This document shows positions 1-64,000 of a DNA stretch of 64,000 nt, in pieces. The position numbers and the translations under genes are program-made. Source of the stretch: Chiloscyllium plagiosum (taxonomy: Eukaryota); contig NC_057720.1 of the NCBI RefSeq assembly GCF_004010195.1, positions 78,794,132 to 78,858,131 on the forward strand, read 5' to 3'. The stretch's first letter is position 1; every line of letters begins with the position of its first letter. The notes under the pieces are model-generated. The model had not been told where the DNA came from and did no database searches. It was given only the letters and a program-made list of their open reading frames with translations.

Positions 1-52
1 CCCTCTCCCCCTCTCCCCCTCTCCCCCTCTCCCCCTCTCCCCCTCCCTCTCT
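1..52. repeat. (CCCCCTCT)n simple repeat
   Basis: Directly visible 8-bp pyrimidine repeat at the window start. Confidence 0.9.
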
Positions 53-620
53 GGCAGAGCCTTACATAAACAGACCCTTTGTTCATTTCCAAAAGTCTAA
101 TTATCCTACAGGCCTTATCTAAAACATTTAACAGTCTAGTAACACTATAAAGCTATGTCTATTCTCTGTTATTTTACTTTTAATCATCTACTACCAATCT
201 GCCGGCTTTCTAAACAGGTCAATCAGCGCTTTCTGTAGAACAATTTCCCCTTATTTATTCTGCCGTATCTATCTATCGGGTCTTATATTCACCACATGGA
301 ATTTTACTCAGACAATTGCTACATTCTATTCTTACTCACCCCTTACCCCACTGCGTAGTTTTCTTGACCAATTCTCCACGTCTCCTTCAGCTGCAATTTA
401 CCCCTCGCCTTTGGATATTGGATCAGAGAGACCCTCCGGCAGGTTCCCACACCTCCAAGTCCCAAGGACTACTCCAAGCCAGCAGAATATAGTCTGAATT
501 CACAGCAAAAATGCTAACTTTTTTTGTTGAGTACCCTAATTCTGTCAGTCTCAGGAGTGCCCCCGGTGGACCGAGAAGCGTCCTGTTACTGGCGCCCTTT
601 GTCCAGGTGGGTCTCTGTAC

Positions 621-639
621 AACCCTGCTCGCAGCACCA
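621..639 (-). promoter_or_regulatory. Retroviral primer-binding site, tRNA-Ser type
   Basis: The minus strand reads TGGTGCTGCGAGCAGGGTT, 4 nt after the LTR end ...CCATAACA. This is close to the complement of vertebrate tRNA-Ser(TGA/CGA) 3' ends (TGGCGCAGCGAGCAGGGTT, recalled). Confidence 0.7.
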
Positions 640-643
640 AATT

Positions 644-1299
644 TGTTATGGAGAAAATGTAGAGAATCACCAGGAGACACACAGAGCTCTTCAAGAAGTA
701 GGTCTTTTATTTGCAAACAAAACCTGTGACATTGAGAAAGCAGATTCTCAAATGCCCCCGAACCTCAGGGTCCGTGGTTTTTAATATCTTTTTTTACCAT
801 GTTTCTGTTAGCTTATCAGCATGTCCAGCTATATTAATCAAAATACCTCATTCTAGCTACACAATAAACAAGTTATGTTAGTTTCCATTATCTCTTTAGT
901 TGTACATTCTACTTAATGTTATTCTAATGTCACGGTTAGATATTTATTATCACCTCTGCTGCAGTGATCTTCCATTCCAGACTAACTTGTCATGATAGAT
1001 ATTTAGCTGTTCCATCTATTACCATAGTCTCTACTAACAATTAATTAGATATTTTAATGTCATGTCCCAAATATTTATGGTTCCAATCCTGTCATAATGG
1101 CACTTAACAGGGAAACTAGCTCTACTAACTGTTATCTCATCTCACTATAGTGACCTTTCAGCCTTAACCTTACTCTGCTAATTGGTGTAAGAGCATTCCA
1201 CTATTGTTATCCCATCTTGCCTTCCACAGATCACAGATTGCCAGTGGTCTTCATGCTTTAACCCTTCCCATGCTTTCATGCTATCTATTTTCCATATTA
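644..1299 (-). mobile_element. 5' LTR of ERV-A (provirus continues leftward out of the window)
   Basis: Ends in CA just before the PBS and has AATAAA on the minus strand (~706-711). Clearly similar to the LTR at 2448-3755 (shared blocks TGTAGAGAAT, CTTTTATTTGCAAACAAAA, CCCCGAACCTCAGGGTCC, CCAGTGGTCT...ATGCTTTAACC). Confidence 0.75.
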
Positions 1300-1846
1300 G
1301 CTGCCTGAGTAAATTCGCCTACAAGATTTTGGCACGTAGTAAGAAGTTTAAGATGTTGTCCTACTGTTGGAGGTGGTGTCAATGGATTTTAATGGCTGTG
1401 CAATAATTGTTTTGTTTAAAACGACTTGCTAATTGTTACATATTAGATGGTTCCCTCTTCCCAGTTATACCTATTAATCCACAAAATGTGCTGTCCCGCT
1501 GCCCTCAAAGGTGAAGGCATTGTGCACACAACAGCTCAGTTGCGTGAACGGGAAGTGATGCATCATTTCTTGATGGTTGTTCTCTTCTGAAATCTTTTAC
1601 TTGTAGCTCCTTCCTCGGCCACTAAAGATCACTTCTGAGGAATTATGCTCCCGTTCGTGTTTATTAGTCATTAAGCTGACTTAGAATGTGCATAAATGTC
1701 TAAGCTAGTTTCTTTAAGAACAAAAGAATTGTGGTCATTTCACTTGACTATTTAAACCGGTGCTTCACAGTTCTAAGTTTGTCAGACAAACCTTTTGGGA
1801 TTTTAGTTTGCTGTATTTGAACATGCTTACATAAATATTTATCAAA

Positions 1847-1950
1847 GAGATAGTGAGGACTGCAAAATGCTGGAGAGTCAGAGTGTGGCACTGGAAAAAG
1901 TACAGCAGGTCAGGCAGCATCCGAGGAGCAGGAGAGTCGATGTTTCAGGT
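1847..1950. mobile_element. Penelope-like pseudo-LTR fragment
   Basis: Same family motif (GTGAGGACTGCA...CAGCAGGTCAGGCAGCATCC...GTCGATGTTTC) as the copy attached to Penelope RT sequence at 48090-48541. Confidence 0.7.
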
Positions 1951-2447
1951 TGCTAGATCAAGATCAAGCTAACATAGAATACTCCAAAGTGCTGTTTTTG
2001 TGGACTGTGCATTTCAAGCTGCTACAGACATGCCTCATGCACTAAAAGTTACCATGTTGTAATTAAAATGTTGTTAGAAATTAAAGATAAAATATTTTGG
2101 TTATGAGTGCAATGATCTTTTTAAAAAATCAAATGCATAGCTTCCTTTGTACTTTTTAAAAAAAGTTATATAAAATATCTCATCAAAATAAGGCAAACTT
2201 GCATTGCTCAAAAAAGAGTCAGTTTTAACTCCATGAGTGAATAATATTTTTCCTGGAATCAGATGCTTCAGTCACCTACACCAGGGTTGAGTTTTGTTGG
2301 GAATGGCAACTTTCTTGGCCTTCGTTCTGAAAGGAAGTAACCCAACTTTGGACAAAACTGGGACCTGGTTTAGAAAATTGCTGGCAGTGGCCAATTATGA
2401 GAATGCTTGGTGGAGCTGCGTTCAAATTAAGGATTTCAGTCTGGCAG

Positions 2448-3755
2448 TGTTGTAGAGAATTACTAGGAGACGCAGAGAGTTCTTCAAGAAAATGATCTTT
2501 TATTTGCAAACAAAAACCATGACAATCAGTATACAAATTCCTGGCTGCCCCCGAACCTCAGGGTCCATTGTTTTTTATACCTTTTTGTTATCATGCATTC
2601 TTCAGGCTTATCAATATGTCTGACTGTGTTAGTGAAGACTACCTTACTACAGGCATGTCACAAGCGAATGATATTAGTTCATGTTATCTCTCTACTTCTG
2701 CCACTATGGTATTTCCTACATCGAACTTTTTTACTCTACTACAGAGAAGCCTTGATTATCTGAACGAGATGGGTGGGGACTAGTTCGTTCAGCTAATTGA
2801 TTATTCGGTTAATCGATTCAATGCCTTTCCTCTGGGGCTCGGAGTTTTCTGTTAAGTCTGCCCCTCATTCAGGAGACGAGGCAGCAGCACACCGCGCTTG
2901 AGCCCTTGCCACCACCCACCCCCTCCCCCCACCTGCCCCTAACTCCGTCAAGCATCGCTCCGCTCCCCCCACCTGCCCCAACCCCATCAAACATCGCTTC
3001 CCGCCTGCCTCCCAAACCCTGCCCTCCACCCGACCCCAAACTCTATTAAACACCACGACCNNNNNNNNNNNNNNNNNNNNNNNNNNNNNNNNNNNNNNNN
3101 NNNNNNNNNNNNNNNNNNNNNNNNNNNNNNNNNNNNNNNNNNNNNNNNNNNNNNNNNNNNNNNNNNNNNNNNNNNNNNNNNNNNNNNNNNNNNNNNNNNN
3201 NNNNNNNNNNNNNNNNNNNNNNNNNNNNNNNNNNNNNNNNNNNNNNNNNNNNNNNNNNNNNNNNNNNNNNNNGGGGGGGGGGTTTCTAGGGCACAAGCAT
3301 GTGTAGAATTCCAGGGAAAATGTGGGAAGAGAGAGAGGGAGGGGGTGGGGAGGTCAGTCATTTAGGGACGATGCCTGCGCTCCCATCAGTCCAGGACTGT
3401 TCTCGGCAGCACTTGTAATCATTGTAAACAAAAGATGCGATCAGTGTTGGTCACATGTCTTTGATGTACTGTTTCTGTCAGGACCTCAAGATCTCCTTCG
3501 GATAATCCGATTTTCGTATAATGGTATTTGGATAATCGAGGTTCCCCTTACTATCACATCTGCTGTCACAATGGTCTTCAACCCCAGGCTGACTCTACTA
3601 ATTGATGTAGCACTTCAATGTGGCATTCCATCAATCCTTCAATGTAGTATTTTGATTAATGTAACATTTCACAGACCTCTTGAAACATTCCACCAGTGGT
3701 CTCTGTATGCTTTAACCTGTCACATATGCCCTTATGCTCTTTGTTTTCCATATTT
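2448..3755 (-). mobile_element. 3' LTR of ERV-B, interrupted by a MITE
   Basis: Follows the PPT. Has TATAAAA (~2573-2579) and AATAAA (~2498-2503) on the minus strand, ends in CA, and is homologous to 644-1299. Confidence 0.75.
2742..3548. mobile_element. pogo/Tigger-like non-autonomous DNA transposon (MITE), spanning an assembly gap
   Basis: Imperfect terminal inverted repeats CAGAGAAGCCTTGATTATCTGAA / TTTGGATAATCGAGGTTCCCCT, flanked by TA. Confidence 0.65.
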
Positions 3756-3965
3756 CCCCCTTTGAGACCTACTGGTCTCACTTTAGAGAAAGAAGACAAT
3801 AAGTGCAGACCTCCTGATGCCCAATAAAAACATTGTAGGTCCCAAAACAGACACAAAGAATTTCGGGGTCTGATTCTTAAAGGGTTCTTCCTCCATTCCT
3901 GGGATCCCTTGGGCCAAAAACCTGTCCTCCAGTAACCAGAACAGGGAAAAAAGACCCAAGGTCCC

Positions 3966-4345
3966 TCACAATCTAGAGCACGCGCGTTCTTCAGAAGTAA
4001 CATCGATGTTCTCATGTGGACATGTTCCTTGCACCGAGGCGGTTGTCAGATTGTAACAATAGAGCGGTGAGGCTCCATCAGAAGAGTAAGTACGTCTGGG
4101 GGTTGTTGAAGCGACTACAAGTGGCCGTGTAGTGATGCAAACTAGAAAAGACTTAAAAAAAGGTAAGGCACAACAAAAGACAAAGGCAATGACAAGTAAC
4201 ACAGCACCGATAATAAGACCAACCTTGATGAATCATGCTCCGCAAGACCCCAACATATTATTCAACCAATCAAAAGCCTGATGTCCAAATCCTGCATTGT
4301 CCTTTAATTCCTGCCTCAGATCCTTTAGTTTTTCCATTGCTTTAG
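3966..4345 (-). pseudogene. env: ERV-B env, C-terminal TM part (heptad, membrane anchor, tail)
   Basis: KAMEKLKDLRQELKDNAG...FDWLNNMLG...IKVGLIIGAVLLVIAFVFCCALP. It continues the env frame across the CR1 insertion and contains one in-frame stop. Confidence 0.8.
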
Positions 4346-7193
4346 AACATAGAACATAGAAAAGTACAGCACAGAACAGACCCTTTGGCCTATGATGTTG
4401 TGCTGAGGGTTAATCCTAACATAAAATAAAACAACTTTACCTATGCACCCCTCAACTCACTGCTGTCCATGTGCATGTCCAGCAGGTGCCTAAATGTCCA
4501 TTATGTCTCTGCTTCCACACCACCACCACTGGCAACGTATTCCATGCATTCACAACTCTCTGTGTAAAGAACCTACCTCTGACATCTCCTTTATATCTTT
4601 CTCCCAATGTCTTAAAACTATGACCCCTCGTACCAGTCAATCCTGCCCTGGGGAAAAGCCTCTGGCTATTGACTCTATCTATTCCTCTCATTATCTTGTA
4701 TACCTCGATCAGATCAGTCATCTCTCTTCCTCCTTCTCTCCAGAGAGAAAAGTCCGAGCTTATTCAGCCTCTCCACATAAGGCAAGCCCTCCAATCCAGG
4801 CAGCATCCTGGTAAACCTTCCTTGCAACCTCTTTAAAACCTCTGTATCTTTCCTATAGTAGGGTGACCAGGACAGGACACAACATTCCAAGTGTAGTCTC
4901 ACCAGGAACTTGTAGAGCTGTAGAAGAACCTTGCGGCTCTTAAACTCGATCCCCCTGTTAATGAAAGCCAAAACANNNNNNNNNNNNNNNNNNNNNNNNN
5001 NNNNNNNNNNNNNNNNNNNNNNNNNNNNNNNNNNNNNNNNNNNNNNNAGAGGCCCAAGAACAGAGCCCTGCGGGACCCCACTCAACACTGTCCTCCAGGC
5101 AGAATACTTTCCATCTACAACAACTCTCTGCCTTCTGACAGCCAACCAATTCTGAATCTAGATAGCCAAATCTCCCTGTATCCCATTCCTCCTGACTTTA
5201 TGAATGGGTCTACCATGGGGAACCTTATCAAATGCCTTGCTGAAGTCCATATACACCACATCCACTGCTCAACCTTAGTCAACCTGTCTTGTCACCTCCT
5301 CAAAGAACTCAGTAAGATTTGTGAGGTATGACCTGCCCCTCACAAAGCCATGCTGACTGCCTATAATCATGTTATGCTTTGCCAAATACTCATAAATCCT
5401 ATCCCTCAGAATTCTTTCCAAAACTTTGCCGACCACAAATGTAAAACTGACTGGTCTGTAATTGCCAGGGATTTCCCTATTCTCCTTATTGAAAAGTGGA
5501 ACAACATTCGCCTCCTTCCAATCCTCCGGTACAACTCCCGTGGAGAGTGAGGAGGCAAAGATTTTCGCCAGGGGCTTGCTTAGCAACCTCCTTTCTTGCT
5601 TCCTGGAGCAGCCTAGGATAAATCTGGTCTGGCCCTGGGGACTTAGCAATCTTAATGTTTGCCAAACTTTCCAGCACATCATCTTCCTCAATCTTGATCT
5701 GGTCAAGCCTGTATCCCAGCTCCTCAAAATTCTCATTCACAACAAGGTCCCTTTCCTTGGTAGAAACCGAAGCAAAAAATTCATTTAGGGCTTCCCCTAT
5801 TTGCTCAGACTCCACACACAAGTTCCCTACACTATCCCTGATCGGCCCTAACTTCTCCCTGATCATTCTCTTATTCCTCACATATGAGTAAAATGCCTTT
5901 GGGTTCGCCGTAATCCTTCCTGCCAAGCCTTTATTGTGCTCCCTCCTGGCTCTCTCCTCAGTCCATTTCTGAGCTCTTTTCTAGTAAGCCTGTAATCCTC
6001 CAAAGCTGTGCTAAATCCTTGCTTCTTCCACCTTACACAAGCTGCCTTCTTCCTTTTGATGAGAAGCTCTTTTGTTCACATCATCCAAGATTCCTTAATC
6101 ATACCCCTTCTTACCTGTCTCAACAACTGCTCCTTAAATAGTCTCCACATGTCTGTTGTGCCCTTTCTGTGGAACAATTGCTCCCAGTCTGTACTTCCCA
6201 ACTCCTGTCTGATAGCGTCATAATTTCCCTTTCCCTCATTAAATATCTTCCCTCAGTAACTGCTCCTTACCCTCTCCAAGGCTATGGTAAATGTGAGGCA
6301 GTTGTGATCCCTATCACCAAAGTGTTTTCCCACCGCGAGATCTGACACCTGTCCTGGCTCATTGCCGAGCACCAAATCCAAAATGGCCTCTCCTCTTGTC
6401 AGTCTATCTACATACTGAGGAGAAAGTGAGATCTGCAGATTCTGGAGATCAGAGCTGAAAATGTGTTGCTGGAAAAGCGCAGCAGGTCAGGCAGCATCCA
6501 GGGAACAGGAGAATTGACGTTTCGGGCATAAGCCCTTCTTCAAGAATTCCTGCAACACACTATCTACATACTGAGTAAGGAAACCCTCCTGAACACATCT
6601 GACAAAAATGGCTCCATCCAAACCATCTGCACTTAGAAGGTTCCAGTTGCTATTGGGAAAGTTGAAATCACCCATAGCAACAACCCTGGTACATCTGCAT
6701 TTTGGCCTATGAGCCCCCCCCAATGAGGTGGCTGTTCCCTTGCTGTTCCTAACTTTCACTCAAACTGACTCAGTAGACAAACCTTCCTCAACGACCTTCA
6801 TTTCTGTAGCTGTGATGCACTCTCTGATTAACAATGCTACAGCCCCTCCTCTTTTTCCACCCTCCCTGTTTTTCTCAAACGTTCTAAACCCTGGAACATC
6901 AAGCAACCGTTCCTGCCCCTTGTGAAACTCAGGTCTCCGTTATGGCCACAACATCATAGCCCCAAGTACTGATCCATGCTCTAAGTTCGTCACTCTTATT
7001 TCTGACACTCCTTGTGTTAAAGCAGACACATTTTAACTGATCCCTTTGTTTCAATGCATGAGAAACCTTCCCGATAGATTCAATACATCCTGTCAACTGC
7101 CCCCCTCTCAGATATATGGCTTTGATTCCCACCCCCCTGCCAAACTAGTTTAAACCCTCTAGAATCAAACGAGCAAATCTCCCATTCAGGACA
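4346..7193 (-). mobile_element. CR1 LINE (endonuclease and RT remnants) inserted in env
   Basis: [47 protein letters not shown]1 C-terminus and (TTCTATG)n 3' tail. TTAG at both junctions. Confidence 0.92.
6420..6559. mobile_element. Penelope pseudo-LTR fragment inserted in CR1
   Basis: Family sequence flanked by a 16-bp direct repeat CTATCTACATACTGAG (6404-6419, 6560-6575). Confidence 0.8.
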
Positions 7194-8800
7194 TTAGTAA
7201 AAAATCCTCCATGGCTAGTGTTGTTGTGTATGAAGGTGCAGCAAAGATCCCCCCTAAACATCATGCAAACTCCGCCTTTCTCTGCCAGTATCCAGTCTAA
7301 GGCCTGTCTGTTTTGCCATGTCATTTTGGTGGTAGCGTCCGATTGTTCTCCTAAAGCCTCAAGGGCACCATCAGTATAGTTGATAAATCTCTGCTGGTTG
7401 TAGCAGATGTAATTGATCCATACAACATTTGTTGCTAACCCCTGTCAGTGGTAAGAGAGCTTTCCAGTCCGCGGCAATTTTGTTGCGGGCCTTAAACTCA
7501 TTAGGGATATCTCTCGGCTGTCTCATACCGTCCCTTAGTGCGGCGCATAGCTGACTGTGACGGAGCACCAAGCTGCGCGTGTGACTATATAACGACCTCG
7601 TGCAGGAGCATTACAACACGGGCACAGCTGTCACTCCAGTCAGTGGGCAGACTTGGGCGCCACCAAGTGTCCGCCAGTGGGATGCGATGAGAGTTCAGGA
7701 TAGTTCCAAACGTGGTGTCCACCTCAAGTTCAGTCATGTTCCCACAGAGACCCTTAACATAGCCCACTGGCTTGGAACCATTTTGTTTAAACCACTCAAA
7801 ACTCAATTCCTCCCATATTCTAAAGGCAGCCACGGGGAACATATAATTAGTCTTGCTGGTGGACCATGGGGTACTAAAGCTGCAAGACCACTGGAGTTGC
7901 TGCCTTCCCACGCCATCCTGCTGATAAAACATGGAGCCTGGAGAAGTAGGCACCAGGAGGAGCAGTGGGATTGCGTATAAGTTAATGAATCATTCGGATC
8001 AAGGGTTCGGCTACAGTGTCGCAAATGCCATTGAGTACAAGTAGTTGAGTTATAGGGCATAGGTGAAAATATATTGCTGGAAAAGCGCAGCAGGTCAGGC
8101 AGCATCCAGGGAACAGGAGAATCGACGTTTCGGGCATAAGCCCTTCTTCGGGCATAAGCCCGATTCCTGAAGAAGGACTTATGCCCGAAATGTCGATTCT
8201 CCTGTTCCCTGGATGCTGCCTGACCTGCTGCGCTTTTCCAGCAACACATTTTCACCTATGCCCTATAACTCAACTACTTGTACTCAATGGCATTTGCGAC
8301 ACTCTAGCCGAACCCTTGATCCGAATGATTCATTAACTTATACGCAATCCCACTGCTCCTCCTGGTGCCTACTTCTCCAGGCTCCATGTTCTATCAGCAG
8401 GATGGCGTGGGAAGGCAGCAACTCCAGTGGTCTTGCAGCTTTAGTACCCCATGGTCCACCAGCAAGACTAATTATATGTTCCCCGTGGCTGCCTTTAGAA
8501 TTCTCCTGTTCCCTGGATGCTGCCTGACCTGCTGCGCTTTTCCAGCAACACATTTTCAGCTCTGATCTCCAGCATCTGCAGTCCTCACTTTCTCCTTATA
8601 GGGCATAGAGACAATGTAGTATGAGTGGGTCGTCTTTGTGAACAAGAAGCAGTCTTGTCTAGCCATCATTACGGCTGTATAATTTGCCCATTGGTACCAG
8701 TGATTGTTATGGGTGCATATCCACGTCAAAGCTGCACTCCTGACACTTCTACGTCTCCCAGCCTGAGTAGCCCTGGAATCCCCAGGCCTGGTCTGCCAGG
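7194..8800 (-). pseudogene. env: ERV-B env SU and N-terminal TM (frameshifted, interrupted)
   Basis: NNHWYQWANYTA...DC; PRDIPNEFKARNKIAA; WINYICYNQQRFINYT; immunosuppressive-domain-like QNRQALDWILAEKGGVC followed by CCTFIHNNT. Confidence 0.85.
8063..8595. mobile_element. Complex Penelope insertion: inverted pseudo-LTR pair plus captured inverted copy of the flank
   Basis: 13-bp TSD TTATAGGGCATAG (8050-8062, 8596-8608). 8254-8501 is the reverse complement of 7817-8063. Confidence 0.85.
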
Positions 8801-9059
8801 TTAATGGTTTCAAAGTAAGAGTATACAGGCTGGGCATCGGGGGGCATCAGGGGCTTCCCTCACTCCTCCCCTAGCCCTGTTGCCAGGAAAAGGGCTATCC
8901 TCCACATCTCCATCACTATCACTTCCAGAATGATCAGTGTCCCCAAGAGCTGCACCTATACCTTTTTCGGAACCCTGTTGTGGGGTACTAGCTTCCTGCA
9001 TGTCCTGCCCATATCCAAGTTCCTCGGCCTCAGCTCCACTTACCTCAGCTTCAGAGTCA

Positions 9060-9637
9060 GTTTGTGCCAGTGGGAAAGCTTTAGTACAATGATTAAGGTG
9101 GTACCATACGTGTCGTCCTTCCACTTGGATGGCGGTAGGTGATGGCTTGGTCATTATGAAAGATCCCTCCCTCCTCGGCTCATCTCAGCGTCTTTGGAAG
9201 ACCCGCACAATCCCCAGTTGTAATAGGTCCTTCCTCGTTGTCAGGTTCTGGTTCCCTTTGTGTTTCCTGCATGTGGATAGTGTCATGTACCATGGTTGGC
9301 TGCCACATCTATTGCTTAAGCTCTAAGCTTAATTGCTCCAAACTGGGCCCTTCGTATGGGCCCCTCCACTTGGGCACTGGCATGGGTCTGCCTATGAGGA
9401 TCTCATGTGGTGTTAAATTGGTCATGTGGTTAGTCTGCATGTAACAACTCATTAGTGCTAGCAGCAGCACATCAACCCAATCAGGGTTGGTGCTCACACA
9501 GATTTTACTTAATTTGACCTTCAATGTCCCATTGATCCTTTCCACCATACCTTGCGATTGGGGATGATACATACACCCAAACCCCTGATTCTCAACGTCT
9601 GCAACACCAACTTAACAACTTTTTGAATGAAAGCCGA
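9060..9637 (-). pseudogene. pol: ERV-B integrase C-terminal half
   Basis: YHPQSQGMVERINGTLKVKLSKIC, LTPHEILIGRPMP, SPTAIQVEGRHVWYHLNHC. Confidence 0.88.
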
Positions 9638-9639
9638 TC

Positions 9640-10760
9640 AGTTTCCTTTGCACCTCCTCCTGTTTTCAGACAATTTCTCTTTTCGGAACTTTTGACTGCA
9701 TGAGCTACGTGGTCTCTAAATTCCTAGTGGCTCATTGATGATGTCAGTCCTACCACCTCCTCCAGTCTTGATGACCTGACTTGGGAGGACATTGCCGCAA
9801 TGATAGTATTTCGGAACATTGTGGTCAGCAACTGATTGCCTTGCCCTGTTTCCAGCATCCACCTTTTTAACTGTCTTTCAAAATAGGCGGTCAGGTTCTT
9901 GTTGTCTCCCAATGGGTCCCCTCTCAGAATTTGTGGTCCATCTCGTTTGGATAACAGTCGTTTAAGGGCCTGCCTGTCTCACTTGATCAAACCCGGCCCC
10001 ATCATTCATCGGATTGTCCATCACATTTTTCAAACCAGCTTGGTCCATTATTTCCCCTAACTTTGGGAGCCCTATCAGCCTCACCAGCAGTGCCTTCAAG
10101 TCTCTCATAGCCAACAATCATCCTGTGGTTCCATCTTCAAACTTCCTGATCCACTTTCCCGCTTCCTCATGTAAGCTGGGCAGCGCATTTCTCAGCCCTT
10201 TCAGAGCCTGACTTCCCCAAGGAACATATTATGGGTGCCTCCCCCCCCCCTTTTATGAGTAATGGTAACATCTTGTCCTGTTGGGATCTTTTTCCCTACT
10301 GAGGCCACCACTCAATAATTCCCCATCGGACTCTGATTCTGTTTCTATTTCCATCCCATGCCCGCTAACCCCCCCGGGGCTTCTCTTTTTCCTCATTTAT
10401 CTACCTTTCCTACTCCCACTTTTTCCCTGCTCAATCCTCTTCCTGTACTCCCGGTATTCCTCTTAGTGAATTCAGCACATCACGTGCATGCTTCAGCTCC
10501 TCCTGCTCACATTGTATAGCTTCTATTTCCTCTAGCCTTCCCTTTCTTTCTTTGTCTCTTTTTTCCCTCTGTTTAATCTCGTCTTCTTCAGTCCTTTCCC
10601 ATTTTAACTGTACCTCTGTCTCTACTGTTCCCTTTGTCACAGGACACTGCTTCGTAGCCTCTTCATTTCTGTAGGGTAGGGGTCTACCCAGTCCCTCCAC
10701 ATCTGGGTAGACCCCCACGGGGGCTGTTTCCTGCCTCTCTATTTGCAGTGACTGTTTGGT
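9640..10760 (-). pseudogene. gag: ERV-B gag remnant
   Basis: Late-domain-like TAPVGVYPDV...RPLPY, charged coiled-coil, acidic SESD stretch, and capsid-like AGKWIRKFE and LEEVVGL segments. Frameshifted. Confidence 0.7.
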
Positions 10761-11219
10761 TTATCCTCTTGTAACAATTTTACATTTGGAGTAGGACCTT
10801 ATTTCATAAAATTAGCCGATTGGGGCCTGAAGTGCTGAATTTTGAGACTCAAGTTATTTTTTAAATGTCTGATAACCAATTATAGACCCAAAAACCATTT
10901 TAATTTTGTGGTTTATGATCAATTTTGCAGAAACATGCACTTCAAAAGATCGAACATTCGCAGCAACGGTAGTGTCGATCATGTAGAAAAGACAGCAATG
11001 ATACAGAAGTAAGTTTGGTCTGACGTCTGGTTAAATTGCATTTTTAACTTGGAATTTAACAATGTGAGCAGAATTGCTGGAGAGCCAGAACATTCTGTAA
11101 AATTCTTTTTAAAAATGCAAAGCATTCAATGGCAACACTGTATGCGAGATATACCAAGGTTAGGACACCAGGATCAGGTTTTAATTGTAGTCATATTTCT
11201 TCAAACGTCACAGATATTT

Positions 11220-12340
11220 GGAGGACATAGAATCCGGGAGAGCTGGCAAATTGGATACACATTTGGCTTAATGGTAAGAGGATGAGGGTAATAGTGGAAG
11301 GATACTTGTAAGACTGGAGGCCTGTAACAAGTGGAGTGCCTCAGGGGTCGGTGCTGGGCCCATTACTGTTTGTTATCTACATCAATGATTAGGATGAGAT
11401 GTACAAGGCATGATTAGTACATTTGCAGATGACACTAAAATAGGAGGTATCGTGGACAGTGAGGAAGGTTCTCAGAAATTGCAGCAGGATCTTGATCAGC
11501 TGGGAAAGTGGGCAAAGAAATGAAGTTTAATATAGATAAATGTGAGGTGCTGCATTTGGAAAGTCAAACCAAGGTAGGAGTTTCATGGTGAATGGTAAGA
11601 ACCTTAAAGGAATGTAGTGGAACAGAGGGACCTTGGAGTTCAGGTTCACAATTCTCTGAAAGTGGAGTCACAGGTAGACAGAGGATTGAAGAAGGCTTTT
11701 GGCACAGTAGCCTTCATCAGTCAGGGTATTGAGTATTGAGAAGTTGGGAAGTTATGTTGCAGTTGTACGGGACATTGGTGATGCCGCATTTTAGTATTGT
11801 GTTCACTTTTGGTCACCTTGCTATAGGAAGAATGTTATTAAACTAGAAAGAGTGCAGAAGAAATTTACAAGGATGTTGCCTGGACTTCAATAGTCTGAGT
11901 TATAGGGAGATGTTCGACAAGCTAGGACTTTTTACTTTAGAGCTTGGAAGACTGAGAGGGAATCTTATAGAAGTGTATATAAGATCATGAGAGGTATGGA
12001 TAGGGTTGAATACACTCAAGTCTTTTTACCAGGGTTGGGGAATTGAGGACTAGAGGACATCAGTTTAAAGTTAGAGGGGAAAGAATAAAAGGGAACCTGA
12101 ATGGCAACTTTTTTTACACAGATGGTACGGTACACGTATGAAATGAGCTTCCTCCGGAAGTGGTTGAGGCGGGTACATTAACAACATTTAAAAGGCATTT
12201 TAACAAATACATGGATAGGAAAAAAATTAGAAGGATATGGGCCAAGTGCGGGGAAATGGGGTTAGCATGGATGGACATTTTAGTCGGCATGGACCAGTTT
12301 GGGCCAAAGGGTCTATCTTCATGCTGTCGGACTCTATGAC
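11220..12340 (+). mobile_element. CR1 LINE 3' part
   Basis: [18 protein letters not shown]1 C-terminal domain and 3' UTR ending in CTCTATGA. Confidence 0.9.
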
Positions 12341-12536
12341 ACAGCAATAAACTTGGAGGAAGTTTGGGTGGTAGTGGTGGTTCCAGAGGGAGGGATGTGG
12401 AGAAGATGCATACAAGCAGGAAAGAGGAAGAGAAGCGATTAGGTGGGGTGGAGGAGAGGAACCCATTTCTTTAGTATTTTCATTATAGCCACATTGTTCA
12501 GAAATATAAATTGATCAGCAAGCAATTTCCCATCAA

Positions 12537-13180
12537 AGTCATAGAGATGCACAGCACGGAAACAGACAATTCAGTCCAACCTGTCCATGCCGACCAGACA
12601 TCCCAACCCAATCTAGTCCCACCTGCCAGCGCCCGGCCCATATCCCTCCAAACTCTTCCTATTCATATACCCATCTAAATGCCTTTTAAATGTTGCAATT
12701 GTACCAACCTCCACCACTTCCTCTGGCAGTTCATTCCATACACGTACCACCCTCTACATGAAAAAGTTGCCCTGTAGTTCACTTTTAAGTCTTTCCCCTC
12801 TCACCCTAAACCTATGCCCTCTAGTTCTGGACTCCCCTGCCCCAAGGAAAAGACTTTGTCTATTTACCCTATCCATGCACCTCATAATTTTGTAAACCTC
12901 TATAAGGTCACCCCTCAGCCTCCGACGCTCCAAGGAAAACAGCCCCAGCCTGTTCAGCCTCTCCCTATAGCTCAGATCCTCCAACCCTGGCAACATCCTT
13001 GTAAATCTTTTCTGAACCCTTTCAAGTTTCACAACATCTTTCCAATAGGAAAGAGACCAGAATTGCACGCAATATTCCAACAGTAGCCTAACCAATGTCT
13101 TGTGCAGCCGCAACATGACCTCCCCAACTCCTGTACTCAGTACTCTGACCAATAAAGGAAAGCATACCAAACGCCCTCTT
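12537..13180 (-). mobile_element. CR1 LINE 3' fragment
   Basis: LEYCVQFWS...ERVQKRFTRMLPGL...LRGDLIEVYKIM plus the 3' UTR. Confidence 0.9.
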
Positions 13181-13807
13181 TACATTTGAAGTGTTTTGGA
13201 TGCTTCAATATTTAGACTATTATTTAAGCCAACTCTCTCTAATTTGAGGGAGGTAGTCCAGCAGCCTCTTTAATGGGAATGCTGGAGTCTGGAGTGGTAT
13301 TTGTTGCATTGCACAAAAAAAAATTGAAGGAATCAATGGTTCTCCAACATTTCATTTTCATGTTTATGATTCCTTTGGAATGCGGCATTAAACCACATCA
13401 AAATCACATCACAGTGCTTCCTAATGGTTGCACTCATGTGTGGCAAACTTTGATTCCCATCCTCCTGTCAATGTGGACTGCCTAAATGTCTGCACTGGCA
13501 AATGGTCATGGAGCACAAATTAAATGAAGCACTTCCATCCACAAACAACTTGCAAACATTTGAAAAATAGATAGTGATTTTTGTTTCTTAAAAACCTCTC
13601 ATCGGTTTGAAGGTCACTATACCTGGTGATAAGGGCGAAAAGGTGAAAAGGAAACTACTGTGGTCTGGAATGCTATTCACTACACCCTTGCATGATAGGG
13701 TCCCTAGGTTATCATACAATAACTGCCAGCTCATGAACAATTTCCTTTGGTTTTCTCATACACTGAATGAAACAAAATCATAGATAGTCACATCGTGTCA
13801 AACTTAC

Positions 13808-13885
13808 TTTTTCATGGCCACCTCAGATTTTGCAGCGCAGAGTTCTCGATCTCCTTCGCAGTCTGGACAATCAAGTTTTCCAGGC
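13808..13885 (-). CDS. Candidate internal exon (78 nt, phase 2-2) of an RGL1-like RalGEF gene
   Basis: TTACAG| ... |GTAAGT boundaries. Reads (R)PGKLDCPDCEGDRELCAAKSEVAMK(N/K), the same length as and similar to human RGL1 RYGNLTSPNCEEDGSQSSSESKMVIRN (recalled from memory). RGL1 is antisense to APOBEC4 in mammals. No flanking RGL1 exons were found in the window. Confidence 0.45.
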
Positions 13886-14291
13886 CTGTAATTGATCAGA
13901 CAAGATAAATTTAGTCATTCATACTTGTATTTGCCTCCATCTGCAATTGTGTGCCAGCTGTCTAAATGGCCGAAGGCTTTGGATTCGGTATTGCAGCTCA
14001 TGTTCAGACTGCAATAGATGTTTTTGTTTGTCAAACTAACACAGTTGGTTTTCAAGAAAGCAGAGCACTGTTAGGAGAAGGGGCCGAGAACGTAGTGGAG
14101 AAAAGGAGGATTTTTCTTTGCAGCATAGTCCAGAGATATCAATGGGAGGTGTGGGGGAAGGGGAGAAGCTGCCAAAAGAGGAAGGAGAGAGAAAAAAGAA
14201 TCTGAGGGAAGAAAGGAGGTGTGGGCAGATAGAGGAGAGAAAGAATCCACGAGCTTTACTTAATCATGATCCAGTGCTTTCACTTAAAAAG

Positions 14292-14560
14292 TTAAAAATC
14301 ACACAACACCCGGTTATAGTCCAACAGGTTTATTTGGAAGCACTAGCTTTTAGAGCACTGCTCCTTCATCAGGTGGTTGTGGAGTATAAGATTGCAAGAC
14401 TCAGAATTTACAGCAAAAGTTTCCAGTGTGAAGTAACTGAAATGATATATTGAAAAAAGACCCGATTGTTTGTTACATCTCTCATCTTTTAGAATGACCA
14501 TGTATCAGTTCTTTCATATGTAAATCACAAAACTTTTTTTTAAATAACAAGTGAACTCCT
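14292..14560 (-). mobile_element. Penelope family-2 terminal fragment with hammerhead-like core
   Basis: AAATCACACAACACC.GGTTATAGTCCAACAGG family. The minus strand reads CAC CTGATGA AGGAGC AGT GCTCT AAAA GC TA GTG at 14341-14375. Confidence 0.7.
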
Positions 14561-15219
14561 GCAGCGACTTTCACCCAGCTCTCCAGTTGTCTCTCATTGC
14601 CTGGTAGCCTCGGATCACCAAGGAGCAGCAGCTGCTGGCCAGATACTGCTAGGTTATCCTTCTCCCTTGCTGCCACCACCTTCCTCGCTTCCTACTCTGC
14701 TCCTCAGCCACCGGCTCCTGGATCCGCACCTTACTTCCCTCCCTGCCTCACCCTCACTTCCACACTGTGCCTACTCCCCACAACATCTACCCACATATTC
14801 AAGGTATACACACATCCCGTCCCCAATATCCAGCTCCACACAAAAAAAACTGGATGGAGATTTCAAATGGGCGACTGGAACTTGGCTTTCTTAAAGTGAC
14901 CACGACAATCATGACACCCCTGGGAGTTCTTGTGAGAACATAGAACAATACAGCACAGAACAGGCCCTTCGGCCCACGCAGGTATCCTTCCTGGTATACC
15001 CTTAGAAAAGATACCAAGATGAAAATGGACAAGATTTTTTATTTCTATGGTTCAGTCTGTATCTACCACACAGTTGCAATGGGTTCATGCTTTTCAAAGT
15101 GCAGGCAACAGAATGGAAGTTTACAAAACTGAATGCAGACCAGGCGGGGCATAGGTTTCATAGAAGTGACCAAAAATCAGGAAGTGAATTGACAGCAAAT
15201 AGTCTAAGCTGTTTAGCTG

Positions 15220-15670
15220 TCCTTGATAAACCAACCCCTTTGTCCCTGGAATCAGCCTAGTGGACCTCTTTTGAACTGCCCCCAATGCCAGTACTGTACA
15301 TCCTTTCTTAAACATGGGCACCAAAACAGTACACCATACTCCAGATACAGCCTCATCAACACCACTGGGACTTGAGCTTTCAAGTTCCCAACAGTTTAGA
15401 CTTTGCAATTTCAATAACCAGGGTAAATCACCAGGGACTGTAGATTTAAGGAAAGAGACAGGAGTTTTAGAGGAATAAGTTGTTTTTTCACTCAGAGGGG
15501 GCTCACTGCCTCAGAGTAATTGAGCTGGGAACATTTAGATGAACAATTGAAATGGCTTAGCATACAAGACCAAGTGCTGGAAAATGGGTTTCGATGTTGA
15601 TAGGTACTTGATGACTGCCACAGACATAATCGGCTAAAGTTTTTCTTCTGTGCTATAAAACTCCACGCTG
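15220..15670. mobile_element. Two short CR1 fragments (minus ~15220-15360, plus ~15430-15670)
   Basis: VQKRSTRLIPG-type CR1 remnant, then RTVDLRKETGVLEE-like and 3' UTR-like sequence. Confidence 0.55.
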
Positions 15671-15725
15671 TAAAGTTCTGCTCAGTTGCTCTCCACTTAT
15701 AACTTAGTAATATGATCTGTACTAG

Positions 15726-16033
15726 TTTAGATCCCCTACAGTATGGAAACAGGCCATTTGGCCCAACAAGTCCACACCAACCCTCTTAAGAGTAACCCAC
15801 CCAGATCCATTCCCCTAACTAATGCACCTAACACTGTGGGCAATTTAGCATGACCAATTCACTTAACCTGCACATCTTTGGATTGTGGGAGGAAACGAGA
15901 GCACTCAGAGGAGACCCATGCAGACAAAGGGAGAATATGCAAACTCCACACAAAGTTGCCCAAGACTGGAATCAAACTCAGGTTCCTAGCACTATGAGGC
16001 AGCAGTGCTAACCGCTGAGCCACCATGCCACCC
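15726..16033 (-). mobile_element. HE1-like tRNA-derived SINE
   Basis: Minus-strand head GGGTGGCATGGTGGCTCAGCGGTTAGCACTGCTGCCTCA, central GTGTGGAGTTTGCA..TTCTCCC and a CR1-like tail. Confidence 0.85.
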
Positions 16034-16209
16034 AGTCTAAATAATCAACAACTATTGTGATGTAATGCCTTAAAGTGACAAACAAAAATCCCAAGGCACT
16101 TCCTAGGAGAATTAGAAGCAAGACATGACACTGAGACACAATCAGAAATATTAGGTCTGACGATCAAAAACTTGGTCACACCAAAAAAAGGAACTTAGTG
16201 GGAATATTG

Positions 16210-16400
16210 TGAACACCCATCTTAATAATGACTTCCTGAAACATGCTGGACTTGAAACTTGCATCGTCATCTGACTGGATCTATGTTGGCAGATGATACA
16301 GGATGAAGAATTGTGTCAACTCCTTCACCACTATTTTGACTCATAGACTCAAAGACATTGCAACACAGATGGATACCAGTTGTGTCACACTCGTCATCAA
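16210..16400 (-). mobile_element. Decayed Gypsy-type integrase fragment
   Basis: VKIVVKELTQFFILYHLPT*IQSDDDASFKSSMFQEVIIKMGVH resembles the P-x-x-I-x-S-D-x-G-x-x-F region of LTR-element integrases. Confidence 0.55.
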
Positions 16401-16479
16401 TGATCTGTTTGCACTAATCCCATTTTCTATTTTTAGCCCTGTAAATTATGGCAATTCAAGTGAATATACAAGTGCTGCA

Positions 16480-17000
16480 CAACTGGGATGAGCCTTTGTG
16501 TCTCAATCATCTTTTCAGGCAGTGACTTCCAGACTTGCATCACCCTCTTGAGTTAAAGCATTTCTCTTCAACTCTCCTCTCAGCTTTCTCCCTCTCACTT
16601 TAAGCCATTGTCCCTCATAGTTGACCCCTCTATTAATGGATAAGGTCCCTTCCTACCCACCCTATCTATGCCGCTCAAAACCTTTTCCACCTCTATTATG
16701 ACCCCTCTCAAAATTTGCTGCTTATAGAAAAACAGATCCAAACTCTCCAAAGTTTCATAGCTCAGACCCTGCAGACCAGATAGCATTCTTGTAAATCTCT
16801 TGTGCACCCTCTCTAGTACAAATACATCCTTTGTATAATGTGGTGACCAGAATTGCACCAAGTTTTCCAGTTGGTATCTAACCAGCATTTTATACAACCT
16901 CAGTATAACCATCTTGCTCTTGTACTCTATGCCTCTGCTAATAAAGGTAAGTATCCCAAACACCTACCATATAACTGCCCTGCAATCTTCAGGGATCAAT
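16480..17000 (-). mobile_element. Old CR1 3' fragment
   Basis: FISRGIEYKS...VQFWSPHY...ERVHKRFTRML. Confidence 0.85.
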
Positions 17001-18070
17001 AATATCATTTCCTGCAGTGAATTTGTCCACCATGTGCCTGTATTTTTGAAGGACTGTTTGGTATGAAGATGCAGCAGGATGGGTTGACTCCCAGTTAACG
17101 GATTACATTCATACCAGTCAAGATGACTCTAAATAGTCAGGGCAGTGCCATGGGGATGCAGCAGGGATCTTGTGCAAAAACAAAGCACGATGTTTGGAAA
17201 GGCCTGAGGCTTCCGATATTGCCACAGTTAGTGACTGAAGGAAAAGGTTAGAACAGCAGGGGAAGGGAGAGGAACAACTGCAACACATTGACCTAACTTC
17301 ATTCAAGAAATGAGCAACATTACAGTGAGAAAAACCCATTAATAGTCAATCTGGTAAGGCAACACACTAACACTTAACATTGCTTCCAAAAAACATCAAA
17401 TCTACCATATAAAATCAACCTGGATAGTCAAATAATAAATATTATCTACCTCTTCTGACAGGGTAGCAGTTTCACCAGCCAAAGTCAAAAAAAAGAGAGA
17501 AAGCTAAATGATTATTATTTGCGCCAGTCGAAGGCCCCACATCAAAATGTGACGTCCACAGAGCAGAATACTTACATGCATTAATTTTCTAAATGGCAGT
17601 TAGCTTGTTGCTTCTAAATAGCATTAAATATTTCTTAGGTTTGCTCTAGGCATGAAAATATTTCTTCTGCTGTATCATCTGAAATTGAACTTACTAACCC
17701 TCAAATATCCTTACTATTTCATCTCAGCTTTGATTCCTGTAAATGTTAATATTTTAATCCTGCAGATCACAAATTGTTGACGGAATAAGATTACAGAACT
17801 GCATTTTTCTTCTGTTACTCACAATCATATACCAGCCTAATTAACTTATAGATTGCTGTAAAAGATTCTGTCTCTAATAAATACCAGCTGGAACACTTAG
17901 TTCTCTGTCTTGCACATGATTGAAGGCGATCCAATTCCTTAGAAACCAGTAAGGTCCATTATTAAAGTGAGCTGGTTTTAACTTTTAATTTTGCAAGCAT
18001 CTAGAATATGAAATGTGAATGACACACACACTTTTCTGAATGGTATCCAACAAATAGAACTGGGGTGTAC

Positions 18071-18259
18071 AAAGTTACAAATCACACAACACCAGGTTAT
18101 AGTCCAACAGGTTTAATTGGAAGCACACTAGCTTTTGGAGCGACACTCCTTCATCAGGTGGTGAATTGGTATCACCCGATGAAGGTGCGTCGCTCCGAAA
18201 GCTAGTGTGCTTTCAATTAAATCTGTTGGACTATAACCTGGTGTTGTGTGATTTGTAAC
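18071..18259. mobile_element. Inverted pair of Penelope family-2 termini (~90-bp arms)
   Basis: 18071-18161 is the near reverse complement of 18172-18259. Each arm has a hammerhead-like core. Confidence 0.8.
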
Positions 18260-18769
18260 AAATAGAACGTCACTCTTATTGATAGGGGAAACCAGTGAGT
18301 CTTTTTTTACAATAGTTGGCCAATTTCCCAGTATTTGTTTATGCAAAAGGTCACTGTGCTCCACTTGTATCTCACCACTTTGTCACAGATCAATGCCGGG
18401 ATTTAAAATTAATGTTGAGTTCAGATAAATTATCAAAGCAGCAGGCTGATAAACTGTGTATTAACATAGCTGTGCTCCAACTGAAATCTCCAAAAGGCCA
18501 AAAGCCAGCACATGAATTAAATCAGTTTACAATTGAGCAGCACCCCCACAGCCAATGAGTATCAAAGAACTACTGAAGGCAAAAATGCTGAAACACCTTT
18601 GCCATCCCAATTCAAACATTTTGCATGTTTACTTAGTGTTGTGACCAAGGCATACAAATTTTCTGAGTGAAAAGCAGCTAATTTTAACATTCCACCACTG
18701 GTGACCTTTATAACATTTGCACAATATTGAATTCATCAAAAGTCATGCAAACATCTGTCTGTTACAAGA

Positions 18770-19060
18770 TTTGGCTTAGTGGATAACATTTTTGCCTGAC
18801 TTTCAAATTTGCAGTCCTACTTCAGAGACTTCAGCACATAATCTCAGCTGACATTACTGTGCCAACCTGTACTGCACTATCAAGTGTGCAATATTTCAAA
18901 CAATGCATTAAATAAAGTCCCTGTCTCTGATTGAAAAGAGAAGGGTAGTTCTGCAGATGAATAATTATCCCAACCTCAAAGACTATCTGCTCATTTCAGT
19001 TGATGGGACATGGACGATTGGCTATTACATTTCCTACAACTCTACTTTCAAGAGTCAATG
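18770..19060 (+). mobile_element. Degraded Deu-domain (SacSINE1-like) SINE
   Basis: tRNA-like head, CAGAGACTT.AGCACATAATCT..GCTGACA and ATTGGCT...ATTTCCTACA blocks. Similar remnants at ~26480-26770, ~34970-35080, ~39880-40110 and ~53260-53530. Confidence 0.5.
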
Positions 19061-19469
19061 TAGATTACAAGTTGAAACAAAATTGAATATCTGTACCTTC
19101 ATATACTATGCCAATACTACCCCATAATTTACTAAAGCTTAGTAAGATTATTGGATTTATCTTTGCCCAATACCAATCATTCAGATTCAGCATTGCACTA
19201 ATTACAAGTGATTGAACAATGCCATCCAAAAAGTGACAGCTTTTACAGTAGCCAATTCAAAAACAGAAATGATAGTAATGTATCTGAAATAACCTTTCTG
19301 CAGGAGGCACATAGTTCGTCTAAGTACTTCACTTCCTATCACACTTTAGTAAATCCTTTGACTCAGCGTGAGTGTTGCCACCTTTTAAGATGCTCTTGGG
19401 TTCATGTCGCACTACATGTGACCCTACCACACAGTTCTGGTCTGGAAAATCTTCCTTACTGTCCTGTTT

Positions 19470-19865
19470 TGACACCATCACCTTGTTAAATTGTTATGAT
19501 CTCTCTACCTTAGTTAATTTGTACAATTTTGGATTACTTATGAATTTATTACTCTTATACCTATCTTGTTATTCCAGTCATTTGGGTTGTCTCCAGCACA
19601 ACTTTATTTTTAATTTTTTGTAAACCTCTCTCTGCCTCATTTAATCATATTATAGATCATCTCTTCACTTGATACTTTTGATCACCTGCAGAGTTTTATT
19701 ATTCAACACTCTACTCACACTATTTGTATGATCATTTGATCTCTCTGCCTATAAATTTCTGTGTCTGTGTGCTTCTCTCTTCACTTCAGCTGACGAAGGG
19801 GTTATGCACTGAAAGCTTGTGATTTCAAATAAAATTGTAGGACTATGACCTGGTATCATGTAACT
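19470..19865 (+). mobile_element. Penelope family-2 3' end
   Basis: Ends in CTGACGAAGGGG...GAAAGCTTGTG...GGACTATGACCTGGT, matching the family-2 terminus. Confidence 0.65.
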
Positions 19866-20233
19866 TCGGATCTTTTAAGGCAGAAGACAAAACCTTCAGC
19901 AGAAAAAGAAAGGATGAATCCGAATCTTCATATTCAGTAATAGATGTAACCCACTCAATCATTTGTCCTCACTATTTCTCAATATCCTTTCACTTGCCTG
20001 TCAGTCTTTTGTAACTGACGGATCAGCCTGACAATATCTAACACACATTATTCCATGATCTTTGTTGAATACAATGTTGCCATTCTGGCTTTGAAAAACT
20101 CAGTGATTATATAGTAAATGCAGCACTATGGTTTTATGATGATGATTAAATTACATTCAGAAAACTTGCCAGAAGTATGGGGAATACCTATAGTCTAGTG
20201 AGGAACAGTAGCCCAACACAAAGTCTCAACACT

Positions 20234-20472
20234 ATTGCCATGGAGTCTGTATCCATTCACTTTGCCTATAAACAAAACTGCCCCACCCTCTGCAACAAAC
20301 AAGTTATCAAGCACATGACCAGAATCAGCAGTGGAAGAAAAATATGTTTGTGTGATCTACTGTAGATTTGCACCAACATTTGGAATAAATTCCATAGTTC
20401 AGATTAATCAAAAATACAACAAATGCTGGAAAAACAATGATGAACCACCTTAGCCGGGCCTCCTGGTTACAG
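20234..20472 (+). promoter_or_regulatory. Candidate APOBEC4 promoter and non-coding exon 1
   Basis: X-box-like ATTGCCATGGAGTC (20234-20247), forkhead-like TAAACA (20269-20274) and donor CAG|GTAAAC after 20472. Human APOBEC4 has a non-coding first exon. Confidence 0.3.
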
Positions 20473-21623
20473 GTAAACACTTACAATATATACTACATGT
20501 GTGGAGAATGTACATTTACACCTGAATGCCTAATCTTATTATTCTTACTCCGTATCCAATAGTTTTATATTCAATCACAATGTTTTCATAGGAATGTGCT
20601 TATTATGACTCTAGGCTTTATAATTATACATGAGTTTTAGCACATTGAGTAATATTTATGGAGCACAACTGATCTGAATTCTAGCAACAATGTATTGGGT
20701 AATTATAATAGTTTGCTTCCAATATTTGTTTAGTGAATTTTGTAGTTCAATGTTGGAACCTTGTATCAGAAATTCCAGTTGAATAAAATACTTCCTCTTG
20801 CAGCTGCATGTAAAAATTTATGTAGCTGAGAGTGCAAGTCTTGCATTTAAAAACGGCATAGCCACTGATCACTTAATTCGCTTCTCAATGGGGATGAAGA
20901 TAAAGGTTTGCCAACTCTGTATGCATATATTCAGGAAGATTTCACCACAGAAATGCCTACTTTCAACCATCAAACAGCTTCTCAACCTCTTCAGTGCCCT
21001 GAAAATGTCTGGAAAAGTTCATACTGAGGAACGACACAAGCACAACTATCCCAATCTAATCATGTACAAAGTGCAAAGAATATTATGAGTTTATTAACTG
21101 TACTCATGCCATTTTGTGTTGTTTTTACTTCAGAAACTTTGTGCAATTATAGGTTTGTTTCTGGTGCTTTGGCCCCTGTTCCAGTATCATAGCAGGCCAT
21201 TCAGCACAACCAGTTGTAATCTTTCTGTCTGGTATGCCCCCTCTAATTCCATTGCCCTCATCCCTTTTTACCAGTATACTCCGTATTCTTTTCCAATTTG
21301 CTGCTTTCATTTTGAAAGCATCCAAGCTATTTACACTTACTGCAGAAATATTTTTCAGATTCTAACCACGAAAGCAATTTCTAAGTTCCCCACTGCAATT
21401 ATCTCTATCTTCTATTTATAGTCAATATAAAATGATGCTGGAAATCTGATATATAAAAAAATCTGAAATAATGAAATAAAGATATGCTGAAAGAAGATCT
21501 GATCTGTTCATACCCCAAATTTGGAAAATGTATAGTTTTTCCTTCATACAGAGACTCCTCTTCTGCTTATAGTCAACACCCATTTTATTTTCTCTTTCAG
21601 GAATATATTATCCTTAAGTAATT

Positions 21624-22775
21624 ATGATTTTGCAACAAAATCAAAGTGAAGCAACCATCATAACAATGACTTATGAAGAATATATTGCTCCTCAAGGAAC
21701 ACTGGTGAAACCTTACTACTGGCTGTATTCCACTGAAAGATGCCCAAAATGTCCCTATCACATCAAAACTGGAGAAGAAGCACGAGTTTCCTATATTGAG
21801 TTTTATGAAACATTTGGATTTCCCTATGCTCAACCACAGTCTGACAGGCATCTGATCTTCTATGAACTGAAATTATCATCTGGTACTATAGTGCAAAAAG
21901 GACAAGTAACCAACTGCACTTTATATCAACTTCATCCAGAATCTATCTTCTTTGACATGGATGGCTACCTGGATGCACTGTTGTACTCCTATGAAGACAT
22001 TGCTTACATTACCATTTATTCCAACTACACCCCGTGTAATGAAAGAGCTCACTGCTGCATAACCAAAATAAATGATTTCTTGTTCGATTTTCCCAGCACA
22101 AGGTTGGACATATATTTCTCTGCACTCTACCATACGGATGATCACTTTTCTGAATCTGGGTGGAATAGAGAAGCTCTCCATAACTTGGCTTCACTTTGGC
22201 CAAGAGTGACCCTCAATCCCATCAGCAGTGAAACATGGCTGACAATTCTTCACAGGTTTGTGAATGGTGTGCCACGGCTAACTCTTTACAACACAATTTT
22301 GCCTGAAAGAGCTTTTGCAGACCTCAGCAATGCCCATCAGATAGCTGCCATTACTGGTGTTCATCCTTCTTACATAGATGCAGTACCCCAAGCAAAGCAA
22401 TATCGAATGCAACATCTTAAGCCACCAGAGATGGACGTGTATCCTATTTCACAAGTACCATCTCCAGCTGTGAATCAAATGACATTAATGGCTCCATACC
22501 AACTATTTCAGCCATACATGAATCTTACTAATAAGCTACCATCACCTTTGTATGTACAGACACATCAACAACAGGACACTAAACCAAAGAATGTTGTGAG
22601 ACATCTCAACATGCCTAACATATCCAAAGGGGAAACATCAACAAGATCAACACCACGTGACATTCAAGTAACCGAAACAGTTAAAATTTTGGAATCTCCA
22701 ATGGGTAAAAGAACGAGCAAATCAAAGCAACAGAGGAAGACAGGGAAGAGAACAAAACGTACAAGAAGGAAATAG
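21624..22775 (+). CDS. APOBEC4: APOBEC4 putative cytidine deaminase (383 aa, single coding exon)
   Basis: YEEY...VKPYYWL...CPYHIKTGEEARVS, HPES zinc motif, PCNERAHCC, WNREALHNLASLWPRVTL, KPKNVVRHLNMP and basic C-terminus. Strong acceptor TTTCTCTTTCAG| at 21600 and an in-frame stop upstream of the ATG. Confidence 0.97.
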   Translation: MILQQNQSEATIITMTYEEYIAPQGTLVKPYYWLYSTERCPKCPYHIKTGEEARVSYIEFYETFGFPYAQPQSDRHLIFYELKLSSGTIVQKGQVTNCTLYQLHPESIFFDMDGYLDALLYSYEDIAYITIYSNYTPCNERAHCCITKINDFLFDFPSTRLDIYFSALYHTDDHFSESGWNREALHNLASLWPRVTLNPISSETWLTILHRFVNGVPRLTLYNTILPERAFADLSNAHQIAAITGVHPSYIDAVPQAKQYRMQHLKPPEMDVYPISQVPSPAVNQMTLMAPYQLFQPYMNLTNKLPSPLYVQTHQQQDTKPKNVVRHLNMPNISKGETSTRSTPRDIQVTETVKILESPMGKRTSKSKQQRKTGKRTKRTRRK

Positions 22776-22863
22776 CTGACAAAAACAGCTCTTCCAAACT
22801 GGTTGAGTTTCTGAATGAAAATGAAATCCCTTTTAAACAGGAGTAAGGTCTACTAATTGTTTC

Positions 22864-22869
22864 AATAAA
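22864..22869 (+). terminator. Candidate APOBEC4 polyadenylation signal
   Basis: First AATAAA after the stop codon. Others lie near 23920, 24038 and 24085. Confidence 0.35.
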
Positions 22870-24489
22870 TTCCACTGTCATTGCTTTTTCATAAGCTCTG
22901 CGCAGGAAGTACAATGGAATGTATGATAAAATTTGTCAACCTTGTTCAACTATTTTTAGTGGAACTGTCAAATTAAGACTATTATAAAGTTGTTATTTGC
23001 AATTACATTAGCATGGCAACGGCGAAAAAAGGTCTGAATTGTTTTTTGGTGCAGTCCCATTGTCTCTGATTCCAGATAGTAGCTTTAACCTGAACTCTTG
23101 CCAAATCTAACCTTAATCTGCTCATGAAGTCAGCAAACACTCAAGCTGCAAGGTCTTGATTATTTGAGTGTAGTTAGTTATTCGGGAGATAGATGGAGGA
23201 TAGCTAATCCAGACTGATTGGTTTACTAGACTTGCTGCAGGCAATATACTAGTGCAATCAATTTGTGCTCACAACATTTAGAATTCAGTTGTTAGTCATA
23301 TTCAATGTGATCATTGTTTTATTTGTTCAATCTCATTCAGCTACGCGCAGTTTATCACAGCTTCTGACAATAATTGAAATATCATGTCAACAAAGTAAGC
23401 TTATTAAGGTATTGCAATGAGTTATCACTTTGTTTCAGCACCTGTCAATACAGGTTGTTACCTACTCCTTTTTCCAAATGCACACACCTCTATTCCTCAC
23501 ACAAATCTATTTCACATTACTGACTTCATTTTTCATGCTTCATTATATTGCCTATATTGTGTTTTTTTTAAGGTTACACATTCTTGGTGTGATGCAGCAA
23601 AATTCTATAATTTATGATCAGTTTTTAGGAGAACAACCATAATGGTTTGAACTCACACCAAGCACAGTACAATAGTGTCTGCTGTTCAAGTTGTTGCTCT
23701 CTTTATCCTGCACTAACATGCCTCAGCAATGTGATATCTTTTCCACTACATTGTGTCTTGTGGACTCAAGAGAGACAAGCAGTCATGAAGTACACACTCT
23801 ACCATACCAGGAGGAGATATTTGGAAATGATTGTACCTTACCTATGCAGAACGGTAGCACTAATCTGAAGGTCTGTAGCCATGAGACTACTGAATAGATA
23901 GTTTAAAGATTGATAGGCAGAATAAAAAAGCTTTCCTTTTTATATACCTAATTCTTTGGAGTTTTAACTATCATTTTCAGTAGTGGAATTAAATCTTCTC
24001 TACTAATATCAATTATACCAATGGTCTGCATTGAACAAATAAAATTGACATTAGTGCGCTGTTACTAACATAAAACAGTCCTTAATAAAGTCTGAGAACC
24101 TTCCAGTTCATATCTTTTCAGCTACTCCCCTTGCCTTCTCCTCACCCATCAAGTCAAACCTCTCTGCAGATCCCATTGCCCTGCTGCTGAACCCAGCTCT
24201 GTCTAGTTTATCTTCCATCCCTTCTTTCCTCTAGCTATATGCAAATAATTCCATTTGAATACATTTGAGGAAATTATTAAAGGTTCTATCTTGGCCTATG
24301 GCCAGCACTACACTACTTTCCTGGATAGCAGAGGAAATTTACAAATAAACAACAGAAATCATATCTTAAGTACCAAACAACATTATACAGTTGATTCAAT
24401 GATCTAAGCATTGGACTGCAACAGAGATACTAGACAAGAAATAAACGGTACATTTTTTTTAAAAAGTGCATTGTGATAGGTCAGTGATA

Positions 24490-25085
24490 AAACCTGCTCC
24501 CACACCTCCCCCACTCACCTCTGTCCAAAGTCCTAAAGGATAATTTCACATCCAACAGAGATTTTTCTGGACATCCACCCACCTCACCCCTACTGCGTTC
24601 ATTGCACTCGATGTGGTCTCCTCTACATCGGGGAGTCAGAACGCCAACTCGCAGAGTATTTCAGGGAATATCTCTAGGACACACGTACCAAACTGTGCTC
24701 GATAACTTCAACTTCTCTTCCCATTCTCCCAGGGACATGCAAGTCCTGAGCCTCTTCTACTGCCAAATCAAAGCCACCACCACCTAGAGGAAGAACGCAG
24801 ACTTCTGCCTTGGAACCCGTCAACCACACGGCATCAATATCAACTTCACTCATTTTCAAATTTCCCCTCCCCCACCTCATCTCAGATCCAACCCTCCAAC
24901 TCTGCACCACTCTCATGACCTGTCCTACCTGTCTGTCTCCATTTGCACCTATCCACTCTACCCTCCCCACTGAACAATCACAATTACCTCCCACCAGCAT
25001 GCACTTATCGCTTTCCCACCCACTTTCTCCCCACCAGCACCCCATCCCACCCCTCTATTTATCTCTCAGCCCCCTTCCTCCTCCA
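24490..25085 (+). mobile_element. Penelope GIY-YIG endonuclease remnant and 3' region
   Basis: YCVHCTRCGLLYIG...RQLAEYFREYL followed by the typical C-rich tail. Confidence 0.8.
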
Positions 25086-25907
25086 ATTTGGACATTTTTT
25101 AGTCATGTTAATGTAATTGCAGTTCCCATATTAATGTAATTGCAATTCCCTGTGTTTTAAACAACTTTATAATAGTCTTAGCTTGAGAGTTCCACTTAAA
25201 ATTGTGAAAGATATCTATTATTTATTAGATTATTTAAGTTATTGGAAATATCTATTTAATGTCAGAATTATTTCCTTGGCTTTAAGATGACTTTATATTT
25301 CCATTAAAAGTAGATGATAACTTGCTGTGAAGTGAAGCCCGAATCTGCTCTGATCACTTTGAGTATGGCTAGTTGCAGAGAAACCACTTTAAATTCAATC
25401 TCAAAAGAGCACCTTACTGAACGAGGGCTTTATGACCTTGGAGTAACCTTTTTATGACATCACTGAGCAACTTCCCACATGGCATAAATAGCAAAGCATG
25501 GGTGGAACTAAACAGACCAATTGAAGACAGATGGACATATAGACGACTGTCTCTTAACATTGTAACAATAAATTCAGAACCTAGTCAATCTCAGATTATT
25601 ATGTATGGTTTGAAATTATGTAATAAATAGAGTTTAATAAAAGCCTAAAGTGAAAGACACTTGCTTATAATTGGTACCATGTTCCATCCTGTTTAACTAG
25701 TACATGTTATTGTTATTGGGGTAGGACTAGCTAAAGACTAAAAAAATTCAAAATATTTGCTGCAGCCCAAATTATTTATTTAAAAAGAGGAGACTTGCTT
25801 CATTCTGTGATTAAGACTCATAGTTTTTTTTAGTGTTCGAAAGCTTGGATTCTAAAGTGGAAGAACAATATTTAGTTTCATTAACTGTCTTACACAATTC
25901 TAGTCGA

Positions 25908-26046
25908 AATGGGTGGCGCTGGAAAAGTACAGCAGGTCAGGCAGCATCCGAGGAGCAGGAGAGTCGACGTTTTGGGCATAAGCCCTTCATCGTATTCCTG
26001 ATGCTGCCTGACCTGCTGTGCTTTTACAGCGCTACCTTTTTCGACT
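25908..26046. mobile_element. Inverted Penelope pseudo-LTR pair
   Basis: AAAAGTACAGCAGGTCAGGCAGCATC ... GATGCTGCCTGACCTGCTGTGCTTTT. Confidence 0.75.
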
Positions 26047-26677
26047 TTGTTTTTTGTAAGACTTCAGGCTTTATTTATGAATAATTACACATTTTTCCTA
26101 CTGCAACATTCTAGTATGCAACTTAGAGACAACTGAGCAACTTCAACTCACTGGTTCACACCGACCAGGAGCACTCCTTTAGATATTGATAGGTAGAGCT
26201 TATTTCCTAAGATCAGCAAATTCTTTCAGGTGTTGTCTTTTACAACAACAGAGACACACCACACCTGCCATTAGATAGCACGTTCAAACTCAAGAAATTC
26301 CAATGCACTTTCTAATTAATTCAGTGTATTTACTGTTGAAATGCAAAACTATGTGATAGTTACCGGATAATCTATTATTTCCTTTGAATAATGCTCTTTG
26401 CCAAAGGTAATATGCCAAGGACAGTTGAAATAGTACCACATGGGATCCTTTGTACACCTATCTCAAAATCAGATTGAGCCTTGGTTCAAACTTTCACCCA
26501 AACTACCCAATTACAGTTACAAAATTTGCATTGCACAAGACTTTAAACTGCCTGCATAGTTGGACATCAGATTCAATGGCACTTTTGAATAAAAATGAAG
26601 AAACTCTGCTCTTTCTGTGGCCAACATCTATCCCTCAAAGAAATCCAATAAAGATAATAATAAAAAAGGTTACAAAC

Positions 26678-28901
26678 AAATTGACTGTGGTATTATGTAA
26701 AAGGTAATGTTGACTACACTTTAACCAATGTACAGTAGTTCTTTGTAAAGCATTTTAAACTGCTCACGCCGTATGACTATGAATCTAATTAGTCGTATTT
26801 TGGATATCACTTTCAGAAAGGTTTTATTCCGATGAACACACAAGGATTAAGCATGCAGATACCTATTGCAAAAATCAGAGCATACACTGTTTTATTCAAT
26901 GTGGCACATCAGGCCTGGTGTTTCTGCACTAGTTTGGCTCTGTTGATGGTATGTTATGAGCAGCACAAAAATATAACAGAGCAAATGAATGCAGGAATTC
27001 AAGTGAAAAAAAAAGTTGCTGCCACCATCATTTTAACATTGGAATATCTGTGACTATTTTGTGCCGCTTTTGCCCTCTTCTGCACGGATACTAGGAAAAA
27101 CTAAAAAACCTCACTGAGCTGAAATAATTCTTGCACAGATCAATGTTCAAATGTTTTACCAACTACAACCAAATTGGCTGTGGTCTTGTGTAAAAAGTAA
27201 TGTTGACTACACTTTAACCAATGCAGTTCTTTGTGAAGCATTTTAAACTGCTCAAAACATGACAAGGCGTTACGTTGCGATTAAGCAACTGGATTAGAAT
27301 TCATGAGGCCTAGACAATAATTCAGTTTGAGGACTTGGTTTCAGCGACCATCACTGGTGTCCTCTGTTTATGTTACAAAGGAACACTCAGGGACAAATTT
27401 AGTGGCTTGACCTGTTGGGGCTAATTTTATTCCGTCGAACTGTTGATATGAATTTTTGCTGCCTCATTTCTTGTAGTGTGTAAATTTCTGCTCTGTAGAG
27501 TAATCCCTTGAGACATTAATTTCATTGGTAACAGAGAGGAAGGTGTTGAAGTTGATCATTGTAATAACAGTAGTGTTGTCCCTTTGACAAATGCTAAAAC
27601 CTGACACGTTTGTTGTGCATGAGTGACTTTGGACCCGTTAAATTTAAGACTGGCATACAACAAACACAGCCAACATTTAAACCTACAAGGAAATGACTGT
27701 TTCAGTACATTTGGCAGGTCTAACAGTCCAACATTTTTGATTTATTCCACTGTCTATAAGACTGGCTTGAGCAATGTAACTAGTTACTCAGAGAAATTAT
27801 TCAATCCCTAGATTTCAGTTTAGTTATGGGCATAATCTTGTGGAATAGCCATTCAGCTCTTGTTTAAGCAGTTTTTTAAAAATTGTAATCTTTATAGTTA
27901 TGCTGCTGTTCCAAGAACAAGTAAATGATCATTCCACCCAACTGGACCACAGAGAAGAGGATGGTGTGTTGGAGTATTGGAAAGAGCTGGATAATACAGC
28001 AGGGCTCAGGTCAAAGGATGTTGTTTGTGACTTATCACTATGGGCTATTTCAGTGCTGTGTAGGGGCTGGAAATCTAATTGTGGGTCTTAAATATTGTGG
28101 GAAAGATGGGCATGAAAATGTGGATTGTGTTTCCTTTCATAAAAGAAACCTTGAAATGTTGTCAATTTTCACTTAAATGGATCAGTTCCCTAAGAATAGC
28201 TGAGAAATGTTTCCACGAAGGATCAAAAGTATTTTCAATCCTACAACTGCAAATCTTTTATCTCAGAATTTCCTTTTGAATAAGAGGCCATTTTTTTTAA
28301 GGAGGGTTGTTCACCTGTGGAATGAACTTCCTGAGGAAGTGGTGGCTGCGGGTACAATTACAATATTTAAATGACACTTGGACAGATACAGGACTAGGAA
28401 AGGTTTGGAAGGATATGGGCCAGGAGGAGGCAAGTGGGACTAGTTCAGTTTGGGATTATGTTCAGCATGGTCCGGTTGGACCGAAGGGTCTGTTTCCACG
28501 CCATATGGCTCCATGACTCTCTAACTAGTTGTCCTTAGGATATCACTTTAAAAAAAAGTTTTATTCCAATGAACGCACAAGGATTACTCATGCAGTTACA
28601 AATTGCAAATCAGAGCATATGCTGTTTTATTCAATGTGGCACACCAGTCCTGGTGTTTCCACATTCATTTAGCCCTGTTGACAGTATATTATGAGCAGCA
28701 CAAAAATATAACAGAGCAAATGCATGCAGGAATTCAAGTGAAAAGAAAGTTGCTGCTACCATCATTTTAACATGGGAATTTTTGTGACTATTTTGTGCTG
28801 CTTTTGCCCTCTTCTGCATGGATACTAGGAGAAACTATAAAACCTCACTGAGCTGAAATAATATTTGCACAGATCAATGTTCAAATGTTTTACCAACCAC
28901 A
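26678..28901. repeat. Interrupted tandem duplication (~490-bp unit)
   Basis: 26678-26766 matches 27173-27254, and 26800-27166 matches 28535-28901. Confidence 0.85.
28290..28521 (+). mobile_element. CR1 3' end fragment
   Basis: AGGGTTGTT...TGGAATGAACTTCCTGAGGAAGTGG...CCATGACTCT. Confidence 0.8.
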
Positions 28902-29149
28902 AAGCAGCAGCTGGTGGCTCTTAGTTTTAATAGATTAAAAACATAAACGAAAGAGTGCTCTCGAGTTGCAATGGTAGTATCCCTAGCTCTGTGCCAATAG
29001 ACCTGGTTTCAATGCCCACCTGCTCCAAATATATGTGTAATACCATTGCTGAACAATTTGAGTAGAAAATATCTGAATCATGGATGAAAAAGGGAAATCA
29101 GGAAACAAACATTTTGGGTAAAAATGTAAATGAATATTGATGGAGGATA

Positions 29150-30230
29150 CAGAACTGGTGTGAAGGTGGAAGACAAAGGGTGGTGGTGGAGGGTTGCTTT
29201 TCAGACTGGACCTGTGACCAGTGGTGTGCCACAAGGGTTGGTGCTGAGTCCACTGCTTTTAATCCTTCATATAAAATGATTTGGATGTGAACATATGAGG
29301 TAAATTTGCATATGACACCAAAATTGGAGGTGTAGTGGACAGCGAAGAAAAGTACCTCAGAGTACAATGGGATCTTGATCAGTTGGGCCAATGGGCTGAG
29401 GAATGGCAGATGGAGTTTAATTTAGATAAATGTGAGGTGCTGCATTTTGGAAAAGCACATCAGAGCAGGACTTATACACTTAATGGTAAGGTCTTGAGGA
29501 GTGTTGCTGAACAAAGAGACCTTGTAGTACAGGTTCATAGTTCCTTGAAAGTAGAGTCACAGGTAGAAAGGATAGTGAAGAAAGCGTTTGGTATGCTTTC
29601 CTTTATTGGACAGAGCATTCAGTATAGGAGTTGGGAGGTCATGTTGCAGCTGTACTGGACATTGTTTCGGCCACTTTTGGAATATTGTGTTGAATTCTGG
29701 TCTCAATCCTATTGGAAAGATGTTGTGAAACTTGAAAGGGTTCAGTAAAGATTTACAAGGATGTTGCCAGGGTTGGAGGGTTTGAGCTACAGGGAGAGGC
29801 TGAACAGGCTGGGGCTGTTTTCCCTGCAGCATTGGAGGCTGAGGGGTGACCTTACAGAGATTCGTAAAATCATGAGAGGCACAGATAGGGTAAATAGACA
29901 AGGTGTTTTCCTCCCTGGGTGGGGGAGTTCAGAACTAGAGGGCATAGATTTAGGGTGAGATGGAAAATAATTAAAAGGGACCTAAAAGGCAACTTTTTCA
30001 TACAGAGGGTGGTGTGTGTATGGAATGTGCTGCCAGAGGAAATGGTGGAGGCTGGTGCAATTACCACATTTAAAAGGCATGTGGATGGGTATATGAATAG
30101 GAAGGGTTGAGAGGGATGTGGTTAAGTGCTGGCAAATGGGACTAGATTGGGTTAGGATATCTGGTCAGCATGGACGAGTTGGACCGAAGGATCTGTTTCC
30201 ATGCTGTACATCTCTATGACTCTATGACTA
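29150..30230 (+). mobile_element. CR1 LINE 3' part
   Basis: GVPQG, DTKIGG, WQMEFNLDKCEVLHFG, 3' UTR and (CTATGA) tail. Confidence 0.92.
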
Positions 30231-31029
30231 TATGTGGGCACTTGGCTGCAGATTTGACTATATATTTGGTCTTCTCTCCTGTTGTGAGCTTTCTGCTGAG
30301 ATCAGGATGTTTCAGTTTCCGAGGACACAGAATCCCACTTGCTACAGATTGGGTGTCTCTCCACACTACACTGGATCAGTCTTACAGAGCCCCAGCTTTT
30401 TACAGTGGAAAAGGGGGTTGCAGTTGATAAAATAAGCAGGCCTCACACCTCCTAGTGATACACTATGTTCACTGTGTATGATGTTAATGCAAGAGAACAT
30501 GGTTAGCTCGCGCCAATTCCTTGACAGCAGTAAGGAAACCTAACAGACAGAAGTGGATTTCCCACCATAAAAAATCACCAGACTGCAGACCGCAAATAAA
30601 TTGCCTCAAGTTGAACAATTTGCCTATCCACAAACTTCAACAGCCATTCTTTTATCTTATATAAACATATTATATTAAAAAGTGCATTTTTGCACAGCAT
30701 TTGCCCGTGTTAAGTATGAATGCCCATCCCTCAAAAGATATGTGCATTTGGCTAAAAAGAAGAAAATGTGTTTATTTGTATTATGTAACATTTAACTAAG
30801 ATATAGACAGCAAGTATAATGAAGTCCACAAAGGAATGAAGACTTCACTTGAAAGGGAATTTCATCACCATGGCAATTTAGGTCCAGGTTAGTCTTCTAT
30901 AAGAATTAGTCTACACATTGCACTTGTATGAAATTCTCACCACATCTTACCAGCATTTTAATTTTGTGTTACATATTTGAAAACCAAACTGGTTTCCAAA
31001 CACAAACAAAACCTGAATGCATTCTTTAA

Positions 31030-31381
31030 GTGCATGGATAGGATAAATAGACAAAGTCTCTTCCCTGGGGTCGGGGAGTCCAGAACTAGAGGGCATAGGT
31101 TTAGGTGAGAAGGGAAAGTTATAAAAGAGACCTAAGGGGAACTTTTTCACGCAGAGGGTGGTACGTGTATGGAATGAGCTGCCAGAGGATGTGGTGGAGG
31201 CTGGTACAATTGCAACGTTTAGCAGACATCTGGATGGGTATATGAATAGGAAAGGTTTGGAGGGGTATGAGCTGGATGCTGGCAGGTGGGACTAGATTGG
31301 GTTGGGATATCTGGTCTGCGTGGATGAGTCTGCGCGAAGGATCTGTTTCTGTGCTGTACATCTCTATGACTCTATGACTCT
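31030..31381 (+). mobile_element. CR1 3' end
   Basis: GESRTRGHRF..., 3' UTR and CTCTATGACTCTATGACTC tail. Confidence 0.9.
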
Positions 31382-31619
31382 ACTGCTGGTTATTCCCCCA
31401 ATACTTTACCCCTCCCCCACAAATTAAACCAACAGAAAGTGCTGGGTTTGGCAGCATCTGTGAATGGAGTGAATGTTTCGAGTCCTGCATGGCTCTTTTT
31501 CAGAACTCTTCACTCATACTAGTCACACTTCCAACTGCATTATTTGTTTTCATTACCATCCTAAATTATTCATGTCACACTATTGTTTTCTGGTAAAATT
31601 GTGAATGGTGACATTGTGC

Positions 31620-33650
31620 TAATGGTACCAGCAAATGAAATTCTGAAGTTCAGAATTGAAGCTCTGGAAGCATTATTTCAAATACCATCACAATGCTAAA
31701 GGAATTTCAATGTAATTAACTAATAAATTTGGACTAGAATTTTAGACGCTAATATTCATAATGGAACAAGCAGGACAAAGAGTTGGACAAATGGAAAACC
31801 ATTTCATCCCCATATGGCCTTCAGGGGAGGGAATCTGACATCATTACTTACTGTGGCCTAAATATGGCTCCAGATCCACAGCAATGTTATGAATTCTTTA
31901 TTAACTACCTTCTGTAATGGCCGGTATGTCATTGTTATAAAAAGATAAAGAATAAAGTTGATGGACCATCCAAAATCAAATCAGGAAATGGAAATAACAA
32001 AAGTATATCTTGCTCAGTTGACCCTGCAATATCCTCCTAAATATCAACTGGGAATTGTGCCAAAATTGGCAGAGCTGTCCAACAAACAACTCAAGAAACT
32101 GCCTGGCTTAGTCATATCATAAATCATACCTGACAGCCAATGCTTCAGCCTCCTCCATCAACATCCCTGTCTCACTGGCGAGTAGACACAACAGAGCTGA
32201 GGAGGATCAAAGGTATACAGTCAGGAGGTTGTGAGAGTCCTGAGATTCCTCTACTTTGACTTTGAACAATCTGATGTTTCACGGCATCAGGTCAAACATG
32301 AGCATGGAAACCTCCTGCTGATTACCACCTTTCCTCCTCCTACCCTGTTTTCAACTGAGAAGTCAGTTTATCTCTATGTTGAATACCACATAGATGAAGC
32401 ATTCAGGGTTAAAGGTACTTTGGATGGGATCTTCAATGTCCCTCACCAAGTAGCTCAATAGTATAAAAGTTGGGGACTGATAAGGCCCAGTGGGCCATCA
32501 GCATATGTGGAACTGAATTCAACAACAGCCTGTAACCCCCATCCTGCAGCTTAAGTGAGGGGTACATTGGAGCATGCCAGAAGTTAATTTTGTGGTAGAG
32601 GTGCACTCACGGAGCTGGGAGAGATAGAGTTCCAGAATTTTGACAGAGTGAAAGGATGAAAATGTACTTCATAGACAGGGCAGTGGTATCTTGGAGGTGA
32701 ATAAGCAGACAGTGGTGTTCCCATGCACCTGCTACCCTTGTTATCATCACTACCTGTTCAGTTTGGCAGACCTACAGAACTCACATGGGAATGATCTACA
32801 GGTCCCTGAACAATATCCATGATGTAGGGGGACATATATGCAATAAAATATTCAACGCTTGTGATAAAGGGACAGGAATAAGCATGGATAATTTTAACCT
32901 ACACATAAACTGAAAACATTGGATTGGTAACAGGAGTTACTTACCTTGATGGCGAACAAATAAAATATTTTCAAAATAGTTGTTCAGAACAGCACATTCT
33001 GGAACTAACCAGAGAATAGTTTGTATTAGAATTGGCATTGTATAACATGACCGGAGTAATAAATTGTGATTAATAATTACTTGACTCTTGTTAAGATGGA
33101 GATAAGTAGGTTCCTGTTGGTCAATGGAATCAATGGCTATTAGGGGTAGAGGGTGAGGGCAAGTTACAAGTCAGAACACAAATAGTTCAGCCATGATCTT
33201 ATTGAATGTTGGAGTAGATTCAAAGAGGTGAATATCTTCTTTTTGTTCCTAATTTGTAATTGTATATTTCTTAAAGATTCACTGAACTTTGGAGCTACCA
33301 GTTGAGAGAAATTGGTAGAATGTTTCCTTTTCCATATTTGACCTGATACCATGAGACTGATTCGAGGTCAGAGTTAGTGCTGCGAACTATTGGACCATTC
33401 TTTTGTGACTGCACATCCACGTGCCACCACCTCTGGTGGAACTGTCCTGCTGGTGGGGAGGAACATAAGCAGGGTAGTGAGGTGGGAGTCTGGAATCTGT
33501 AAGATATGATTCAGTGAACATGACTATATCGGACTATTGCTCCTCTAATGTTGATGTAAATCCAGGATAACAGGAAGTCAGAACTGAAAGGACGGAATTG
33601 TCATGATGTGCCATTGTGGTATCTGATGCCCAGATACATACCAGATGGTC
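31620..33650. mobile_element. Old LINE endonuclease-region and SINE remnants
   Basis: Degraded endonuclease-like segments (QVKHEHGNLLLITT..PP..., GIFNVPH) and CR1-like pieces. Boundaries unclear. Confidence 0.4.
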
Positions 33651-36600
33651 AATCCAATTTTACTCCTATTAACATTTATGTGGTTCTCAGTTATTTCAGT
33701 GGGCAGTTAAGAGCTAACCATATTGTCGTGATTCTGGACCACTGCAGATTCAACAAAATGAGAGGATAGTATATTTCTTACTTTGAAGGACATTTGTGCA
33801 ATAGATAGCTTTTCTCCTAGGTTTTCACAGCAATTGAGTAGCTTGTAGCCACTATTATTGGGACCATTTTTTATTCTGAATATACTAATTAATTGAATTT
33901 AAATACCCTTAGCTGCTGTTCTGGGATTTGAATTTGTGTCACTCAAACAATAGGCTCATATGTCTAGATTACTCATCTACAGTAGTTACATTGGCACGTA
34001 TCTGTGCCCTTGTGCAACAAGGTTGGTAGAATGCCATCTATTTACCTAGCATGATTGACAATGAAACACATTGAAAATTATTGAGGAGACAATGGCAGGC
34101 AAACACATGACACTTCACAACTGAAATGCTGAATCAAAAATAATGAATTTTTCTGGAGTTTGATCAAAGCAGCAGTGATGGTTGCTCCCTAAGCAAGCAT
34201 TTAGATTAAAAATTGTTTTGGGAGTGTCTTTGACAATTTGGTCACTTGTCATGAATAATTCACATCACAAAGGCTCCCATGTCTCCTCAAATAGACAGTT
34301 CAGATGACTATAGTAATTTAATAAGAGTCTGCTATTACAGCAACAAAGACAAATTGAACTACACTTAATTGTTAAATCAGAAAGCTTCATGATAAGTGTA
34401 ACAAAATACCTGATTTGATTTAACTTTAGCATCCAATTTACACATGTTTTGCATTGTCTATAAAGGAAAATTAAGATTGAAAATTAGGTATGTAACTTAG
34501 TCAATGAGGTAATATATTCAAGTGAAATATCTAAATCCTATATCATTTTTCTTTTGTGTAACACGGGTCTGCAGGGAACAGCCATTAATATCAATCAAAT
34601 TGCCTGGATTACCTTGAACAGAAGACGTTAGTAAGTCAAGCAGGTGGTCTATGGAATGTCAAATGAGTGTGTTTCCTGACCAATATCCTGCTCCCTTATG
34701 CAGAGACACCAAGGGAAATTCTAATATTTTATTGTCATTTGTGTAGACAGCAGTTAACTCAGCAGATATAAGCCTTTTTAGTCTGAACAACTTCTCACCC
34801 TCACCTTACTTTACAACTCTGAAACATTTGGGACATGTTGCTGCATTAAAAAGTTGTTAATACATTTTGCAGGTCACTGGATAACCCTTAAACGGCAGTG
34901 GAAACCCTCTAACATTGCCTTTTAAATTGAGAAAGGTTCCAGTATTTGTAAAATTGTCATTTGTAACATGCGGACATTACAATGTTTTTCACAGCCAATG
35001 ATGTGCATTTTGATGTGTAGTCATAATATTTAAGAAAGTGGCAGCCAGCTTATGCCCATCTATTCCCAGAAGAGAATCTGGCTGAAAGGCAATATCAGTG
35101 CAGTCTATCAAATGGCTGGACACTAACTACAGGCAACAGACTTCCTTGGAGGAACATTGTGGGAAGAAGTCATTTACAACAATCAAATGGATTCATGCCC
35201 CACTGACTCAATGGCCAGATTCTTTATAGTTGGGCCAGTACTGTAATAATGAGAATTTGAGTCTCCTAGTAAGCATGCAATAAGTGCATGACTTGATGTA
35301 CTTTATTTGTGTACTTTATACTAAAGACATCTCCCTGCTTTCAATGAATGCACCAATCTACAATCTACTCATTGTTGGTTTGATGCGGTCACTAGCATGG
35401 CAACTTGCCCGCAATTCATACACTCAAATGATTCACTAGTACCACCACCCAGTGCTGTAAAAGCAAGTTGGCATTCCTCAGTGTGTTTGTGTCTGGTGGA
35501 TTGCTAAAAACAAAATTCACTTAAACTCTCAGTCTGGTAATAATTTTTTACCCGAATAATCAGGAGTTAAGTATTCCTGACTTCTGAAATAGTAATTCTT
35601 TAATTGCATTTCTTTATTTTGTTTTATTCAATTGTATGTGCAGACCTTTGTGTTTTTCTCATCTTTATGAACCAATATTGACCAGATTTAAAATATCATC
35701 ACTTTTAAACCTTTAATGCATTTGGAAAATCTGCCATACATTGTGCCAGTAGAATGTTCTGAGACATTTTTCTGATGCATGATTTTAAGAGGCAAGTAAA
35801 GAATTATTTCTCTGTTGGCATCAGAGAAACTGAACTCCCAAAATTATGTGTACTAATGTATTTAATTCATACTGTACCTAAGATTAAATAAATGCCCATG
35901 ATCAATTTAAATCTCAATGAGTGTCCAGATATGGCACAATTGCATGTCACAGAAAACCACAAACTATGTGCTTGTATTTTAATTGGTTTCAGCAGAAATT
36001 AGGCCATGTTCTTTCTGGCATCCTATCCTAAGTCAGCCTCCAAACATAATGTTATCATGGTGACTTAAATCCATAATTATTGCCTTTAACTTTTGTCTGT
36101 GCTGTATTGCTTTACCACCTCAATCCTGTCCCCAGTTTTCACTCACTTCCTTGTTCAGTAAAAGCACTAATGCTCTACTTGTGTATATATATATCACATT
36201 TTATTCTAATAAGACAAATAACATAAAAATAAATTGATATTTTACAACCATATTGACAAGCTCAGTAAGAAAAATTATGTAATGTCCATGCTTAAACAAT
36301 AAAAAAGTAAAACTATTAAAGTAAAACTATTACATTACTAAAATAAAGGCAACCAGCTGTGAATACATTGCTTTGAATGCATGAAATCTCTGTTCCTTCC
36401 TCTCTCACACTATTTATGGTTCTTTCCATCTGTTCTGCCATGGAAGAACTAGGCTGTTGAATCCCTGACTTGTCATACTCACTCCCTTAATTCCATCAAG
36501 TCAATTTGTGTCGTATAAATTTTTAGCTTTCCAGGTAACTTAACATAGTAGCCTTCCACCTTAACGATCCTAGGTTCTCAAAAGAGCTGTTCAGAAATCT

Positions 36601-39600
36601 AGTGCAGTGCTGTATATCTAAGGGTCACACAATGGACATTCTGGATGTCTTCCCTCCCTGAGCTTCATCATACTCTTCCCCTCATTCCTCTAGACTTCTT
36701 CCCAAGCCTTTCCTTCCCATGCATTGCATGGTGCAACAGAGGACAGGGAAGGATAGGCTATGGAAGGATCTGCCCTCCAGTATTTCTAAGTTGTTACAAT
36801 GCCAGAAAAATGAAAAACACATAATCAAACGCAATAAATCATAGTCGCTCAATGCACAGCATGTGTGGTGATAAATCAAAACTCATGTGCTTTCCACCAT
36901 ATTAAACAGTTGGAATAAGTAAGCAATCAACAGGGATGGAGGAAATATTTCAAGGTGATATTAATATTTCAAGTAAAGCAGAATGGAGGTGCTAAAGTTA
37001 ATTACACAGTGGAGAAAATCAATTAAAGTGTACACATTCAGGTTTCAAAAATTAAGTAGAGTTCCACATGAACTTGTTTGGTTTTCCTTTAGTAGTCATA
37101 ATACTACAACATGCTGGCAGTGAACAGAAGGATTGCCTGACAGATGACAGGTTCTTTTCTTGTTTTGAGTTTAGGAATTGGTTTGCAAATCTGATTCAAA
37201 TTTGGATTTTGTTGACTGAAGGTTGTCAGGCATTGCATGTGGGAGAGCAGCAAAATTTGGCTAGTGAATGAAACACCATCTAAGATCCACTGTTAAACCT
37301 GATTAAAACATTGCACTTTGTGGTTACAAGCTCGTTCCCAGTCATGGTGATTATTAAAAATTTACTAAAGACCTGACAGTTATCTTCACCACATCCACTA
37401 TGTTACATCAAGGGACCCAATTCCTTTTGATGATTATATAGCCGTTTTGCATTCATCGTGGATAAAAATTAGATCATTATTCTATATCAGTCTTCAATCA
37501 AAAATAAAACAATACATACACCAGTTATTTAATTTTTTCTAAATGGGAACATTTTAATGGATCTCTACCCTAGTACATGGTATACATTTGTTACTCAGTA
37601 TGTCTTATATTTTGCTTGCTAAAATCTTAGCACACAAACTATTTTTTGAATTCATACGAATAAGGCCACTTGAGACTGTTCCATTGAATCATATCATGAC
37701 CCATTTCTATCTCAACTCCAATTACTCATCTTTTATTCATTTACCATTAATACACTGACACAACTAAAATGGCAGTTTTGAAATTTTGAATGATAGTCTT
37801 TAGAAGTTGCAGTTGACAAAAGTTTTGCTAAAATATCTATCATGGGATTTCACCTAACTGACATAGCTCGAATTTGAAACATTCAGCTACAGCTATTTCC
37901 TGATCTAAAGTTATTATCAAAAAAAATCCAGCGTGTCTATGCCAAAATGACCAACATTTCTCAAATATAAATTCGCCAATGTCGCCAACTGGTGGTTGTT
38001 TAACCTGAGGGTCAGGCGAGGGCAGAGATTGAGAAGGACAATCGTCCGTGGTAAACACAAATGTTTGCTTACACTTTCAATATCAACTTGCTCTTGCTGA
38101 GAAAAATGGGAAGTGTAACAGGCCAACTGAGCAGACCAGAACCTCAGACACTTGAGGTCCCTCAAAATGAAACTCAACAAACCTTTCATTATCAGTCCTC
38201 ATTGTGCTCAGCATTATTACAACTAAGAAATGTCTGACTCTGGGGAGGGGCAAAGTTCTGCCACTGCTGCAAGTCCAACAACTACTCCTTTTCACAGATG
38301 TCATGCAACACTAGTATAATTGTCTAGTAGGATATGGCAGAGATGAGTGTCAGCAAATAGATCAAAAGAGCAGGCAAAAGTTATATGTGAATTAAAATAT
38401 AATTGCCTGAGTGTGTGACCAAATGAGGGATATGAGGAACAAGATATCAATGGATTGGAGTTTGTGGTATGTGAAGAACTAAGGATAGCTCTTACCTTTC
38501 CAAATCAAAATAGAAGTATAGAAATCAGAGTGACTCAGTGAGATCATTCAGATGATCGAAAGTGAGTTCTACAAGTAAAATGAAAACATCATGACAGTCA
38601 AAACAAAATTCAACATGAAAAGAGAAAACGCCATTAAACTGGAATACTGGACCAATAATTATCAACTGCTAACTTCAAAGTAATTACATGTATCCATGAT
38701 TATATTGGTCTTTCAATATCATTTTGCTCTTCCTTAAAAATGTCTAAAACTTTAAAATGCTAACTAAGCAAACTATGACTTCAGCATTGAGATATTTCAG
38801 GTCATTCAAAATTAAAATTCACAAAGCTTTCACTTTGACATATTTGTGAATAAATATATAAATCTTGCACATCCTGGAAGCACTATCCCAACTTCTAAAG
38901 AGGGTAACCTACAGGTGAAGTAGGGAGACAACGTACATTCAGGATAGGTTAGTCAAGAGCAGTAATCCAGGGGCGGGGTTGCACTGACATTTGGCCATCA
39001 GAGGCAGTCAGGTTCTTGGAATCCATACCTCTGCAGGACCGTTTACTGGGTCATGGTCAGTCAAGTGGATGACTGAAACCAGCCTGGGAGTTGGGAGAAC
39101 ACATCTGGGAAACTGTAGAGACAACAGTTGGATGCCCGGTCATTCATTGTTCACCCTGTCTGTATAGGTTGTTCAAAGGGGTGGCCATATCAGTCCTCAT
39201 TGTTACAACTGAGAAATGTCTGACACTGTGGACGCACTGCTGCCAGTGATGCAAGGCCGACAACTATTCCTTTTCACAGGTGTCTTGCAACATTGATGTT
39301 ATTATCCAGTCGGATATGGCAGAGATGAGTGTCAGAAAATGGCTCAAAGTAGCATGCAAAGTAATATGTAAATTAAAATCATTTTAAAATGAATATGTTA
39401 AAGAATGTCTGGACACGGTGAACAAGATACCACTGGATTGGAGTTTGATGTGCGTGAAGGATAGTTCTTACCTTTCCGAATCAAAATATAAGTGCGACGC
39501 TGCGAGATCACTCATTGAAATGTAGTGAGTTCGAAAAGAAAAGTGAAAACATCATGAGTCAAAACGAAATTCAACACAAAAATACAAAGACTGGCATCAA

Positions 39601-40504
39601 ACTTAAATATCAGACCAAAACATATGATATGCTGACATCAGTGCAATTACATCTGTCTATTATTCATTTGCCCCTTCAATATCTACCTGCCATTCCTTAG
39701 AAAAATTAAAAGTTTAATTTGTCAACTGACCAGCCTAGGGCATTATCCTTCAGATACTTCAGGTCAAAATGAAACTCAATAAAGCTTCACTCTAATAGAC
39801 CACCTTCCACATCTGGAAGGATTTCCTTAAGGCTTTCTATATCCAGTTGTTCTAGACTGTGCTGTAAAGTAGGAAAGGCACTGAATAGTGCGCACACAGT
39901 AATGTTTCATGAATAACCAGGTATTAATAACTAGTTCCTCTATTTAAGATTGAGGGACAAATATTCGACAATGTGCAAGGGAGAGTTCCACTGATTTTCT
40001 TCAAATTCTTGAGATAATGGGATCTTATGGTCATCCGAGATTAACATTTTTGAATGATGATATTCCCTCCAGCAAAGACAAGAACAAACATTTCCATCCA
40101 GTCAAAAAGCTGACCCAATAATGTGGCCAATTTAATTTTAGTACTGACAAGAGTTGAAGCCATTGTCAACTGCAACATACACACATGAATTCAGTAGGGT
40201 TACCCCCATATTTGCGTTCACATTTCCAGTTTTCCTTTCTGTGAAATGTGGACTAAAATCTAATTTCTTTGTACAAATGATTTCAAATTACATCATGGTA
40301 TCGAATGATATCATGAAGGTATTCCTCCTTTCTCTCTGCTTCAACTAGTGTTATTTCTAATCACACTAATAAGAGGGAGGGGGAAGAAAACAATACGCAC
40401 CTGAAAATGCAGAACTAAACCTCTCGAGTGTTCACTCCACGTTGTCTCAACCTGAAATGGGGAGGCACAGCAGTTATTGTTCATTGTTTATTGTGTTTTC
40501 AAAT

Positions 40505-40533
40505 GTTTCCATGGTTACTGATTTATGACATCA
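40505..40533. promoter_or_regulatory. RFX X-box plus CRE-like composite (repeated in each M module)
   Basis: GTTTCCATGGTTAC-N7-TGACATCA. Also at 43570, 44463 and 50412 (X-box only), with the variant ATTTCCGTGGTTAC at 42254 and 46216. Confidence 0.45.
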
Positions 40534-43500
40534 TAGTCCAAACATTGTGAAGTCACTGGACTCATTATTTTCAAAAGAAAACCCTCTAAAAAGGAACACA
40601 AAGTCTGCTTGAGCAGTTATCTGTTGTTTTCTACTTCATCGCTGTTTACATGGTCATGTGGAGAGGGAGGGTCTGTTGGTAAATTTGGCCATCATGTCAT
40701 GGATACAATACCCCCACACCTCCACCTTGCCAGTCAGGTTGAAATCACCAGGATGCCCTGCCACACATGACTAAAAACATCAAGTTATTGGCATTGTGGT
40801 TGGGCTTGCTGGTTAGCTCGCAAGAGGATAGGTGGTCACATCAGTCCTCAAAGTCCCTCAAAAACCAGATAAAACTTTACTGTTGAGGTCAGCTCATACA
40901 TTGACCTTTGATGCCTCAAAAGACATCGTTAACACTGTTTGATTTGTACGTGAGGATAAAAGTGGGCGACTGGCTCTGGGGATGGTGTTCACAATCTTTG
41001 TCAATCATCCTGTGATGTCTGATCTGTGTGGAAGTTTCTTAAAAGCCCATAAAACATCACCACATAGCCCATACTGTATTTCTGGCTTGGTCTCTTGTGC
41101 TCACTCATTAGGTAAAATTAAGCAATACTCTATTTGTGGGATCAGAAATATTGGCTGACTACTAATGTGAGTACAGAATGCCTTTGCTGCATGGGGGCAT
41201 TGGCTTATCCATAAAGTATACAAGCAGAAACACGATTTCGCAGATTAAAACATGGCGTCACCTTGTTCCAGTTCAACATGATCTACAGGTGTTTTTTTAT
41301 CTATGACAAAATAGTGAGCCAACAATGGGGATAGGTAATCAACTTTCTGCCACAAGTTGTCTTCTAATATGAGGTGCAGTCAAATTTGTAATACAAGTGA
41401 GGAGATAATTTGAGTCAAACCCCAGTTAAACCCAAAAGGTGGAATACTGCAGTCAAATTTTAATATTAGATCAATAAATATCAAACATTTCTTTTTCTTC
41501 TGCCACTATTCATCTTACCTACTCAATGTCCTCTAAACCATTAATGCTTATCCACGCATATTTTCGTAATCAATAACTCCAATCTCTCCACCCAAACTCA
41601 ATCCAATTTCCTCTATGTAGCAGTGCTCCATTGCTCCCATGTGATTCTGAAAATGTGTCTGACACTAATCTCTTAAAATTAGTCTAGTTTAAACACAGTA
41701 ATGGCACAGCAGAGTGGTGCTATGGTGAATGCACTGTGCCTCGAAGGATTTAAAGTTTAACTGTCCCTGTCCCTGGATTGTTTTGCTGGGGACAATGTCA
41801 ATAGAACTTTGCTTTCAGTTTCCTTTTCTTTCAAACAGTAGACACATAAAAAGTGGCTAATTTAATTTTTATTGTGGCAAGGATGAGACCATTGCCAACT
41901 GTAACATTCACTCATGAATTCAATAGAGTTATCCCCATATTTGCATTCATGTTTCCAAATTTCCTTTCTCTGAAACATGAGTCAAAATCCAATTTCGTTA
42001 CAAATTCTGCCCAATAGAAATGATTTCAAATTACATCAAAACATTTCTCACAACCAAGAGTAATACCACAAAGGTATCCTTTCCCTTTGTTTCAACTAGT
42101 GTTAGTTCTAATTAGACTAACGAGGGAGAGGGAAAAAAAATCAATACACACCTGAAAATGCAGAATTAAAACTCTGGCAGTGTTCACTTCACGTTGTCTC
42201 AATATAAAATGGGGACAGATAGCAGTTATTGTTTATGTTTTTTGTTGTCAAACATTTCCGTGGTTACTGATTTATGACATCATAGTCAAACCATCATGAA
42301 GTCACCGAACCCACCCTTTTCAAAAGAAAACTTTCCATGAGGGAACACAAAGACTGCTTCGGCAGTTATCTATTGTTTTCCACTTCATGACTTTTTACAT
42401 GGTTGTCATGTGGTGTGGGTCTGTTGGTAAAATTGGGCACCATGCCCTGGGTACAGTTCCCCATCTCCACCAACACCCTCTCCCTGCAATCTTGAAAGTA
42501 CCAGGAGGCACACCCACATCTAAATAAAAACTTGATGAATTGGTTTTGAGGTTGGGCTGGCTGGTCAGCTGTCAAGTGGATGGGTGGCCTCATCAGTCCT
42601 CAAACTCCTTTAAAAACAGATAAATCTACAACCCTCTACCATTTAACTCAGCACAGACACTGACCTTTGGAGTCTCAAAAGACTCCAACAACACTGGTTT
42701 ATATGCTGAGAACAAAAGTAGACAACTGACTCTGGGGTTGGTGTTCACAATCTTTGTCATTCATTCTATGGTGTCTGATCTGTGTGGAGGTAATTGTAAT
42801 GTAATTGGTTGCGAAAAGGAGATCTGGGACGAATCTCTTTTCATTGGTGATAATATAAGACAACTTCTTTCTCTTTTCTTGCAGTTTTTCACTGAACCAT
42901 TTAGTATAGACTGTGTGATAATCTTATCTTTGTGCCAATCCTTTGTGATTTGAAATAGTAATTAAAATGTCACAAGAAAGGAAAGCATACCAACTCAGCG
43001 TGCATCAGAACTAATCCTTCAGAAACCTCAGCAGGCCGCACCAAGTGGAACACAAGGAAACGTTGACTTAAATTGCACCTTTCCCAACTGAGGAGACTGC
43101 TCAAAAAACCTCATACTAAAGAATCTTTAGCAGCTGCATTATAAGAAATATAAAAAGTGGCCAATTTAATTTCAATTTTATTATAAATTCTACCTAGTAC
43201 AAATGATTTCAAATTACATCAAAACATTTCTCACAACTGAGAGTAATTCCACATAAGTATCCTTTCTCTCTGCTTCAAGTAGTGTTATTTCTAATCAGGC
43301 TATTGAGGGAGAGGGAAAATAAACAATACGCACCTGAAAACGCAGAACTAAACCTCTCGAGTGTTCACTCCACGTTGTCTCAACCTGAAATGGGGAGGCA
43401 GAGCAGTTATTGTTCATTGTTTATTGTGTTTTCATAAGAGGGAGGGGGAAGAAAACAATACGCACCTGAAAATACAGAACTAAACCTCTCGAGTGTTCAC

Positions 43501-46500
43501 TCCACGTTGTCTCAACCTGAAATGGGGAGGCAGAGCAGTTATTGTTCATTGTTTATTGTGTTTTCAAATGTTTCCATGGTTACTGATTTATGACATCATA
43601 GTAAAAACATTGTGAAGTCACTGGATTCATTATTTTCAAAAGAAAACCTTCTAAAAAGGAACACAAAGTCTGCTTGAGCAGTTATCTGTTGTTTTCTACT
43701 TCATCGCCGTTTACATGGTCATGTTGAGAGGGAGGGTCGATGTTGATAAATTTGGCCATCATGTCATGGATAACAGTACCCCCCACCTTCACCTTGCCAG
43801 TCAGGTTGAAATCATCAGGATGCCCTGCCACATGTGACTAAAACATCAAGTTATTGGTATTGTGGTTGGGCTGGCTGGTTAGCTCTCAAAGGGATGGGTT
43901 GGTCACATCAGTCCCCAAAGTCCCTTAAAAACCAGATAAATCTTCAATGCCTCGAAGGATTTAAAGTTTAACTGTCCCTGTCCCTGGATTGTTTTGCTGG
44001 GGACAATGTCAACAGAACTTTGCTTTCAGTTTCCTTTTCTTTCAAACAGTAGACACATAAAAAGCGGCCAATTTAATTTTTATTTTGGCAAGGATGGGAG
44101 CCATTGCCAACTGTAACATTCACACATGAATTCAATAGAGTTATCCCCATATTCACATTCATGTTTCCAATTTTCCTTTCTGTGAAACATGGATTAAAAT
44201 CCAAGTTTGTTCTAAATTCTGCCCAGGACAAATGATTTCAAATTACATCAAAACATTTCTCACAACCGAGAGTAATTTCACAAAAGCATCCTTTCTCTCT
44301 GCTTCAACTAGTGTTATTTCTAATCAAAATAATGAGGGAGAGGGGAATAAAAAACAATACGCACCTGAAAATGCAGAACTAAAACTCTACAGTGTTCACT
44401 CCACGTTGTCTCAACCTGAAATGGGGACAACACAGCAGTTATTTTTTATTGTGTTTTCAAATGTTTCCATGGTTACTGATTTATGACATCACAGTCAAAA
44501 CATTGTGAAGTCACTGGACTCATTATTTTCAAAAACGAACACAAAGTCTGCTTGAGCAGTTACCTGTTGTTTTCTACTCCATCTCCGTTTACATAGTCAT
44601 GTGGAGAGGGAGGGTCTGTTGGTAAAATTGGCCATCATGTCATGGATACAGTACCCCCACCCTGCCTTTGCCAGTTGGGTGAAGGCACCAGGATTCCCTG
44701 CCACACGTGACTAAAATATCAAATCATTGGTATTGTATTGTGGTTGGGCTGGCTGGTTAGCTCTCAAGAGGATGGATGGTCACATCAGTCCTCAAAGTCC
44801 ATCAAAAACCAGATAAATCTTTACTGTTGAGGTGAGCTCACACATTGACCTTTGATGCCTCAAAAGACACCATTAACACTGTTTGATTTGTACATGAGAA
44901 TAAAAGTGGGTGACTAGCTCTGGGTATAGTGCTCACAATCTTTGTCAATCATCCTGTGATGTCTGATCTGTGTGAATGTTTCTTAAAAGCCCACAAAACA
45001 TTACAACATAGCCCATACTGTATTTCTGGCTTGGTCTCTTGTGCTCACTCATTAGGTAAAATTAAGCAAAACTCCATTTGTGGGATCAGAAATATTGGCT
45101 GACTACTAATGTGAGTACAGAATGCCTTTGCTGCATGGGGGCATTGGCTTATCCATAAAGTATACATGCAGAAACACATTTCGCAGATTAAAACATGGCA
45201 CCATCTTGTTCCAGTTCAACATGATCTACAGGTGTTTTTTTTATCTATGACAAAACAGTGAGGCAACAATGGGGATAGACAATCAACAAAATAGTGAGCC
45301 AACAAATGGGGATAGGTAATCAACTTTCTGCCACAAGTTGTCTTCTAATATAAGGTGCAGTCAAATTTGTAATACAAGTGAGGAGATAATTTGAGTCAAA
45401 CCCCAGTTAAACCCAAAAGGTGGAATACTGCAGTCAAATTTTAATACTAGATCAATAAATATCAAACATTTCTTTCTCTTCTGCCACTATTCATCTGCCT
45501 ACTCAATGTCCACTAAACCATTATTGCTTATCCATGCATATTTTCATAATCAATAACTCCAATCTCTCCACCCAAACTCAGTCCAATTTCCTCTATGTAG
45601 CAGTGCTCCATTGCTCCCATGTGATTCTGAAAAGGATGTCTGACACTAATCTCTTAAAATTAGTTTAGTTTAAACACAGTAATGCCACAGCAGAGTGGTG
45701 CAATGGTGAATGCACTGTGCCTCGAATGATTGAACATTTAGCTGTCCCTAACACAGAAATGTTTTGCTGGAGTCAATATCAATGGAAATTTATTTTCAAA
45801 CAGTAGACACATAAAAAGTGGCCAATTTAATTTTTATTGTGGCAAGGATGGGAGCCATTGCCAACTGTAACATTCACACATGAATTCAATAGAGTTATCC
45901 CCATTTTTGCATTCCTGTTTCCAATTTTCCTTTCTGTGAAACATGAATTAAAATCCAATTTCGGTACAAATTCTGCCCAATAGAAATGATTTCAAATCAC
46001 ATCAAAACATTTCTCAGAACTGAAAGTAATACCACAATAGTAACATTTCCCTCTGTTTCAACCAGTGTTAATTTTAATCAGACTAACGAGGGAGAGGGAA
46101 ACAAAATACCCACCTGAAAATGCAGAACTAAAACTCTGGCAGTGTTCACTTCACGTTGTCTCAACATGAAATGTGGACACATAGCAGTTATTGTTTATGT
46201 TTTTTGTTGACAAACATTTCCGTGGTTACTGATTTATGACATCATAGTCAAACCATCATGAAGTCACCGAACCCATCCTTTTCAAAAGAAAACTTTCCAT
46301 GAGGGAACACAAAGACTGCTTCGGCAGTTATCTATTGTTTTCCACTTCATGACTTTTTACATGGTTGTCATGTGGTGTGGGTCTGTTGGTAAAATTGGGC
46401 ACCATGTCTTGGGTACAGTTCCCCATCTCCACCAACACCCTCCCTGCAATCTTGAAAGTACCAGGAGGCACACCCACATCTGAATAAAAACTTGATGAAT

Positions 46501-46652
46501 TGGTTTTGAGGTTGGGCTGGCTGGTCAGCTGTCAAGTGGATGGGTGGCCACATCAGTCCTCAAACTCCTTTAAAAACAGATAAATCTACAACCCTCTACC
46601 ATTTAACTCAGCACAGACACTGACCTTTGGAGTCTCAAAAGACTCCACCAAC

Positions 46653-47202
46653 TGTGAGAGGTAATTTCGGTTTAAACTTTAAGATGTGCCTGGACCACAG
46701 ACTGATCTATAATAAAAGACAAAACTTTTGTTTCTTTTCTAACAACCATTTTATATACTCAAAAGTAGAATAGTTTAAATTGTGCAGAATGCTGACAATT
46801 TGTGAGCGATAGTAAAAACAAGCAGGCTCTTGATTGATGAAGCCATTCACACAGCAGGGAAGGATAAGTCCTTGACTGATAAGACTGCTAGCACAGACAG
46901 AGAAGAATAAGTCTTTGACTGATAAGACTACAGGGTGAGAAAAACAACAACTTTAGAGACTCTGAAGACATTTCTTGCAGACTTTGTGATAAAAATAATG
47001 ATGTTTTTAAGAATGTGAACCTCATGGCTTGTTGGAGCCAAGGAGAGGAGGGACATGTGCTGTATATAATGGGAGACTTTGTAAGCCTCAGCGCACCTTT
47101 TCTTTAAGGGTGCCCGACTCTGCAGACTTGACTTGTTAATAAAACTTTGTTTTCCTGAATTTGTCTAGAGCGATTATTGAGAAGCGATTTTCGTTTCTAA
47201 CA
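46653..47202 (+). mobile_element. Solo LTR (550 bp)
   Basis: TG...CA termini, 5-bp TSD CCAAC (46648-46652, 47203-47207), TATA-like ~47063 and AATAAA ~47138. The empty site is visible in the paralogous copy at ~42690. Confidence 0.9.
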
Positions 47203-47644
47203 CCAACACTGGTTTATATGCTGAGAACAAAAGTAGACAACTGACTCTGGGGTTGGTGTTCACAATCTTTGTCATTCATTCTATAGTGTCTGATCTGTGT
47301 GGAGGTAATTGTAATGTAATTGGTTGTGAAAAGGAGATCTGGGACGAAGCTCTTTTCATTGGTGATAATATAAGACAACTTCTTTCTCTTTCCTTGCAGT
47401 TTTTCACTGAACCATTTAGTATAGACTGTGTGATAATCCTATCTTTGTGCCTTTCCTTTGTGATTTGAAATAGTAATTAAAATGTCACAAGAAAGGAAAG
47501 CATACCAAATCAGTGTGCAATAGAACTAATCCTTCAGAAACCTCAGTAGGCCACACCAAGTGGAACACAAGGAAACGTTGACTTAAATTGCACCTTTCGC
47601 AACTGAGGAGACTGCTCAAAGAACCTCTTTCTAAAGAATCTTTA

Positions 47645-47995
47645 GCAGCTGCATTATAAGAAATATGGCTGACCATTTGCACACAGCAAACTTCAACAAA
47701 CTGCTGAATGATAATGACCAGATATTGTTCACTGTTATCATGAATTTTTTTTGGACTTGCATGTTTTAGCTAGGAGCGAGGCAGACATCCACCATTCCTC
47801 TTTACAGAAGGCCACAACATCTAAGTAGAGTAGGCAAACCAGGAGCTCAGTTTGGCATCCTCTGTGACAGCTGACAGCTCTGACAGTGCAATACTGCTCA
47901 ATACTGGACAATATTTGCCAGCCATTCTCAGTATCATTACAACTGATAAATGTCTGACTCTCAGGTGAGACTGTTGCCATTGGTGCAAACTTGAC
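47645..47995 (-). mobile_element. Deu-domain (SacSINE1-like) SINE
   Basis: TTTGCACACAGCAA...ATGATAATGACCAGAT and CTCTGACAGTGCAATACT...TCTGACTCTCAGG blocks. Confidence 0.6.
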
Positions 47996-48089
47996 AGTAA
48001 CTACTTTTCACTGCTGGAATGTAACAATGCTGCTACCACCTCATAGATTATATCAGATGTATATGTGACCAAATAGAATGAAGAATCAT

Positions 48090-48541
48090 TCTTCATGGCG
48101 ACAGAATCAACACGGACATCTACTACAAACCGACCGACACCCACAGCTACCTGGACTACACCTCCTCCCATCCTGCCCCCTGTAAAACCGCCATCCCATT
48201 CTCCCAATTCCTTCGACTCCGCCGCATCTGCTCCCAGGAGGACCAGTTCCAAAAACGCACAACCCAGATGGCCTCCTTCCTCAAGGACCGCAATTTCCCC
48301 CCACCTATCACCCTCACCTTGACCTCTTTCCACCTATCACATTTCCGACGCCCCTCCCACAAGTCCCTCCTCCCTACCTTTTATCTTAGCCTGCTGGACA
48401 AACTTTCCTCATTCCTGAAGAAGGGCTTATGCCCGAAACATCGATTCTCCTGTTCCCTGGAGGCTGCCTGACCTGCTGCGCTTTTCCAGCAACACATTTC
48501 CAGCTCTGATCTCCAGCATCTGCAGACCTCACTTTCTCCCC
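48090..48541 (+). mobile_element. Penelope-like element: RT C-terminal fragment and pseudo-LTR
   Basis: DIYYKPTDTHSYLDYTSSHPAPCKTAIPFSQFLRLRRICS, then CTGAAGAAGGGCTTATGCCCGAAAC. Confidence 0.88.
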
Positions 48542-48889
48542 AAATGGAATGAAGGTCCTGGCAAAATCTCTCTGTGAGTTAAAGAATAAATGGGTGATTG
48601 GATGTAGAGATTTGGGGAACAAGTTATCAACTGATTGGAGTTTGCTCTGTGGAAAGAAACTGAGGATACGTATATCTTTCTGCCTCAAAACTGCACTACA
48701 GACATTGAGTTGTTTCTTCAAGATGGCTATGACAATATACCCAAAAAACCTAAAAGATAAATGAAAATAGCATTCATGTCAAACTTAAACACAAAAAAAG
48801 AAAGACTGCAGTGTAATTACATCCTTCCATTATCTATTTGCCCCTTCAATATCTCCTTGCCCTTTCTTGGAAAACCAGATATTCTAAAT

Positions 48890-49712
48890 TAATCTAGTCC
48901 CATTTGCCAGCACTTGGCCCATATCCCTCTAAACCCTTCCTATTCATATACCCATCCAGATACATTTTAAATGTAATTTTACCAGCTCCACAACTTCCTT
49001 TGGCAGCCCATTCCATACATACACTACACACAGTGTGAAAAGGTTGTCCCTTAGGTCTCTTTTATATCTTTCCCCTCTCACCCTAAACCTATACCCTCTA
49101 GTTCTGGACTCCCCGACCCCAGGGAAAAGACTTTGTCTATTTACCCTATCCGTGCCCCTCATGATTTTATAAACCTTTATAAGGTCACCCCTCAGCCTCA
49201 GAAGCTCCAGGGAAAACAACCCCAGCCTATTCAACCTCTCCCTATAGCTCAAATCCTCCAACCCTGGCAAATCTTTGTAAATCTTTTCTGAACCCTTTCA
49301 AATTTCACAACATGCTTCCTGTAAGAGGGAAACCAGAATTGCACACAATATTCCAAAAGTGGCCCAACCATCATCCTGTACAGCCACCACATGACCGCCC
49401 CAACATCTATACTCAATGTTCTGACCAAAGAAGGAAAGCATACAAAACGCCTTCTTCACCATCCTATCTATCTGTGAATCCAGTTTCTAGGAACTATGAA
49501 CTCGCACTCCAAGGTCTCTTCGTTCAGTAACACTCCCCAGGACCTTACCATTAAGTGTCTTAAGTCCTCCCCTGATTTGCCTTACCAAAATTAAAATCCA
49601 TTTGCCACTCTTCGGCCCATTGGCCCGTCTGATCAAAATCCTGTTTGTACTCTGAGGTTACCTTCTTCGCTCTCTGTCCCTCTAATTTTGGTGCCATCTG
49701 CAAACTTACTAA
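48890..49712 (-). mobile_element. CR1 LINE 3' part
   Basis: FADGTKI, LPGLEDLSYRERLNRLGLFSL...LRGDLIKVYKIM. Confidence 0.9.
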
Positions 49713-51799
49713 CTTTCAGCTTCCTTTTAGTTCTGTGGAAAGAAACTGAGGATGCGTATACCTTTCTGCCTCAAAACTGCACTACAGACATTGAGTTTTT
49801 TCTTCAAGATGGCTATGACAATATACCCAAAAAACCTAAAAGATAAATGAAAATAGCATTCATGTCAAACTTAAACACAAAAAAAGAAAGACTGCAGTGT
49901 AATTACATCCTTCCATTATTTATTTGCCCCTTCAATATCTCCTTGCCCTTTCTTGGAAAACCAGATATTCTAAATTAATCTAGTCCCATTTGCCAGCACT
50001 TGGCCCATATCCCTCTAAACCCTTCCTATTCATATACCCATCCAGATACATTTTAAATGTAATTTTACTGGGGCAAGAGTTGGCATCATTGCCAAGTGCT
50101 GTATACAGACATCAATTCAATAAGGTTATCCCCATATTTCCAATTCTCCTGCCTCTTGAAATGTGGACTAAAATCCCATTTCTTTACAAATTCTACAAAC
50201 TGATGTGAAATTATCTCAAAACTCTTCTCACAACCGAGGGTGTTACCACAAAGGTATAGCTCCTTTCTCTCTGCTTCAATTGGTGTTAGTTCTACTTAAA
50301 ACTCTTGAAAAAAACACTTGAAAATGCAGAACTAAAAGTTTACTTCACGTTGTATCAATATGAAATGGGACACAGCAGCTATCCCTTCTGGTTGTCAATA
50401 TTGTCAAAACAGTTTCCATGGTTACTGATTCATACGGTCATAGACCATTATGAGATTATTGGACTTTATTGTTGTTAAATGTAAACCTTGAGAGACTGGA
50501 CACAAAGTTTGCTCAAGCAGTTACCTGTTGCGTTCCACTTCATCACTGTTTACATGGTCGTCATGTGGGGAGGGTCTATTGGTAACATGGACGCAGATTT
50601 GCACTTTCCCCAACACCATTCCTTTCAATCTTGCCAATGAGAATGAAGGTGCCTGGAGGTCTGTCCATACGTGATCAAAATGCCCATTAATTGTTTTTGT
50701 GGTTGGGCAGGCTGGTCAGCTATCACCCCTTCTGTCCATTAGAACCCCTGCCATCTCGCCGCCACCAATTTTGTATTTCCCCACCCATTCTGAATCCTGT
50801 CCAACCTCATCTCCCCTCACTCTTCCCTTGCTGGGTTCTGCCAGCCTGAGGCCAGGGCGACCTTGGACTTACCCACAGCTGTCCTGCTTCCATCATGGAA
50901 TATCTTCTTCTGGATTGACTGCAGCACCAGGCATGTCTACCTTTCCTGGTAGCACTGCCGGGACCAGGTATTGGCCAGCTATTAGACTGACTGGCACATG
51001 TAGAAGACTAGTTTTTCTCCCTAATGGTGCAAAAGAGTGCCTTATGTCCTTGTAGATATTCAGCTGTGGAGGGCAAGCTGCCCAAAGATAGGTACAACTG
51101 ACCCCATCCCTAAAAATCTAGTCCCATGTTTTACTAGATATGATATACCATACTCTTAATATTTTTGACACAATTCCAAATGCCAGATTAAGTGGGTGAG
51201 TGGAACCAAAACCTATTAACATAGTACATTTAAATTAGAATATCGAATGAGTTTGTGAGCTCATGTTATCCTTTGTTTCCAAACAATTGTATTTACTAAT
51301 TTGTCATTTGGAAAAGAAACTCTGTTGAGATGTATCTTTTTGTAGTGTGTGCATGTGTCTATCAGATGAATATAGTTTTAATTCTATATCATATCTTTAC
51401 TGTTAATCAATGTTTGCTACTTGCCTTAAAACAAAAATCAAAAAGGACTATGACAAAAAGAAATCTGATAATACACAGAAATTACTGGAGATACTTAACA
51501 GATCTGGCAGCATCGCTGGAGCAAAAGGAGAGTTAACGTTTCAAGTCCAGTGGCCCTTCTTCAGAGCTTTAAACATGTCTGTTCCCAATAAATGAATTCC
51601 TTTGACTTCATTAAGGAAGCCTGATGAATATTTATTTTATGCTGGATAATATGATCATAGAAAAGCAATTGATCATCATGGTAATTGAATTAGCAAATTA
51701 ATATTATATTAGCAGTGTAACTGGTAGAATAGTGGGGCTTGATTATCAGTGCACTCCTCTAGTCACAGTCACAACAGTACTTAGTTATTATCTCCTGTA

Positions 51800-52880
51800 T
51801 GTTAGCCAATCCTTTATTCATGCTCATACATTACCTTCAGTTGCACAGCCCTTACCTTACCTATTAGCCACCAGTGTAGCACCATACAGAATGCCTTTTG
51901 GGAATCCAGATATAATGCAGCTATTAGTTCCCTCTTAACTACCTCACTCGTTTGACCCTCATAAAGAAGTAAATTTGTCAAACATGATTTCCCTTTTCTA
52001 AAACCATGTTGATTATATTGGATGAAACCATGGGGTTTTTTTTTAAAGCACATTGTTGAAATATACTTAATTAAGGAACTTTATTGATCTCTTTCCCAAT
52101 TAATTGATGTCATGATAACTGGCCTCAGTTCCTTATTTTCACTCTCCCTTCTTCCCTGACTAGCAGCGTTACATTGCTACTTCCACTCCACTCAGACCTT
52201 TCCAGAATCCAGGGTATTTTGGTAAATTAGAAACCAACACATCCATTCTGTTTGAAGCTGGGCTCCAGGGATATTCAGTTTCCTGGAAGGATAGGCAATA
52301 AGAAGAAGGAGGTGGATTAGCATTGCTGGTTATAGAGTAAAGTTAATATGATAATGAAAACAGATATTAGTTCTGGTGAAGTGGAGTCTATTTGGGTAGA
52401 GTTTAGGAAAACCAAGGGACAGAAATTGACAGTCCATGTGTACAGACCCGACTAAACGGTAATGGGAATTTTAGGGGAAGGCACTAAACAGGCAATTCGA
52501 GACAGCCCTAATTATGATCAAGAGTCACTGACTTCAAGAATCAGGTGACTTCAATCTGCATAGAGATGGGACAAAGCAAATCAGTTATCATTCCACAGAG
52601 GGGGGAAAATGATTGAATTGATTTCTGGCAAAATTCCACCTGCCATCTCTTTTACAACCATCGTGCAGAGACCATGAGACCTTTGCGATTTGTCAGATTC
52701 TAACCCTTTAAGTTATTTCTGTTCTTTTCTCCACTGATATTCTTTATTCCTTTTGATGCCTAAGTTACCCTCTCTTTTTGGTGTGCAGCATTTTCAACCA
52801 TAAAGACAGGCATAAGGTGTTTGTTCAATGTCTTTGCCATCTCCTCATTCTCCGATAATTTCGCTGGAGTGCTTCTAAGA
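51800..52880. mobile_element. Old CR1 remnants (RT region on minus, endonuclease region on plus)
   Basis: QHGFRKGKSCLTNLL and LYLDSQKAF on the minus strand; GGGLALLV / ESIWVE-like on the plus strand. Confidence 0.65.
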
Positions 52881-53949
52881 GATTAATCTTCAGTTTTTGG
52901 AGATTTCAGGGTAATCCCGGAGTATTGGTGACCCTGCACTTTGTACAGATGCTGCCTCCCCTGCTGGGTGACGCAACCTTTTAAAGTTAATTATTTTCTT
53001 TTCCCATACACTTTCCACTCATTGACCTATTTCTTGTGGAGATGGAGTCACTCATATTGCTCACCTCCACCTTTTGACTGCCTGACTCTGACAAATCACA
53101 GGAGAGTGGGAAAGTCGGTGGACACTGTAAATATGCTGTGCGTTCATTATATTGTCAGAGATATGGCAATATGTTTAACATTGAAAAGTTACAGAGGGGG
53201 TAGTTTAATTCTACAGCATTGCCATGGTGATAGGGCTCAAATATTAGCACTCAGTATCCAGTGATTCTTCATCAGAAGCGTCTGATAGTACTGAATGAAT
53301 ACTGCTTTGATAGAGGCACTTTCATTTGCACATGACATTAAGCCTCAACTGAATGTTAAAATGGCACCATTTGGCTTTTTCTGTAGTCGGGTGAACATGC
53401 AACAGATGATCATCATCACACTGATATTTGTGAGTTGAGGCTACTGTAAAATAACTTTTGAGTCTGGCGATGTAACAGTCATTCCACTTGAAAATAATTT
53501 ATGTAGGCTTCAGAGTTGTTTTCACAGAAATATCTATATCAATACAAGGGGCAGATCTCATTGGAATCTGAGTGATGTGGGTTATGCTTTTGACAAGTGG
53601 CCCAGCTAGTTTCTGACTAAACAGCACTCAGTTGCCATTTAAATAGTTGATCATTTATGAAATGTCTTATTAATACCTCAACTTGCCTCATGAATATTTT
53701 GCTTCCTATCTTACCAAATTCGCCAAACAAGGTAAATGTTGAGCAAAAACGATATGAATCTGACAAATTCACCTCATTGCTTGCTCAAATCAATGCCCAT
53801 GTTGGTCACTAGGCACTAACATCTCAAGACAAACTCCATGGGCATCAGCCACATGCACCCCTTACCCATGCACATCCAATATGTGCCAGCCTTGAAGAAT
53901 CTTCATGACCTATCTTCCATCTAATTATAGGACATATTTGCATTTCATT

Positions 53950-54572
53950 TGTGATGAAGCTGCTCCTTTAACAAGGTTTTGCTGTTCTTGGCTTTTTCTT
54001 CAGAGATCGTAAACAACACAGACTCTGAAAAGTCTGGGGTTAAGTTGTTTTAGGGCCAATTTAATAATAGCTAACAGACACTGCCTCAGGCAGAGGGCTT
54101 TCAAGTTTTAAAAGAAAAGCACTTGTACAATGAAAGGGGAGTGGCCAGTTCTCCCAGCTCAGCTTTTCACTGGTTTGGCAGTAGTGTGGAAAAAAGCTGT
54201 TGGACTCAAAGATGCAGGTCCAGGCTGGTACACTCTCTCTGCCTTCTATCTTGTAAGAACCTGTGTTTGATTTTACCTTTTGTGCCATGGGGTGTTTATG
54301 GGGATTGTTGCAAGTATTTGGAACAGCATCGTTAAGTTGGGATAGTTTGTTGGGTTTTCGGGCAGGTTACATTAGTCGGTATTCTGTTCTCTTTTGTTTG
54401 TGTTTCATTTGGTAATCTTGTAAATAAATTCTGTTTTGTTTAAAACTAGGTGGGCTGACCAGTTGCACCACTTCGGGAACATTCGCCTTACACTTGCTTA
54501 AAACAACTAGTAAAGTTAGGTTCTGGGCTACCTTTTTGAAATGTTTTGAGGGTTCTGGCCTGGACCATAATA
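53950..54572 (+). mobile_element. Solo LTR, Gypsy-like
   Basis: Starts TGTGATG and ends CCATAATA (terminal CA mutated). 4-bp TSD CATT (53946-53949, 54573-54576), AATAAA ~54423. Confidence 0.75.
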
Positions 54573-54689
54573 CATTGCTGCACCTCGGGTTATACCAGCA
54601 AGTATCACTGTAACACTGCAGTGACGGCACTGTGCACTCATGGGGACACACCCAGCTCAGGGACTGGACCAGGCTGAATCTCTGGGATG

Positions 54690-54775
54690 AAAATGTGTTG
54701 CTGGAAAAGCGCAGCAGGTCAGGCAGCATCCAAGAAGCAGGAGAATCGACGTTTCGGGTATGAGCCCTTCTTCAG
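54690..54775. mobile_element. Penelope pseudo-LTR fragment
   Basis: Flanked by a 14-bp direct repeat GAATCTCTGGGATG (54676-54689, 54776-54789). Confidence 0.8.
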
Positions 54776-56821
54776 GAATCTCTGGGATGTTCACTCACTG
54801 TCAGCGCACTCGGTCACTCTGAGATTACCTGGATACTCACAGCATCCCTGCCATATCTTCCCCTTTGTTCTTTGCCCTGTCATGTTTGTAAATCAGATAA
54901 AATCTTTCAAACAATTAAAAAGACCCTCAGCTGGTAGAGTGAGTATGAGGTTCAACCTTAACCTTCTTTTCTCTCTCACTTACTCACAAACACACACACA
55001 ATTAGTCATTCTGAAATTATAGCATTTCTCTTTGTAGAAACAAAGAACACTTTTAAACTAATCAGCTATTAACAAATGTAAAAGTACAAGGTTATTAAAA
55101 TTAACAAATGAATAGCAGTACAGTCATCAATTACTGTTTTAGTTATTCATAATCTATAGACAGATATATCGCAAAACACCTTTCCCTCAGCTAACACTGT
55201 GTTAGAAAATGACATAAAACATCCAATAGATTTAAGATTGCTGTGAAATAAGTGCTACTCATACCAACAAAAATGATCAAGCAATAACAATGGTGAATAG
55301 TGAATAATTTAAGGGCAATTTTCCCATGTCATTTAGCAAGCAGTGGAAAAAAAAACACTCTACCCTAATGCCATGTGGGGAGGCCTCTAGCTACTCTAAG
55401 GGCTCCATGGTGCAGAGAGGAGGTAGTGAACAGAAAATTACATACTCGGCAGCTCAACATTGCCACTCAACGGGGGAATACTCCCTCTCCCACCATTCCC
55501 AGCTCTGTTCTTGAGATCTTGTCTGCTAGGCCCTCATGTACTCCTTGCTGCCTCAGCAGTGGCACCATTGAGACTCTGTAGCTGCTGGCCCTCTGACAGG
55601 GTTAGCGCTGTGGAATGCCAACTCACTGTCCTCAATTGGCCACCAAAGCCCTCCTGGCAATATCCCAGGGAGGTGCCACTTCTGTCCTTGGTGTTTTGGC
55701 TACCCAAACCCCATTTGGAGTGGATCTCCAACCACTTGCCAAAAGTGCACTCCTAGTTTCAAAAGACTATTCAGAATAGAATAAATGATTGACAACACCA
55801 AGGGGCTAGATGGCCAGATGTTACTCACGGACTTCCAAATGTCTCTAGGCTGACTTCATTTCAAAAGTACTTCAATCCACCGTGAGGTGGTTGGGATATC
55901 CTAAGGGAATCCTTTGTTAATCATCACAAGAATACACATACTGTTCACTGAAATTTAGCAGAATAATGAAATGCCCATTTGTAATGTAACCAAATGATTA
56001 ACCTATATCCATTACTAAACACATTGATATAGAAGCAGTTGTATGAGGAATTCTGAAGATATATGGGTAATGATCTACACTTCGAAATCTTTGTGCAGCT
56101 TTGCTTAATTTTCTTTTACAACATACAATTAGAAATTATATGGGATTTCTTGCAATCAACCACACATCAAATCAGTCCAACAATCTGTCAATCATTATGC
56201 AGAATGACCTCAAATCTGACTCTGAATGCTGTTATATTGTTTATCCAGAACTCTAAGGACTTTAGTTTTCATACATGGCAAATGAATAGAGAGTTCACTC
56301 AAAATTCTTTCACTCACAGTGGGATAAGGAGGGAACTTATCAATCAACTTAACTCTTCATTTACTCTTCAGGCCTACTGAGTAAGAAAACACAAAACAGT
56401 TCCTGTGCAAGCATAAGGGAATACATCTGCAGAAAATATTTCGCCCCTGAGGGAAGAGGTCAGATATAGGTAAGGGAAGATTTGTGAAGTGTAAAATTTT
56501 TTTAAAAGAATACGTTCCCAGAGGAAAAGAAAGATGAGGGATAGAGGTAAATTAAATATCATATGGTACAAAGTTCATCATCCAAGTCCTGGGACTCCCT
56601 AGTTAAGAGCATTTTGATGGTACTATCGCAACATGGACTTCAGCAATTCAGAAAGGCAAATTACCACCATCTTCTTCAGAGCAATTAGATAAGGCTACTA
56701 AGTGCTGCTTTTTGCCATGAGTGATCATGTCAGAAATGATTTTGTTAAAAATGGAATCATAAACTGACTGAATCAAAAGTAACAGCAGTTCTGTGTGACC
56801 AGACACTGCACCTTTGCTATA

Positions 56822-57039
56822 CAGGTAGTTCTTCTATAATGCAGTGGTTGCGGGCATGCGCAACTCTGCATTATAGAAAAATCACACTTTAGAAACAGCG
56901 CTTAAAGTGTTGCCGATGTAATTGCATTACAATCAACACATGCCTTAAAGTTTGCATTTTAGAAACAGTGTCCCCAATTTGTCAATTGCGTTACAGTGTA
57001 TTTGCGATAACAAAATGTGTATTATAGCAGAATGACTTG
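56822..57039. mobile_element. Tc1/pogo-type MITE
   Basis: TA|CAGGTAGTTCTTCTATAA ... TTATAGCAGAATGACTTG|TA imperfect TIRs. Confidence 0.7.
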
Positions 57040-57298
57040 TACTTAACCTGAGTTCATTGCAATGAATCAAAGTTAATATCAGTGGGAAGGGAGTCATGAT
57101 ACCTCCTTATCCCCCACCCATAATGATAGAAGAGGGGTGATAGGATGTGCAAAGAAAAATCCAATCCTGACCCAATTCACCCTGAATGCTTCAACTTCCA
57201 ACATTTTTTTAAATCAAAGAGCAATGCTGCGTGATTCCCCTGTTCATATTTTATTTTCTTTGTTAGAGTAAACAGAACCTCTGACACTCCTGTTTATT

Positions 57299-57722
57299 TC
57301 TTTTTTTTTCTTTTTTTCTTTTTATATTGCGAGACATAGTGAAAGACACAAGGTGTACAAATCCTTATTCAATTTCCACCACCAGGAAGAAAAGAAACAT
57401 CCAAGTGGCCAGTGACAAGCAGTGCCCTTCACATCAAAGGGCAGCACTGCGTGATCAAACAGTGAAGGGGAGGGCAGGGATTAAATCAAACTGGAGGGGG
57501 AATTAACACACTCCACTTCCTGCGGTGCCCCCCTCTCCCTGAACAGCTCAAGGGTGTTGGTGGACACCGCGTGCTCCTTCTCCAGAGACATCTGGGCTCT
57601 AACACAACCATGGAAAAGAGGCAGGCAGTCGGCCTTAATGACCCCCTCCACGGCCCGCTGCCTGGACCTGTTTATGGCCAGTTTGGCCAGGCTCAGGAGC
57701 AGACCCATGAGGAGGTCAACTT
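57299..57722 (-). mobile_element. Tx1/L1-clade LINE 3' end with poly(A) tail
   Basis: LLLSLAKLAINRSRQRAV...LFHGCVRA...LEKEHA...FRER C-terminal domain. The T-rich tract at ~57300-57322 is the A-tail. Confidence 0.75.
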
Positions 57723-58559
57723 CCAATTTTAAATGTGATGGGTTTGGATGTGGTTGGTGGTGTAGTGGATTATTAACCTCCTATTAATTAAAAATTATAA
57801 TTAATCCTCTACCTGAAACCTAATCAGATTTTAAGGGACCAGGTTTTATGATGTGGAAGTCAGTGAATTTTGAGTGAATTAAATAATTGGTGCTGTCTTA
57901 ATATTGACTTTTGAAGAGGAGGATATGGTTGAACTGATTAGACAGCAGGGCAAAAATAGAGTTGTAAACAGTAAGGCTGGTATGTAAAGAGACAGTGAGT
58001 GACTCCAATCAGATGACAAGAATGATCTAACAGAGACATGTGACACTGTGCTCTGAAATAGAGTTGTACATTATGTCAAACTAAGTCCTCAGGCTAAGTC
58101 GTTGCAATTAGCAGTGTCCCTGCACTTTGGCTGCAGATGTTGAGATTACACGAAGATGTAGTGTTAAGAAAAGTAAACTGAAAACCATCTGGTGGCTTAG
58201 TTATTCAAACATTCTGTGAGGTGGTAGGTTTTTATACAAATTTATAGATTTCAGCATTTTATTCATGTCTGTTGAATGATCATGTTGTTGGTACCCCTAA
58301 AGTCTGACACTGACTTTTAATGATTGGGGGTTTCATTAAAATTTAATGATGCCTGATTGTGGGAGTAATGAATACTATTTATTGTAGCAGCAAACCTGAG
58401 CTCCCTGATGTGTAGCATTACAAGGAGGCTTTACATTTAATATTCCTCGGAGGAATTGGATTTTGAAGAACTGTGGAAAAATTGCTTTATTTCAATTTTT
58501 TTGGAAATATACATCGTGTTTTTTTTAAAGAGGCCATTGAAAGGTGGCTATGGACATTG

Positions 58560-58745
58560 GTGGTGCAGGTTAGGTGAACTGGCCATGCTAAATTGCCCAC
58601 AGTATTCATGGATGTGTAAGTTAGATGCCTTAGTCAGGGGTAAATGTTGATTAATAAGGTAGGAGAATGGGTCTGGGTGGGTTATTCTTCAGGAGGTCAG
58701 TGTGGACTTGTTGGGTCAAATGGCCTGTTTCCACATTGTAGGGAT
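58560..58745 (+). mobile_element. HE1-like SINE 3' half
   Basis: GTGCAGGTTAGGTGAACTGGCCATGCTAAATTGCCC...GGCCTGTTTCCACATTGTAGGGATT. Confidence 0.8.
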
Positions 58746-59039
58746 TTTATTGAAGTATTTTAATAAGATTTCCTAAAAGCCACACTATCAGTGATAACAA
58801 CGTGTTCTGCTGTAAATTCTGCTGTTTAGACAGTGAGTGGTGAGTACTTTGGTATTTTGGAAGGAGTTGGGGACAAGAAGTTATGTAGTAAGTCTGTCCA
58901 GCTAATCTCTCCCATTTATGAAAATAGCTGTATATGTGAGTTCAGAGTGAAACTTGTTCTGAAAAAGTAATCGCAGAAATTTCTCAAAGTTGGTCCTGAG
59001 CAAGCTGTGTCTGCCAAGACTTCAGAGATAGCTGTGTAT

Positions 59040-59700
59040 GAATATTGAAAAGTAAGGGGAGTTTAGTAATGACGGGAAGCTGGGAAAAGGTGGAGCAGTG
59101 GCTCTGCTAGTGATGCTATTAGCACAGCAGGGAGGATGATACAAGTTCAGGAAACAAGATGAAGAAACAATTTGATACAGCTTGGAAATTATAAAGATAG
59201 GAAATCACTTGTTAGAGTATTATACTGGCCTGAAAGCTGTAGAATGAAGTATAAAGGAAGAAATAATTAGAAACAAAAACAGAAATCGCTGGAGAAGCTC
59301 AGCAGGCCTGTCATCATCAGTGGAAAGAAAGCAGTTAACATTTTGGGTCTAATCTCTCTACAGATGCTGCCAGACCTGTTGAGTTTCACCCATAACTTCT
59401 GTTTTTGTTTAAGATTTTCAACACTGCAGTTTGTTGTTTTATTTTAGAAAATAATCAGAGCTCATCAAAAAGCTAAATTGGTAATCATAGGGGATTTTAA
59501 TGCAAACACAGACTGGAAAATCAGATGGGTTGGGTAGCCTGGGTGGAGTATATGGAATGTTTTTTAGGACGATTTCTTAGGACAGCACACTCTGGAGCTA
59601 ATCAGAGTGCAGACAGCTCTATTCTTGGTATCGTGCAATGAGATGGGATTAATAGTAAATGTGCCCTGAGGTAGCAACAATCATTGTATGATCAAATTTG
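59040..59700 (+). mobile_element. Degraded CR1 endonuclease region with a small inverted Penelope-type insertion (~59275-59440)
   Basis: GKGGAVALLV, VIIGDFNA and SNNHCMIKF remnants; inverted AAACAAAAACAGAA/TTCTGTTTTTGTTT ends. Confidence 0.55.
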
Positions 59701-59703
59701 TTG

Positions 59704-61310
59704 GGTATTTGAAGTTAAAGGGAGCAAGACGCCCCTGGTATTTGAAGTGATAGGAAGCAAGAGGCTCCTGGTATTTGAAGTTATAGGGAGCAAGAGGCCC
59801 CTGGTATTTGAAGTTCATAGGGAGCAAGAGACTCCTGGTATTTGATGTTATAGGGAACAAGAGGCTCCTGGTATTTGAGGTTATAGGGAGCAAGAGGCTC
59901 CAGGTATTTGAAGTTATAGGGAGCAGGAGGCTCCTGATATTTGAGGTTATAGGAAGCAAGAGGCTCCTGGTATTTGAAGTTATAGGGAACAAGAGGCTCC
60001 AGCTATTTGAAGTTATAGGGAGCAAGAGGCTCCTGGTATTTGAAGTGATAGGAAGCAGGAGGCTCCTGGTATTTGAAGTTTATAGGGAGCAAGATGCCCC
60101 TGGTATTTGAAGTGATAGGAAGCAGGAGGCTCATGATATTTGAAGTTATAGGGAGCAAGAGGCTCCTGGTATTTGAAGTTATAGGGACAAGAGGCTCCTG
60201 GTATTTGAAGTTTATAGGGAGCAAGAGGCTCCTGGTACTTGATGTTATAGGGAGCATGAAGCTCCTGGTATTTGCAGTTATAGGGAGCAAGAGGCTCCCG
60301 GTATTTGAAGGTTATAGGGAGCATGAAGCTCCTGGTATTTCTAGTTATAGGGAACAAAGGCTCCATGATGCTCCAGGTATTTGAAGTTATAGGTAGCAAG
60401 AGGCTCCAGGTATTTGAAGTTATAGGGAGCAAGAGGCTCCTGGTATTTGAAGTTTATAGGGAGCTAGAGGCCCCTGGTATTTGAAGTTTATATAGAGCAA
60501 AAGGCTCCTTGTATTTGAAGTTTATAGGGAGCAAGAGGTTCTTGGTATTTGAAGTTATAGGGAGCACGAGTATCCTGGTATTTGAAGTTATAGCGAGCAA
60601 GAGGCTCCTGGTATTCGAAGTTATAGGGAGCAAGAGGCTCCTGGTATTTGAAGTTATAGCGAGCAAGAGACTCCTGGTACTTGAAGTTATAGCGAGCAAG
60701 AGACTCCTGGTACTTGAAGTTATAGGGAGCAAGAGACTCCTGGTATTTGAAATTTATTGGGAACAAGAGTCTTCTGGTATTTGAAGTTATAGGGAACAAG
60801 AGGCTCCTGGTATTTGAAGTTATAGGGAACAAGAGGCTCCTGGTATTTGAAGTTATAGGGAGCAAGAGGCTCCTGGTATTTGAAGTTATAGGGTGCAAGA
60901 GGCCCCTGGTATTTGAAGTTATAGGGTGCAAGAGACACCCTGGTATTTGAAGTTATAGGGAGCTAGAGGCTCCTGGTATTTGAAGTTATAGGGTGCAAGA
61001 GACACCCTGGTATTTGAAGTTATAGGGAACAAGAGGCTCCTGGTATTTGAAGTTATAGGATGCAAGAGGCCCCTGGTATTTGAAGTTATAGGGAGCTAGA
61101 GGCTCCCGGTATTTTAAGTTTATAGGGAGCAAGAGGCTCCTGATATTTGAAGTTATAGGGAGCAAGAGGCTCCTGGTATTTGAAGTTATAGGGTGCAAGA
61201 GGCTCGTGATATTTGAAGTTAAAGGGAGCAAGAGACCCCTGGTATTTGATGTTATAGGGAGCAAGAGGCCCCTGGTATTTAAAGTTATAAGGAGCAAGAG
61301 GCCCCTGGCA
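59704..61310. repeat. 33-bp minisatellite, ~48 copies (GGTATTTGAAGTTATAGGGAGCAAGAGGCTCCT)
   Basis: Directly visible head-to-tail repeat with point variants and occasional 1-bp indels. Confidence 0.97.
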
Positions 61311-61560
61311 TTTAATTATAGGTTGTTATTAACATAATGAAGTATATTTAATAAGTTAATAACTAATAATAATAAATTAAAAATAAAAATCAACACTTAG
61401 ATTGATTTTTTTCAAAAAAGTAAAGAAATATCGTGACATTTTATAATAAAACCTTTTTTTCATTAAAAATGTTTGTGAAATTGATTAACGTTTGTGGAAG
61501 TTTGATCAGTGAGTCATTTTCTTTGTAAAGTAGTTGCTATAAAACTAAAGTAATTTTAAA

Positions 61561-62070
61561 ATGGGTAATTACACAGAGAGAACTTTTGATTCATCATCAA
61601 CGTTAGTGAAATTATGTGAAAATATTCCCGAAAGGACTGAGGCCTTTAGAAATTTGTATGGAGGTCTAAATAAAACATTGGGTAATGAAGGTTATCATTC
61701 GGCGTCCCTAAATCTGTTCAATTGGTTAAATCAGCTCAGCAATTGATTTGGCAACGTAACATGGGAGCAGAAATGAAAGAGTTAATTGGACTGTGGGCAA
61801 CAGTTTTGTGATGAGAGGCACAAAGAATCAGTTTTGCGTTCATGGCAGGATACTGCCACCAAATTGGGGATTGAATTAACTACAAATGGTGCTATGAAGT
61901 CTGTTGAGGTTCTTGAAAGTGAATGTGCTCAAGCAAAACAATTACAGAAACAAAAGGAGAAGTCACAAGTGACTGGTAAACAAACAGAACTGCGCAATTC
62001 AATGGTTGGCCTTAGTTTGAATGAGTAGGACAATGATAATTCAGATTTAGATGAGTGGTGCTCTGTTTTT
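61561..62070 (+). pseudogene. Decayed ORF, possibly a retroviral Gag N-terminus
   Basis: The two listed ORFs (61561, 61786) share one frame broken by stops. Starts MGN, then helical/coiled-coil-like and acidic DNDNSDLDE segments. Confidence 0.35.
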
Positions 62071-62234
62071 TATATTATTATATAATTTTTTTGCAGCTCC
62101 CATTTCAGACTCTTCCTTACAGGCTGATCAGTCTTTGGAATGTACAGCTGTTTCACTTAACTCTCAATAACTTTACTGCTGTAGTCCAGGAACAACATTG
62201 ACAAGATAACAATCTCACTGATGTATCAGATTAC

Positions 62235-62514
62235 TTACTTACCATGTGGAAACAGGCCCTTTGGGCCGCCAAAGCACAACCCACCCAGACTCATTCCCCT
62301 GTATTACCCCTCCACCTAACACTATTGGCAAGTTAGCATTTCCAATTCACCTAAACTGCACATTTTTGGACTGTGGGAGGAAACTGGAGCAAACCCACAC
62401 AGACACAGGGAGAATGTACAAACTCCACACAGTCAGTAACCTGAGGTGGGAATTGAACCCAAGTCTCTGACACTATGAGGCAGCAGTGCTAACTACTGTA
62501 CCATCATGCCTCCC
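62235..62514 (-). mobile_element. HE1-like SINE
   Basis: Minus-strand head GGGAGGCATGATGGTACAGTAGTTAGCACTGCTGCCTCA and the same body as 15726-16033. Confidence 0.85.
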
Positions 62515-64000
62515 ACTATTATTATTATCGTACCTGTTGCATCTGTTCAGCTTTTCTTGTCTTGCTTTGTTGCTTTTTTGTTCATTTTGGTCATTGTTCT
62601 TTGTTTATGGAATATGGAGGTTGGCCGTTATTCTTTCTTGGGGTGTTAAAAGATAAGGCTGGCCAGTGGTAACAATTCTTCCACACTTGGTTAAGCGATG
62701 ATGCCACAGCCAGGATTTATCAGTCTAAACTCTCAAGCTAAAAACTGAGATATGGTGTGTGTGTGTGTGAGAGAGAGAAAGAAAAAAGAGCTGTACAGCT
62801 AATAGAAAGTTTAACCCTTTGTGATTTGGTTTGAATGCACATTTGTTTGTTGATGATTGAATGTTTGTGCTTTGTTCTGTGGAGCTTGAGATCCAGGACT
62901 GTTTTGAATCTGATTTCTATTATGGAAATTTAACATGATTTCTTTTAAGGTTAAGGATTTTACAGTGATTATGAAACAAAATATTAACTCCTGTTCTTTT
63001 TACAGGTCATGACTGCCTTACTATCAGTTTCTAACTAATCTCTTTTATCCTTACATAAAAGCCAACCTTATTCAATTTCAAATCAGCTTAATACGGAGGA
63101 AAACAACATCATAACTTTTTTTTGTGTTTTAGACTCATTTGTTTCCACTTAATTTTAAGATTGATGTGTTTCATTGGTGATTATGATGTGCTAGCTGTAG
63201 CTTTATTCAGAAAGTCCCCTCCCTCAATGACAGTTGATGTTTCAGTTAAGTCAAAAAAAATCCTATGGTTAACATCTGTGACCTTGAATTTGGCCATTAT
63301 TCATGCGTTAGTAGGTTTTTTTTAACTTGAATAGACAAATCCTTTTAAGGTAGCTCCAGTTATTTCACAACCTATAGCATTGTAATTGAGCAATGACTGG
63401 TCAGGACTACTTAAGAAAATTAATTTTGGATTTAAATTAAGGGAGTAAAACCGGGTAATTATAATGGATTTCAAAGTTGGGAACTGTATGCATTTTACAT
63501 TTTAAATATTAAATACTGAATAAATGAATTTCCAATTTGTATATAATATATAAATATATATTTACAAATTATATAAGAAAATAAAATGTTGTATGTTACT
63601 CAGATATTTTGTACAAAAAAGACCATTGAGATATTACCACAGAGGAGATCTGCTCTCAAAACAAAACAATGAGAACTAAGCTCTGTTGATCCTCCAATGT
63701 CCACAAGAATAATTGAAAACTTACTTATTTTCCATAATCTTCTTCATATGTATCCACACTTAGTAATGCATAAAGTACGCTTGGTACTACTCCACTCAGT
63801 GCTCTCTCCAAAATTCAAGCTGAATTCTATCCATATCATTAGGTGTCCCTGACAATGAAAAAGGACTACTGCCTGACTTAAGCAGGCACTGCTGTCACCC
63901 AGCATTCCAACCTTTGGAAAATAGGGACAACCAAACATATCGAGAAATGGGGTGGTATATCAATCATTATTTCTTTTGTAGCATCACTGCCCCATTTCAT

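Follow-up and report, generated by a model that had tools for sequence, protein, structure and literature searches.

What is the array of repeated, promoter-like units that lies beyond the 3' end of APOBEC4 in the shark Chiloscyllium plagiosum: a set of duplicated first exons, or a non-coding segment whose chance motifs were multiplied with it? We examined a window of 64,000 nucleotides (the whole stretch of DNA analysed) together with related copies elsewhere in the genome. The reading that we favour, at a probability of roughly 0.45, is that the repeated unit (M) represents a first-exon cassette, multiplied in tandem, that belongs to a candidate minus-strand lncRNA and is likely driven by RFX factors; neutral duplication ranks close behind. 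Judged by titles or the opening of abstracts, literature searches found no description of this locus. What appears to be new here is the context: a real repeat array that, from its sequence, forms the head of a dispersed duplication family.

A tandem array of non-coding units

APOBEC4 is present on the plus strand as an open frame of 385 aa from stop to stop (21618-22775; Pfam) and was the sole full-length match in a genome search. A non-coding segment of ~29 kb (22585..51315) starts in its last codons and carries the M array at its other end: six tandem copies of a non-coding unit of 0.8-1 kb at 40.1-50.9 kb, 17-28 kb beyond the APOBEC4 stop, with minus-strand units pointing toward APOBEC4. 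The first-pass annotation had described six such modules bearing RFX, CRE and MYB-type motifs upstream of a minus-strand splice donor, and a motif scan bore out the six copies with motifs at the places given, the donors being at most 1 nt off. M1 (40102..41097, minus strand) has an X-box at 40505-40518, a CRE-like site at 40526-40533, TAACTG at 40614-40619 and 40471-40476, the donor CAG/GTGCGT at 40400 (slash, exon boundary) and a possible 51-nt AG..GT cassette at 40401-40451. On the same strand follow M2 (41831..42788; variant X-box 42254-42267, donor CAG/GTGTGT at 42151), M3 (43164..43947; X-box 43570-43583), where 132 bp have been repeated in tandem (43305-43566) so that the donor occurs twice (43465 and 43333), M4 (44042..45041; X-box 44463-44476, donor CAG/GTGCGT at 44364) and M5 (45796..46652; variant X-box 46216-46229, donor CAG/GTGGGT at 46113). 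M6 (50056..50893, minus strand) is the oldest local copy; its X-box (50412-50425) is intact, its CRE and second TAACTG are altered and its donor has decayed to CAA/GTGTTT at 50317. Both X-box and donor are kept in M1, M3 and M4.

The X-box-like 14-mers, which start on the minus strand at 40518, 42267, 43583, 44476, 46229 and 50425, read GTAACCATGGAAAC in four copies and GTAACCACGGAAAT in two (M2 and M5). A CRE-like site, TGATGTCA, lies 7 nt ahead of the X-box in 5/6 copies, M6 lacking it; of the two TAACTG motifs described per copy, the upstream one is found in all six and the downstream one in five, M6 having TAGCTG, which had gone unstated. CpG observed/expected ratios are 0.19-0.29, with no CpG island. 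The X-box consensus GTHNYYATRRNAAC matched five times in the 64-kb window, where 0.44 matches are expected and five were reached in 1 of 100 shuffles, four of the five matches being copies of one site; a second X-box, at 36051-36064, is not preserved in the five copies of the segment that cover it.

Identities within the array are 95% for M1/M3, 95% for M2/M5, 89% for M4 to M1 and 69-72% for M6 to the others. On the tree the local copies are three lineages, M1/M3/M4, M2/M5 and M6, and not six independent cases. Self-comparison shows that a block of ~3 kb (40102-43151) was duplicated as 44042-47666, with M3 between the two. Upstream of M5 is a solo-LTR-like insertion (46653..47202) with TG..CA ends and a 5-bp target duplication; the M2 block has no insert at the corresponding position, which indicates that this 550-bp insert entered one block after the block duplication. 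The repetition of M is far above chance, yet as read from the sequence it is plain duplication, and nothing shows selection for M copy number itself.

Beside the M array and also within it lies another unit, N (38.2-39.8 kb and 48.6-50.0 kb). N1 and N2 (38191..39791, minus strand) each have a strong AAG/GTAAGA donor, and N2 has a 73-nt AG..GT stretch (38496-38568, minus strand) with stops in all three frames. Two N-like minus-strand units at 48641..49960 are 98.8% alike, with a LINE fragment between them; of their 74-nt exon-like stretches, opening after AG and ending in AAG, one (49762-49835) has kept its GT donor and the other (48676-48749) has lost it. These stretches of 73-74 nt, AG..AAG/GT in form, lie on the same strand as M, which speaks for a shared minus-strand transcript as the leading reading would have it.

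The array heads a dispersed duplication family

The segment has been partly copied at nine other places, on C4, C37 (two), C8 (two), C27, C26, C39 and C91442, and the C4 copy is collinear with the window from 50893 down to 23034. That the array stands at the head of a dispersed family of segmental duplications had escaped the first-pass annotation. Its caution that M might prove a genome-wide interspersed repeat was not borne out: a genome search with M gave at least 11 matches at four places, an exact 22-nt M pattern gave at least six at the same four, and beyond the array we found three further single copies (C4, C39 and C91442), 67-75% identical. A transposon family was rejected on the same figures, many dispersed copies with element ends not being found. 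The C37 copies are without M and have N amplified instead, tandemly in both, with donors decayed in many of its copies; N-like pieces also occur on C2.

Identity to the window is 0.80-0.85 for the dispersed copies, which match one another at 0.75-0.88, and only local pairs exceed 90%. Collinear multi-kb copies on other chromosomes are thus present, as in segmental duplications, at an identity below the >90% by which these are defined in the available text of PMC9925758. One of the C8 copies contains the last codons of APOBEC4, which makes the APOBEC4 locus the likely source of the dispersed copies as far as sequence can tell. In a tree of the segment body (C39 and C26 left out) the home copy has the shortest branch, a result toward which alignments made throughout against the window are biased. 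Conservation along the body is flat (mean 0.79, sd 0.06, max 0.92 over 418 windows), without conserved blocks. A protein gene upstream of the dispersed copies was considered as the parent and rejected, the window having no remnant of one; among 117 candidate frames near the dispersed copies, 10 of which were sent to Pfam, the only matches were three 7tm_1 frames 17-37 kb away.

Conservation of motifs and donors

Parsimony changes were counted in the 405-nt M core and compared with windows across that core; as the motifs were picked because most copies carry them, every one of these tests is post hoc. The first TAACTG showed no change among the six local copies (26 of 358 windows as low) and one over nine copies (14 of 307), and the X-box changed twice locally (33 of 317 core windows as conserved). 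In the three dispersed copies the X-box changed nine times, a count that 223 of 228 windows do not exceed. By the same count the CRE (four local changes; 240 of 347 windows as low) and the second MYB site (one change; 106 of 358) are not conserved above their flanks, and the donor columns changed three times (170 of 342 windows as low), a flank-like rate. Taken jointly over the six local copies, the five motifs had 10 changes against 19.4 expected (P = 0.03, post hoc); equally post hoc, P was 0.07 with one copy per lineage, 0.21 over nine copies and 0.64 in the three dispersed copies. The best-conserved block of the core over nine copies, 34 nt in the top 2% of windows, holds a pyrimidine tract plus AG when read on the plus strand, which may point to a plus-strand reading.

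The X-box consensus is kept in four of six local and none of three dispersed copies. In neutral simulations on the tree, retention in at least four of six local copies had P = 0.06-0.07, and retention in both M6 and the M1 lineage P = 0.04-0.05. That the M6 X-box is perfect amid drifted flanks is real and not unique: the run of identity between M1 and M6 that contains it is one of four such runs, each 18-20 nt long. Over 1.78 million strand-bases from 95 loci the consensus matched 10 times (~1 per 180 strand-kb), so a single unit with an X-box is uncommon, but many motifs could have been chosen. YAACKG, by comparison, occurs at 0.76 per kb, i.e. every ~1.3 kb.

The donor is, on sequence grounds, the most telling feature of M. 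Aligned without gaps at a single position, it is CAG/GTGNGT (N being C, G or T) in the local copies and CAA/GTAAGC in C39 and C91442; local CAG/GTGCGT and CAA/GTAAGC have four differences and are both strong (8.1-10.8 bits on an approximate matrix), and only 0.9-2.2% of four-change variants are as strong as CAA/GTAAGC. The donor is lost in C4 and M6, and at least 8 bits are kept in seven of nine copies. How surprising this is under neutrality depends on the ancestor simulated: P = 0.017-0.039 from CAA/GTAAGY, 0.18-0.20 from the consensus CAG/GTAAGT and 0 of 6,000 simulations from a weak ancestor. The background for 10-bit donors is one per ~6 kb per strand.

Beside the RFX, CRE and MYB sites, RFX2, CREM and A-MYB had been named as the promoter factors of mammalian spermatocytes and spermatids. 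In the available part of PMC4498915 the three factors control largely separate gene sets in mouse, with RFX2 and A-MYB targets barely overlapping, so the three motifs together add less than was implied. The same source, as far as available, places RFX2 sites in mouse testis in clusters at start sites, and the accessible text of PMC5635590 gives high A-MYB expression in the gonads of the elephant shark.

Transcription and coding signals

No junctions at M donors were found in the aligned RNA runs X1, X2, X3 and X8, which have almost no coverage here and are of unknown tissue, and among the contig pieces shown for X1, X3 and X8 (31430-46640, likeness 80) none fell on an M core; a fifth run, X9, gave no aligned reads over the latter interval. 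The read alignment of these four runs (35500-52500) was swamped by LINE and SINE sequence at 48-50 kb, and for X1-X3 the LTR-like insert at 46653-47202 best accounts for the little that aligned. X1 gave three near-exact scraps at depth 2-6 (35494-35747, 39686-39862 and 41517-41730), which could be DNA or pre-mRNA. Of 37 aligned X8 reads two were at least 99% alike, and a depth of about one read in the M1 and M3 bins, in the direction expected for minus-strand RNA, is too little to use. Because the tissue is unknown, the RNA runs count neither for nor against expression. Four further entries, X4-X7, share 0.45-0.52 of query words.

Substitutions in the body, scored without a shark positive control, showed no strand bias (A>G 278/9464 versus T>C 278/9732; ratio 1.03 pooled and 1.03 in the home copy). 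A search of Rfam over 20000-64000 gave three sub-threshold matches, all at 25.9-26.0 kb and none in M or N, and a host array of known miRNAs or snoRNAs was rejected. No protein-coding frame was found downstream of M, the long frames at 23-51 kb being repeat matches or unconserved. A coding role for the 51-, 73- and 74-nt stretches was likewise set aside: they are too short to search, and their frames are not preserved across copies.

Competing explanations

Starting from the observed duplications, motifs, dispersed copies and absence of a coding signal, the first-exon reading would run as follows. Several rounds of unequal crossing-over may have built the array (69% to 99% identity); RFX would bind the X-box, possibly as the driver in testis or ciliated cells; transcription would start near it, and splicing from the donor about 100 nt downstream would join N-type exons further on, in a transcript running toward the 3' end of APOBEC4. 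Only some copies, M1, M3 and M4, which have kept both X-box and donor, would still be working. The promoter role first proposed for M survives as the reading that fits best, weakly supported by donor and X-box and against a nine-copy joint P of 0.21. Evidence for M function is thin, and that for the motifs is weak and post hoc.

Neutral duplication, a serious competitor with a little over one chance in three, holds that a duplication-prone non-coding segment was copied here and exported, its motifs being chance matches multiplied along the way. The uniform identity of ~80% without peaks, the lack of substitution asymmetry, motifs unconserved over nine copies (P = 0.21), the M1/M6 identical runs as long as that of the X-box, amplification of a different unit (N) on C37 with N-like pieces on C2, and the array's tolerance of LINE, SINE and LTR-like insertions are all consistent with it. 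It explains everything but a same-position donor that is strong in two diverged forms and an X-box, a motif found once per ~180 strand-kb, that is retained in two long local lineages. If the M units are not promoters, the locus is an ordinary old duplication family, of use mainly as a caution that chance motifs gain in number whenever their unit is copied in tandem.

An unlikely alternative, also raised in the first-pass annotation, is that M is an RFX/MYB enhancer, present in several copies, that serves APOBEC4 or a neighbour and has no stable transcript of its own. APOBEC4 is expressed in testis and ciliated tissue. An enhancer would fit an X-box retained at home, where six copies show two changes, and lost in the three departed copies (nine changes), the short home branch of the body tree (to which the reference bias applies) and the finding that GTHNYYATRRNAAC has no match upstream of the APOBEC4 frame within the window. 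It leaves the donor unexplained, however, and drift on branches of 0.15-0.28 already predicts X-box loss in the dispersed copies; the array is also 17-28 kb from the APOBEC4 3' end.

Still less probable is a transcript that starts further upstream and includes M and N as internal non-coding exons. A survey of about 280 kb with 156 candidate frames, nine of which were checked by Pfam (one also against solved structures), placed TADA1 and PRDX6 on one side and a COLGALT gene on the other (matches: Tad1, weak; peroxiredoxin; procollagen galactosyltransferase). The COLGALT last exon ends ~34 kb from M6, upstream on the same minus strand, so read-through from its stop could supply such a transcript, and an AG..GT cassette of exactly 51 nt in M1, M3 (twice) and M4 has the form of an internal exon. 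Its acceptor AG, however, is absent from M2, M5, M6 and all three dispersed copies, which indicates that the acceptor is a late gain and the donor old.

The proposal that M supplies alternative 5' exons of RGL1 is very improbable, being favoured by the human arrangement only, in which APOBEC4 has ARPC5 and RGL1 as neighbours and the long form of RGL1 runs antisense over it: the flanking genes here are TADA1, PRDX6 and COLGALT, P16-Arc is at 61.7 Mb on C11 (17 Mb away), none of nine RasGEF_N matches and one of 38 RasGEF matches fall on C11, the latter at 84.5 Mb (5.7 Mb distant; presumably RALGPS-like), and searches that score the best candidates only, in an assembly with N gaps in the flanks, found neither a RasGEF exon near the locus nor an RGL1 body downstream on the minus strand. 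Whichever reading holds, APOBEC4 sits in this locus without its human neighbours ARPC5 and RGL1.

Comparison with known systems

Should the M units be live promoters, they would offer a defined place to test shark germline non-coding loci driven by A-MYB or RFX, and to ask if promoters of this kind give rise to segmental duplications in animals other than primates. Tandem arrays of alternative promoters are known from the variable first exons of the protocadherin and UGT1A genes. The M array resembles these in having repeated promoter-plus-donor units in one orientation, and differs in having no coding variable exon and no identified shared constant exons. Set against the promoters that RFX2 targets in spermatids and ciliated cells, as presented in the available part of PMC4498915, the X-box, a 14-bp inverted repeat with a donor about 100 nt further on, would fit a start-proximal RFX site, whereas the M unit is tandemly repeated and known here from its sequence.

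Pachytene piRNA loci, which are A-MYB-driven in mammals and birds, are likewise long, unconserved, non-coding intergenic units with MYB-type sites (PMC5635590 and PMC9925758, in the portions available), but the strongest motif of the shark array is the X-box and its MYB sites are hexamer matches only. In the accessible text of PMC9925758, such loci are enriched in segmental duplications in human and mouse and in tandem duplications in chicken, and piRNAs come from only some structural-variation hotspots. A bolder reading, to which we give about as little credence as to an enhancer, is a shark "core duplicon": a germline non-coding unit driven by RFX or MYB that would have been born at the 3' end of APOBEC4 and exported, its copies having independently multiplied their 5' cassettes, M in the home copy and N in those on C37, and yielding pachytene-type piRNAs or APOBEC4-antisense RNA. 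If true, this would be the first candidate pachytene piRNA cluster family in cartilaginous fish. Set beside the primate core duplicons LCR16a/NPIP and LRRC37, the shark segment differs in having no protein-coding gene or selected frame, and its copies, ~76-88% alike, are far older than classic segmental duplications of >90% identity. Yet, as those duplicons are described in the available parts of PMC7419210, PMC6920530 and PMC3371713, it shares with them a segment copied repeatedly to dispersed sites, flanks of mosaic make-up, sub-units in tandem and, at one of its ends, a candidate promoter.

Genomic context of APOBEC4 and its partial copies

On C11, the chromosome that carries the window, the gene order between 78.68 and 78.89 Mb, read from sequence pieces L092, L090, L087, L086, L025 and L077, was TADA1 (−), PRDX6 (+), APOBEC4 (+), the array of six local copies of unit M, and COLGALT (−). 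Family labels for these neighbors came from Pfam and PDB (matches to Tad1 were weak), and TADA1, PRDX6 and COLGALT are the gene names that we take to belong to those families. An ARPC5-type match on C11 was 17 Mb distant from the APOBEC4 locus. Retroviral-type pol frames, in pieces, were located upstream of APOBEC4 (L027:3668–6041 and window 9309–10760); one frame in L027 contained reverse transcriptase and RNase H domains by Pfam; those of the window were called by eye only. A 33-bp minisatellite of 48.5 copies occupied window positions 59704–61322.

Outside the window, the sole APOBEC4 traces found were 3′-end copies (∼81% identity, stops present) in L067 (8764–9132; C8), L030 and L031, spanning the last ∼190 coding bases and the flank after them. 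On C37 and C8, the copies of the ∼29-kb non-coding segment ended or were inverted at positions that match an inverted pair in the window (75%; 22949–23023 and 25119–25205). Three of the dispersed copies, those on C39, C4 and C37, had long 7tm_1 frames, presumably GPR139-like, at a distance of 17 to 37 kb (L113:8207–9124, L115:2458–3444 and L110:3983–4987); no 7tm_1 frame was found within the window.

Unit N and an insertion in the array

Both inverted segment copies on C37 (L035/L036 at 10.227–10.237 Mb and L048 at 13.517–13.522 Mb) carried tandem arrays of the second unit, N (∼1 kb), in place of M, with donors decayed in many of the N units. N-like pyrimidine tracts also recurred in L102–L104 (C2, 103.99–104.02 Mb) and L109, each followed by a fragment that we assume from its appearance to be of LINE class; M and segment-body sequence were absent at these sites. 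Within the array, a 550-bp solo-LTR-like insertion (window 46653–47202; TG..CA ends, 5-bp target duplication) was younger than the M2/M5 duplication. Reads of RNA runs X1–X3 (depth ∼45–230) and of X8 covered the family of this insert, mostly from slightly different copies.

Conserved blocks within M

Conservation over the nine M copies was highest in a 34-nt block 3′ of the donor (window 40326–40360 and equivalents), the plus strand of which resembles a pyrimidine tract followed by AG. This block was not mentioned in the first-pass annotation. Approximately 140 nt upstream of each X-box, ACCATGTAAA(C) was almost unchanged in all nine copies, and in several of them it included GTAAACA, which we take to be a forkhead-type motif.
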